A stretch of 64,000 nt of DNA, taken from Nemertoderma westbladi. Its lineage: Eukaryota > Animalia > Xenacoelomorpha. The DNA is taken from positions 1-64,000 of the forward strand of contig JAUCBJ010006975.1 of assembly GCA_032718475.1 (NCBI GenBank), given 5' to 3'. Made by a program: the position numbers and the translations under genes. The first letter of the stretch is position 1, and each line of letters begins with the position of its first letter. Under the pieces are notes generated by a model, which saw nothing but the letters and a program-made list of their open reading frames with translations, was not told the origin of the DNA and ran no database searches. Positions 1 to 64,000 of the stretch are shown here, in pieces.

Positions 1-460
1 AGAGATAGTTTCACCTCCCTCCTCCTTGCTGGGTGAGTCAGAATTTTATTTTTGCTTTTATTCTTTAGCTACAAGCGTTTGAAAAAGGTGTCTCCGTCGA
101 TATTGCACCAGTTACACCGCAGTTATTCTTCTACCTTATAGCTGGTTGTTGGTACCAATGGAAAGCTGGTCATGCAAGGATTCAAAATATGTAACACAAT
201 TTGAATTTCGTGGAAAAATAGCTGAGATATGGGCGTTCAAATATTGCATGGTTATGCACCGGCGCGAGGCTATTTTATTCTATTTGGCGATGGCCCCACG
301 AACGTCTTAGTGGTCGGGAAGTGAAACTGTCTCTGTTTCAAATTTCATGCAATCTCATTAAGATTTGTAGAAAAAAAATTTTAATTTTTTTTTTTTGGGG
401 GGGGGGGGGGGGGGAGTCGTGTCATTGAATTACGAATCTATATTCCGTGGCATTGTGTAA
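1..460. repeat. Fragments of the Tc1/mariner-like MITE family also seen at 3057-3689
   Basis: 1-90 is nearly identical to 3174-3265, and 318-400 matches 3577-3650 (gtgaaact..tttcaaatttcatgcaatctcattaagatttgtagaaaaa..G-run). Confidence 0.75.
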
Positions 461-1392
461 ATATGAGTATGATATATTGATATTTTGAATTTTTGCTTTT
501 TGTAGCAGCTCACAAACTTTGTAACTTAATGCTATACTCTAGAACACTAAATTGTTCCATTTCTATCACTACGCTTTGCTACCAAACATAATACAAATTT
601 TTTTAATTAGTAGCTATACCTATTATAAATTTTAAAAATATCTAGTTATATTTTCTAGAGCATTATATTTTATTTATTTTCTAGAATAGTGCATAATATT
701 TATAATTTGTTCTAGAGCTCTACTATGTTGCCATAACAATGACTATGTTATAAAATGTAGTGCTATATTTTTGTTTACTTTTTGTATACTTTTGTTTATC
801 AAATACGTAGCTGAGAAACAATGCATTACATCTTAAATCATTCTATTACGTAGCTATTCATACATTAACAAAATGTTCCAGAATATGGTGTATATTTATT
901 ACATAAAATAGCTTCGCGTAGTCAAAACCGTGCAATTTTTGAACGCTCATTATCTCAGCTAGTTCCCAACCAAATGCAAATGTTTTTACATATTAGAATC
1001 CTACACAGCCAGGTTTCTATCAATACCATCAAATTACAATAAGGTTGACGTTCCAACAATCAACTTCATCTACATATACTATAACACATGAGTAGATAAA
1101 TATATTATTTACATGTAATTTTTAAGAATTAGAGCATTTTTTATATAAATATTTCCATTTTCGAACAAAATCACCTTCCCCAAATCGTAATTTGGCACTT
1201 TATAAGTTACAGTTTTCGTCTATATTAAATTCCTCGCTTACGATCAGATTTCAAAACGTTCAAAACGCTTCGCACTGTAATTTTGTAAAGTGCTAGATTA
1301 TAATTATTTAAGTAATAATCAATCATTAGTATATTGCAACCATCTTGTGGTGTTGACGTACTGCATGTTACAGGTACGTACGGTCTACTCAC

Positions 1393-1548
1393 CAACAGCC
1401 GGGATTAGTACTGGTCCTCCTACTATTTTCCAACCATCTGGCGTTGGAGTTCCTATGGGTGTTTTTAAGGATTTCCATCCTTCAGGCACAGGGACTATAG
1501 GCTGGGGCATTTTCTCATCTTTAACATCCACCCATTGAATAGATTGCT
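1393..1548 (-). CDS. Putative internal coding exon of an unknown gene, antisense to and probably inside a dynein intron
   Basis: On the minus strand: acceptor TTTATTTTAG, a 156-nt (3n, phase 1-1) open frame QSIQWVDVKDEKMPQPIVPVPEGWKSLKTPIGTPTPDGWKIVGGPVLIPAV, and donor TG|GTGAGT. GC content is higher than the flanks. Confidence 0.5.
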
Positions 1549-1864
1549 CTAAAATAAACGTATAAAACTTTAATATTATCATTGGGTTTAACTGCCGGGT
1601 TTAAATGTTTCGCCGACAACCGTCAATCACAACAGACAGCGTAATTCTACGTAATTGTGACCTTGTCTAATCACTCCCGTTTATTGTTGAGAATGGTTGT
1701 CGGTTTTCGGCGTTGCGTTAACACCCCGCACGACTTTTCTATTTAAACGGATATTTTTTTATTTGACGATAGTCGTAATGTATTACAGAAATTGGTAATT
1801 TTGTTAAGTTATAATAATTTGTATACTATTTGTTAGAGATGATTGTTGTTACCATCGAGTTGGC

Positions 1865-2295
1865 GGTATCACTTCCGTACATGTACACCAAATCTGTATT
1901 TTTAAAATGTATGTTTTTAACTGTTATATTATCATTATTTTTCTTTATCATAGTATTAGATAATGTTAGATAACGTTAGATAAGGTTAGATAACGTGTTC
2001 TAGAACAATTATTGTCTTGTGAATTAGAAATAGCGAATAAAATACACATATAAATAATAAACATTCATATTTTTGTTAGTTTAGAGAAAATAAAAATACC
2101 AAATATTTCATTTTACAATTATTATTTGCAATATTTTCATAAAATACTAGCTACCATAAAAATATTTAATAGCTACCATAATATTGTGTGAAGGTCCAAC
2201 TATGTTCTAGAACACTAATTATATCCAAAAAAAAAACACATAAAAAATACACATTAAAAAATCCAGATTTGGTGTACATGTACGGAAGTGATACC
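1865..2295. mobile_element. MITE, Merlin-like (GG...CC termini, 8-bp TSD)
   Basis: TIR GGTATCACTTCCGTACATGTACACCAAATCTG is inverted at the right end. GAGTTGGC is duplicated at 1857-1864 and 2296-2303. Confidence 0.8.
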
Positions 2296-3056
2296 GAGTT
2301 GGCCGTGGTATTACGGTTGGTGTATGTTTGGTCAGTGTTAGTTTGTCTACGGTTGGATACATGTTCTATTGTTTGCGAACATGACAAGAAAATATACTAG
2401 TAAAATTGATCAGAACAAAATTATAAAACAAAAAATATTTGTTTTATAGCTTTATTTTGTCAAATTGTAAAATTTACTATTAAAAAAAACGAATACGGAA
2501 CTCATTCCGTTTAGAAAGTAGAAAAAGTTTGAAACTAATTGTTGGCCATAATTAATAAAACAGTAATTTAACCCTAACCCAAGTCATGAGGCCCTAATCA
2601 AGGACTTCTAGAATATAGTTATCCATGAAATAACACAGGCATCCAGTGTCATTTTATGCCAGCTAATTTATTACGGTGGTTAGAAAACACGATAATTCGT
2701 TTCTAATTCTAGCTTATTCAAAACAAAAAAAATACTAGCTAATATGCTAAAAAAACAATATCACGCATGCTAAGTACCTACTCAACAGCCATTTCAACTA
2801 CAGGGCTATACTGCACCACAGTCAGTGGAGGACATGTAGGAAAAAAACAAGGTTCTCAAAATTTATACTCACCTATAAATATTAAATTTAATATAATAAG
2901 AATACAAATATGATTCAGATTTCTACATTATTTACATGTTACCAAAACTAACTAAGAGTTATTTATTTAAATAGAGTTCTAGATACCGATTTATTTAATA
3001 CCATGGTTAAGTGTCTCAGGTACAGGGACACTAATAATACACCACCTCCCGGAATA

Positions 3057-3689
3057 CACCATGTCCTGGAATATAGTGTCGTTATTCAGGTACCTGGACC
3101 CCCCCCCCCCCCCCCCCGCCAAAAAAAAAATTTTTTTTTACAAATTTGAATGAGATTGCATGAAATTTGAAACAGAGATAGTTTCACCTCCCTCCTCCTT
3201 GCTGGGTGAGCCAGAATTTTTATTTTCGCTTTCATTCTTTAGCCACAAGCGTTTGAAAAAGGTGTACTTATGAGATAAACAAAATGTTCTAGAACATTGT
3301 GTATTAAAATAGAATAAATGGCCTGCAGCGGAAGCAAATACATGCAAAATTCGAATGCCCGTTTCTCAGTTATTTCCCAACCAAATTCACATATTTTTAC
3401 ATATTTGGAATCCTTGCACGATCAGCTTTCCACTAGTACCAACAAATCTCTAAATGTTTGAAGAATAACTGCGGTGTAACTGGTGCAATATCGACGGAGA
3501 CAACTTTTTTAAACGCTTGTAGCTAAAGAATGAAAGCGAAAATAAAAATTCTGGCTCACCCAGCAAGGAGGAGGGAGGTGAAACTATCTCTATTTCAAAT
3601 TTCATGCAATCTCATTAAGATTTGTAGAAAAATTTGGGGGGGGGGGGTCCAGGTATCTGAACAACGACACTATATTCCAGGACATGGTG
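3057..3689. mobile_element. MITE, Tc1/mariner-like, with ~200-bp inverted arms
   Basis: TA|CACCATGTCCTGGAATATAGTGTCGTT...AACGACACTATATTCCAGGACATGGTG|TA; the arms 3057-3265 and ~3505-3689 are inverted copies. Confidence 0.8.
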
Positions 3690-3691
3690 TA

Positions 3692-4160
3692 GTACGTGAT
3701 TTCTCATACATAAACAAAATGTTCTAGAACATGGTGTATTTATTTATTAGAATATAATGACCTGCAGCGGAAGCAAATACATGCAACCTTCGAATGCAAA
3801 TATCTCAAATATTTCCCAATTAAATTCAAAATTTGAATTTGTTAATAATTTAAATATGTTTTTAGTTATTTGGAATTGGAATGGCCAGCTTTCTAATAGT
3901 ACCAACAAATCACTAAGGGAGAAGAACAACTTCGGTGTAACTGGTGCAATATTGACGGAGGCCACCTTTCTTCAACTTTTGACTGTTGTAGTCTGTGTAT
4001 TAAGTGTAACTGTTGCAATATTTTTATACGCTTGTAGCTAAATAATGGAAATGAAAATATAATTTCTGGCTCAACCAGTATGGAGGGGGGAGGTGAAATT
4101 GTCTCAATCACAAATCTCATACAGTCTCTTTAACATTCGTATAAAAATTTGGGGCTTGGG
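3692..4160. repeat. Diverged adjacent partial copy of the same MITE family
   Basis: Repeats 3265-3640 (taaacaaaatgttctagaacat, cctgcagcggaagcaaatacatgcaa, ggtgtaactggtgcaatat). Confidence 0.7.
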
Positions 4161-4460
4161 TCACACCGCGGCACATCATAGATCGTGAAAATAAAATATA
4201 GTTGCTGTGTCAAGATTCGTAATTAATTATTGACATACCTTATACTATGTTCCATATTAAGTATATTAAATGCAATATAACACACATTAAAGTATGCAAA
4301 TGTAAGCAATTAAGCATCTCCAGTCTCAATAACAATCAATTAATCGACATGTTGTGTAAAATCACAACATGACAGTTGTCGACATTAATTTGTAATTTGT
4401 GAACTGAAAAGCTATGAAATATTTCATCAAATTTATTTGATATGACCCAATGGTTCATTC

Positions 4461-4825
4461 TATATAAAAAATGTTCTTTTTTATAAAACGTTTTCCTTTA
4501 TATAAAATGTTTTCCATTTTATAAAATGTTTTCCTTTTTATAAAACGTTTTCCTTTTTATAAAATGTTTTCCTTTTTATAAAATGTTTTCCATTTTATAA
4601 AATGTTTTCCTTTTTATAAAACGTTTTCCTTTTTATAAAATGTTTTCCTTTTTATAAAATGTTTTCCTTTTTATAAAATGTTTTCCTTTTTATAAAATGT
4701 TTTCCTTTTTATAAAATGTTTTCCTTTTTATAAAATGTTTTCCTTTTTATTAAATGTTTTCCTTTTTATAAAATGTTTTCCTTTTTATTAAATGTTTTCC
4801 TTTTTATAAAATGTTTTCCTTTTTA
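4461..4825. repeat. 19-bp minisatellite (TTTTATAAAATGTTTTCCT)n, ~19 copies
   Basis: The 19-nt period is directly visible. The array runs into the acceptor site of the dynein exon at 4833. Confidence 0.95.
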
Positions 4826-4832
4826 TCTCTAG

Positions 4833-4990
4833 ATGACTCTGATAAGCGATGGTTCATCTTCGATGGTCCTGTCGACGCTGTTTGGATTGAGAACATGAAC
4901 ACCGTATTGGATGACAACAAGAAACTATGCCTTAGCAGTGGGGAGATTATTAAACTAACAGACGAAATGGAAATGATGTTTGAAGTACAG
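4833..4990 (+). CDS. DNAH1: Axonemal dynein heavy chain (DNAH1-like), internal exon in the AAA2 region
   Basis: Reads ..[50 protein letters not shown] at 4831-4832, GT at 4991-4992; splices in frame to DLAVASPATVSRCG at 6005. Confidence 0.93.
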
Positions 4991-5264
4991 GTACAGACAG
5001 ATGTTACAAGAGTTATGTAATTAATGCATATTAATTTTATTATTTTTTTAATTTTATTTTCATTGTTGTCCCTTTTGCAGAAACGAAGCTGTTTTACATT
5101 TTATTCTACCGTCGTATCCTGCCAGAATATTTGAATTTTAAATCCCGGAACTTCACGTAAAGAAATTGGTAGTAAAGCAATTTTAATAATATTATAAAGA
5201 ATATACTGTTTTCCCAACCTTTCATGGGTGAAACTGATAAAGATGATATTCCAGATAATAAAGG

Positions 5265-5940
5265 CTACCAATTAAAGTCACACCAAAATTGATGACAATT
5301 TCACCAAAAAAATTTATATTTAAATAATGTTACCCCAAAAAATAATTTAACACCAAATAAAATAAAGTCACCCCAAATAATATTATTCAAACACCAAAAT
5401 AAATTTTTCAACACCAAGAACAATTATTCAACACCAAAATAAATGCCAAGACCCCCAAAATAAATACAAATTTTCCCAAAATAAATACATTCCCCCCAAA
5501 CTAAATTGATATTCCCCCAAAATAAATACCCCCAAAATAATCAAATATTCTACCAAAGTATACAGACTTTCAATTACAGACACTCAGTTGCAGAGACTAT
5601 TGGTACGATAATCGTCGGTATAATATGATTAAACATTTTGTTTGATTTATGAAGTAATGAATGAATTTGTACAAATAAATTTTCCATAAAATATTTGGTG
5701 CTGGAAAAATTGTTTTTGGTTGACAAGTAATTATTTTAGGGAGATTGAATAATTGTTTTTTGGGGCTTAAATAATTGTTGTTGGGGGGGGGGGGGGGGGG
5801 GGGGAATGAATAATTGTTTTTTGGTGAGAGAGATATTAAAAATTAGGGGATATAAATTGGTGCTTACCAACAATTATATTTGGTGCTAAATAATTTATTT
5901 TGGTGTCAAATCATCTAATTTGGGGTGGCATTCAATTAGT
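5265..5940. repeat. Foldback-like element with modular low-complexity inverted arms (CCAAAATAA / TTATTTTGG)
   Basis: The left arm is rich in CACCAAAATAA/CCCCAAAATAA units and the right arm in their reverse complements, with loosely inverted ends. Confidence 0.5.
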
Positions 5941-6004
5941 TCTAGATAATATATAGTTCATACTATTATAAATTTTGCCAATTAATAACTATCTTTTTAT
6001 TTAG

Positions 6005-9000
6005 GATCTGGCGGTTGCTTCGCCGGCCACCGTTTCGCGATGTGGCATGGTCTACCTCGAGCCCTCCAACCTGGGACTGAAACCCCTGATCACCTGCTGG
6101 TTGCGTATGATCCCCGATGTGATGCTCCCCCACAAGGACATCCTGCAATCGTTGTTCGACCGATTCCTCGTCGACTCACTCGGATTTATTCGCGACAACT
6201 GCAAAGAGATAGTTCCCTCGGTGGACAGCAACCTCACCTTCAGTTGCACCCGCGTCATCGACTGTTTCTTCGCGCCGTTCGTCCCGAAGGAAGGCGATCG
6301 GCCGCTGCCGGACGCGAAACTCAACCGAATTCCCGAGCTGCTCGAGCCGTGGTTTTGTTTCTCGCTTATTTGGTCGGTGGGCGCGACTTGCGACGGCGAC
6401 AGCCGCATTAAGTTCAGCGAATGGCTTCGCGAGCGAATGAAATCGGAGGGAATCGCTCTTCCGTTTCCGCCGGAAGGAGTTGTTTATGATTATCGACTCG
6501 ACGACGCCGGGATATCCAGTCCAGACGACGAAGATGAAGATGAAGAAGTTGGTGATAAGCCGGTTGCTTGGGTTAACTGGATGAATAACGTGAAAGAACC
6601 GGTTATAACAGTGGACACGAAATACAATGACATCATAGTCCCAACTATTGATACAGTTAGGGGGTCTCATCTTCTGGAAATGCTTGTTATCAATAAAAAG
6701 CAAGTGTTATGTGTTGGGCCTACGGGCACTTCGAAGACACTCACTATCGCTGACAAACTTCTCAAGGCCATGCCTCCGCAATTCATTGCTGAGTTTCTAA
6801 CGTTTTCAGCCAGGACCTCTGCCAATCAAACTCAAGATCTTTTGGACGGGAAATTAGATAAACGAAGAAAGGGTATATTTGGTCCCCCGCTTGGGAAGTT
6901 TTTTGTATTTTTCATCGATGATTTTAATATGCCGGGGGTGGAAGTGTACGGAGCTCAGCCACCCATAGAGTTGATTCGTCAGTATATGGATCACAGCGGT
7001 TGGTACGATCGCCGGGCCATCGGTTCCTTCCGCAAACTCGTCGATATATCGTTCGTCTGCGCCATGGGACCCCCAGGAGGTGGGCGAAACCCGATAACAG
7101 CCCGATTGAAGCGACATTTCAACTATCTAAGCTTCACAGAGATGGAAGATCAAAGTAAAGTGAGAATACTGAAAGTAATTCTGGATAGTTGGTTGACGCG
7201 TTGTGATGGTGCTGGTTTGTTCGAGATTGGGACCAAACTCGTGCACTCGGCTATCGAGATTTATAATACAGTTGTGCAACAGTTGCTTCCAACGCCAGCG
7301 AAAAGTCATTATACATTTAATCTTCGTGATCTTAGTAAAGTGTTCCAGGGGATATTGATGGGTGAGCCGTCCGCCATGCTGGATGTCAGCGATGTGTGTA
7401 AGCTGTGGTACCATGAGTCATGCAGAGTGTTCCAGGATCGTTTAGTTAATGATGATGATCGTGATTGGTTCGATGGCGTTATGCGAAGCAACATAGAGAA
7501 GGCCATGGGAGTAAAACTGGAGGACATCGTTCAGCAACATCCTCTACTTTATGGGGATTTTATGTCACCCAACAGCGATACAAAGAAATACTTAGAAATC
7601 TCAGATCATGTTAAAATGGCTCGGATATTAAACGAGTACTTGGACGATTACAACCAGGTGAACACAGCTCGAATGAAGTTGGTTCTATTTTTAGATGCGA
7701 TGTGTCACATTTGTCGGATATCACGTATAATCCGACAGCCCCTTGGAAATGCCCTTCTCCTTGGTGTAGGGGGGAGCGGTCGTCAAAGTCTCACTAGGTT
7801 GGCTGCTCACGTCGCCGAATACGATATATTCCAGATAGAACTAAGTAAAAACTACGGTATGAATGAGTGGAGAGAAGATCTAAAAAGGATGATGTTAAAA
7901 GCGGGTTTGGAAAACCAACAGATTGTTTTTCTGTTCACGGATACCCAAATTAAGAGTGAATCTTTTTTAGAAGACATAAATAATATTCTAAATAGTGGTG
8001 ATGTTCCCAATTTGTTCTCACTTGATGAGTTGGATCAAATTTACACAAAAATGAAGCCGCTTGTCCAGGAGTTGGGTCAACAACCTACAAAAACTAATCT
8101 TTACTCAGCTTATACCAAGCAGGTTAGAAGCAATGTCCACACTGTGTTAGGCATGAGTCCATTAGGCGAGGTATTCCGAGCTAGACTCAGACAATTTCCG
8201 GCTCTAGTCAATTGTTGCACCATTAATTGGTTCTCAGAATGGCCGGATGTTGCCTTGGAGAATGTAGCAGAGACCTTCCTCGGTGAAATTCCCGAGCTGG
8301 AGGGAGATGAGTCTATTCTTAAGGGTTTGAACTTTATGTGCATGTTAATCCATCAGTCTGTTGCGAAAAGCAGTTTGGATTTCTTTGCCCAACTTTCGCG
8401 CCATAACTATGTTACACCCACATCATATTTAGAACTACTAGGTATTTTTTCAAAACTGTTGGGTCTGAAAAAGATGGAGGTCAAGACGGCGCGGAACAGG
8501 ATGAAGACAGGTTTGGATAAGCTTCTAAGTACTGCAGATGATGTTGCAAAAATGCAGGAGGAGCTTGAAGTATTGAAGCCAATGTTAGCTGAGGCCGCAG
8601 CTGAGACAGAAATAACTATGTTGCAAATTGAAAAAGACACTGTCGTTGCCGAGGATACGAGACAAGTTGTCGAAAAAGAGGAAGCATCTGCCACAGAGAT
8701 GGCTAAAGCTGCCCAAGCTATAGCAGATGATGCGCAGAAGGATTTAGATGAGGCTTTGCCGGCTCTGGAGGCGGCTACAGCAGCTCTTAAGCTTCTAAAT
8801 AAAAATGATATTGTAGAGGTTCGTGCAATGCAGCGTCCTCCAGCTGGTGTCAAGTTAGTCATTGAAGCAGCTTGTATCCTAAAGAAGATAACACCTAAGA
8901 AGGTTGCTGGCGAAAAGTTGGGAACAAAAGTGGATGATTATTGGGAACCCGGTAAAGCCATGCTCCAGGATCCTGCTAAATTTCTTGAGAGTTTATTCAA

Positions 9001-12000
9001 ATACGATAAAGACAATATTCCTGATGCTGTCATATCAAAGCTAACACCATATATAGAAAGTGATGATTTCCAACCGGCTGCTATTGCAAAAGTTAGCAAA
9101 GCGTGTACTAGTATATGTCAATGGGCCCGGGCGATGTACAAGTACCACTTTGTTGCTAAGGCAGTAGAGCCAAAACGCCAAGCACTTGGCGAAGCGAGGG
9201 CGGAATTGGCAGAGAGTCAACGTTTGCTGGCAGAAGCCAAGGCAAGTCTTGCGGAAGTACAAGAAGGATTGGCGTTGTTACAGGCGAAATTTGAAGAATG
9301 TGTTGCAAAGAAAAAAGATCTTGAGTTCAAATTTACTGAATGTGAAGAGCGATTGATCCGTGCTGATAAACTAATCAATTCATTGGCTGACGAGAAAGAG
9401 AGGTGGGCGGAATCCGTGACTTCTCTCACGGAAAAGAGCGAGCGAATGGTGGGCAATGTGCTAATAGCGGCAGGTTATGTTGCATACTTGGGTCCATTCA
9501 CTGGTGAATTCCGTCTTTCCTTGATGACGGAGTGGTACAATGCATTAGAAGAGCAGCTAGTTCCACACACCGATGATTGCACTTTGATCGCTACGCTTGG
9601 AGAACCAGTTCGAATTCGCAATTGGCAGATCGCCGGTCTGCCAAGGGATAATTTGTCGGTAGAAAATGGCGTAATTGTTCAGTTTACTCAACGTTGGCCT
9701 TTGTTTATTGACCCACAAGGACAAGCAAACAAGTGGGTTAAGAACTTAGAACATGATGCTGGTGTTGATGTTATTAAACTAAGTGACAAGGACTTTCTAA
9801 GAAGTTTAGAGAATGCTGTCAGATTTGGAAAACCCTGTCTTTTGGAAAACATAGCAGAAGAGTTAGATCCGGCATTAGAGCCTATATTACTGAGACAAAC
9901 TTTCAAACAACAAGGATCAACGGTAATTAAACTGGGAGATAATGTAATCCCTTATCACGATGACTTTAAGTTTTATTTGACGACAAAGTTCCCGAATCCT
10001 CATTACTCCCCGGAGATATCCATTAAGGTGACTATTGTTAACTTCACATTGGCACCCAGTGGATTGGAGGACCAGTTGTTGGCTCTCGTGGTTGCAGAAG
10101 AAAGACCAGACCTTGAGGAAGCTAAAAATCAGCTTATAGTTTCGAACGCGAAAATGAAACAAGATCTTAAAGAAATAGAAGATAAAATCCTAGAAAGATT
10201 GTCTTCTTCAGAAGGCAGTCCGGTTGATGACATTGATTTAATCGCCACACTGGAAGCCTCAAAGATAAAATCCCAAGAAATTAAAGCCAAAGTGGTGATT
10301 GCAGAAGAAACTGAGAAGGATATTGATTCTACTAGATCTAAATACATTCCTGTAGCTGTGCGGACCCAGATTCTGTTCTTCTGCGTCACCGATCTTTGCA
10401 ATGTGGACCCTATGTACCAATACAGCTTGGAGTGGTTTATCAGTATATTTATTGGTGGTATTCAAAACTCCGAAAGAGCAGACACCCTGGAGGTAAGAAT
10501 ATTGAATATCAATGAGTATTTTACATTTTCATTATTTAGTAATGTTTGTAGATCGCTGTTTGAGAAACACAAATTAATGTTCGCTTTCCTTATGGCAACG
10601 CGAATTCTTATGGATGAGGGTCTAATAAACATGGAGGAATGGCGTTACCTGCTTTCCGGGGGTGTTGTACCTGAGGATGATATCGGGAACCCGGCCCCGG
10701 AATGGCTTAGTGAACGCTCCTGGGGCGACATATTGTCCCTCGCGGTTTTACCAAAGTTCAAAAGTTTGGCGCTTGAATTTAAAGGCCATGTTACTGGATT
10801 TAAAAGAGTCTTTGACAGCACTGAGCCACACAGAGAAGACTATCCTGGTAATTGGAATACCGATCTTGATTCATTCCAAAAGATTCTGTTACTGAAATGT
10901 ATTCGGTCTGACACCCTCACTAATGCGATGCAAGACTACGTTGCTCTACAATTGGGGCAAAGGTTTATTGAACCGCAGACGTCAGACCTCCATTTGGTCT
11001 TCAAAGACAGCTCCACAACGACCCCTTTGATATTCGTTCTGAGCGCCGGGACTGACCCTGCCTCCGACCTCTACAAATTCGCGGAAGAGATGAAATTTTC
11101 CAAGAAACTGTTGGCCATATCGCTGGGTCAGGGACAGGGGGTGCGAGCCGAAGCGCTGATGAAGTCGGCTATGGAACGCGGAAAGTGGGTTTTCTTCCAG
11201 AACTGTCATCTCAGTCCATCTTGGATGCCGAGTCTGGAACGTCTCATCGAGAACATCGACCCTGATAAAGTTCACCGTGATTTCCGACTCTGGTTGACGT
11301 CAATGCCGAGCAACAAATTCCCTGTGTCAATCCTACAGAATTCTTCCAAAATGACAGTAGAACCACCTCGGGGTATAAAAGCGAATCTTTTGAAATCTTA
11401 CACATCAATCAATGATGATTTTCTAATATCATGCGAAGGTCGTGTTTCTGAATTTAAGAGTCTTGTTCTATCTCTGTGTTTATTTCACGGAGTTACATTA
11501 GAACGAAGGAAATTTGGTGCGTTGGGCTTTAACATCCCTTATGAATTTACGGACGGTGACTTGCGAATTTGCTTGAGTCAATTGAAGATGTTCTTGATGG
11601 AGTATTCCGATATTCCATTTAAAGTTCTCACCTATACGGCGGGGCAAATTAATTATGGCGGGCGGGTTACTGACGATTGGGATCGTCGGTGTATAATGAA
11701 CATCCTCGACAGCTTCTACAATGACAATGTCTTCCAGGATGGATTCACATACTCGCCTAGCGGCGTCTACAAACAAATATCCACGGAGATCGACCACACT
11801 GGCTATATGGAGTACATCAGATCCCTGCCTATCAACGACACCCCCGAGATCTTCGGTCTCCATGACAACGCGAACATCACGTTCGCACAGAACGAGACGT
11901 TCGCTCTTCTCGGCTCGCTGGTGATGTTGCAACCCAGGAGTGGCGGCGGAGGGGGCGCCAAATCCCGCGACGAGATAATCGAGACCCAGGCAAAGTTTAT

Positions 12001-12814
12001 CCTCGACAAGGTGGAACATCCGATACCGATCGGGCCGGTGCTGAAGAATTACCCCGTCATCTACGAGGAGTCAATGAACTCAGTGTTGGTACAGGAGATA
12101 ATCCGATATAATAAATTACTATCGGCGATTCACTCTACTTTGAATGATCTACTCAAAGCCATCGTTGGTCTAGTCGTAATGAGTCAACCGTTAGAAGAAA
12201 TGTCCAACGACTTGTTCAATAACACAGTACCTGGTTTATGGGCCTCTAAAGCCTATCCCTCCTTGAAACCATTATCGGCGTGGGTAATCGATCTAGGATC
12301 ACGGATTCAGTTCATCCATACCTGGATCAAAGACGGGATTCCACCTGTATTCTGGATTTCCGGGTTCTTTTTCCCCCAGGCGTTCCTCACAGGTACCTTG
12401 CAGAATTATGCTCGAACCGAGGTCATCTCGATAGACACGATATCGTTTCGCTTTGAGATCTTGAAACTTCATTTTGATGCGATTGATAAGCGACCGAAGA
12501 ACGGCTGCTACATCCGGGGATTGTTTATGGAGGGAGCCCGTTGGTCGGCGGACTTACACACCATCGAGGAGTCGCGTGCCAAAGAGCTATACACTGAGTT
12601 TCCAGTCATTTGGCTAATTCCGGAGGCCAATAGGGAGAAACCAGAGAGTGGTCTCTACGATTGTCCCATTTACAAAACGCTCACGAGAGCCGGAACCTTG
12701 TCTACCACAGGGCACAGCACTAATTTTGTTCTTCCCGTGGAAATTCCAAGCAATAAACCTCAAAGTTATTGGATAAAGCGCGGCGTGGCGCTTATTTGCG
12801 CTTTGAACTATTAG
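6005..12814 (+). CDS. DNAH1: Axonemal inner-arm dynein heavy chain (DNAH1-like), terminal 6.8-kb exon (end of AAA2, AAA3, AAA4, stalk/MTBD, AAA5, AAA6, C-terminus)
   Basis: Acceptor TTTTTATTTAG|GAT at 6004/6005. P-loops GPTGTSKT and GVGGSGRQS; motifs WPLFIDPQGQA and ISLGQGQG. The C-terminus WIKRGVALICALNY* is typical of DNAH1 orthologues. Confidence 0.93.
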   Translation, partial: DLAVASPATVSRCGMVYLEPSNLGLKPLITCWLRMIPDVMLPHKDILQSLFDRFLVDSLGFIRDNCKEIVPSVDSNLTFSCTRVIDCFFAPFVPKEGDRPLPDAKLNRIPELLEPWFCFSLIWSVGATCDGDSRIKFSEWLRERMKSEGIALPFPPEGVVYDYRLDDAGISSPDDEDEDEEVGDKPVAWVNWMNNVKEPVITVDTKYNDIIVPTIDTVRGSHLLEMLVINKKQVLCVGPTGTSKTLTIADKLLKAMPPQFIAEFLTFSARTSANQTQDLLDGKLDKRRKGIFGPPLGKFFVFFIDDFNMPGVEVYGAQPPIELIRQYMDHSGWYDRRAIGSFRKLVDISFVCAMGPPGGGRNPITARLKRHFNYLSFTEMEDQSKVRILKVILDSWLTRCDGAGLFEIGTKLVHSAIEIYNTVVQQLLPTPAKSHYTFNLRDLSKVFQGILMGEPSAMLDVSDVCKLWYHESCRVFQDRLVNDDDRDWFDGVMRSNIEKAMGVKLEDIVQQHPLLYGDFMSPNSDTKKYLEISDHVKMARILNEYLDDYNQVNTARMKLVLFLDAMCHICRISRIIRQPLGNALLLGVGGSGRQSLTRLAAHVAEYDIFQIELSKNYGMNEWREDLKRMMLKAGLENQQIVFLFTDTQIKSESFLEDINNILNSGDVPNLFSLDELDQIYTKMKPLVQELGQQPTKTNLYSAYTKQVRSNVHTVLGMSPLGEVFRARLRQFPALVNCCTINWFSEWPDVALENVAETFLGEIPELEGDESILKGLNFMCMLIHQSVAKSSLDFFAQLSRHNYVTPTSYLELLGIFSKLLGLKKMEVKTARNRMKTGLDKLLSTADDVAKMQEELEVLKPMLAEAAAETEITMLQIEKDTVVAEDTRQVVEKEEASATEMAKAAQAIADDAQKDLDEALPALEAATAALKLLNKNDIVEVRAMQRPPAGVKLVIEAACILKKITPKKVAGEKLGTKVDDYWEPGKAMLQDPAKFLESLFKYDKDNIPDAVISKLTPYIESDDFQPAAIAKVSKACTSICQWARAMYKYHFVAKAVEPKRQALGEARAELAESQRLLAEAKASLAEVQEGLALLQAKFEECVAKKKDLEFKFTECEERLIRADKLINSLADEKERWAESVTSLTEKSERMVGNVLIAAGYVAYLGPFTGEFRLSLMTEWYNALEEQLVPHTDDCTLIATLGEPVRIRNWQIAGLPRDNLSVENGVIVQFTQRWPLFIDPQGQANKWVKNLEHDAGVDVIKLSDKDFLRSLENAVRFGKPCLLENIAEELDPALEPILLRQTFKQQGSTVIKLGDNVIPYHDDFKFYLTTKFPNPHYSPEISIKVTIVNFTLAPSGLEDQLLALVVAEERPDLEEAKNQLIVSNAKMKQDLKEIEDKILERLSSSEGSPVDDIDLIATLEASKIKSQEIKAKVVIAEETEKDIDSTRSKYIPVAVRTQILFFCVTDLCNVDPMYQYSLEWFISIFIGGIQNSERADTLEVRILNINEYFTFSLFSNVCRSLFEKHKLMFAFLMATRILMDEGLINMEEWRYLLSGGVVPEDDIGNPAPEWLSERSWGDILSLAVLPKFKSLALEFKGHVTGFKRVFDSTEPHREDYPGNWNTDLDSFQKILLLKCIRSDTLTNAMQDYVALQLGQRFIEPQTSDLHLVFKDSSTTTPLIFVLSAGTDPASDLYKFAEEMKFSKKLLAISLGQGQGVRAEALMKSAMERGKWVFFQNCHLSPSWMPSLERLIENIDPDKVHRDFRLWLTSMPSNKFPVSILQNSSKMTVEPPRGIKANLLKSYTSINDDFLISCEGRVSEFKSLVLSLCLFHGVTLERRKFGALGFNIPYEFTDGDLRICLSQLKMFLMEYSDIPFKVLTYTAGQINYGGRVTDDWDRRCIMNILDSFYNDNVFQDGFTYSPSGVYKQISTEIDHTGYMEYIRSLPINDTPEIFGLHDNANITFAQNETFALLGSLVMLQPRSGGGGGAKSRDEIIETQAKFILDKVEHPIPIGPVLKNYPVIYEESMNSVLVQEIIRYNKLLSAIHSTLNDLLKAIVGLVVMSQPLEEMSNDLFNNTVPGLWASKAYPSLKPLSAWVIDLGSRIQFIHTWIKDGIPPVFWISGFFFPQAFLTGTLQNYARTEVISIDTISFRFEILKLHFDAIDKRPKNGCYIRGLFMEGARWSADLHTIEESRAKELYTEFPVIWLIPEANREKPESGLYDCPIYKTLTRAGTLSTTGHSTNFVLPVEIPSNKPQSYWIKRGVALICALNY

Positions 12815-12957
12815 CATATTGATCGTTCTAGAAGGAGTAATTCTGCCATGACTTATAGAATACGTGATGTGATGATTGATGTCAGTGTCCGAAAATATAG
12901 TTTACAACGCCTTGGTTGTACTTTTTGTATAGTTATCTGTAAATATTTGTATATAAT

Positions 12958-12963
12958 AATAAA
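12958..12963 (+). terminator. Candidate polyadenylation signal of the dynein gene
   Basis: First AATAAA about 145 nt after the stop codon. Confidence 0.45.
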
Positions 12964-13561
12964 TTAATTGTATAATATTTGTTTATAAATAGGCCGGCTC
13001 ACTTATTAAATATTTATATAATTATTATCTGTATATCAAACTGTTTCTATTTTTATAACAATTAAACAAATGGTTACAAATCCAAGTTATAACATTCTAA
13101 AGTCATTTTCATTAATTAAATTTGAGGGTCAGCTTGATTACAAGATATTAATTAATTGTCAATTGTGTAAAGTATATATTTATCGTTGCTTCTTATGTTA
13201 AAGCTTTTACACAATGCGCTGGTTACTTGGAAAACTCTTTAAGAACTTTGTATTTTCTGAACTAATGTAAACTTACTCCCTACAGCGTTTATTCTAAGTA
13301 TATCACTTTCCCGTACATTCCCACAGAAACTCAGATGCTCAGATTACGAAATCACCACTCATTGGATACTATTCCCTTTGTTTACATCTTTCTGTATATT
13401 ATATTGTATATTTCTGATCTTTCAGTATACTTTCCCCCCTATGTCACCCCATAGCCTGAATTACCGGATCCATTGGTTACGGGTTGATGGCATGGTAACT
13501 GGTCCCTGATTGGGAGTTCTTGCATGTTCCATACGTTCTACAGCGTTCGATGTGATTCATG

Positions 13562-13920
13562 CCTTGTGGGGCGAGCGACGAAAATAAGCGAGCTTAGCAT
13601 ACAGGTAACACTAACTCAATCGGTGTGTCTGTTGCTCTGTTGTTCTGTTGATCTGTTGTTCTGTCGATCTGTTGTTCTGTTGATCTGTCGTTCTGTTGTT
13701 CTGTTAATCTGTATCTGATAACTGAGCCTCGTCCTGCGCGATGGCCCCACGAACGTGTTCTGTTGATCTGTCGATCTGTCGTTCTGTCGTGTCCAATTTT
13801 AAACGTTAATAACTCAGCCAAATGTTAATGAAATTGAACCAAACTTGGTACACATGTAGTCTGGCAAAAGTTTAGAAATTTTCCAAGTTGAATTTACGTG
13901 TGGCCTTCGAGAAGCTAAGA
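13562..13920. mobile_element. HINE/Helentron-like non-autonomous repeat with an internal CTGT/CTGTCGAT microsatellite
   Basis: GTGGGGCGAGCGACG start (also at 21370; partly inverted at ~18797 and ~35513), a microsatellite core, and an AAATTGAACCAAACTTGGTACACATG block (also ~21495). Confidence 0.5.
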
Positions 13921-14175
13921 TAATAGCAATTAATTAGTTAATTAAGTTGATTACGGTAAAAACTGCATTTTCAACCTGCCTGTTAAAGGAAATTAATTAT
14001 TTTACAGTATAAGATTTAAATAATTATACTTAAAAATTATACAGATGTAGTCCACATACCCCATTCTATTATAGTTTTTAATTAGTTCAAGTGATTTGTT
14101 TTAATAAATGTGTCTTTAATTGATCTAAACGTAATTAAAGCGGCACAATTATTGAGTACAAATTTAATCCTGCCC

Positions 14176-16045
14176 TACTACTACTACTACTAGGATCGGC
14201 ATGCTGCATTGCAGCTGCATTTTTAAGAATGCTGTGCCGGCTTATCGACAAAATTGCACCGCCACAACTCTCTATCACCCATGACATTTGCTAGATCATC
14301 CGCATCTTCAAGGCCAGTGTCCTATAAGATGCGTCTCAAGAAAGTCATGGGCTGTCCACCATGCTTATTCACTCCATGAGGCTGCCAAAGTAGAAGATTA
14401 TGCACTGGCTGGTCCTCACGGCGAAAGCAATGTCCTGCAAAGCGTAGGCGATTTTGTTCTAGTGTCAAGCTTGGGGGAACCAATGAGATTAATTCTCGTT
14501 GACTTCCAAATCCTGGAAAGCCTATTCAAGGCTGCCCATGCCTTTCCCTTATGTATTCTAAGGTCCACACCTGACTTCCGGATCCATGATCCCAGGTAAC
14601 AGAAGTCATCCACATGCTCAAGCATACCATCTTTTGAGCTTATGCTCATCCGATCAGAGACTTGCTGAGGACTTTCAAAGTTAACTGTCAAAATTTTGGT
14701 CTTTCAGGAGTTAATAAAAAGACCAACACTAGAAGCAGCATGTTCTAATGAGCTGAGGAACCGTTGGGCTCCCTCTAGTGATTTTGAGAGTACTCCTAAG
14801 TCATCAGCAAAGTCTAGATCAGTTAGGTACTTGGCAGGATTTCCTCGACTTCTGGAGCCAGTAGGTGGAGTTATCATCACCCCATCATCATTATGATGAT
14901 CTAAGGACATGCGTAGAACATAGTCAACAACAATTATGAACAAGAATGGTGCAAGTGTGTCTCCCTGGAGGACGCCCCATAACACTTCAAATGGTTCTGT
15001 GTCACCGTCAACAGTAGACACAAATGTTGTCGAACCATCGTATACTGATCTGATTGCTGCAATAATTTCATCAGGAATCCCATATAATGAAAGTATGCTG
15101 AACATACGTGAGCGAGAAACTGAATCAAAGGCCTTGAAGAAGTCAACAAAGATAACAGCCAGATGCCTGTCTTTCTTTTTTGATAACTCTTCAATTATCC
15201 TTCTAAGTGCCAAAATGGGCTCCATGGTCCCACGACCTTTACGGAACCCATTCTGATTTCCACGGAGCAGTCTCTCAATGGGATCCCTGATGCGATTTAA
15301 TAGAATTCTATTGTATAGCTTTGCAGCAATCGAGATCAATGAGATTCCCCGAAAAGAACCATAGAGTGTTAGGTTGCCATTCTTGGGAACTGGCACCAAC
15401 TTATTTGTTTTTATTTCTTGTGGGACTCTTGTTGTTCGGCACATGTCTACTATGATGGGATAGATGAGCTTTAAACACTCACGTATTTTAAAGACCTCAG
15501 GGGGAACACCATCTACTCCACTGGCACGATTGGTTTTAATGCTCTTTGCAGCAGCCTTCACTTCTGCAAAGGAGATATCACCAATGGGAATATCTGGGAG
15601 TGACTCAGACACTTTTACTTCTATAAAGTTATCAGGCAATACCCTGTCCTTCGAACCATTGAGGCGATCGGCTGGTGATTCAGCCTTAACCTTGGTGGTT
15701 GGTTGGCTTTTTCGACCAGCAAGCAAGTTGATCGATCTCCATGCCTGGGATGATTGCCTGCTGTCGTCAGCATCATTGATGGCATCAACCTGTTGGTTTA
15801 TTAGCTCCTGTAGATTAACAGAGTACTGCCTGGTCAGGGACCTAGATGCAGCCTTAACTGCCTTCTTGGCCGAGGTAGTCTGTTTGAGTCGGGACTCTTT
15901 CTGTGCCTTAAGGAGGTCATTATTCGGCACTTCTGAATTTTGTTGTCAGTCCAAGGGGTCCTTTTCCTGTTTCGAGGGTATACAGGAACTGTTTCTGCAG
16001 CTGCTAACTTTAACTGCTTCTGTGAAGTCTGTGAAGGCAGTGTGT
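14176..16045 (-). mobile_element. 5'-truncated, degenerate non-LTR retrotransposon (RTE-like LINE)
   Basis: RT ORF 14704-15930 (ASGVDG, FRGISL, QNGFR, FVDFFKAFDSV, GVLQGD.LAP.LF, FADD) with a stop and a deletion downstream. (TAG)n tail at 14176-14193. ATCCTGCCC is duplicated at 14167-14175 and 16046-16054. Confidence 0.88.
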
Positions 16046-16659
16046 ATCCTGCCCATTATTGGTTAACATAGTCTCTGCGGGGGTGTAGAGCTGCTAGCTG
16101 CTGGGAGTTGTTGGTGTAGCCTTGCCAGAGGCGAATTGTACTGTAATAGGCTGCCAGTAGTATTGCTATAGCAACCCAGACATAACTCCAACCATACACT
16201 GCCTGTATTTCAATTCCTATTGACTCTATACTATAAATGTTGTATTACTTACTATCTCAGGTGACAGAAGATATACTTACTGTTGTAGGCTTATATCTGA
16301 AATAGTTTATTCCGCAATATATTTGTCTGGTTATTTTTCAATTGAAATTTTGCAAAGTAGTAAAATTAATGTTCTTAAAAATAATATTATTATTTTATAT
16401 GTAACCTAGGAAACTAGCTACATTTTTTCGCTGCAGCTTTAAGAGTGTACATTGATTTAATATTATTTCAATACCCATATTACTACATCGGCATACGATG
16501 CGTTGGCGTTGTATCACACATCTCCACATAGATGTATCAGCAGTTACTCGCACAGTTTCGAAACTTCGCATATTTATAACTGTATAAAGATCGTCAGTCT
16601 TGGTTTAGGAAAAATATTTTATTGCAAAACAGGACGAGCGACGAGCGCAACGAGGCATA

Positions 16660-16955
16660 TAATGAAGACGAGTACTGTGTAGACTATATTCCTATTAACC
16701 ATACCTGGATTCGCCTATTGAAGGCATCGGTAGTCCGTCAGTCTGCGTTTAGGAAATACAGAAATATGTTTAAATACAAAACAGGAAGAGCACAACGACG
16801 TTTATAACAGTATAATAATGAATACGAGTACTGCCTACTGCGTTGATTATATTCCTATAAACCATACCTGGTTTCGCCTATTGAAGGCATCGGTAGTTAT
16901 AAAGTGCTGGTGGACCTGGTTTCGCCTATTGAAGGCATCGGTAGTTATAAAGTAC
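16660..16955. repeat. Local direct repeats (ACCTGG.TTCGCCTATTGAAGGCATCGGTAGT x3)
   Basis: Copies near 16703, 16866 and 16914. Confidence 0.75.
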
Positions 16956-17147
16956 TGGTGGGTGGGAAGGGTGGGGGGGGGGGGGGGGGGGGTGCAGATT
17001 AAAAGGGGTGAACACGTACTGTCCCCCTTTCTTTGATTGATTGGTGGTGTGGGTAAATTTCTCAAAACCTGATTTTGTGATACAGTCGCTCAATTTTAAT
17101 CTGTATCTGATAACTGAGCCTCGTCCTGCGCGATGGCCCCACGAACG

Positions 17148-17937
17148 TGTCGACTACTTGAGGCAAGAATATTCTTGCAACCCCTCAGTGTGAGTGTTTA
17201 TACACTTCCTGACTTGGCGCCCAGTAACACCAGCGGCCAGAGATTGTTGTAAATCACAATCAATTATCTCTCGTCCATTCTTGACTTTCTGACATCTGAC
17301 TGATGATTAAATGCCAAAAAATACTGCGATTTGTTACATATTAATTAATGCTATTAGTTGGAGAATACTTACGAATAACCGGTAGATCTCTTGGTTTTCA
17401 TGATTCATTGAGGTAAGCTGAGGGGAATACTATTCACAATTGCATAGTTCAAATAACAGTGGTTTGTATGAGTTTATGCTGTTTCATAGTCCCCAACGTA
17501 CGTGAGTTAAGTTCTCCTTATATGCGAGTAAAATTGGTGACAGTCGGCAATTGTGTTTCAGTACTATTGTCAGTTGTGTGAGTGCGAGCGAATAATTATA
17601 CATTCCTAAAGAATGTAAACATTGTAGTCTCATGTCCATCCCGTTGTAATTAGTATAAGTCATATCTCTGCGTGGTATTTAAAGCGCAGCACCTGAAAGG
17701 AACTGTTGGTATTTCACTGAAAATAAACATAGTTTTTGGAGATTATATAGTAGAGATCAATCGAATAATACAAAGTAGCGTATCCCACTCCCGCTGATAG
17801 AATCCAGTCTCCCACACTGTGGGTCATACGCCGCGCTAGACTGGCTTCTACTGTGTTCACATTTAGTATGGGCTGTCAGGCATTATAAGACACATAAATT
17901 AGCAGGTTAAACTGTTAAAGGTCTAAAAGCGCGAACA
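17148..17937 (+). mobile_element. Isolated LTR-like sequence related to 43550-44735
   Basis: About 500-600 bp of colinear similarity to ~44130-44735, ending exactly at AAAGGTCT.AAAGCGCGAACA in both copies. The 5' boundary (TGT at 17148) is uncertain and there is no clear TSD. Confidence 0.55.
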
Positions 17938-18586
17938 TCTTAGATTATCTAAGATCATAATCATACTTCATAATAATCATAATAGTTGTTTAGGTAATGT
18001 TAGAATACTTTATTTATTTTATTATTATTGTTTAAAAAACTTCCTCCATCGATTGTATTTTTGTTAAGTGCATATTACTTAAGTATTTATGCGTAGATAC
18101 CTCATTTAATTATCCACTAAAATATGCGTCATCAATATTAATGGGGCTGAAATATATACTATATACAGATACTCGTAGTCGTATGCATCAATTCAGATTG
18201 TGTATGCAATCCCTGACTATTGTGAGTGGCATTGGTAGGAACTATTATATGAGTCAGCTTGCAGCTTCTGAGAAATATTTCCTCTCAGCGGGGCATCTGT
18301 ATCTCCTAATGTCTCATTTGGAAGCAATATTTAATGATGCACAACTTGCAGCTACTCCAATACGATGCACCCCCATGCATTGCGCGGGTTTAATTAGACG
18401 TATTAATTATGCTGTGCCGAAGTGACGAAAAGTATTATTTATTGTATAAGAAAAAGTGCAAAACTCAATAGCCGAGGGTAGAATTACGGGAATTGAGTCC
18501 AACTGAAACTAGTGACAACGAACTCTTTCCAATACGTTTTTTTTTCTATTGAATGCATCACTTCATCGGGAAAATTTTTTTATAAT

Positions 18587-18733
18587 ACGGACGGACGGAC
18601 GGACGGACGGACGGACGGACGGACGGACGGACGGACGGACGGACGGACGGACGGACGGACGGACGGACGGACGGACGGACGGACGGACGGACGGACGGAC
18701 GGACGGACGGACGGACGGACGGACGGACGGACG
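18587..18733. repeat. (ACGG)n microsatellite, ~36 perfect units
   Basis: Directly visible; flanked by GCTCGCC HINE-like motifs. Confidence 0.97.
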
Positions 18734-21700
18734 CCGCATTAAATTTTGCCGTATTTACTAATTATAATTGTGCGCTAAGGCTCGCCCTGACTGCGTGGCT
18801 CGCCCCATAGGAAGTGGGGACTTCGGGAAATACTTTAGATTATTAATTTATGTAAAGTTTTCTTTCTAAATGCGTAATTTTCTTCGTGTGGCTCGCCTCA
18901 CACTCTCCCAGATACGCTTTTCGTGCTGCGCGAAGGTCCAAATCAACTTAAATCGGGTGCGACCCTTTGACTTTTCTCCTCAACGCACCGCAGCAAGTCG
19001 TGAAATAGAAATACGACTCCCTTATTTACATACACAGACATATCCATCATCATTTAAAATGAAAGTGAAAGTGAAATGCAGTATGTATAGCCTTCGGAGT
19101 TAGGGACTTGTGATTCTTCATATTATATGCTCTAGCCTATTATTCTATTTAAATATTTTCTTTTAAAATACTCCTGAGTATTTAAACTAATTAAAGTTAC
19201 TTTATATCGGAGAATAATTAACAATGTGAGGGTGGGGGGCATCTGGCATGGTGGTTTTAAATATTAATATTGAAATAATAATAGTTTAATAGGCATACAC
19301 TCTGATCAAATGCAGATGAAACAGCTGATGTTAAATCTCTATAAAATATAATGGCACGGGTTACTCCATGCAATCATTTGACAGTGCAGTAGTTAAATGT
19401 CCCGCCCACTGTGTTGAGCGTTTTCTCACTACAGTTACTCACTGAGGCGTGGGTGACGCCTGAGCTCTGCTTACTGCACTGCGGTTATCCCATGACTGTT
19501 GTTAGCTAATAGGAATGTACTGTTACATTCTCAGTCAATATACCACATGCCGCGAAACTAAAGACGGTAAATAATACAAAGCGTGTGTGTGTGTGTGTGC
19601 ATTAGGGGCAATATATCTTATATACAATAATATGCACAAGTAAATATTATGTGTAGGCCTAGCACTCATATGAAATGAAAGTCAGTAGGGCGTACATTAT
19701 GGCAAAGAAATATAGGCCTACTATAAAAAAAACCTTTTAAATAAATGTTACAACTTTTATTATATTTACGAAAATATGAATTTCGAAAATTGGAATTGAC
19801 ACATGTCTCCTTTTCGCTCCAAGCTACAGCCAACACCCATCAATCAGCCACGTCTCAAATCACAAGGTGATACGATAATGTAATAATAGCCGTATATGTA
19901 TACTGTCTACGTAAGCTGGAAGGATAATTGTGTTACCACAAGCTGCTATTGTTAGGCCTAGGCCTACTGCTCAGCATACATTTAGTACACACGTCGTGAG
20001 GCCTTCGCGCAGCACGAGAGTCTAAGGACGTGTACTAATCTCTATTAGATATATGCGAAAACCGTCATTTCCCAAATATCAATGAATGATGCTTTCAGTT
20101 TGCGTTAAACTGGTTGTAAAAACAGAGGTCCATTTCAGTTTGACTTTACACGCTTTAACTGCCATTTGTAAACCTACTGACTTGGGCTATTTAAGTTAAG
20201 GATGACATTTTCAGTTTTACAATACTCGTCCCTTTCATTTGCATCGCTGCGCTCGTCCTGTTTTTTTTCTCAAAATTTTTTTTCTTAAATTCAGACTGAC
20301 GACCTTTATAACTATGCAAAGTCTCGAAACGTTGGGAGTAACCGCTGATTTATGGCAGATGGATATTCGTATCCACCGCAAAACTAGTTGCGTTCGTCCT
20401 GTACAACCTGGTCACAATTACGTATACCTTACAACATGCCATATCAGTGGATTAAATGACATATCGTCCAATATGCTAAACCATGTGTTTTACGAGTATT
20501 GTCAAAACAATACTCGTTATTAGGAGTATAGTAAACACAGACTCGTCTTCATTACAACCCTCGTTGCACTCGTCCTGTACATCTGTCAAAATGTCATATC
20601 GTCCCATAAGCAGGGTACAGCAAGTTACATGCAAGTGGCATGTTAATTTAACCAGAACAATAAACAAAAGTCAATGGAACAGGGCTTTCCCCTTTATAGG
20701 AATTAATTTTGATTTATTTTTGATCCTCCTATCTGGAAACTGGAAAAATGCAGTCTAGTTTCCGACTAAACATTTACAGTGAAGTGGTCTCAATTATATG
20801 GACAGATACAAAAGAGGCAGGCCTTAATAGACCGAATTTAAGAGCTCATAAATTTAGCTGTACTAGTAAAGCGCCAAATGAATTAGCAAGTTACAAGGAA
20901 TTAAATATTAATCACATCCGCTTGCCCCTCCTGGCGAGAATCCAATTATATACACGAACATCGCTTCACAATTTCATCTTAATCGATCAATTTCCAGTAC
21001 AGGTTATTGTGTGGCGAGTTGGGCGTGGCTATTTGTTAATTTGATCACTAATCGAGAATCAACCTACCCAACCTGTGAGTTAACTTTATTGACCGACGAC
21101 AAGAGACAGTACCTCTATTTCACTGAAAGAATAGGTTGTGTAGGTCCTACTATAAAATAATAGTCACCGCAAATAGACATACGACCTTCCTATTATCCAA
21201 TCCTCCCAGCTAAAAAAATAGGAGAAAAAATTGAAAAATCTTTGAAAAAAAAGATAATTCACTTGTTATTATGTGGAAAAAAGTAGCGCTTTTTCACGCA
21301 GATCTTGAGAAGTTTAATTTGCCAAGGGAATACAATATAATTTAATGTTAAATATTGAACGTGATTTGTGTGGGGCGAGCGACGTAGTAAGAGAGCATAA
21401 GCATAGCATCGGGTATCGTTGGTTCAACCGTTGATTGTCTATGTGTCGGTCTGACTGGCGCCTAACGATAGAAGGTTAAAGTCATTATTCGATGAAATTA
21501 AACCAAATTCGGTACACATGTGGCCTCTCTCTTTGGAATATAATTTACGTGGCCCGGGACTCTGCAGTGCTCCAGTCTCCCGCAAGAGCTCTGAACTATT
21601 CTGGGTGGTACAGTAGAAGGCACCCCCATAATCACACTATAGATACCATGACCTATCTACATTGTATTATGTGATGGTACCCGGATGCTACGACATGATT

Positions 21701-23485
21701 TACGGTGGCTGAATTGCGTTAAGTTACAAAAATAAATTTGAGTAATAATAATTTATGGTCGACCATAAATAAATTAATAAGAATTACAGGGATATAAAAA
21801 TAAAAAATGAGAGATACGGGGTTTTGCCATTCGTGTATTAGCCAATAATTCAAAAATTAGCAACCCCCAGGGTCCATGTGAAGTATACCAGATAATACGT
21901 TGTTATATTTCACTTTACTGTTTACCCCCATGTGAAGAATACCAGGTTTTCGCTAACAACCCAAGTTAAGAAGGGCTGAATCTAAACAAAACAATAAACC
22001 GATTAGAATTTTTACGGGTAATAAGAAACAAATAAACGCTATAAAACCAAAAAAATTGATTCTTCATATATAAATTTCTATAAAATTTAGACCGAAAAGT
22101 GAAAACATGGTATTCTTTACATGGGCGACCCCCTGCCAGGGTATTGTAATCTAAAGTCACTACTTTTAATTATGAAGCCCTTTACTAACCTGCTTAATCT
22201 TACAACCTTACAACAGTACCGTACAAAAATGCAATAATATTTCTGTGTTTGTTCTCTGTTGATTAGGATGTGGTAATTTATTACAGAAAATAAAGTTTAA
22301 AGTAAAATAAAGTTTGGAAAAATATTTATAAACAATCTCTTAGAAAACTGTAATTGTTTTACTGTAATTGTGAGATTCAAAATTCCCTAATTTAAAACTT
22401 CCAACCAATAATGATAGGTTTGTTTCCGTTAATTTATGTTCGACCATCAAATAAATGAGTTATGGACGTCCATGAATTACTCTTTTTTTTTTTTTTTTTA
22501 ATTGGCAATTAATTATTGAATACGCTTGGGACCAAAACTAATAATAATGATAGTAAACAGAACCACAGAGAGAGCGAAAGACATTGTGACAAACTACAGT
22601 ATACCTCAATTATACTAATAACATAGGAAACAATGAAAAGTGAGCAGCCTAAAGGGAAATTAAAAAAGCGATAATAAATACTACTAAATTTTTTAAATAA
22701 AAAGTAAACCAATTTGCATATAATATGGTAATGAAACTTCCAGAATTTCCTGTTTTCGATCCTCCACCAATTAGGCCTTATATTTTAATAATTAGGGCCG
22801 TTACTTCTGGTCCAGTCGTTGGAAGTTACAATGGAACGATGTATTATTGGATCCATTCCACCTCATTGTAATGACGCCGCAAATCGGGTGGGTTGGTCGT
22901 AATGATTGGGTGGGTGGCGGGGATAGTTCCGGTGGTATCCCAACTCAGTAGGTTAGCCAAAGGTTATTAAATATAGGCGTAATTGTAGTCCCAGGAGGAT
23001 AGCTTAGTTGGAAGAAAATTACAATAACCGGCAATGCGATTTGGAGAAACATTAAAAACCGGAACGTTTCGTAAAATTACTATATACCATATCTTCACAC
23101 ATCAGCTCAAAATAACAGTAGGGCCTAGCCTAAAAATTACATATGGTACAGTAATTACAGTTACAGTAATAAATATAAATTGGATACTGAAAAGTGAAAC
23201 ATAATTATGATTAATTACTAAGATAGCGAATTAAGGCGACATGTGAGAATCATAGTGAAAAACCGAGACAGAAGTATGGAGCATAACAAAGGTAAATATT
23301 ACAAAATTATTTCAATGTTCCGGTCTCATACAATGTTTTTCCAAATTGCACAAACCATTCCAATTTGCTTCTAAGCCTAAATATTGGTAATGTGGTGTGT
23401 ATAGAAGCTTGGAATAGTATACTAGCTACTGGCACCAGAAGTCGAGGAAATACAACCAAAAACCTGATGAAGATGAACCTGATGT

Positions 23486-23985
23486 AGAGTTGGTCTTTTT
23501 GTTTAGCTCCAAGAAGACCAAAATCTTAACAGTTAACTTTGAAAGTCCTCAGTCGGAAACTCAAGGTCCGATTATTTAGAGCAGCAGTAGTTAAGTACTC
23601 TTCTATGGGAGTCCATGCTGGGCTCTAACTGCTGAGGACACCAAATCTCTGGATGGCACATTCACAAGAATGCTACGCCAGGTTCATTGTGTCAAGTACA
23701 ATGCACACATCTCCAATCAGAAACTATAGAACATTGGAAGTGTCTCATTGGTTCCCTCAAGCTTGACACTAGAACAAAGTCGCCTCCGCTTTGCAGGACA
23801 TTGCTTTCGCGGTGAGGTTTAGCCTGTGCACAATCTTGTGCTTTAGCAGACCCATGGATTAAGTACGGATGGTGGATATCCCATGACTTTCTTGAGACGC
23901 ATCTTACAGGACACTGGCCTTGAAGATGCGGCTCGCGAAAGTCATGGGGGATAGGGAGTTGTGGCGGTGCAACTTTGTTGATACC
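23486..23985 (+). mobile_element. 3' fragment of the same RTE-like LINE family
   Basis: Reverse-complement match to 14250-14490 and 14665-14730. It retains a segment that is deleted in the 14-16 kb copy. Confidence 0.8.
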
Positions 23986-24364
23986 CAACTTCGTGGGGAG
24001 CTGTGTCGGTGACGCTGTGGCCACCTGATTGGAAGTGTTACGCGATCTATTATCATTGCTGAAACCTGATACTGTTTTTAATGAAATCTGATACTGTTAT
24101 TGCTGTGTTGAATTTGAGGATTTTTATACGGATAAAAAATATGGACCACATGCACTTATTTTCAACAAAATGAATTTCTTGTTCCTCGGAAATATATTGC
24201 TCATTATTCTATATATTCTATAATCTATATACATCGTGACCCGTAATAAAGTGTCATTTTCTGATGACACTATACCCCAATTTTTATACAGATCTTTATC
24301 ATATTGCTTGAACTTTGAAACACAACTAGTTCAACTCACCGTGGTTGTTACCATGAAGCTGGAA

Positions 24365-24979
24365 TATTCTATTTTGCCTTTAAATTTTTTTATAAGCGTT
24401 TTAAAAAGTGTATTTTGCGAAATCGCACCATCCGTTTCATTGCCATTCTCCACATTAGTCGTAATTTATTTATTAGTTACCTGTGCTTTCGTTACAAGGA
24501 TTCCAAATATGTAACAATATCTGAATTTCGTTGTGAAACAGCTGAGATATAGGCGTTCAAATATTGTAAGAATTATTGTTCACTGCAGGCCATTTATTAT
24601 ATTTAATAAATACACAATGTTCTGGAACAATTTGTTTATGTATGATTAGCTACGCAATATAGATATTGTATAGGCATACCGCTGTTGCCTACCAACTCAT
24701 AAAATAAATAACACAATAATTTTGTATATTTATTAAATAGAATAAATGGCGAACAATAATAATTCTTGTAAAATTCAGATATTGTTACATATTTGGAATC
24801 CTTGTAACGAAAGCTTTCTAATGATATCTATAAAGCGAGGTTTGTGAAGAATGGCGATGATAGGAGATGTGCAATCTCGCAAAAGACACTTTTTTAAAAC
24901 GCTTATAAAAAAAATGTAAAGGCAAAATCGAAAAAAGAAAAAAAAAAGAAATAGACACTATATTACGGTTCATGGTGTA
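24365..24979. mobile_element. Diverged palindromic MITE related to the 3057-3689 family
   Basis: Inverted blocks 24485-24528 and 24771-24814 (gctttcgttacaaggattccaaatatgtaacaatatctgaattt); right end GACACTATATT..CATGGTGTA. Confidence 0.6.
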
Positions 24980-25815
24980 TAAAAGGATATTGTCGTTATA
25001 GGCCTATTTGAACTCAGTTTGTGAAATTATGATTTTTGATATATAATAACTTGAAAATAATAAAAATTTACGTCCAACCAATACATGACATTGCGAGAAA
25101 TAGGGTAACAGACACGGGAGTCATTCAGGGAAATATCATGGGCAACAACTGTAGACCGCCAAACTGCAATCGGTTACACAAGTATGAAGAAAATCGATGG
25201 TTAAATTCATAAATAAACGAACCAGAAGCTATAATTAATTAATGTCTATGGTTTTATATTTTTGCATGAAGTACTTGGCACCAAAATAAAATGGTCCTAT
25301 ACATATTACATATTAACAGAAGCGCACTAAGTAACCAATACGATTATCAAAGACTATACCAATAAAATAGAAATCGACGTTTTCTTAATTAAACCTAGTC
25401 TTAATTAGACCAAAGATAGATAAATACAAGATAAATAGAACAGTCCAAATCCCAAGGACAACATCACTCTACCAATCGTAAAAACTATCTGTATTTTGGG
25501 GTTTCACCTATTTATGTATATTATTGCTGTGCGGTGGGGGGAATACAGCAACATTCATCTAATATATAGTTGGTGAACCAAAAAGCTGTTGATTGGAATT
25601 AAAAGCAACGATAGAGGCAGTTAGTGAGAGATGTTGACCTTTAGATTTGAAACTTTCGATTTGATTAATGGCCATTATGATTACCAAGACGGCAGAATAT
25701 TTATGCGATAACATCACCGACAAACATCCCAAACAGGTATGGAACTATGGTTATTGAAGACTGTTTGTAATTGATGAGACTATAGAATATGTTTAACCGG
25801 AATCCTGTTACAGAC

Positions 25816-26031
25816 GGGTAGGTGTAAAACGCGGATCCGGATTCCAAAATTTCAATTTAGGGAAAGGAGCAGGTTACAGTAGCACGTTATTTTAACCAAA
25901 ACAATAAACTAAAGTCAATAGAACAAACAGGTTATAGTTTTATTTTTGGGAGTTATAAAAATGTAAAAAAAATCGACTTCCGTAGGGACAATGTTAAATG
26001 TAGAATCCGGATCCGCGTTTTACTCTAACCC
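25816..26031. mobile_element. MITE, MULE-like (9-bp TSD)
   Basis: TIR GGGT....GTAAAACGCGGATCCGGATTC at both ends; flanks GTTACAGAC / GTAACAGAC. Confidence 0.7.
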
Positions 26032-26279
26032 GTAACAGACCTACAATGCTCCAAAGATTACATTAATGTAATATAACTTTACCTTTACACATGTAATTGT
26101 ATTTCACAGTGTGATGATCCGAATGGTTTATTACACAAACAAACGTAGTGAGTGAATGCAAACAAAACCACGAGGATTATTTGCAACAAGTACAGTATGT
26201 AAATACAGTATATTATGTAGTTTTATTGTATAATATTGCAACATTACGACAAATCTTCCAAAGATAATTGCATATGAAC

Positions 26280-26621
26280 TAGAGTTTAAACAGGATCAGA
26301 CTTTTAGGGATTTCCGGGACCGGGATTATCACTCTCGGGATCCCGATTTTCGGGACCGGGATTGAAATTTTCGATTAAATTCCTCAAAGTTATTAGTATA
26401 TGTGGCGGGTTTTGGGTAACACACACGTTATCTTACACTTCATTACCGGATGGTTTACTGACATATTAATTCGATATTATCAAAACATTTCCGTTCTGCT
26501 GGAACTATTTTCAGATATTCAACAAATTTACTTCACTATTTATACTTCGGGATCCCGGTACAAAAAAAATCGGGATCGGGACCGGGATTGCATTTTTCGC
26601 CGGGATCCCGTTTAAACACTA
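26280..26621. mobile_element. hAT-type MITE
   Basis: TIR TAG(A/T)GTTTAAAC(A/G)GGATC, subterminal CGGGA(T/C)C repeats, and an 8-bp TSD ATATGAAC at 26272-26279 and 26622-26629. Confidence 0.85.
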
Positions 26622-29183
26622 ATATGAACCATTTATTAAATTAGGAATAAATTAATAATTGACGATATTATCTAGGTAGTAGTATGATACACTACATTAC
26701 TATCTTAGTTAATCTTACTACAGCTATAATGTGCTAAGTAAACAACTCGTTGATAATACTAAACTGCGATAAGTATAATATAATGTTTAAATTTTGGAAT
26801 AAAATATATAAGCTATTACTGCAAGTAAACAATACAGAATATAATAATACACCATATTATATACCTAAAATGGATTTTACCTATAGGATAAGTACCACGA
26901 ATGCCATTATACTGCAAATTTATGGATAAAAACTGCAAAGAAATTCTATATTCTGGACTATTAAATGTAATCTTTGCTTTAAAAAGTATCTTGAAAATGT
27001 AAAATAGATAAAAAAAGTAGTTTTAAAATAGTTTCCGCCATCGTACCGGTATATATATATATATATCGTTCAGCGGAGTGCCGCATAGATAACGTCAAAC
27101 TACTTCATTTACTGCCAAGGAAATCTAAAAACGATGGCCGCCGGATCATTTCGACAAAATAAACTTACAATAATTACGCTGACAATTAGATCACATGATT
27201 TAGTGAGCGAATAACCAATACAATAGTATAAATTCAATATAGATAAACCAACTGCCGCAGCAGTCGACATGTAGTGATATCATAAACAAATAAACACGAC
27301 CATTAATACACAAAAAATTACCCATTTACTGTAAGCTCTACTAATAAATATATATATAGTTAAGGTAAACAATAATTATTATAAAATCTTTATTATAATC
27401 AAGCAACGTAGCACTGCACCAAAAACAACTACAGGACATCAAATCATGGCCGCAAATATGCCAAACGAACTTAGACAGACAGACATCTAGTTATAAAGGT
27501 TGAAAAATCTGTTGTGAAACATTCTTAATGTTGGAAGGAATTGTTGATAACATTTTAACAAAGTTTCACAACCCAACGACTTATTTAGGTCTCGTTGGGA
27601 AGCTGATATAAATATAGAAATGTTTTAATTATAATTGGACGATATAAAGGCAAGCGACTGACTAAACATGATATAAATATAAACATACTGCAGAAAAAAA
27701 CATATCTGCTGAACGGGATGGACTGGGTCGTGTTTGGCCAAGGAATTCAGTCACTCACTCTATCCTATTATAACTGAATTACTGTAAACTACAAATGATT
27801 TTGATGTAAATGTGTTTGCAGTTAGAATCATAGAATACAACTATTGGTGTTTCTTAATTCAATTTTAATAGACGTATTTTTTTTATAAGGTCCGCCACGT
27901 TACAGGCCATTATTGTATCAACCCTAAGCAAAAAAACATGTTTATCAAACACAATACATGAAATTAATAAAACCTCATGGTTTCGTTTATTTGTCGCTGA
28001 CCTGGAAAAAATTGTCCCTCAAAAACTCCACAAACTCGATACCAAACTTACTTTTACACAGTTAGTTACAGAAGATAAATCATTAACTCATCATTCCAAT
28101 CTACACAATTTCACACCATCTCAGCTTTCCAGACGAGACACCGTCGTGTTGCAACGATTATTGTACGAAATTTATTAACAATTCCAACAATGTTTACAAA
28201 TTGTATGAACCACCAATATACAGAGTATACAATTTCGCGATGTAAGTCCAAATCTTGACTACCGGTATTTAACCTTTTGCTTAGATGACAGATACACGCA
28301 ATTTACATAATGATAATTCTAAACTTGTCTGTTTATAAAAAGTGTTTACAGTAAGTACAAATAATACAGAGGTTAATAATTCCCTACAATATTTCTTAAA
28401 AATACCATGATTTAGTGGGTTTTACATCCATTTTAGCCCACCCAACCAAGTTTTATCAATTAATTATAATTACTCAAATAATTATAAAGAAAGACTCTAC
28501 CCACCCATGGACGGACAATGTACTGTACTATCCCGAACCAACACTGAAACTTAAAAAACAGATACCACTAAGCGATTAACAAGGTAAAATTAATAAAGTA
28601 CATTATTTTTGCTTATTATAAAAAAAGTAATTACTGCCATAGTGCGAAGGTAAATACACCTCTTATTATTGTAAAAGGACAAAAATACATTTAAAATATT
28701 ACATAGCTAACGTACAAACAAAACACACACCGTTCGCGGGGCCACAGTTGGTGTTACTAAAACCGAAATCTAGGTGGTGAGAAGAATTTACTAAAGGTGC
28801 GGTGTACAGAGTGCGAATAACCCGACCGGCACATGACAAACATGAAAAATTGCACGACCAACACTGAAAATATGTATTTTTTAAAGACTAAAATCCGATT
28901 ACAACATTCCGAATATATATCGAGTATGTAAACCCACTAGGTCGACGCCTCTAAAGTATATATTATATGCATTTTTATTATTTATACATATAATATATTA
29001 AACAGAACAATTCAGATCATAGATAAGCTTAGCTAAACTATAAATAGTGCCGTCTACACAACAAAAAATTCACATGATTTTGGGGAAACAGCGAATGATA
29101 CTTTCACAGACACAATTCCATCTATATATATATATAATATATATATGTATAAAGCAAATATAATATATACCAGGACTACAAAG

Positions 29184-31388
29184 TTAGCAGGTGAGTCCCG
29201 GCGGCTCAGTATCGGCGCTCACCCAGTTGGGGTTCGTGTAAGAGAACCCCTCGAACTCGTTCTGCCCGAGGGTTTTAATGACCATGTAATCCACGGGAGT
29301 GAGATACGGCTCCTCCCGCGTGAAGTCGGAGTCAAAGTTATTCACGTCGCGTTTGGCGCGGATCTTCGGTTTGAAAGGGGTTTTCAGTTTCTTCGCCTCC
29401 AGATCGTCCCAACCGATCTCCCGGAAGAAGGGATGCGCCCGGATGGCCATCTCCCCGCCCTGCGCGGTCACACAACCCAGCCGCTTCGAGGGGTTCTTCG
29501 TCATGAAGGCCTTGAGGATCAAGACGGCCTCTTTGCTGAGCCACACGGGGAACAGGACCTCGTCGTGAAGGATGGAGTCGAATAGGTCGTCTTCGTTGTC
29601 GGCCTCGAACGGCGGCTGGCCTGCCATCATCTCGTACATGAGGACGCCGAGCGCCCACCAGTCCACCGAGACGCCGTAGTCCAACTCCTGTAGGATCTCC
29701 GGGGCGATGTAATCCGGTGTGCCGCAGAACGTCGTCGTCAACTTGTCCCCCAGGATTCCCTCCTTGCACATCCCGAAGTCGGCCAGCTTGCAGTGGCCCT
29801 CGCTGTCCAACAGGATGTTATCCAACTTGAGGTCGCGGTAGATGACGCCGTGACGGTGCAGGAACATCAACGCGCAGGTCACCTCGGCCGCGTAGAACTT
29901 GGCGCGGTTCTCGTCGAACTTTCGCGCGCGTTGGATCTGGAACATGAGGTCGCCGCCGTTCACGTACTCCATGACGAAAAAGAGACGGTCCTTCGTCTGG
30001 AAGCAACAGTAGAGCGCGGTAAGGAAGGGATGCTGAGAGCTGAGCGCGAGGACTCGCTTCTCCGTCATGGTGCAATCAACATCGTCGTCCTGTATGATAA
30101 CGTCCTTCTTCAAGATCTTAACAGCGAACACGTCGTCGCTCCCTTTGAGCTCGGCCAACATGACCTTGCCGAAGCTGCCTTTACCTAAAACCTTAATAAA
30201 CTTGAAGTCGTCCATGGATAATTTTCCGGGACTGGTTTCTAGAATGCCCTCCTCTGGGATGCTCGTCGAGAAGCTAGCCACGGCCGGTTCTTTGCTCGGG
30301 GAGCCGCTCTTATCCCCGAATATGGGGGTGGAGTGGCTCCTCTCCGTGATGTGTTTCCCCGGGCTCTCCTGGGCGTGGCTCAGCGCGCTCTTCTTCTTCT
30401 TCTTGCTCAGCATGTCGCCGGAGAGACCGAGATCGGCGAGGATACCCGCCATCTCATTGGGGTTGATCCCGCAGTTGGGCGCCACGTTGCGCTCGCACCG
30501 CTTGTGCACGTTGATCTTGCACGAGTGGCACTGCAGACCCTGCTTCATCACGCCCCACAGCAGACTCCCGCAGTGGTCGCAGAAGGTGAAACGCTTGTAG
30601 TTGTGGGCGTTGAACTTGTGGGGCACGTTGATGGAGAACCGAGCCCCCGAAGGCCCCAACTCGGCCTGAAGCCCTTCCGCGGTTTGCAGCTGCTGCTTGC
30701 TGCCCTCTTGCACGCCCGGGCACTTTGTCACCACGAAAACGTGGCAGCGTTTGTGGACCACGCATGTGCACACCTGGCATTGGTAACCCTGTTTACCGAC
30801 TAGGCCCCAGATGAAGGTTTTGCAGTGGCTGCAGTAGGTCGGCTGACGAAGGAACGTCGCCATGAACTTATGTCCGTTGATCTGGTGGACTTTGCGACGC
30901 ATTGCGCCCCGTCGCCCGCGGTTCATCGCGCCTTCGTGAGCTTGAAACTCGCGGGTCTTGGGCGCGTCCTTGGAGACGGTCCCGTTCAGGTCGAACACGC
31001 AACGGATCTTCCCCTGCGGCTCGAGATCCACCCAGAGATCCGCCGTCTTACCACCCTGCCGCGATGCGCAATCCAACACCTCGTCGAACGGCAGTATGCA
31101 GTTCGCTACAAACATATCCGGGGGCAGGGCGCTCTCGTGGAATATCGTTATCCCGATGTTTTGACCGCAGTTGACATCGGTCACAAAGTCCTCGTTCCAT
31201 GTGGGTGTGTGGGTTTTCTGTTTGACCGATGTTCTACCGATGTGGAACTGGTCTACGCTTATGCTCACATAGGGGTCTAACATCTTCTGTTTATCGCCAA
31301 TTATTTGGTGTCTAGTCGCGCAACTAGTGGGTCTAAGGTCATTCGCCTCGCTGACCTTTACCTTTAGCGTGCCCGTGAAGACAACCAT
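29184..31388 (-). CDS. PRKCE: Novel-type protein kinase C (epsilon/eta-like), 734 aa, no intron in the coding region
   Basis: Starts [12 protein letters not shown] (N-terminal C2 domain). Pseudosubstrate [11 protein letters not shown]1a/C1b ([17 protein letters not shown]; [17 protein letters not shown]), kinase motifs [29 protein letters not shown], and hydrophobic motif FEGFSY. The ORF-track start at 31421 is a TTG; the first ATG is at 31388. Confidence 0.93.
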
Positions 31389-31736
31389 TTTCTCCGACTC
31401 CGGCGGTGCCAGGATTAACAAATATTTTTGCCTCGGTGGCAGAAAAGGGCAATAATATTTGGCACAGTGATCACAAACTCAACTAGTATATGGCACCAGT
31501 ATGTAAAGCGTATGTATTTGAACCCAACTAGCAAATAATAGGCTATACAATCCTGCAATCAAATAGTTTCTGCGAGAATTGAATAGGAATTCGTTAGTGG
31601 CAAACAGTCATCATCAATAGTAACGGTATCTTTCAAAAAGTAATTACATTACATCATCAGTTTTTATTTATGAAAATACCGGTAGAAGCAGAGTACCGGT
31701 ACAGTAGTGGCAGAGTGGTGGGAAGCAGACACTTAC

Positions 31737-32000
31737 CTGCTTACTGATGAGGGATGACTGCCTATATCAGTAAATGGCCTAACTACCAGGTAGAGGCCTA
31801 CTGAACATTGAAATTACAGTTTCATGTTGAACTTTACTGGAATATCCCAATTGGTGGTCTGGCCAGTATTATATTGAGAGTTCTGAAAGTGTCAAAATAA
31901 AGTGTCATCATGTCTGCACGGTACCTACTTCACATAGCGCGCCATTTGGTTTGGTGGTCTCCAGTGAATGTTTGCAAATTGGTTTACTACGGAAGATCCG
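31737..32000 (-). promoter_or_regulatory. Putative non-coding first exon / promoter of the PKC gene (second copy at ~33545-33810)
   Basis: Consensus donor CAG|GTAAGT on the minus strand at 31739-31731; candidate acceptors at 31631-31630 or ~31554; YY1-like AAATGGCG at ~31940-31948. Confidence 0.4.
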
Positions 32001-32167
32001 CAGTGGGCACACCTGGGCGGGTGTGGGGGCTCTTTCCGGTTTAAGGGGCACTGCATTTTTAACAACTGCTATTACTGTCAACTGTTATTTATTGTACCGG
32101 TTCACCAGTATTGGTGTACAGGTATATAAACACAACCTGGCAACAGCTTCCAACAGTCCATTAGATG

Positions 32168-32947
32168 TAGGGCTCGATCGGAGCTCCGGCCTCCGGCTCC
32201 GGCAATTTTGGCACCTCCGGCTCCGGTAAAAATATTGCCGGAGTTACTTTTTTAATAAAGTATTATATTTCGTGCATATTCTAATCTGAACAATTATTTA
32301 CACTATAAGCAGATAAGTACTGCAGTAGGCCTACAGCTTCAATATCAAGCATAATACTGCAGTAGGCATATTTACTTAGTCAATGACTGACTGACTGTAC
32401 TGGTACTGGCCAGCTGGCTGACTACACTACAGGACTAGCAGATTGTTACAGATAGGCCCTACTGTAAATAATTTTTGTAAATGCCGTGATTGTACACTGT
32501 ACCACTGCAGCCATTTACTGACAGTTATGCCAGCATAATGTACTGCAGTACCGGTACTGGTACACGTACGGTACAGCGGTAGGCTACCTAGTACACACCT
32601 CTACCACAGTTAGACAGTTACCGGTAGTGAGTTAGGTACCGTACTGTAGCTAATTTTTAGCCGTCAGCGTCAGGCCGTCTGTCCGTGATAAATTAATTAC
32701 CGTACCGTACTTAAAATTTTAAATTGAAAATTCGTAAATCTATAAATTATGAAATTAATTAAACCTACAGTACAGCACTTACAGCAGTGATTGATTATGA
32801 GCGATTGGCGAACGATAACCATAGGCCTACTTTATTTTTTTAAAATAAATAATTAAATTTTTAAAATTTTTGAAAAACTCCGGCCAAATTGTCAAACTCC
32901 GGCTCCTGCTCCGGCTCCGACCAAATCCCAACTCCGATCGAGCCCTA
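32168..32947. mobile_element. hAT-type MITE, copy 1
   Basis: TIR TAGGGCTCGATCGGAG...CTCCGATCGAGCCCTA, subterminal CTCCGG repeats, 8-bp TSD ATTAGATG. Confidence 0.88.
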
Positions 32948-33975
32948 ATTAGATGTAGTCTCAGATCACACACTGAAAGACTCGTCACATGTTGGCTCCG
33001 TCCCTGTAAAATGTAAAACACTTATCTGCTTACGGTCCGACGAATCTGTACAAAATAGTACAAAGGAGTACAATAAAGTGCAAAAATAGTACAAAAGAGT
33101 GCAAAAATAGTACAAAAGAGTACAAACGAGCGAGAAACGCATACAAAACGTGTATACCAGTGTAGTCTACACTACCAGGGGTGACTACACTACACTTGTA
33201 TATATAAATATAATTAATTGTAAGCAAATGTAACGGGACCGAAATATGCGCCGCTACAGTGTCAATCACTAGCGGCCTTGGTTCTGTGGTCAGTATGAAA
33301 TGATTGACAGAACTTTGATTCATGTAGATTTTGACTGGCTTACAAGTAGAAATACCGGTAGGCTACAGTTCGTATAATACAATATAATGCAATACTATGC
33401 AGTGGATCTGTGGGTAGATAATACTCCTATAACTGAGACTCAAAATTTAGGTCATAGTTTTATTTAAAGTTTTATTTATGAAAATACCGGTAGAAGCAGA
33501 GTACCGGTACAGTAGTGGCAGAGTGGTGGGAAGCAGACACTTACCTGCTTACTGATGAGGGATGACTGCCTATATCAGTAAATGGCCTAACTACCAGGTA
33601 GAGGCCTACTGAACATTGAAATTACAGTTTCATGTTGAACTTTACTGGAATATCCCAATTGGTGGTCTGGCCAGTATTATATTGAGAGTTCTGAAAGTGT
33701 CAAAATAAAGTGTCATCATGTCTGCACGGTACCTACTTCACATAGCGCGCCATTTGGTTTGGTGGTCTCCAGTGAATGTTTGCAAATTGGTTTACTACGG
33801 AAGATCCGCAGTGGGCACACCTGGGCGGGTGTGGGGGCTCTTTCCGGTTTAAGGGGCACTGCATTTTTAACAACTGCTATTACTGTCAACTGTTATTTAT
33901 TGTACCGGTTCACCAGTATTGGTGTACAGGTATATAAACACAACCTGGCAACAGCTTCCAACAGTCCATTAGATG

Positions 33976-34755
33976 TAGGGCTCAATCGGAGCTCCGGCCT
34001 CCGGCTCCGGCAATTTTGGCACCTCCGGCTCCGGTAAAAATATTGCCGGAGTTACTTTTTTAATAAAGTATTATATTTCGTGCATATTCTAATCTGAACA
34101 ATTATTTACACTATAAGCAGATAAGTACTGCAGTAGGCCTACAGCTTCAATATCAAGCATAATACTGCAGTAGGCATATTTACTTAGTCAATGACTGACT
34201 GACTGTACTGGTACTGGCCAGCTGGCTGACTACACTACAGGACTAGCAGATTGTTACAGATAGGCCCTACTGTAAATAATTTTTGTAAATGCCGTGATTG
34301 TACACTGTACCACTGCAGCCATTTACTGACAGTTATGCCAGCATAATGTACTGCAGTACCGGTACTGGTACACGTACGGTACAGCGGTAGGCTACCTAGT
34401 ACACACCTCTACCACAGTTAGACAGTTACCGGTAGTGAGTTAGGTACCGTACTGTAGCTAATTTTTAGCCGTCAGCGTCAGGCCGTCTGTCCGTGATAAA
34501 TTAATTACGGTACCGTACTTAAAATTTTAAATTGAAAATTCGTAAATCTATAAATTATGAAATTAATTAAACCTACAGTACAGCACTTACAGCAGTGATT
34601 GATTATGAGCGATTGGCGAACGATAACCATAGGCCTACTTTATTTTTTTAAAATAAATAATTAAATTTTTAAAATTTTTGAAAAACTCCGGCCAAATTGT
34701 CAAACTCCGGCTCCTGCTCCGGCTCCGACCAAATCCCAACTCCGATCGAGCCCTA
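33976..34755. mobile_element. hAT-type MITE, copy 2 (carried by the tandem duplication)
   Basis: Same TIRs (one G>A change) and the same ATTAGATG TSD. Confidence 0.88.
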
Positions 34756-34842
34756 ATTAGATGTAGTCTCAGATCACACACTGAAAGACTCATGTCACAT
34801 GTTGGCTCCGTCCCTGTAAAATGTAAAACACTTATCTGCTTA

Positions 34843-35752
34843 CGGTCCGACGAATCTGTACAAAATAGTACAAAGGAGTACAATAAAGTGCAAAAATAGT
34901 ACAAAAGAGTGCAAAAATAGTACAAAAGAGTACAAACGAGCGAGAAACGCATACAAAACGTGTATACCAGTGTAGTCTACACTACCAGGGGTGACTACAC
35001 TACACTTGTATATATAAATATAATTAATTGTAAGCAAATGTAACGGGACCGAAATATGCGCCGCTACAGTGTCAATCACTAGCGGCCTTGGTTCTGTGGT
35101 CAGTATGAAATGATTGACAGAACTTTGATTCATGTAGATTTTGACTGGCTTACAAGTAGAAATACCGGTAGGCTACAGTTCGTATAATACAATATAATGC
35201 AATACTATGCAGTGGATCTGTGGGTAGATAATACTCCTATAACTGAGACTCAAAATTTAGGTCATAGTCTTAAAGTAGCCCATATACTGAAGGATAGACT
35301 GTATGCTACTGTACATTATGTAGGCTATGTATGTCTGTATGTACGCCTCTATCTGCAACTTTATTGAGTTCTCCCTCTGCAATTTTGCGGGCTTGGGACC
35401 GTTTTTTGTGTTTTTTGAACACAAAAGGCTGCATTAAAACTCATAAGATTGTATTGTAAAGGGGCCTACTCTCTGACTGCTAGACAGCTAGATCAGCCTC
35501 CGCTCAATGCATGGCTCGCCCCACAATCAGACAATGCTTTGTTTTATTTTGCACATCATGTGCGCCCCTCCAAACGATTTGAACTACACTTGGATACACG
35601 TTTTGCAAGCGTTTCTCACTAGTTTGTACTCTTTTGTACTATTTTAGCACTCTTTTGTACTATTTTTGCACTTTATTGTACTCTTTTGTACTATAGGGCC
35701 TATTGTACTATTTTGTACATTTTGTACTTTTTTGTACAAATTCATCGGACCC
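34843..35752. mobile_element. MULE-like MITE (9-bp TSD); only its left part is present in duplication copy 1 (33033-33458)
   Basis: Inverted arms GGTCCGA.GAAT.TGTACAAAA with GTACAAAA subrepeats. ATCTGCTTA at 34834-34842 and 35753-35761. Confidence 0.8.
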
Positions 35753-35904
35753 ATCTGCTTATAATATATTTATATATATATACGGCTGTACGGTATATAC
35801 CGCTTGTATTTCTGTATTTTATTAAACGCTTTTTACAATTTTTTTCATTAACATTTTTTCTACTGACTGTCTGACCATGGTTTCCCTTCCCTCAATTAGT
35901 TAGT

Positions 35905-36145
35905 GATCATTTATTGTTTTGGTTAGAAAAGCCTGCATCTGTAACCTGCTCCTTTGCCTCAATTGGTACGGTATTAAAGTGGTTGTTTATTGTTTTGCTT
36001 TGGGATTTGTTAAAGTGATCGTTAATTGTTTTGGTTAGAAAAGCCCATCTCTGCAACCTGCCCCTTTCCCACAATTGGTATAAAGTGGCCGTTTATTGTT
36101 TTGGTTAGAAAAGCCTGCCAATGTAACCTGCTCCTTTCCCTAAAA
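35905..36145. repeat. Three imperfect tandem units TTGTTTTGGTTAGAAAAGCC..AACCTGC.CCTTT; related to the interior of 25816-26031 and to 38125-38215
   Basis: Direct visual match between the units. Confidence 0.7.
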
Positions 36146-38542
36146 AAAATGGTGAAATTAATTTGCATGCTTTGTATTGTCTGATTGTTTAATACTCGTA
36201 CCGGTCAGCCGGTATTTCTATTTTATTATACACAGATCAGCAGATTATGCTGTTATGTATAATAAAAATATTGATTGAGAAAACCATGTTTATCTAAATA
36301 ATCTTTACAATTTTTGGGAAAATTTTTTCTTTTTTCTCGCTATTTCCCGAGGACTGGAGGAGACCGGGAAATTTGAGAAAAATATCAGAGTCTTTTCATA
36401 CATAGCGGTAGGATGCAGTAGGCCTACAGGCAGACAGGGTGTAGGCCCCTAATAAATATTCGAAAAAACATTTTCAATAGGCTAAAGATTGTGAAAAAAT
36501 TTAAGGTTTTTCCCCCGTTTTTTCATGAGAAAACCGGGAATTTTGAGAAAAATATCAGAGTCTTTTCATATATAGACAGACAAGGTAGAAATGAATATGA
36601 GAAAAATGTTCTAAGTGTTTTCCCACCAGACAAGTATTTTAGACACATGCGTTTTTTAGCGTTTCAGTGCCCCCCAATTAACGGTGTGGGCCACTTGGAA
36701 TCCGACTAGGCGGCGCACATATTGACATTTGGTGTATGTACATTTCTTACAGTAGGGGGCCACTGGGTTAAGAGTTTTTATGGTATACCGGTACTTAATA
36801 TGAGCATAAATAAGAAAGTGTTGGCGATGTATCTGAAAAATAAATAAATAAACGTTGCTCTTTGTTTTTCTCAAGTTGATTTGGATTAGGACAATGTGAT
36901 ACTTTTCACTCCTGCAATAATTCAGGTGGTTTGATGAGACTGCATAGGGGTGGGGGGCTGCTTAAGTCTTGTGGATATTGTATCGTCTTGGTTTGTTTTT
37001 AATTATACTGTATTCATCCCTATTGTCAGATTGTTATATTATTCCATTATCTGATTATTCCTACCCCCCCCCCCATCTGATTATAGGCCTATTAATTACT
37101 TAATGTTATCAGGTTATATAATCATCTATCTGCAATAAATTAGTTGTCAACTAAAGTGTCGTGATACTACACAAAAAGAGAGAATGTAACAAAGAAATGA
37201 AAAGAAAGGCAATGTTATAGTAAATGGATTTGTGTTATGCAACACTCTGTAGCAGCTCCTGGCTCCGAGGTAACTAATTTTGTACAGCCTGGGATTACTG
37301 ACTGTTTCTGAGTAGTATATTGAAGACATAAGTCTATGAAGGAGAGATAGTGTTTACTTTAGCTTGATTTACTGATTTATGTTGTCAGCCAGGGGCGTCC
37401 TTCCGGTTCAATGAGTTATTGGGCAGATTTATTACATTGCAAGACTGTTTGATGCTTATGGAATATAGATCGAGGTGAAGTTATTATTATAAACATTGTC
37501 AAATTAAACAGAGTTATCAGGATGGAAAACTCATTTTGTATAATGTAGTATCCTCAGACCACCTGTGACAAAAATTGATGGATGGGATAAATAGGGCTGT
37601 AGGGTGGGAGTTGGTGTGTAAGCCGCCTATGGAATCGGAAGAATATATCAAATTGACTGTTTTAATTATAACATTGACCTGCGGAATCAATAAGAATTGT
37701 TATGGAAGCAGAAATCTAATATTTATATCAAACACATGCTTGGTTGGTACTGTATCAGGAGATTGCCGCCTGTCAATATGTACAGTACACGTTCTCTGAA
37801 CCCAGAGTTATACTGCCGTATTTGGGCGAATACGACAGACTACTGTATTATATACGGTACAGTAATTTTGTTGTGGTTAGTGACGGGTTGTTAGTACAGT
37901 AGTATCTCATGCAAAAAAAAATTTAGAACTTTGTAATTATTTTGCAAATATTGGGTGTGACCGATGTGGCTCCGATGTGGTACCGATTGAGTCCGATGTG
38001 GCTTTTAGACGGACCCAGGGGAGGGGGGGGGGGGGGGGGGGGAGGCTGGGGGGAACTGGACGCAATAAAAATTCATCCCTCTCCAAGGGAAATTCGACGC
38101 AAAGCTGATTATTCTCAAAAATAAAACTGTAACCTGTTCTATTGTGCTTAGTTTATTGTTTTGGTTAAAATAACAATGCCACTGCTGCACTGTAACCTGC
38201 TCCTTTCCCTAAATTGAGAATTTAACATTGAGGTGGGATATTAATTCGCCAAGGTGCAAGGCAGGTTTTGCGTCCAGTTTTCCCCCCTGTCAGCCTGTCT
38301 CACATATGTACATTGATGAAGTGAAACAAAATAGAGTAAATAGATAAATTTCATTCAGAAAGACAACTGTGGGCTTAAAGTGCTGTTCAATAGAAACAAT
38401 ACGCTACCCATTCTGCCATTTTACTGCAGTGTACTGTACGTACAGTGTATTACAGTAGTACCGGTATAGTGCTGATGGAAAGACAAAATTGGACCTAAAG
38501 TCCAAAATTGGATGTGAAAAGTGAATCACAAAAAAAATGTGA

Positions 38543-39090
38543 TTGGTCGGAGCCGAATTCTGGATAATTTGGCCAGAGCCGGAGTTTTTCAAAAATTTAA
38601 AAAATGTAGGCCTACCGGTTAGCCGGTATTTAAATTTGGCCTATTTATTAAAATAAATAGGCCTATTAAAAAATTATTTATTTAAAAAAATAAAGTAGGC
38701 CTAGGCCTATGGCATATGGTTATCGCTCACCAATCGCTCATAGGCATCATAGGCCTACCGCGGTACCGGCCGATTTAAAATTTAAGTTTTTTTTACGGAC
38801 AGAGACGGCCTGACTGCAGATTGCCTGACGGCTAACAATTAGCCTACCTACAGACCTACAGCAGTACAGTACTGCAGTACCTAACTCGCTAACCTGCTAA
38901 CTGTCTGATACTCTAACTGTAGCTTAGCTGTAGTAGATAGGTACCGTCAGACCGTACCGGTACACCATGCTGCCATGACAGCAGTAAATGCCTGCAGTCT
39001 GGCAGTGGTACAGTCAAGCAGTCAGGCAGTAGTGGTACAGGTACAGCAAGACAGTATAAGCCTACTAGTATACGTACAGTCATAATAGCA
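38543..39090 (-). mobile_element. Degraded inverted relative of the 32168-32947 hAT MITE
   Basis: Reverse complement of ~32480-32925 (ccggagtttttcaaaaattt, aaagtaggccta..tggttatcg, ccaatcgctcata), with many small insertions. Confidence 0.7.
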
Positions 39091-41028
39091 TTTACAATTT
39101 TTTACAGTATGCAGGTATGGTACCTGTACTGCTATGCAGCCATGTACCATTACATTTTTGGTGTATGTGTTGACTTGACAGGCCTATCTCTGTATTATTT
39201 ATTACATTAGGCCTATTAGGCTATGGTACTGCAGTGCTGTATTACCTACTAAACTGAAACATTTTAAAGTCCACACTGTCATACAGACCTGTAGTGCTGG
39301 CGTACTGCTGTCAGTCTGTCAGACTGTCAGAGTCAGTATAGTAGTCATTGACTGCAAGTCAAGGACTACTATACTACTAGTATACAGTAGTAGTCCTTGC
39401 TGCAAGTAAATACTACAGTATGCCTGTATGCTAGATGCTGAAGCTATACTACAGTACTTATAGTGTTTTTTTTGTCCAGATTGTTTGGTGCGGAATCCCA
39501 TAACGGCCACATACATTTTCATTATATATACATGTTGGTTGATTCAAAAGTACAAAATGACATAAATATGTCATTTTAAAAGTATAAAGACATAAAAATG
39601 TCAATTTACCTTCCTATGTACATGTGCTAAAAGTGCCATTTCCACCACCTGGGGTCGTTTTTGACCCCATTCAGTTGAATGTGACATTTCCCCAAAATAC
39701 AGTATGGTAGGCCGACAATAATTTCCTGGTGTCTTTATTTTGTTACACTCCCAAAAAAAGTGTTCCATGCCAAATTTTATGAAAATTGAACCTACCGCTA
39801 CCACCTACTACCCTGGGGGTTTTACAGATATGCGAAAATTAACTTTGCCTGTTTCCCTATCATAGGGAACATACCCTTAAATAAGCTTCAAAAGTGGATT
39901 CTTATTTAAGGAAAATGGCTCTTATTTAAGGGTTTTGGGGCCATTTTTGGATATTTTTTCGATATTATATCCAATGACTTGTTTCAAGAAAAAATAGCGC
40001 ATAATTTTATTTCACAATGTAAAAGTTGGGTCTTTCTTTAACATATTGCAAAAAACCAGATAACATTTCACCGTCCGGTTTTTTTCTACAAACGTTTTAA
40101 AATTGCGTCAAAAATACGACCAGTTCCAAAATAAGATGGATTTTTTAAATTTACCTTATTTAAGACATCGAAATTGTACACAAAAATACTAAAAGTTCCT
40201 AAATAATAACTTTTTGACCTGGGGCCTTCGCGCAGAATAAAGTGAGAAAAGCCTTACTGTAGCTAGCCCTAGCAGCATATAGGGGCCCCGATAACGTGTT
40301 GTCTTTCGTTAGTCAGAGCTCAGAGGTCTTAAACACAATTCTTGTCTCCTTAATTTACCTCGTTGTGTTCGTTTTTTACCAAACTTCAGATTATTTCTAA
40401 TCTTTTGACGGACTACATACGTACCAAGTTTCGTTTAATTTCATCAAAAGGACCGAGTTATTAGCGATAAAAAATTTACGACGACGACAGACAACTTGTT
40501 AATGGCACTCATATGTTAAGGCTTCGCTCACTTAAACATACGGTACAGATACAGATAGGCAGTAATGTTGATGACCTACTTATTGTAATTATATATTTTG
40601 TCCTAACCCAACCATATGACTCGATCCCCATACATTCTATGTTATCTTTTATAAGTACGATATATTATTATTATATGGATAGAGAGGTATGTCGTAGTAT
40701 AGTTATACAATGCCCTGTAATTATCAGCAGCTTTAGTAAACCTTTCCTATTGGCCAACCTGTTCACAATATCCCATATTACTCAACCAGTGTTTCTCCTT
40801 GTGTATAAGGTGTATATCTCTCTGATTGGCTCACATGCAATGTTTGTTTATCTCATATGCACTTTCCAGTGGGTTTATATTGCCTTACATACAGTATTTC
40901 CTATATGTCATAGCGGCTGTTATAGTTAGTTATCTGACAGTGACACTGAAGTGTTAGGGAAGCACAGCCGGTTTCAGTATGTTTAGAGTTGGATCTTTCA
41001 TTAATGTATTAACATCATAACAATTAAG

Positions 41029-41568
41029 ATTACTGATTAACCCACATAAATCTACTTAGCAACATTATTACAATTACTATTATTATTAACGTTACCGTAT
41101 ATATTAACATATTGCATTAATATTCATCTTGTTATTTTAGTGCAATTTAGAAATACTATTGAGATTATATTGACAATTATTATTATTATATTTCATTTAT
41201 ATTTTATACTATACATGTTCTTTTAGCTAAGGTTAGATGCTTACATTCATATGACAAATGACACAACTCAAATGTCCATCCTGTTTCGTTGATATGTTTG
41301 TAAACTAAATCAATAAACGAAACAGAATGGACATTTGAGTTGTGTCATTTGTCATATGTAAGCATCTAACCTTAGCTAAAAGAACATGTATAAAATATAA
41401 ATGAAATATAATAATAATAATTGTCAATATAATCTCAATAGCATTTCTAAATTGCACTAAACTAACAAGATGAATATTAATGCATTATGTTAATATATAC
41501 GGTAACGTTAATAATAATAATAATTGTAATAATGTTGCTAAGTAGATTTATGTGGGTTAATCAGTAAT
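41029..41568. repeat. Long palindrome with ~260-bp arms and a ~25-nt spacer
   Basis: 41029-41290 is the near-perfect reverse complement of 41316-41568. Confidence 0.92.
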
Positions 41569-42159
41569 TTAAACAGTTAATCAGTTAAAAATATATAATT
41601 ACAATGAGTAGGTCATCAACATCCTCACACTCAAGGTATGGGTACAATACCCTACCTTCACAAACTGAAAATGTGTAAACCTGGCATAGTAGGACAATAT
41701 AACTTTGATAAGATAAACACATTTAGTACTGACTGTATATAGATTGGTCTCAACAAAAAAATATAATACCAGTTTAAAGATAATGTGAGCTAATAATATA
41801 TGTCCTGTATATGTAAAATGTGTAAAGTAACTGAACAATAACATATCTGCCAAATAATTAAATTCCAAATGAAACAAAGAATACTCTCATTTACAGACAA
41901 ATAATTTCTCCAATTAAACTTACAACCAAAACCAACAACAAAATATAAACGTCAATTCCATATCAATTGAAAGTATAAAACAATTCTGATTGTATAAGGT
42001 AAAATAAGCATTACATACCATCTAGTTAGAAAAAATGTTTCACTCAGTTGATAAGTTAAAATGCATCATCTTTGACAGAGTTGATTTCCACTGATAGACT
42101 TTGTGAACATCATTGTATCCCTGAAAGATCAGAGGTGATGGACATAATCATGCCACCAA

Positions 42160-42364
42160 GAATATCGTCGTCGATAGACTTCATCATGACACCATATATA
42201 TCGTTGTCGATAGACTTCATCATATCACCATATAGATCGTCGTCGATAGACTTCATATCACCATATAGATCGTCGTCGATAGACTTCATCATATCACCAT
42301 ATATATCTTCGTCAATAGACTTCATCATATCACCATATATATCGTCGTCGATAGATTTCATCAT
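42160..42364. repeat. 36-bp minisatellite (~5.5 units, one of 33 bp); the minus strand reads (MMKSIDDDIYGD)n
   Basis: Unit TCGTCGTCGATAGACTTCATCATATCACCATATA(T/G)A. Confidence 0.9.
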
Positions 42365-42671
42365 AATATGTACAAAATTATAATATATATAAGTTACAGA
42401 TTACAGTCATTAAAATGACACATTTATTTAATATTGATTAAATATTGCCTTTACAAAGGATTATTAATCACTTGGAAACCAAATCCGAGTCGTAATGATA
42501 GACTTCGGATGTCCCAAACAGACCAAAACAAGAATAAAAATAACAAAACCGAAACCGCGAAACCAGGAGAGAATACCAATAGCAGCTGTTTTGAATGCAG
42601 CGCAAAACCTAGAATGGATTAAAAGTTTGTAAAATATATATATTTATATCATTTCCCACATTCAGAATTAA

Positions 42672-42834
42672 TTGAAGTTAATATCAAACTCCATATCGTA
42701 GATATACTGTATATACCATTAACATCGTAATAACTAAAGATTATGAAATCAGTGTTGAAGTTAATATCAAACTCCATATCGTAGATATATATACCATTTA
42801 ACATCGTAATAACTAAAGATTATGAAATCAGTGT
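42672..42834. repeat. Tandem duplication of a ~80-bp unit
   Basis: TTGAAGTTAATATCAAACTCCATATCGTAG...GATTATGAAATCAGTGT x2. Confidence 0.85.
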
Positions 42835-43018
42835 AGTGGTTATAAGTTAATACACGATACAATAAATAACATTTTCATTTATTTATTATGATGTCGCTCA
42901 AAATACAGTTTTTTCCAAGTTTGATTCATAATATACATCACTCATGTTTACTTATCAAGGTGTTTGATGTACAATTACACCTTTACTAGACTCCGAGATA
43001 TGGTTAGGAAGTAGGTAC

Positions 43019-43549
43019 TCATTGAGCTTGCTCAAGTAGGCACAGCTTATGTATAGGGCGTTTGAGTACTGAACCTCCTCTCAACTTTATCACGGACTAA
43101 CTTGTCCTCCCCAGGGAAGACACGAGTAATCCGTCCAACTATCCATGCACCTTTGATAGAGTTCTCATCCATGACAAGAACCATATCGTTAACCTTAAGA
43201 TTGTATCCTGGGCGGTATCACTTTGTTCTTGTATGAAGGGTGGGTAGGTACTCCCTGATAAATCTCTTCCAAAAGAAATTACTTAGGACTTGAGATTGTC
43301 TCCAGGTACGTTCAATTCCATCGTTAGCTGTAATAAATAGACCTGGTGGTAGATTGGAAACAGGGTCAAGACATAGGGCATGATTTGAGGTAATTTCACC
43401 TCTAACATCATCAGTTGTTGAGTAGAGTGGACGACTGTTTAATATAGCCTGAGCTTCAGACAAGACTGTTCGCAATGTATCATCGTTAACTAACTCTTTT
43501 TCCAATGTCAATTTAATTATGTTTTTGGTTAGACCTACGAGACGTTCCC
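43019..43549 (-). pseudogene. BEL/Pao integrase C-terminal fragment with an in-frame stop
   Basis: Reads (W)ERLVGLTK..LRTVLSEAQAILNSRPL..FWKRFIREYLPTL..TK*..LKVNDMVLV..WIVGRITRVFPGED..KRPIHKLCLLE. It is cut off at 43549 by a TGT terminus. Confidence 0.85.
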
Positions 43550-44735
43550 TGTAAAGGCTTTTGCGTAATTAGCTGGTTATTTTCCCCGTAAAGTACTCTG
43601 TAGTTGGTTTAACAGGCATAAAAGGCCGTGTCCTTACTGTATTGTTGTTTTAGAGGACATAAAAGCCATTTCTTCTGTATGTGTACTTTAGAGGACATGA
43701 TTAGCAATTCTATGACGCAATACGCCGGATCCTCTTGAAACAGTGTAACTACCATGATGACGGCTAACAGCTGATATTGCCACGTGGAACATCTCTTTGT
43801 TCTTTGTTCTCTCTTTGTTCGGTCGACCAATCAGAGCGTTTTTTGCCTCTGTGTTGGAGATTGTATATAGAAACTAGTGAAGTGAGTCAGTATGTGATTT
43901 TGTCCACAGCCTACAACACCGGCGTGGAACCTCCGTGTTTCAGTCTTTAGTTCAACATTAGTAGGCTTAATTATAGAACGTATATCCGTTATCTGATCAT
44001 AACTCACTGAACTATCCATAACTTAACTAATCATACCATAACACAACTTACTTAACTCAATCCGTGTTTCGTACTGCTATTTACTGTCGGTTATTCATTA
44101 TATTTGTTGATGGAATATTATATTCGGAATACTGATAAACAATCAGACACCCCAATCTTCTTGATATACTAAAGGTTAGAGAGACCGGATACATATAACG
44201 ATTGCGACTTACATTAAGTGGTTTGAAGTGAATCTAATGCTATTTTATAGGCCCTACACGTATTGTCTGTTGTTTTCCTTATATGTGACTAAAATTAGTG
44301 AAGGTCGGCAGATTAGTGTGCAGCATTGTGCAGTATTGTGTATGATTGTGATTGATAACGAAGCATCTCCTAAAGAATGCGCCATATACGTGAATCTATA
44401 GCCATCCCGTTGTGTATAGTTTAAGTCATAACTCTGTTTATATATTTAAAGCGCCACGTCCTAAAGGAACTGTTAATATTTCCCGAAAGTGAATAATATT
44501 TGTCAGAGATTATATATATTACGATCAGTCGAATAATACAGTAGGCCTACCCCGCAATACGGTTAGGCTTCCGAATCCAGTCTCCCGGGTATATCCAGCG
44601 GGTGAATGATCGCGCATAGACTGGATTCGGCTAATGTAGTGTATCAAATACTTGTTATAGGCTAAAGACTATTTATCATCTAAAAGACACCCAAATTTGG
44701 CAGGTTAAACTGCTAAAGGTCTGAAAGCGCGAACA
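43550..44735 (+). mobile_element. Putative LTR (TGTAAAG...GAACA) upstream of the BEL gag ORF
   Basis: Begins with TGT exactly where the integrase fragment stops, and similarity to 17148-17937 ends exactly at ACA. No matching 3' LTR or tRNA PBS was found. Confidence 0.55.
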
Positions 44736-44886
44736 ATAACGGATATACTGGTTTGGATTGCAGGGTAGGCAATAAATACAGTTTAATATTGTTCTGGTAA
44801 GAACAATAACGGATATACTGGTTCGGATTGCAGGGTAGGCAATAAATACAGTTTAATATTGTTCTGGTAAGAACAATAATGGATAT
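44731..44886. repeat. 70-bp tandem repeat (~2.2 copies) directly after the putative LTR
   Basis: GAACAATAACGGATATACTGG... units start at 44731, 44801 and 44871. Confidence 0.9.
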
Positions 44887-45159
44887 TGCTTCTGTATTGC
44901 AGTAGGCAATAAAGCTGAAGTACCGGCCAACCGGTACCCAGTAGGCCTGACTACCTAACCACCCGGACTGGTACCTACAGCAGTACAGGTACAGCAGTAT
45001 TATTCGATTTTGATTATTATATACCAGTAGGTCTTAATAATTAATTGGGGATGCCTGGTTTTTATTGGGATTTTACTTAGGCCTATTTCTGTCAAGTTTT
45101 ATTTATTTGTAGGCCAATATTGAGCAGAAGGCGTGTAAGCCTGCTCAGATTGTACAGAC

Positions 45160-45735
45160 AATTTGTAGGCTAGACTGTTGTCTAACTGTTGTTAAGTCTG
45201 AACGGATTGCAGTGTGTGTAGAGCATCTGTCCGATAAAGTGCTAGTTAGGAACGTAGGGGCTTCAAGTGCTGTGAGGTAAACCCCTTTGAAAGAATAAGT
45301 CGTACTACTAGGTTAGAACGCATACTAACTAATCATTTCGGAGTCTGCATATACTGTAGTTTATTTAGGCTTGATAGTAGTCTGCCAGCGTTTGGTCTGT
45401 ACTTTGTTTGTGTAGTCTATGCGGGTAGCGTATAATTCTTATTTAGATAATTTGTAGGCTGGATAGTTGTCTGGCTGTTGTTAGGTCTTGAGAGATTTCG
45501 GTGTGTGTAGAGTGTATGTCCGATAAAGTGCCAGTTGGGAACGTAGGGGCTTCCAGAGCTGTGAGGTAAACCCCCTCGAAAGAATAAGTCGTACTACTGG
45601 GTTAGAACGCATACTAACTAACCATTTCGGAGTCTGCATATACCGTAGTTTGTTTGGGCTTGATAGTAGTCTGTCAGTGTTTGGTCTGCATTTTGTTTGA
45701 GTAGTCTGTACGCGTAGCGTAATATTTATTATTCA
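45160..45735. repeat. ~289-bp diverged tandem duplication in the BEL leader
   Basis: 45160-45448 vs 45449-45735 (gtccgataaagtgc, aacgtaggggcttc, aagaataagtcgtactact, catttcggagtctgcatata). Confidence 0.88.
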
Positions 45736-47058
45736 GAGTTTATGCGATTATTCGCAACATTCATATCCCCAAGTTTATTCCTACAGTAATTGTGCTTGTT
45801 ATACATACCGTTATAGTTAAACTAACCCCGGTACTACATCAGGGCTGCTTGGCGTAGGTAAAGACTGGAGATTTTGTGCTTTGGTCACTCCGGCAGATAC
45901 CGTGGTTCTTTTAGCTGTTCAAGTATTTTAACTACTAATTATTTGTTGTATAAGTACTTGTACCTAATTTAGGGTTTAGTGTACAGTGCTTTCCGAAGGC
46001 AATTAGTGTGTAGGCAGTATATTTGTGTTGTAAAGTGGTTAATAGGCACGTTGGTTCTGGTAGACCGCGGTAATTAACTTCTAGGTAGGAACACTCCGTG
46101 ATACATAACGTAGTACTTATAGCGATACGGCTATAAGTCGTCAGACGGTGGTATTTTTCTATCTGGACAACGCAGTATATTTACTACTACTTATTATTTT
46201 CAAATACCATAGTACTCTGTCCGTTGTAATAACCAGATTTCTAACCCTTTGTTAGGCTGGTTTGTAGACTTCTTGTAAAATTACCCTAAAAATTCGTACT
46301 TGTAAATTTTTGTGTTTATTTAGAGATTGTAATCTCAACCCGAATTGTACGTAATTTGTAGTATTAAGTAACTTAGGTAAATTAGAATTATTTGTTTTAG
46401 TGTCCAACAAGTAGCACTTCACTGAGAGCGCACAGCTTCTGTGTAGTGACTCCCCCAGAAATAATAACATTTATTTCAAATATTGACAAAAACCCATAAA
46501 CGGGTATATATATATTATAAATCAACTCAAACGATTTATAAATAGTAGGCCTGCCATACAACAACTAGGTCTCAATATCCGTTGGACTACTGCTCAAATA
46601 ACGGTAATAAAGTAAGTTAAAGTAACCAAGTAACCCCTAAAACTCAGAAATTCAATTATTCTAAAATAATTGACATACCGGTATTTACAATAGGCTTATT
46701 ATATTTATATATATAAATTTAGGCTGAAATTATACCGGTATTCTGTAATTAATTCTAGTTCATAATTATACTTATATACACTATAAGTGTAAGCTGTATA
46801 CCGGTATTCACGATAGGCCTATTATATATTTATATATATTTGTGCTGGAATTACATACCGGTATCCTGTGACAAACCTAGTCTGTAATAATACTTATATA
46901 TATACTATAAGCATACCGGTATTCTAATATATTATACATATATCACGCTACACTAAGTAGCAGTATCGGTAATTAATTACTAGGCTAACAGTGATACTGA
47001 ATTACTAGACTTGCTTAAACTGTAATATAGCAGTAGGCATTCAACTGTACAAACCAAC

Positions 47059-50000
47059 ATGTCTGACACAAAGCAAAATCTGTCAGACAGTCTCTTAGAT
47101 ACAACCATGTGTGACCTAGACAGGAGTGTGGAACGTGTTAGACCGAAGTTCAACTTACCTCCTACTGTAAGAAAGATCATTCCCCCAGTAGTAATATCAG
47201 AACCTAGGCTGGTCCAACACCGTAGGTCTATCATAGGCACTCGAGCTCAGGTCAAGCGGGACCAAGAAACAGCGGAACCGCAACAACCCGCGAGCCAAGA
47301 ACTTATTTCTCAACGGCCCGACAGCAACAGTAGTGAGGATACTGCAGAGCTGACACCCGAGCGCGGAGCAAAGATGACAGATGCGGTTTATTCGGACCCC
47401 CTTCTCATACTTCCTGCAGCCGTACTCACTAGGTTATTGATTGCGGTAGAACAACACCAGATCGATTGGGCGAGAAATAAGCGATCGACTAAAGATAGTT
47501 ATGCGGGATACACAAGGGAAGAACTGAAGTCTATTGTCGAGTCGCAATGGAACTTCCCCGGACCCGGACTCCCGTTTGATTTATCAGAAGCTGCCTGGGA
47601 AGATATACACAGGATGGGAGTAACCAAGGAAACCAGCGATCCAGCTGTGTGGAAGAGGTCAGCAGCCGGATACGCACAGGGATTCTTCAGCTCCATGGAG
47701 CGATTAAAAGAACAACTGTTTCAACAACCCCAAGGACCTCAAGAGCAGGGACAGCTGCTTTATCAAGTTAGAGAAAGAATTCTACGAATCAGGCTAATCT
47801 TATCGGCCTTTGAGGAGGCTTCTAAAAGAAGACAAGACACGTCGTTGCAAGTTGCCGTAAAGACTTGGTTTCAACGGGTGAGTCTCCAGGTTCAAGGAAC
47901 GGCTCAGTGGAAAGCTCAGCTGGAGGAGCGCTCAACCCATGGAGAATCAACAGACGCTACTTTTTCCCAAGTGGAAAGTGAAGCGACGGCAGAGAAACCG
48001 CATAAGAGGGATGCCATTGACATCTATCTGTCAGACTATCAACGTTTTTTAGGTGATGAAGAGTTGAGGAGAAGGCTGGATGGACTTAGCCCTATTAGTG
48101 AAGGAACCCAGCGTGTGTTGGACGCCATCGATGTGGATATGAGAGCTGCGAACCAAGCTAAATTTGATGAACAACTCCGCATCGCTAGAGTCCAAGAAGA
48201 ACAAGTAAAGAAAAAACGTATAGAAGATAGAAAGGCAGCGGCAGTGGCAGCAGCAGTGGCAGCTGTAGAAGCAGAAAGAAAAGTGGCAGCGGCCGAGGCG
48301 GAAAGAAAGGCGGCAGCGGCAGAAGCGGAAAGAAAAGCGGCAGAGGCAGTGGCAGAAGCAGAACGGAGAGCGGCTGAAGAAACCACCCAATTAGAATTGG
48401 AAAACATTCAGGAGAATCAAGACTGCATAAATAAACAGTTAACAGCTAGTAATATGCAGATGATGAATCGATCTACTCCCAAAAGACAGGGATATACATC
48501 ATCTGAGGAAGGCGATACCACCGATACTGAAGGCAAAGGAAATAGGTCTCGTCTAAGCAGACGTAGAAGAACATCCCACCGTCAGAAATTGCCTGATTTG
48601 CCTCCAGCTGTTAGAAGGCAACTAAATAACACAAACTTAGGTAGTACAGAACCCACAGACCCAATAATTAAAATAGAAAGACTCCCTACTATAGTAGATG
48701 AGCCTGAAATAATTAGACCTGTTCCCGAAGCCACCCTTTCGGTGGTAGAGACACCTGTACTCCCTGAACCTACCTCTAAATTCCCTCTGCACAGCACTAA
48801 GCTATCTGTGCCACACAGAACCACCCTTGAAAATGTTCATGTCCTGGACTCCGAGCGAAATATTAATGATTTGTCGCCCGTTGTCCCTCGTCGGCCCGCT
48901 ACAACGTTGGCGGCTCCCGCTTCGGCAGTCGAGTGGGTGGATGAGGGACGACGGGGGATGGATCTCCTGCTCGGGCAGATGCAGGAGACTGTTCAGCAAT
49001 TCAAGGGCACAGTAAGGGAAAGTAGGTTAGAGTTGCAAGAAGTGCAGCAAAGTATCGCTCTAGAACGCGATAAATTAGTAAATTTACAAAAGGGTATATC
49101 ACCACCCTCTGTAACAATATGTCAACCCGTTAGGTCTGAAGTATCTCATGCGCAAGGTGTGGAGCCTACACGCATCTATACTGCTAGCGAAGTAGAAACT
49201 CCTATAGTAAACCCTATTAAGGGTAATTATAGACCTGTTGATAGTGATATTCCCTATAGACCTGATCATAATCCGAGAAATTTATATACCGATAACTCGA
49301 TATTAAATAACACGATGGCCCAAGAAAGTTTTACGCGTCAAATGGCTAGAACCGAAGCCCGCCAAGCGGTAAAGGTGGGAGAGATAGTCAAGTTCAATGG
49401 AGATGAGATGAAATGGTTACCTTTTAATGAATATTACAAAGATAACATACAGAACTCTGTGCTATCTAATGGAGAGAAACTTAGATTCCTCATCGAGTGC
49501 TTGGAAGGATCTCCCAAGTTAATGGCGTTAAAGTTTATTGGACATCCAGACGGATTAAGACAAGTTTGGGATACACTAAACATCAGGTATGGTAATAGGA
49601 ATAACATAGCTGGGTATTTGTATGCAAAGTTGGTAGCGCCCCGAAAGTTTATTAGCAGCGGGATTATAGAGTTTTCCGATGAGATTCAGGAGATCTGCAG
49701 ACAATTAGATTGGCTAGGTAAGTCTCATGAGTATCAGAGTGCTATGGTTATTAGAGCAGTGGCTTCTACTTTACCGAAGGGTGGAGTAGGTACACGCTGG
49801 GACAAGAAAGTGTTATATATGATGGAACAACAACAACGAGACCCTACCATGGCTGATCTCATGTCATTCTTAGATGGAGAAGTGAAATTACAGCTCCTAA
49901 GGCAGTCCAGAGAGAAGACACCGGAAAACAAGGTAACTGAGAAACCCGTTTCTAGGAGAAGGGTAATACCAGTGTGTTATACAGACGACGGCGAAAGCCA

Positions 50001-51654
50001 GGCTTCTCAAGAGGAAGACAGCGGGAAAGACACTGAAAGATCTTACTATGACAACAAAGCGACTAAGGACGTAAGTAAATTCAAGTCTCGAACCAATGAC
50101 AGGAGAGAACAGGTAAGAAAAACTCCCCCTACGTCTCCTAAGAGAATTCAAGTAAGAAAGCCCGAAGAAAGAACGAGTGTGCACAACGTTACTCAAAGTA
50201 AGGTAAGTAACATCAAACCAAAATGTGTGCTGTGCGACGGGCCCCACCGTTTGAATATGTGTGATAAATTCCTAAAGAAATCATTAAAGGATAGACGTGA
50301 AGTCATGTGGGATAAGCGGTTGTGTTATAATTGCCTCAGACGAGGACACCAACGGCGAACCTGTTACTCCGACGCAAGGTGTGCAAAGTGCGGCGCAAAA
50401 CATCATATCTTGTTGCACACGGAATTCGAACGAAACAGCCCGAGTCAGGTAAGTGAGTCCGAACTACATGTCCAATTCAGTGATGTGAACGACACTGACC
50501 AATATTCTGAGATGGAAGGATTCTATACGGACGAATTCTCCGACGAAAACGAATCCTGTTACCTGACAAATACCGCAGTGTATCGAGCACTTACGTATGA
50601 CAAGGACACCGACAGCGAGCTCCCCCTAACTACTTCTGACAGACAACCATCTTGGAAAGCACCAACTTCCAATGTAGGAATCCGAGAATTTCCTGTAGTA
50701 CAGTTAAGGGTCCACGGATCTACAAGGAGTTATATAGTGAACGCCCTCCTTGACTCCGGTAGCACAGGAACATTCATCGACAAAGAACTAGCCGAAGACA
50801 TCTTTGCTGGACAACCCAAGTTCCGAACTAAGCTAAACATGTCAGGAATTATGCAGGTTTGGAAATCTACCGTAATAGCGGATTATTATGTAGGCGCGTT
50901 TTCCACCCCCCAGGATGAACTAGGAGAACACAGCATAAGGTCAGTAAAAATGGTAGCGATAAAGAACTTCGCGACCAGCCAAGTGGAACCTTATAACTGG
51001 GATGAGGACGATTTCACCCAGCAGCTTGAAATACCTAGATTCAACACCGATTACCCTGGAGTCCAAATACTCATCGGTCAAAATGCGCATGAAGCGCTCG
51101 AGACATTGGAGAAACGGCCTGCTCAACCGCAACCACTACAAGTCTATGCGGGAAGAACTAGAGTAGGTTGGTACTTTACTGGCCCTTCTTGTAGAACTCT
51201 TATGGAAAGATTACCAAAAGAACAGGTATATCAATTAAGTGAACGGGAAGTGGAGAGCAGTGAAGTTGACGACCCAACTGAGGGAACACCATACTCCTCA
51301 GATAATGACGACATCAACTCCAATGTAGAGCAATGGAGACATTGCCCCGAGACGATCAATCTAGCCGACATCGCTTCCAGGGGAGCAACTCCACAAGAAC
51401 TGATAGATACTCCAGCGTGGTTAGGTGGACCCGACTTCCTAAGTAAAGAAGATGAATGGCCTCCTCATCTTACCCCGGCTAAGATTAGACAGGCCAAGGG
51501 AGCGGAGAAAGTAACACAACCACTCAATCGCCCAGCTGGTCGTTTATGTTTACTGGAAAGAGACCGAAAACTGTCCGGAAACTATGGAAGGCAAGATACT
51601 CTTCCCACGACCACCTCCCTAATCCAACAAATATCTAGGGACTCCATAACGTAA
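47059..51654 (+). CDS. BEL/Pao Gag-protease polyprotein of a non-autonomous derivative (RT and most of RNase H/integrase deleted in frame)
   Basis: Capsid-like KFNGDEMKW..LSNGEKLRFLIECLEG..LNIRYG (DUF1759-like); BEL triple knuckle CVLCDGPH..C / CYNCLRRGH..C / CAKCGAKHH.LLH; protease ALLDSGS..ILIG; then QWRHCP..NLADIASRG..WLGGPDFL and RPAGRLCLLE. Confidence 0.88.
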   Translation: MSDTKQNLSDSLLDTTMCDLDRSVERVRPKFNLPPTVRKIIPPVVISEPRLVQHRRSIIGTRAQVKRDQETAEPQQPASQELISQRPDSNSSEDTAELTPERGAKMTDAVYSDPLLILPAAVLTRLLIAVEQHQIDWARNKRSTKDSYAGYTREELKSIVESQWNFPGPGLPFDLSEAAWEDIHRMGVTKETSDPAVWKRSAAGYAQGFFSSMERLKEQLFQQPQGPQEQGQLLYQVRERILRIRLILSAFEEASKRRQDTSLQVAVKTWFQRVSLQVQGTAQWKAQLEERSTHGESTDATFSQVESEATAEKPHKRDAIDIYLSDYQRFLGDEELRRRLDGLSPISEGTQRVLDAIDVDMRAANQAKFDEQLRIARVQEEQVKKKRIEDRKAAAVAAAVAAVEAERKVAAAEAERKAAAAEAERKAAEAVAEAERRAAEETTQLELENIQENQDCINKQLTASNMQMMNRSTPKRQGYTSSEEGDTTDTEGKGNRSRLSRRRRTSHRQKLPDLPPAVRRQLNNTNLGSTEPTDPIIKIERLPTIVDEPEIIRPVPEATLSVVETPVLPEPTSKFPLHSTKLSVPHRTTLENVHVLDSERNINDLSPVVPRRPATTLAAPASAVEWVDEGRRGMDLLLGQMQETVQQFKGTVRESRLELQEVQQSIALERDKLVNLQKGISPPSVTICQPVRSEVSHAQGVEPTRIYTASEVETPIVNPIKGNYRPVDSDIPYRPDHNPRNLYTDNSILNNTMAQESFTRQMARTEARQAVKVGEIVKFNGDEMKWLPFNEYYKDNIQNSVLSNGEKLRFLIECLEGSPKLMALKFIGHPDGLRQVWDTLNIRYGNRNNIAGYLYAKLVAPRKFISSGIIEFSDEIQEICRQLDWLGKSHEYQSAMVIRAVASTLPKGGVGTRWDKKVLYMMEQQQRDPTMADLMSFLDGEVKLQLLRQSREKTPENKVTEKPVSRRRVIPVCYTDDGESQASQEEDSGKDTERSYYDNKATKDVSKFKSRTNDRREQVRKTPPTSPKRIQVRKPEERTSVHNVTQSKVSNIKPKCVLCDGPHRLNMCDKFLKKSLKDRREVMWDKRLCYNCLRRGHQRRTCYSDARCAKCGAKHHILLHTEFERNSPSQVSESELHVQFSDVNDTDQYSEMEGFYTDEFSDENESCYLTNTAVYRALTYDKDTDSELPLTTSDRQPSWKAPTSNVGIREFPVVQLRVHGSTRSYIVNALLDSGSTGTFIDKELAEDIFAGQPKFRTKLNMSGIMQVWKSTVIADYYVGAFSTPQDELGEHSIRSVKMVAIKNFATSQVEPYNWDEDDFTQQLEIPRFNTDYPGVQILIGQNAHEALETLEKRPAQPQPLQVYAGRTRVGWYFTGPSCRTLMERLPKEQVYQLSEREVESSEVDDPTEGTPYSSDNDDINSNVEQWRHCPETINLADIASRGATPQELIDTPAWLGGPDFLSKEDEWPPHLTPAKIRQAKGAEKVTQPLNRPAGRLCLLERDRKLSGNYGRQDTLPTTTSLIQQISRDSIT

Positions 51655-54600
51655 CAACATACGGAGTGGGTGTGTGACTATATTATTTTATATTTATTCT
51701 TATTATTTTATATTTATGTATGTATTATTATGTATTTTTATTATAATCGTTTTCTTTAATTTTATTTAGTAGAATGTTATTTTAGCGATTATTTAGTAGA
51801 TTAGTGCAATATATATTCGCGTTTATTACTTAATTACTTATATATTATATATTTAGTGCGACGGCGAGAAATAATTCTTTTTCTCTTTCCTTACGTCCGT
51901 ATTACATTACAAATACGTAATTACAGTAAGATGAAATGTCCGTACTTATTAAAGTACAATAAAGCTCCTACTATATTTAAGTATTATTGGTAAGCAGAGT
52001 ATTAGGAATGCAAAATTCAGATCCTCGTGTCTCGGCTAAACCAAGCTCTAGGTAGACTTGGAAACGACTTGCCTCTTCTCACTGACATTGCTTCGTGCGA
52101 TATTGCTCTCATACCGTATATTAAATAATACATATAGTAGCGTGATGTCCTTTTAACAGTAGCGTATAACGCAAAATAAATCTGTTAAACCCTTTGACCA
52201 TCTGTAATTCTAGTCGATTAAGATATCGCGGCACCCACCGATATACTTGAAAGACAAAATTCTAGAATCAGTGGTTAATGTCCCCAGACAAGTTCTGGAA
52301 TAAACTGGTGCCCATCCTAAATATTAATTATTAATATTTACAAAACCTGTCAAATTTTAGATCCTTTAAAATTCTAGTCGAATAAGGTATCTGATAAACA
52401 ACCGCGACACCTATACTAACAGCAGAACTGTTGAACAGACAAATACCCGTTAATATCCTTCTGCCAACCTAATGAGCTCTCGCCTAACCAATAAGACACA
52501 AAGACTGCTCTACTGTTAAGTAAAGGGGATCAGGAGCGTGATATTACTAAATTGTAAAGGTTGCTAAATACAAAACCGCTACTTACCGTTGGATGGCGCT
52601 AATCTGCCGTCCGCTAATATATTTTACTAATTTTACACAACTCCTGCAAAATCGCTTGTTCCTTTCTCTACCGATTGCTCGACAGAGAGCTAACTGTTCG
52701 AATCTATGAACCACGCGGGAATAACCAAAACAATAAACCCGAGTCGGCTCCCTAAGCTTACTTAAGACGAGTGCGAGATGCTTTGCACTCAGAGTATTCT
52801 TACGCCTAATTCTATCACTATTAAAGCACGCTATTGCCTACGTCTTTTCTAATCGCGAATACTGGGGGTTCCCTAACGTATGTGTGAATGCGAGAATATT
52901 TAAATAATCAAAATGGTACAGTGTTTGTCTCTACGTGGATAGTACCGCTCTGGGTCTAAAATTGCCTGCAGCTGGCTTTAGGCCAGCAAATTACTAGCGT
53001 GTTGTGTGTACCGAATAGTGCGATCTAGCTGATTGCCCGCTAATGCAAATAACCGCTCAGCGTGAATAGTTTACAGTACTCTAATTATTACTTTAGCTAC
53101 TCTCCGCTATGCTGCGTACTAATTCTTAATTTTTACTAATCAATTACAGTCACAAATATGTAACAGCGTACTAATTACTAAGAGTTCCAGAATACGTAAT
53201 TCTAATTTATTACGCAACAGGTTTCGCTAGTAATAGCCTAAATTGCCGTATTACTTTGACCTAATCAGTAACTAATTGTTGTAACTAAGAAATAGAAATC
53301 AATCAAAGAAAAGGGGGCGCCTACCTAAACATTCACAATCGTAGGCACACTTCAATAACACACCAATCAGCGTCAGCAATCACAGTTCGCAATTATGCAG
53401 TTAACTACTGTATAGCCCACAGTTATGCGACTCACTATTCGTACTTCACACTCCACGTTGTGATACGTGCAGGCCTCTCCCGGGTACATATAGGACTCCT
53501 AACTAACCTGATTCCTGCCCCCCTAATACTAAATAGAGACGAAACCTGGATCATCAGCCCCCTAATTACTGTACCAGCGAATGGTCTGCATACCACAGCG
53601 TGAACTACCCGACCGCAACGGTGACCCCCCGCCAGCGTTGCTCGCTTTTGAATCCTCCGCTCTCCCTTCGTCGCTAACCCCCCGATGTGCCCACCGCCCA
53701 CTGGCACCTTAGCCCTCCATTATGCTAATAGCTACCGTAGCGGCGCATGCAAATCACAAAGTCTGACAGTCTCAGAAATCCCTTAGGATTATTGCGTAGA
53801 AAGGAATCACATAGAACAAGGGTGTGGACTGTGAGGTATAGAACTAGATAGAGCTCTATCGGCAAACCGCCAATTTATAGGTGATCCGGATGGGGTGATG
53901 CAATAGGGTGACTCAATCGCTCTCCTATTGGCTCTCCAGTCCGCGCTAGCATTAGACCAAGCTGGAAGCAGTTAGTCCAATAAGGAGGCCGGATTGTAGC
54001 CCTATCGCTGCCCAAACCTCGAATTATTACCATATATGGTAATGGATCATGTCCCTGGCTGCTGAATGGCCAGGACAGCGTCCCTATGCTAGCCCTATTG
54101 ATGCTAATATCAGCAAGCACAAAATCCAGGGTCCGACTAAACTTGCTACCCTGGAACTATCTACATATATCCTAATACAAAATTACGTAGGTAGGGCTAC
54201 ATATTATACAAAATGGATGGATTCAAATATATGGGCGTTTTGGTTTCCCTATCTAAATATCACCTCGCTATTATATCTTATCTAAAATATTATGCTGCAC
54301 AACGGACTAATATTACGTACAGTATAACGGACTAATATTGCATACAGTATAACGGACTAATATTGCATACTGCATAATGACTAATATATGTGGATACAGC
54401 GCCATATACCGTAACACCGCTCCAAGGGAAATCATACAATGTTTCCCTCCAATTGTAGAAGAGTATAAGGTGATGTATACAAAACAAAATAAATTTCTTC
54501 CAACTAATCTAAATACTTGATACTATAAATCCTACTATTTACAAAATATTGCTATGGATATTGCATAATGAATTGCATACAAATTAAATTTACAAATATT

Positions 54601-54891
54601 ATCTCTCTCATTCAAATTAAATTTACAAAATATTGTTTCTCGTTCGTACTACATAATGATTACTACATACAAGATCAAATATATAAAAAAATTTGCTAGG
54701 GCAAGTGAAAGGAGTAAGCCAAACCCGCAGGTTTGTCTCCCCAATCACTTCCTTCGCCTCTCTCATAATATAAATTCAAAACAGCTCAACTAGTGTATAT
54801 GAGTCTAGTCGAAGATTTCTAAATGCTACAATATACATCAGAGCGACGATGATGTATATATCTAGAGTCTGTCGCCCTGTGCTATAATGTA

Positions 54892-57800
54892 TTATCGACC
54901 CGCTCCTGGGTTCTTTGGGCTCGCTCCTCTCTTTCGCCCCCTGCCCAGATACACCAGTCGTCCTCCAGTCGACTCCGTTGACGGCGTCCGTGAGGCGTCA
55001 CTCCCCGGAACCGGCGACGATGTTCCCTGAGCCCCGACAGATTCCCGGCTCGTGCTTCTTCCTCGGCCTCGTCCCAATTGTCGGGCTCCTGTGGTCGCTT
55101 CCGCCAACTCTTCCTTATGCAGTTGCACTCGCGCCTTCTCCGACGCTCCCTGCGCCTTGCGCTGCAACCTCTGTGCTTCTATAATAGAGTGATAGTGGTC
55201 GTCCTTGACTTGACGCTTGTCTTGGACCCCTCCTCCTGGTTCCTTCCGCGAGCCTTGAGCTCCAGCGGTCGTCGCTGTGGTCGCTGCGATCCTCTGTTCC
55301 CGTATCCTCTCAGCGGTCAATGAACCCACTGGCACATGAGTCAACAAGAATTCGTTGCGGTATTGTATAGCCGCCATCCTCCAATCACCTCGCGCGCGTA
55401 CCACTTTTCTAGTCTCCGTAAATACACCCTTCGTGATGCGATCGCAAATAGCAACAAAGTTCCAGGTGTACTTATTGTCCATATTCAACTGTCTGAAGTA
55501 TTCTCGGACTACGATAACTCCAGTGTTCTGTGGAAGGTCTTGAGCAGTTAGGATGAGTTCCTGATATTGTGGTAGCGATTGTAGATATGGCTCGTACGCA
55601 ACATGTGATGGGTCTACCGCCCAAAATCCATATCCCGCCTTAAATGGTAACCAATGCATCTGCGCTTGAATATGGTAATCAGCCACACTCTCCCACTTAT
55701 CTAACATCTCCCGAAGTAGGTTAGCGCTATGGTTTTGAAAGGAATCATCTCGCAGCTGACATCTCGCGCTACGATGTCCCTTTACCCCACAATATCCACA
55801 TTGAGAAATGAAGACGGTGCACGTGTGAAACGAATGGTCGGTCTCATTACACCAACGACAGACCTTATGCGCCGCCTCTACTACCGCGTCGCACGACTTT
55901 AGATTGTGCCTTGTGCTGCCGCACAATTTGCACCTACGCGCTTGTGGAAACCAGGCCCTCTCATATATGAGGTCTCCAATCGGTTTCGCACTTCCTTCCT
56001 TCCCAATGTCTAATACGATGTCGTCCTCTCCGGTCAACGGTTGTCGATCCGGAACAAAGTAAACATCCTCGCCCTTGTCCTCTATCTCCAATATTTCCTC
56101 CCGCGTTCGTTTCGGATATGTCTTCTCCACCAGAAGATCTACTCCGAACACCTCTACTAACGTCTCCGGCCAGCCCTCCTTAACAGGTCTATCAGCCTCC
56201 GAGTGGAAGGGAGTACCAAACCCGCGGGTTTGATTCCCGAACCACTTCTCCAAACCTTCTGGCGTCGGATACTCCATCGACGGTCGGTCTCCCAAATCTC
56301 CGATGTTCTGTCGATATACTCCTTGGAATATCGCTAATCCTCTCCTTACCATCGACGTATTCTCTAACGACTGGTTGAAGAACGGGGTTAAGAAACGCTT
56401 CATCACGTCGGATTGGATTCCCCCTTTCGAGCGAACGTATTGATCTCCTCCGAATACTAATGGATGACGCTTCAAAACTCGCGCAACGATATCCGCTAAT
56501 AAACAAGTCACCGTGTTCGACTCAAGCACCAAGTAATATTGTAGCGACGCACGGGGTGGCGCGCAAATGTTCCAATACACTAATGCTTGCCGCTTGAAGT
56601 GGGATTTGAACTCCGCTCCCGGTGGCGTGTTGTATTCGCCATACGCCTCCTCGTACTTCTTCTGCGTCTTTAACTTAAAGTCCCAATTATACAACAAGTG
56701 TGCTATAAAGCCCATACCAGTCTTGGCAGAGTTGGGATACTCCCTATAAATTCCAATGTCCTGTGCCCATAGCAACAATAGCTTGGTGTCGACAAACGGT
56801 CTCGGCAATCTATCTTCCAGATCAGTCATGGCGTTGAAGTCGCTCTCCAAATCGCTCTGGACTCCCGATCCCACCTTGACGTAATCTTGGTTGAGAATAG
56901 CCTCTCTAACTTTCTTGGGTAGCATCCTGGCGTCGATACGCTCCGCTCCGTGCATACCTCCTCGCCTGCATACCTCCAAAATCTGCTCCCTAGGATCCTT
57001 CCCTTTCTGATATTGTGTCGTTATGATGGGCTCTGGTCTCTCTCGATCCGCCCTCACACGCATAAACACATGAGTCACACCATCGGCTGCACGAATTTGA
57101 ATACACTTGCTGGTCAAACATTCCTGATGGGACCCTCCTTCATTGTCGTAGAACATCACCCTCCAATCCTGCAGTGATTCCTCCATTTTCCTCCACTGAC
57201 GCTGAATCTCGTCTGATGGGGTCCACATGCGCTCGATAGCCTTGTGGTCATCATATCGGGTATAAGAACCCTTCCTCCTCAGCCACGTCTGGTCTACCTC
57301 CTCGTCGTCTGGGAATGTAGCCACCGCGACCCATACCTTGATGTACTTATCCAACCATCCGAATAGTTTGCTCTCCTTCCCCGGAGCTCCAATCTTATCC
57401 AATGTGTCGTAATCTGTGATCTGCATTGGGACATCACGCAAGAACTTCGCGCATAAAACTTCCCGTAGACAGTCAACGTTCCAATGATCCGCCATTCTTA
57501 CCATCGGCAAGAATCGTATCGCTTCTCGCGATTCTGGATGATCTACTAATATCGCAGGTTCGGTGCCGTCGGAATAATACACCGGTCGGGGTTGAGATAC
57601 GACCTGTGGAACAAATCCGGTCACTCTCCTCGTCTCCTCTTGATGTCTATCCGCAGTCTTATTATACTCCGCTATCCTGTTCTCAAATAACTCTTTCGCC
57701 TTCGCCGCTCGCTCCTCCTGCCGCAACGCGTCTATGTCGTCCTGATGCTCAGGCGTGAGGCTTCTCGCTCGGTGAGGTGAAGTAAACGCAGTCCAGGGAC

Positions 57801-57937
57801 TCGAGAGCTCCAAACCCGCGGGTTTGGTACCCGAGTCCCGTGCCGCTTCGCGCCGCGCCTCTAGATCCTTATAGGCTCGGTACAGCGAAATGGCCGCTGC
57901 CGTCTCTATCAAACTGGGTGTCGAACAGGGTTTAATC
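54892..57937 (-). CDS. C-terminal part of a Copia-interrupted ~1195-aa protein: DEDDy-like 3'-5' exonuclease plus three CCHC zinc knuckles
   Basis: Exo I FYDNEG..CIQI, Exo II KVGSGVQSD..FVDT, Exo III W...QYYLVLE. Knuckles CKLCGSTRHNLKSC, CRWCNETDHSFHTC and CGYCGVKGHRSARC. Open and intronless for more than 1000 codons. Confidence 0.75.
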
Positions 57938-58112
57938 TGTGAGTACTGCAGTATTATGCTTGTGTTAGTTTGTGCCTACTGTATTGTTGTGAGTTAGTTA
58001 GGTTGGTGACTGGTGAATATGTATTGCATTGTGCACGTGCTGATAGCAGTAAAGTTTAGTTATTAAAATACAGCAATAAGTTTAATGTTTAAAATGAGTT
58101 CTAATTCTAACA
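57938..58112 (+). repeat. Copia 5' LTR
   Basis: TGTGAGTACTG...TTCTAACA followed by the PBS. Confidence 0.95.
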
Positions 58113-61100
58113 TTGGTAGCAGAGCGTCGGCTGATTCTTTGAAAGTTCCACCGGTATTAGATACAGCAAATTATAGCACATGGAAGAAAGAGGTTGCTTT
58201 GTGGAAGACTGTAACGTCATTGAAACAGAATCAATTGGGTTCAGCACTAGTTTTATCGCTTACGGGAAAAGCGAAAGTTGCAGCAATGGAGATCGAGCAA
58301 GATATATTAACATCAGTTACTGGTTTTCAAGAAGTTCTCGAACTGTTGGACAAGTTGTATTTAAAAAGTGAGGATGAAAGGGCGTTCGAAGCCTACGAGA
58401 ATTTTGAGAGCTATTTGCGTAAACCGAATGATAAACTGGATGACTATTTGATTCAGTTTGACAATCTGTATGCGAAAGTTCGAGGACATAACATGCACTT
58501 GCCACAGGGTGTTCTGGCGTATCGCCTTTTGAAGGGTTGTAATCTCGAGAAACCAATGGAACAACTCGTGAGGGCTACGGTAAATAGGTTCACCTACGAT
58601 GCGATGCGTGAAACTTTAAAGCGTTTGGCGAATCAACGAACAAAAACGCCGGTGGAAGTTGGTGACTCTATTATTAAACTCGAAGAAGTTAATGAAGCGG
58701 TTGGTGGCGATGAACACTCGGATATGTCGGAAGTTTTTTATGGGCAATCGGGATATCGTCGAGGAGGATTTAGCCAGCAGTACGGTGGTGGTGGGTCCGG
58801 ATATTTTCGCGGAGCACTTGGGGGAATTCCACGTAATAGATTTGGCCGTCCAACTGGTCAGTTTAATACCAACAGTCAGATGCGTGGTGGGGGAGTAGCT
58901 GGTTCATTTCGGCAGTGGAATGTTCCTGGACGGCAGTTTGGTGGTAGTAATAACACAACTTCGTCAACAAATCGTCTTTCAGGGAATGGAAACTTTGATC
59001 CTGGTTGTTTTGTGTGCGGTTCAAGGTTTCATTTAAGGAGAGATTGTCCAGAAGTTACACGGGTTTATAATACAGAGGTAGATGATGGTGAGTACGAGCA
59101 CGAGGAGGTTCACATTACTTTGTTTACTGGGGAGGAGAAAGAAGATTTTGTAGCTGAGGAATTGGGATTTGCGATATTGGATTCTGGTTGCAGTCGTACT
59201 GTGTGTGGTACAACTTGGTACAGCTGCTACTTGGATAGTCTAACATCTGAGCAGAGAGAACGCATTGTTGAAAAGGATTCTTCAGTACGATTTCGATTTG
59301 GTTCTGGAGAATCAGTAGCTTCGATAAAAAATGTAAAAATTCCAGCATGTATTGCAAATGAAAATATATTCATTTCTACAGAAGTCGTGAATTGTGATAT
59401 TCCTTTGTTATTAAGCAAACAGTCAATGCAAAAGGCTCGCACACATATGAATTTTGAAAAGGGAACAATCACCATGTTGGGTAAAGAAATCACTCCAGTT
59501 CGGAATAGAGCAGGGCATTTTTGTATACATATTGCACCTAATTGTTCTTCAAATGTGGCATATTTTCTCGAACAAATATCAAATGTGAATTCTGATGTTA
59601 AACATATTGCATTGAAGCTGCATAGACAGTTTGCACATGCAGACACAAAACGTATTATCACTTTACTCAAGCGTGCTGAGTGTTGGAGTTCGGAATTAGA
59701 ACAAGCCTTACATTGTGTGAGAGATAATTGTGAAGTTTGTAAGCGAATCCGTAGAGCACCACCTCGTCCAGTTGTTTGTCAACCATTAGCAACAACATTC
59801 AATGAAGGATTAGCTATTGATCTAAAATTTATAAATGGTCATCCTATTTTACATATGGTGGATTTAGCAACACGTTACCGTGCAGCTGCGGTTTTATCAA
59901 ATAAAAAGCCTGAATCTGTTATTCAAGGGATGTTTACTGGATGGATTTCAAATTTTGGTGTTCCAAATAAAGTCTTGGCTGACAACGGTGGAGAATTTTA
60001 TAATGACGAATTTGTTAGTATGGCTGATAACTGTAATATTGAGATATTACCAACTGCGGCAGAATCCCCTTTCAGTAATGGAGTCTGTGAACGTCAGAAT
60101 GCAGTATTGGGTGATGATGTACTTAAAATAATGCAAGATTGTCATGTAAATCTCAATATTGCTGTTGCTTGGGCTGTTGCTGCACGAAACAGTTTGACTA
60201 ATGTGCATGGTTTCTCACCGAGCCAGGTTGCTATAGGACTCAATCCAAAAATTCCAATTTTAGAGAATAGTTCTCTAGCTGCTTTGGAGGGTAAGACAAC
60301 GAGTGAGGTAGTGGCAGACAACCTAAATGCGATGCATGTGGCCCGTAGACAATTTATTGCAAATGAGTCTAGTAGTAGATTGCGCCGTGCACTTAAGCAT
60401 AATGTTAGAGCGGTCGAGTTTCAGTGTGAAAATGGGGATCGTGTATTTTACAAGCGAGAAGGTCACAAAGAATGGAAGGGACCTGGAGTTGTGATAGGTT
60501 CTGAGGGTCAAAGTGTTTATGTGAGACATGGAGGGTTTATAGTTCGAGTACATAAAACTCGAATTTGCTTAGTCAATAATTCAAATGAACGATTGACAAA
60601 TGATGTACATGACAGTGTTGTTAAAAATAATGGCGATGGAAGCATTGTCAGAAACTCTAATAATGGTGATGTTGTGCGAAGATCTGTTGATGATAGTGAT
60701 GATGATGACAATGATATCGGCAATGCCAATGATCATAATGACATGACGTTGCCTACTAATAATAGTTCAAATGAAACCGAAAGTGGAAAACAACCATGGG
60801 TGTCTATTGTTGCAAATAGTAATGTTAAAGCTGGGCAACGTATTAAATACACCGATTCTGATAATGTTATTTGTGGAAGAATATTAAGTCGAGCTGGTAA
60901 GGCAAGTGGTAAATATAGGAACTGTTGGAATATTGAATTGCCTAGTGGTAAATCTTGGGTGAATCTAGATGAAGTTTCGGATTATGAAATTGTTCCTGAT
61001 GATGAAGAGGTAATGATTACGGTAACTTCAGGATTGAAAGATGCTAAAGAAAAGGAGTTAAGTACATGGAAGGAACAAGGTGTTGTGAAAGTTGTTCCAT

Positions 61101-62521
61101 ATTCTGGTCAGTCTCTTGTGTCTACACGCTGGGTCATTACAGAGAAAGTTGTTAATGGCAATGATGTTGTCAAAGCCCGCCTTGTAGTTCGGGGATTTGA
61201 AGAACAGTTTGGTGGTCGAACAGATTCGCCTACATGTAATAAAGATAATATTCGTCTCGTGTTGTTTCTGATTTCATCATACGGTTGGACAATAAATAGT
61301 CTCGACATTAAGTGTGCTTTCTTACAGGGTTTCACCATCGATCGTGAAATATTCGTGAAGCCACCACCAGAGGCTATGGTAGATGGAGTTTGGCAGTTAA
61401 TGAAGACTGTGTATGGTCTAAATGATGCCCCACGAGCATGGTATATGAAACTTCGGGGGACCTTAACGAATTTAGGATTGACTGCTTGTCCCGAGGATCC
61501 AGCTTTGTTTTATTATAAGAAAGATGGAGAAATTCAGGGGTTGTTATGCATTCATGTTGATGATATCCTGTGGGGAGGTAACTCATACTTCAAGAACAAT
61601 ATTGTTGCGAAAATATGTAGTATATTTGAAATTCGTTCAACAGCAGCACTGGCTTTTAAATATCTTGGTATTGATGTAAAACAAACCGATCATGAAATTG
61701 AAATTAGTCAATTTCGATACGCTCAGCTTCTAACAGAACTTCCAATCTCGCAATATGCTGAAGTTGATAGACCATTAACATCCAATGAAATCTCTGATTA
61801 TCGAACACGAGTAGGAGCTATATCATGGCTTGCCAATCAAAGTCGCCCTGATTTAAGTTTTGATGCTTCTTATCTAAGTTCACAGGCAAAGCATCCTATA
61901 GTTGGTGATGCTAAGTACCTCAATAAGGTAATTCGTAAAGCCAAACAATCATTAGCTGCTGGTCTGCAATTTGATACTACCTATTTTAAACCTTCAAGTG
62001 CAGCATTAGCAGTATTTACAGATGCTTCACTTGGTAATGCAGTTGGTTTCTCTTCTCAAGGTGGATATATGATCTTTTTAGCTACAGTAAACAATGGTCA
62101 AGAAACAAGCAACTGTTCCACCCAATCATCATATCCATTTGGAGAGGTTCAGTTGAATGGTTTATTGACATGGAAATCTGCTAAAGTTCGACGGGTTGTT
62201 AAATCTACATTAGCTGCAGAAACCTTGGCATGTGTAGACGGTGTTGAGGAGGCAATTTTCTTATCGAAAATTATTGAAAACATTATTGATGTTTCTATAC
62301 CGATAATTTGTTACACCGACAACAAATCATTACATACCGCAATTCAAACCACTAATGTACTCCGTGATAAGCGTTTAATGATCGAAATGGGAATACTAAG
62401 AGAACTATTCGAACTTGGTCGCGTGTCATTTAAATTGGTTGCAGGAACTAACCAATTGGCTGATTGTTTAACAAAGAAGGATGTGAGAAAGAAGTTCGAG
62501 ATCAAAGAAAACTATATGTAA
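58085..62521 (+). CDS. Copia Gag-Pol (Gag-CCHC, protease, integrase, RT, RNase H), 1478 aa
   Basis: CFVCGSRFHLRRDC; ILDSGC; HRQFAH..CEVC, DNGGEF, SNGVCER; KARLVVRGF, LDIKCAFLQG, VYGLNDAPRAW, HVDD; TDAS, AAE, TDNKS, QLADCLTK. Integrase precedes RT, which is the Copia order. Confidence 0.96.
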   Translation: MFKMSSNSNIGSRASADSLKVPPVLDTANYSTWKKEVALWKTVTSLKQNQLGSALVLSLTGKAKVAAMEIEQDILTSVTGFQEVLELLDKLYLKSEDERAFEAYENFESYLRKPNDKLDDYLIQFDNLYAKVRGHNMHLPQGVLAYRLLKGCNLEKPMEQLVRATVNRFTYDAMRETLKRLANQRTKTPVEVGDSIIKLEEVNEAVGGDEHSDMSEVFYGQSGYRRGGFSQQYGGGGSGYFRGALGGIPRNRFGRPTGQFNTNSQMRGGGVAGSFRQWNVPGRQFGGSNNTTSSTNRLSGNGNFDPGCFVCGSRFHLRRDCPEVTRVYNTEVDDGEYEHEEVHITLFTGEEKEDFVAEELGFAILDSGCSRTVCGTTWYSCYLDSLTSEQRERIVEKDSSVRFRFGSGESVASIKNVKIPACIANENIFISTEVVNCDIPLLLSKQSMQKARTHMNFEKGTITMLGKEITPVRNRAGHFCIHIAPNCSSNVAYFLEQISNVNSDVKHIALKLHRQFAHADTKRIITLLKRAECWSSELEQALHCVRDNCEVCKRIRRAPPRPVVCQPLATTFNEGLAIDLKFINGHPILHMVDLATRYRAAAVLSNKKPESVIQGMFTGWISNFGVPNKVLADNGGEFYNDEFVSMADNCNIEILPTAAESPFSNGVCERQNAVLGDDVLKIMQDCHVNLNIAVAWAVAARNSLTNVHGFSPSQVAIGLNPKIPILENSSLAALEGKTTSEVVADNLNAMHVARRQFIANESSSRLRRALKHNVRAVEFQCENGDRVFYKREGHKEWKGPGVVIGSEGQSVYVRHGGFIVRVHKTRICLVNNSNERLTNDVHDSVVKNNGDGSIVRNSNNGDVVRRSVDDSDDDDNDIGNANDHNDMTLPTNNSSNETESGKQPWVSIVANSNVKAGQRIKYTDSDNVICGRILSRAGKASGKYRNCWNIELPSGKSWVNLDEVSDYEIVPDDEEVMITVTSGLKDAKEKELSTWKEQGVVKVVPYSGQSLVSTRWVITEKVVNGNDVVKARLVVRGFEEQFGGRTDSPTCNKDNIRLVLFLISSYGWTINSLDIKCAFLQGFTIDREIFVKPPPEAMVDGVWQLMKTVYGLNDAPRAWYMKLRGTLTNLGLTACPEDPALFYYKKDGEIQGLLCIHVDDILWGGNSYFKNNIVAKICSIFEIRSTAALAFKYLGIDVKQTDHEIEISQFRYAQLLTELPISQYAEVDRPLTSNEISDYRTRVGAISWLANQSRPDLSFDASYLSSQAKHPIVGDAKYLNKVIRKAKQSLAAGLQFDTTYFKPSSAALAVFTDASLGNAVGFSSQGGYMIFLATVNNGQETSNCSTQSSYPFGEVQLNGLLTWKSAKVRRVVKSTLAAETLACVDGVEEAIFLSKIIENIIDVSIPIICYTDNKSLHTAIQTTNVLRDKRLMIEMGILRELFELGRVSFKLVAGTNQLADCLTKKDVRKKFEIKENYM

Positions 62522-62601
62522 CAATAACTGATTTTATACAAACTATGATTTAATGCAACAATTATTACAACAAACTTTAATTTAAAAAAATGAGGGGAGA
62601 T

Positions 62602-62776
62602 TGTGAGTACTGCAGTATTATGCTTGTGTTAGTTTGTGCCTACTGTATTGTTGTGAGTTAGTTAGGTTGGTGACTGGTGAATATGTATTGCATTGTGCAC
62701 GTGCTGATAGCAGTAAAGTTTAGTTATTAAAATACAGCAATAAGTTTAATGTTTAAAATGAGTTCTAATTCTAACA
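62602..62776 (+). repeat. Copia 3' LTR
   Basis: Same sequence as the 5' LTR, preceded by the PPT and followed by TAATC. Confidence 0.95.
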
Positions 62777-62781
62777 TAATC

Positions 62782-63323
62782 TCCGTATACGGATCTAATG
62801 TCGTAACGGTCGGCGTAATAGGTCTCGGAGGTCGCTTTCCGCTGAAGTCGATACTGATCATCGGGTTGCTCATCGGGTAACCTCCCTCGTTGTATCTAAG
62901 GAACTGGTGAGCTGGACATCGCGTTAATATCGGTTCTGGATGTTGCTCGTCTAGTCGGTCGGGAATCGCTACGTCTTGCTTATTCATGCATTCACCACAC
63001 TTGTAGAAGAGCTTGTACACGCTGAAGACTTTCGGCGTCTCCTGATCCTCGCCTCGAGTTCTCCGGTACAGATGCATTCCGTCGAACTGATCTCGGATTG
63101 CAGGTAGAGGTACTTCGTGTCGTAAATACATATTCATATGGTACAGTCGTGCGATCTCCTCATCCGGGTCTGCACTAATGTCACATACGTCCAAAGCGAA
63201 GTCGTAGGGATACCGCGTGCGATACTCTCTCCGCAAAACTTCCACCCGGTCCCCCAACGCTCTCATTCTTTCTCTCCGTAATTCTTTATCATAACTTGGC
63301 TTGTACTTTCCGTTCAGCTCCAT
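62782..63323 (-). CDS. N-terminal part of the exonuclease/zinc-knuckle protein
   Basis: Reads MELNGKY...LDPYTE. After removing the Copia and one TSD the frame continues IKPCSTPSLIETAAA into the 54892-57912 ORF. Confidence 0.75.
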
Positions 63324-63362
63324 CACGGACCGCCCATGGTAGTAAACGTTAGAGTCTTTACA

Positions 63363-64000
63363 TCCCGGACACCAATCCGTCGTCCATGTAGAAGTTTCTC
63401 AAGATGGACTCGATGACCTCTACTGGGTACTTACCAATCTGGGCTGTTGCCGTTTTCTTTAGAACAAACAGCGTGCCATTTGGACTATCGCGGGCGCCAA
63501 ATATCCTAACGTACATCTGGTATGTAACCACTGGGCCGGATAAGTCTTCATTCTCATACCAGAGAAAGCGAAGGCTATCCTGGTCTGCCTTACAGGCTCT
63601 TACCTGGTGGAACATCGCCTCGATGTCACAAGTAAATGTGAATCGCCGCTGTCTAAAACGCAACAGTATTCCAATCAAATAATTGTTCAGGTTGGGACCA
63701 TCCATCAACTCTGAATTCAGGGACATACCTCTATAGACTGCTGCGCAGTCGTTGACTACTCGGACCTTGTCTGGCTTGTCAGGGTGAGTCACATAGTGGT
63801 GTGGAAGGTAATAAGTCTGGTCTGTCACTAAGTCAGGGTCCTCTACCTTCCCAGCAAATCCCTTAGCGAAATAGTTGTTGATCTGGGCGCAATACTTCTC
63901 CCTAATGCCTGGATTCTTCAACAACCGAGCCCTTACTCCGTTCAATCTTTTCAAGGCTAAGTTATAGTTGTTCTCCAACTTAGGTGGTTGTCGACGCCAC
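63363..64000 (-). mobile_element. BEL/Pao reverse transcriptase fragment, cut just after the catalytic motif
   Basis: YYLPHH, KVRVVNDCAA, SLNSELMDGP, LLRFR, DIEAMFHQV, LRFLW, FGARDSP, NFYMDDGLVSG, then an abrupt end. Confidence 0.9.

Follow-up and report, generated by a model that had tools for sequence, protein, structure and literature searches.

A conserved open reading frame with a probably inactive exonuclease-like domain and three zinc knuckles, joined to a BEL/Pao reverse transcriptase in Nemertoderma westbladi

The window analysed here comprises 64,000 nucleotides of contig JAUCBJ010006975.1 of Nemertoderma westbladi, and contains on its minus strand an open reading frame (ORF) in two parts. 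The high-copy 3′ part (54892-57937) encodes an exonuclease-like domain, a linker, zinc knuckles and a tail that ends at the stop codon, and the 5′ part (62777-63368) is open up to a junction with a BEL/Pao reverse transcriptase (RT), its first ATG being at 63323. Between them, on the plus strand, lies a GalEa-type Copia element (57938-62776) with 100% identical LTRs of 175 bp each, bounded by TG..CA (57938-58112 and 62602-62776), a primer-binding site at 58114-58125, a polypurine tract at about 62589-62600, and an ORF with rve and RVT_2 domains (58067-62521). The Copia is a young insertion that interrupts the minus-strand accessory ORF: beyond its identical LTRs, the target-site duplication TAATC is found on both sides (57933-57937 and 62777-62781), and Copia-free contigs cross the insertion site in three of four sequencing runs (X1, X3 and X4; not X6), with the uninterrupted joint at a depth of 10,689 in run X3. 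The initial annotation had described a gene split in this way, and it was right.

As had also been proposed, the two parts share one register (542 + 3046 = 3588 nt from the ATG at 63323, judged by lengths only), giving 1195 codons and a stop; the 3′ part runs for 1013 codons without a stop, and the ORF in the window is without an intron. The figure of about 1195 residues thus holds when counted from this ATG, but is doubtful as a full length. Since the frame is open over the 45 nt that separate the ATG from the junction at 63367-63368, and all four runs have contigs that depart from the window there on the ORF side, the natural start of the ORF may lie further upstream and 1195 residues may fall short of the full protein.

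The N-terminal cysteine and histidine pairs noted initially are found as CxxC-x23-CxxH at 62907-62999, a possible zinc ribbon without a match in the relatives described below, in which no counterpart was found for the 5′ part of the ORF. The predicted DEDDy-type (WRN/EXD2-like) domain occupies 56476-57177. It is followed at 55759-55932 by three exact CX2CX4HX4C knuckles, as annotated, starting at 55932, 55860 and 55800; together with an aromatic GF motif downstream they form a cassette (55537-55962; domain E-value 6.6e-17). Derivation of the knuckles from the neighbouring BEL gag was considered and rejected, the similarity (28% over 64 residues, E 4e-4) being judged generic. The low-complexity tail (54895-55284) has four RG dipeptides, as the description "basic RG-rich" implied, but with 18% R+K in the last 130 residues it is only mildly basic.

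Pfam, NCBIfam and PHROGs gave no useful match for the ORF, and the direct Pfam search none to a DEDDy exonuclease domain; word-based protein searches returned nothing for part of the ORF or for alignment A1, and for the relative P0001 only P0001 itself. A single-sequence search of the PDB yielded only rotavirus VP4 (E 0.009), which we regard as chance. A search of 1.84 billion proteins did recover six distant relatives (E 9e-8 to 1e-4), which have in common a DEDDy-type domain, three CCHC knuckles and the conserved GF motif, and a profile built from these six alone recovers the ORF with E 5.9e-37 among 1,095 frames of the window; no relative above about 30% identity was found in the protein searches. 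The ORF defines a protein family for which Pfam has no model. Scans of viral contigs gave 0 loci; in metagenome contigs the window protein found 0 loci and alignment A4 one. L001, the sole relative for which DNA was examined, has a 91-nt GT-AG intron inside its exonuclease domain, and its 2,486 bp contain no pol.

The relatives' profile matches the exonuclease domain of the window with E 5.3e-19. When restricted to the exonuclease domain, the family profile has as its best solved-structure matches EXD2 (E 5.7e-4), WRN (0.13 and 0.2) and Nibbler (0.89) (PDB 6k17, 2e6l, 7jw2), with which it shares the layout of strand, helix and Exo I, then LP..VGS..D, DT and W..L...Y; these are single-copy host enzymes with a complete catalytic set and without the triple knuckle. 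The best Atlas matches carry DNA_pol_A_exo1 (score 0.88, to be taken as a lead only). Two predicted models were of low confidence (pLDDT 33.6 and 43.7); Foldseek on a low-confidence model gave a best E of 0.038, its top five being apicoplast polymerase and a nuclease, and a VIA fold search on such a model gave a best Z of 4.1, with Nibbler at Z 3.6 (rmsd 5.2, 109 residues aligned).

Two of the three catalytic motifs originally assigned could be confirmed. Exo II, KVGSGVQSD, is present at 56851-56877 and retains its D (56853), invariant in all six rows of alignment A6. Exo III was found at 56574 as W..YYLVLE, with the reported replacement of the last D by E; in place of the canonical Y-x3-D the ORF has Y-x3-E (56535-56521, within 56521-56538). 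Among the five relatives in A6, P0001 and P0003 also have E at this position, and P0002, P0004 and P0006 have D. The assignment of Exo I to FYDNEG, by contrast, does not stand: FYDNEG lies 91 residues before the VGS of Exo II, compared with 60-62 in all four relatives measured, and its counterpart in EXD2 is the strand ahead of Exo I. The Exo I D-x-E is found in P0001-P0004 and in exon 1 of L001, while P0005 keeps the D only. At the best-fitting place in the window ORF (57052-57060) is R-V-R, 62 residues before Exo II, and four residues after it a D-R-E (57040-57048), at 58 residues. The Exo I column was filled by R under five of seven aligner settings, by F under two, and by the D of FYDNEG under none. 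When the D/E columns are counted, ungapped scores speak against R-V-R (FYDNEG 27, D-R-E 12, R-V-R -1), and because local profile alignments begin only after Exo I, they do not fix its register. A compensated frameshift at Exo I was rejected, as stops close both other frames. Most likely, then, R-x-R holds the place of Exo I, for which reason we consider the protein a probable pseudo-nuclease; with its cutting site likely disabled, it would likely serve as an RNA-binding helper of the mobile element.

The ORF is a high-copy repeat. Over five bins (54511-57680) its summed depth is 25,801-41,262 in run X1 and 21,631-35,399 in X3, compared with 93-208 and 150-173 for the Copia; single ORF contigs reach about 40-50 times the Copia depth, and one X3 contig in the ORF stands at 7,733. 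Such abundance differs from the single copy expected of a host EXD1, EXD2, EXD3 or WRN orthologue. Copies diverge down to 85% identity and keep the reading frame, ten of the eleven ORF contig records listed being gap-free and one having three gap letters, and some copies are internally deleted, with joints that skip 332 and 67 nt. In the 5′ part (62787-63365), 16 of 21 listed variants are synonymous (34% expected for transitions, P 9e-5), which shows purifying selection on the ORF, as measured over the 5′ part only. In the adjoining BEL RT, 14 of 16 variants are synonymous.

This RT fragment (63367-63999, minus strand) is cut just after YMDD and continues off the window upstream. A Pfam search of the fragment gave no match; the BEL/Pao domain file of PMC3118150 contains three of its RT motifs, 35, 6 and 3 times respectively. 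RT and ORF are directly joined on the same strand at 63367-63368, where either place fits both sides, and the break after YMDD leaves the order PR-RT-RH-IN ahead of the ORF incomplete in this copy. Depth shows no drop across the junction. Among the contigs listed, a list that omits 58 loose ends, none bridges it; the ORF side has 13, 3+3, 1 and 1 continuations into other DNA, the RT side one in X6 and one X2 piece. From the depth and these loose ends, the junction appears to be common among copies. Below the ORF, a repeat stretch of greater depth (53877-54510) is a candidate 3′ LTR of the unit. The window holds no LTR pair, primer-binding site or integrase for the ORF unit, of which a 5′ LTR would lie outside, and a scan for its polypurine tract gave one match against 0.62 by chance, no better than chance. 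We also considered the plus-strand BEL gag element as part of the same unit, and rejected this on a summed depth about 10-45 times higher: it is a separate, more abundant repeat. Of the original placement of the ORF between a BEL RT and a BEL gag, the joining to the RT was borne out, but not the association with gag.

We consider it very probable that the ORF is carried by a mobile element, and likely that this element is of the BEL type. Taken as a whole, the favoured reading, to which we give a probability of roughly 0.5, is that the ORF serves a BEL/Pao LTR-retrotransposon family as an accessory gene, whose product combines a probably dead WRN/EXD2-type domain with three predicted RNA-binding knuckles. 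The initial proposal of a transposon-borne RNA-binding nuclease or pseudo-nuclease is upheld insofar as the gene is multi-copy, conserved and joined to BEL sequence; with its Exo I assignment gone, the pseudo-nuclease is the likelier form. The copy in the window is best read as a deleted and doubly broken representative of this accessory gene. In whole elements the ORF would stand behind pol, at the place of env; an internal deletion would have cost this copy its RNase H, its integrase and the end of its RT, and the deleted derivative would have spread with help in trans before the Copia struck.

The alternatives concern both the activity of the protein and its origin. The BEL-borne gene could instead encode an active 3′-5′ exonuclease that uses the D-R-E at 57040-57048 as a displaced Exo I; with the resulting D-E-D-E set, it would act in the particle and trim element RNA, primers or cDNA at their 3′ ends. 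The distance of the D-R-E from Exo II is near that of the family, the D of Exo II and the Y-x3-E of Exo III are retained, relatives with an intact Exo I likewise carry E at Exo III, and the Exo I half aligns without confidence. Against this, the D of D-R-E falls in the Exo I column under none of the seven aligner settings, its preceding residues score worst of the three registers when the D/E columns are left out (-32, with +7 for R-V-R), and it lies 35 residues from the preceding strand where 27-29 are seen, so that we rate an active enzyme as rather unlikely.

As to origin, the ORF might come from a different mobile element, either a DNA transposon or another retroelement, recombined onto the BEL RT, the chimera having spread or being local to this nest. 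The junction does cut the RT, and the ORF side continues into other DNA in all four runs; the surrounding sequence consists of nested fragments, the relative L001 carries a spliceosomal intron, and both Dada DNA transposons (PMC3706591) and Terminons (PMC6431247) are known to include DEDDy domains. Yet strand and order match an internal deletion, the depth is similar on both sides of the junction with few continuations from the RT, the window ORF is intron-free, and microhomology deletions have been described as a source of partial LTR copies (PMC5408684); we regard such a chimera as improbable. A processed host-gene copy captured by a BEL element, and of no use to it, would account for the intron-bearing relative, and Euglenozoan host proteins likewise combine a nuclease with a knuckle. 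This we hold to be very unlikely, given that variants between copies are mostly synonymous and diverged copies retain the frame, and that identity to the relatives found by the searches does not exceed about 30%.

For the accessory gene of a BEL/Pao element, we tentatively propose that the knuckles grip single-stranded RNA while a 3′ end sits, unhydrolysed, in the former active site, now filled with arginines, so that element RNA would be shielded, or the ends of small RNAs occupied, against 3′-5′ trimming by the host. Holding RNA without cutting has a parallel in EXD1 and Maelstrom, factors of piRNA pathways whose inactive DEDD domains retain RNA binding (PMC5408684). They serve as models for a dead domain of this kind, although they are host silencing factors, and the EXD1-like cluster scored only 0.77 with P0001. 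If the dead form does protect RNA ends against the host, this would count among the rare cases of counter-silencing by an animal LTR retrotransposon. A broader scheme, which we think unlikely, has a mobile EXD2-like nuclease-knuckle family with active and dead branches, the dead BEL/Pao branch acting as a decoy that blunts piRNA/siRNA trimming; if true, an animal LTR element would here have turned a disarmed host-type enzyme into an anti-silencing factor.

Some of these features have precedents. The top Atlas cluster consists of Euglenozoan proteins with DNA_pol_A_exo1 and zf-CCHC, which combine a DEDDy domain and a CCHC knuckle in one chain; they are host enzymes of about 350-380 aa, and the match to PDB 7c42/7c45, presumably the Trypanosoma RNase D, spans the knuckle only, so a parallel design is likely. 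Nematode Cer BEL elements were reportedly described by Malik, Henikoff and Eickbush in 2000 as having an extra 3′-5′ exonuclease region, in which case an exonuclease ORF in a BEL element would already have been published; that region is not known to have knuckles or a dead site. The literature searched, which included few subscription papers and lay apart from Repbase, GyDB and Dfam, contained no BEL exonuclease ORF. In Dada elements a DEDDy domain is likewise transposon-encoded, but is placed inside the DDE transposase and keeps all four catalytic residues (PMC3706591).

The suggestion that no example had been described is contradicted, as regards the concept, by the DEDDy ORF3s of bdelloid Juno/Vesta LTR and Athena/Terminon elements, with proposed roles in RNA 3′-end processing or silencing (PMC5408684). 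Like the window ORF, the Juno/Vesta ORF3 is an extra DEDDy-type ORF in an LTR element for which the same roles are proposed, and its last acidic residues vary too (DEED). Going by their description, the two differ in that the Juno/Vesta ORF3s belong to rotifer lineages and have intact catalytic residues, with no knuckles described in the available part of that account (PMC5408684), whereas the window ORF has a BEL/Pao RT, three knuckles with the GF motif, a likely loss of Exo I, and purifying selection. As the rotifer ORFs are published, the concept is already known; new here are the BEL link, the fusion to knuckles, and a form that is likely dead and conserved, by which non-env accessory genes would be extended to BEL/Pao elements. 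The rotifer work left open why retroelements repeatedly capture DEDD domains (PMC5408684), a question for which natural family members that keep the Exo I acids, set beside those that lack them, offer a ready pair.

The minus-strand candidate BEL/Pao accessory ORF (54892..57937 + 62777..63368), with its exonuclease-like domain and three knuckles, is interrupted by a Copia element at 57938-62776, which has two identical 175-bp LTRs starting in TG and ending in CA, carries rve and RVT_2 domains in its own ORF, and is flanked by TAATC on either side. The two parts are in register; counted from the ATG at 63323, their lengths (542 + 3046) sum to 3588 nt. Contigs from the runs matched to the window span the insertion site without Copia in X1 (four contigs), X3 (four, depth 10,689) and X4 (one), with no such contig in X6; the uninterrupted form of the ORF is therefore present in nature. 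This bears out the proposal in the initial annotation of one ORF split by a Copia, and Exo II, Exo III, three exact knuckles and an N-terminal CxxC/CxxH pair were likewise found where it had placed them. The Copia is GalEa-type, having the same primer site as the GalEa elements described in PMC3587641, and appears young and intact, with a single 1484-codon frame; its copy number is low relative to its very abundant neighbors.

Summed contig depth, which overcounts copies, was 21,000-41,000 for the ORF (X1, X3) versus 93-208 for the Copia, and a single X3 contig within the ORF reached a depth of 7,733, compared with 150-187 for X3 Copia contigs. All but one of the 11 contig records listed in the ORF are gap-free, the other having three gap letters, and the frame is kept in copies down to 85% identity; two contigs have deletions within the 5′ part. 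Synonymous changes account for 16 of the 21 variants listed in that 5′ part, which lies outside the exonuclease domain (P = 9e-5 relative to the transition-based expectation), and for 14/16 in the BEL RT. By its depth and the variants counted in its 5′ part, the ORF is a repeat under selection. That it is a passenger retrocopy is very unlikely; its lack of introns is weak evidence alone, since host exons here are very long, as seen in uninterrupted frames for a dynein heavy chain (6005-12814, plus strand, 2269 codons) and a protein kinase C (29184-31478, minus strand, 764 codons, GC3 0.79).

The RT adjoins the ORF upstream on the same strand, ending just past YMDD, and its motifs occur in published BEL/Pao domain files (supplements of PMC3118150). 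In all four runs compared, contigs on the ORF side depart from the window at 63368, and among the contigs listed only one from X6 and one low-depth X2 piece continue from the RT beyond 63367 into different DNA. Depth does not drop across the junction, and none of the contigs listed bridges it. We infer an internal deletion common to many copies, with the ORF lying downstream of pol in complete elements. This junction lies just 45 nt upstream of the ATG, so that the 3588 nt annotated initially, correct as a length, may not be the natural full length. Carriage by another mobile element seems unlikely. No LTR pair was found for the ORF's unit within the 64-kb window. A broken BEL integrase C-terminal piece (DUF5641; 43050-43568, minus strand, as is the RT at the window end) sits in a nest of BEL fragments. 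The plus-strand gag-protease element at 47026-51654 (DUF1759), treated as separate from the ORF's unit, is a 1542-codon BEL ORF with a long N-terminal coiled-coil region and a jump to a short pol-like end; no 5′ LTR partner was found for it. It is far more abundant than the ORF, with 45001-52608 showing the highest summed depth in the stretch compared (0.45-1.2 million in X1), and is likely a very successful non-autonomous family.

Searches of the ORF against Pfam, NCBIfam and PHROGs gave no useful match. A full phmmer scan recovered six distant relatives (P0001-P0006; 514-715 aa), every one a cluster of one or two, and a profile built from these alone matches the ORF (E 5.9e-37). All six have the knuckle cassette followed by a GF motif, and five a clear exonuclease-like domain; in the exception, P0005, that domain is degenerate and the knuckle-GF cassette duplicated. 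An exonuclease-only profile (six rows) matched EXD2 (E 5.7e-4) and, weakly, WRN and Nibbler, together with Roquin rows that are likely chance matches. DNA_pol_A_exo1 clusters in the Atlas (0.88 and 0.86) are leads only, and the top Foldseek rows were exonuclease-bearing proteins, the queries being low-confidence models (pLDDT 33.6 and 43.7). In the DNA of P0006 (L001), a 91-nt GT-AG intron (504-594) lies inside the exonuclease domain; the Exo I D-x-E is present in the exon upstream, which the database gene call lacks, and no pol was seen in L001, so not every family member is a retroelement gene.

The initial assignment of Exo I to FYDNEG does not hold: this motif aligns with the strand that comes first in EXD2 and in the relatives, and lies 91 residues ahead of Exo II, against 60-62 between Exo I and Exo II in 4/4 relatives, and is thus the strand preceding Exo I. 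R-V-R (57052..57060) occupies the place with fitting spacing, 62 residues ahead of Exo II, and the Exo I D column holds R under five of seven aligner settings and F under the other two. On this alignment the nuclease domain is probably catalytically dead (probability about 0.7). An active enzyme in which Exo I has slipped is a minor possibility: D-R-E occurs four residues past R-V-R (58 from Exo II), local profile alignments start only downstream of Exo I, which counts against the R-V-R register, and the Exo II D is retained. The E in Exo III is shared with two relatives that have an intact Exo I. Because each of the two replaced Exo I codons in the window copy is two bases from an acidic codon and close copies diverge from it by only 2-4%, the predicted loss is likely a family state rather than decay of this copy. 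P0005 is a second, separate nuclease loss within the family.

CCHC knuckles bind single-stranded nucleic acid. EXD1 and Maelstrom have inactive DEDD domains that retain RNA binding (PMC5408684), and the ORF protein may similarly hold RNA 3′ ends without cutting, in which case it could shield element RNA or divert host trimming. The Belpaoviridae ICTV profile lists gag, pol and env as the only genes (PMC8742986), beyond which the ORF is a candidate extra gene, and the word "exonuclease" is absent from the main text of PMC3118150. DEDDy domains are described in ORF3s of bdelloid Juno/Vesta elements (PMC5408684) and of Terminons (PMC6431247), and in Dada transposons (PMC3706591); compared with these accounts, the BEL partner and triple-knuckle fusion appear new, as do the likely dead yet conserved site and the unnamed family. 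An H-x2-C-x4-C cluster plus a later H (57072-57129, minus strand), just ahead of the Exo I strand and absent from the relatives, might, speculatively, form a metal site resembling the Cys-His-Cys of Vesta ORF3s. A nematode Cer BEL element is also said to have an exonuclease region. Elsewhere in the window, 562 bp at 41018-41579 are 92% their own reverse complement, and a minus-strand RVT_1 fragment (14704-15945) is unrelated to the BEL RT.
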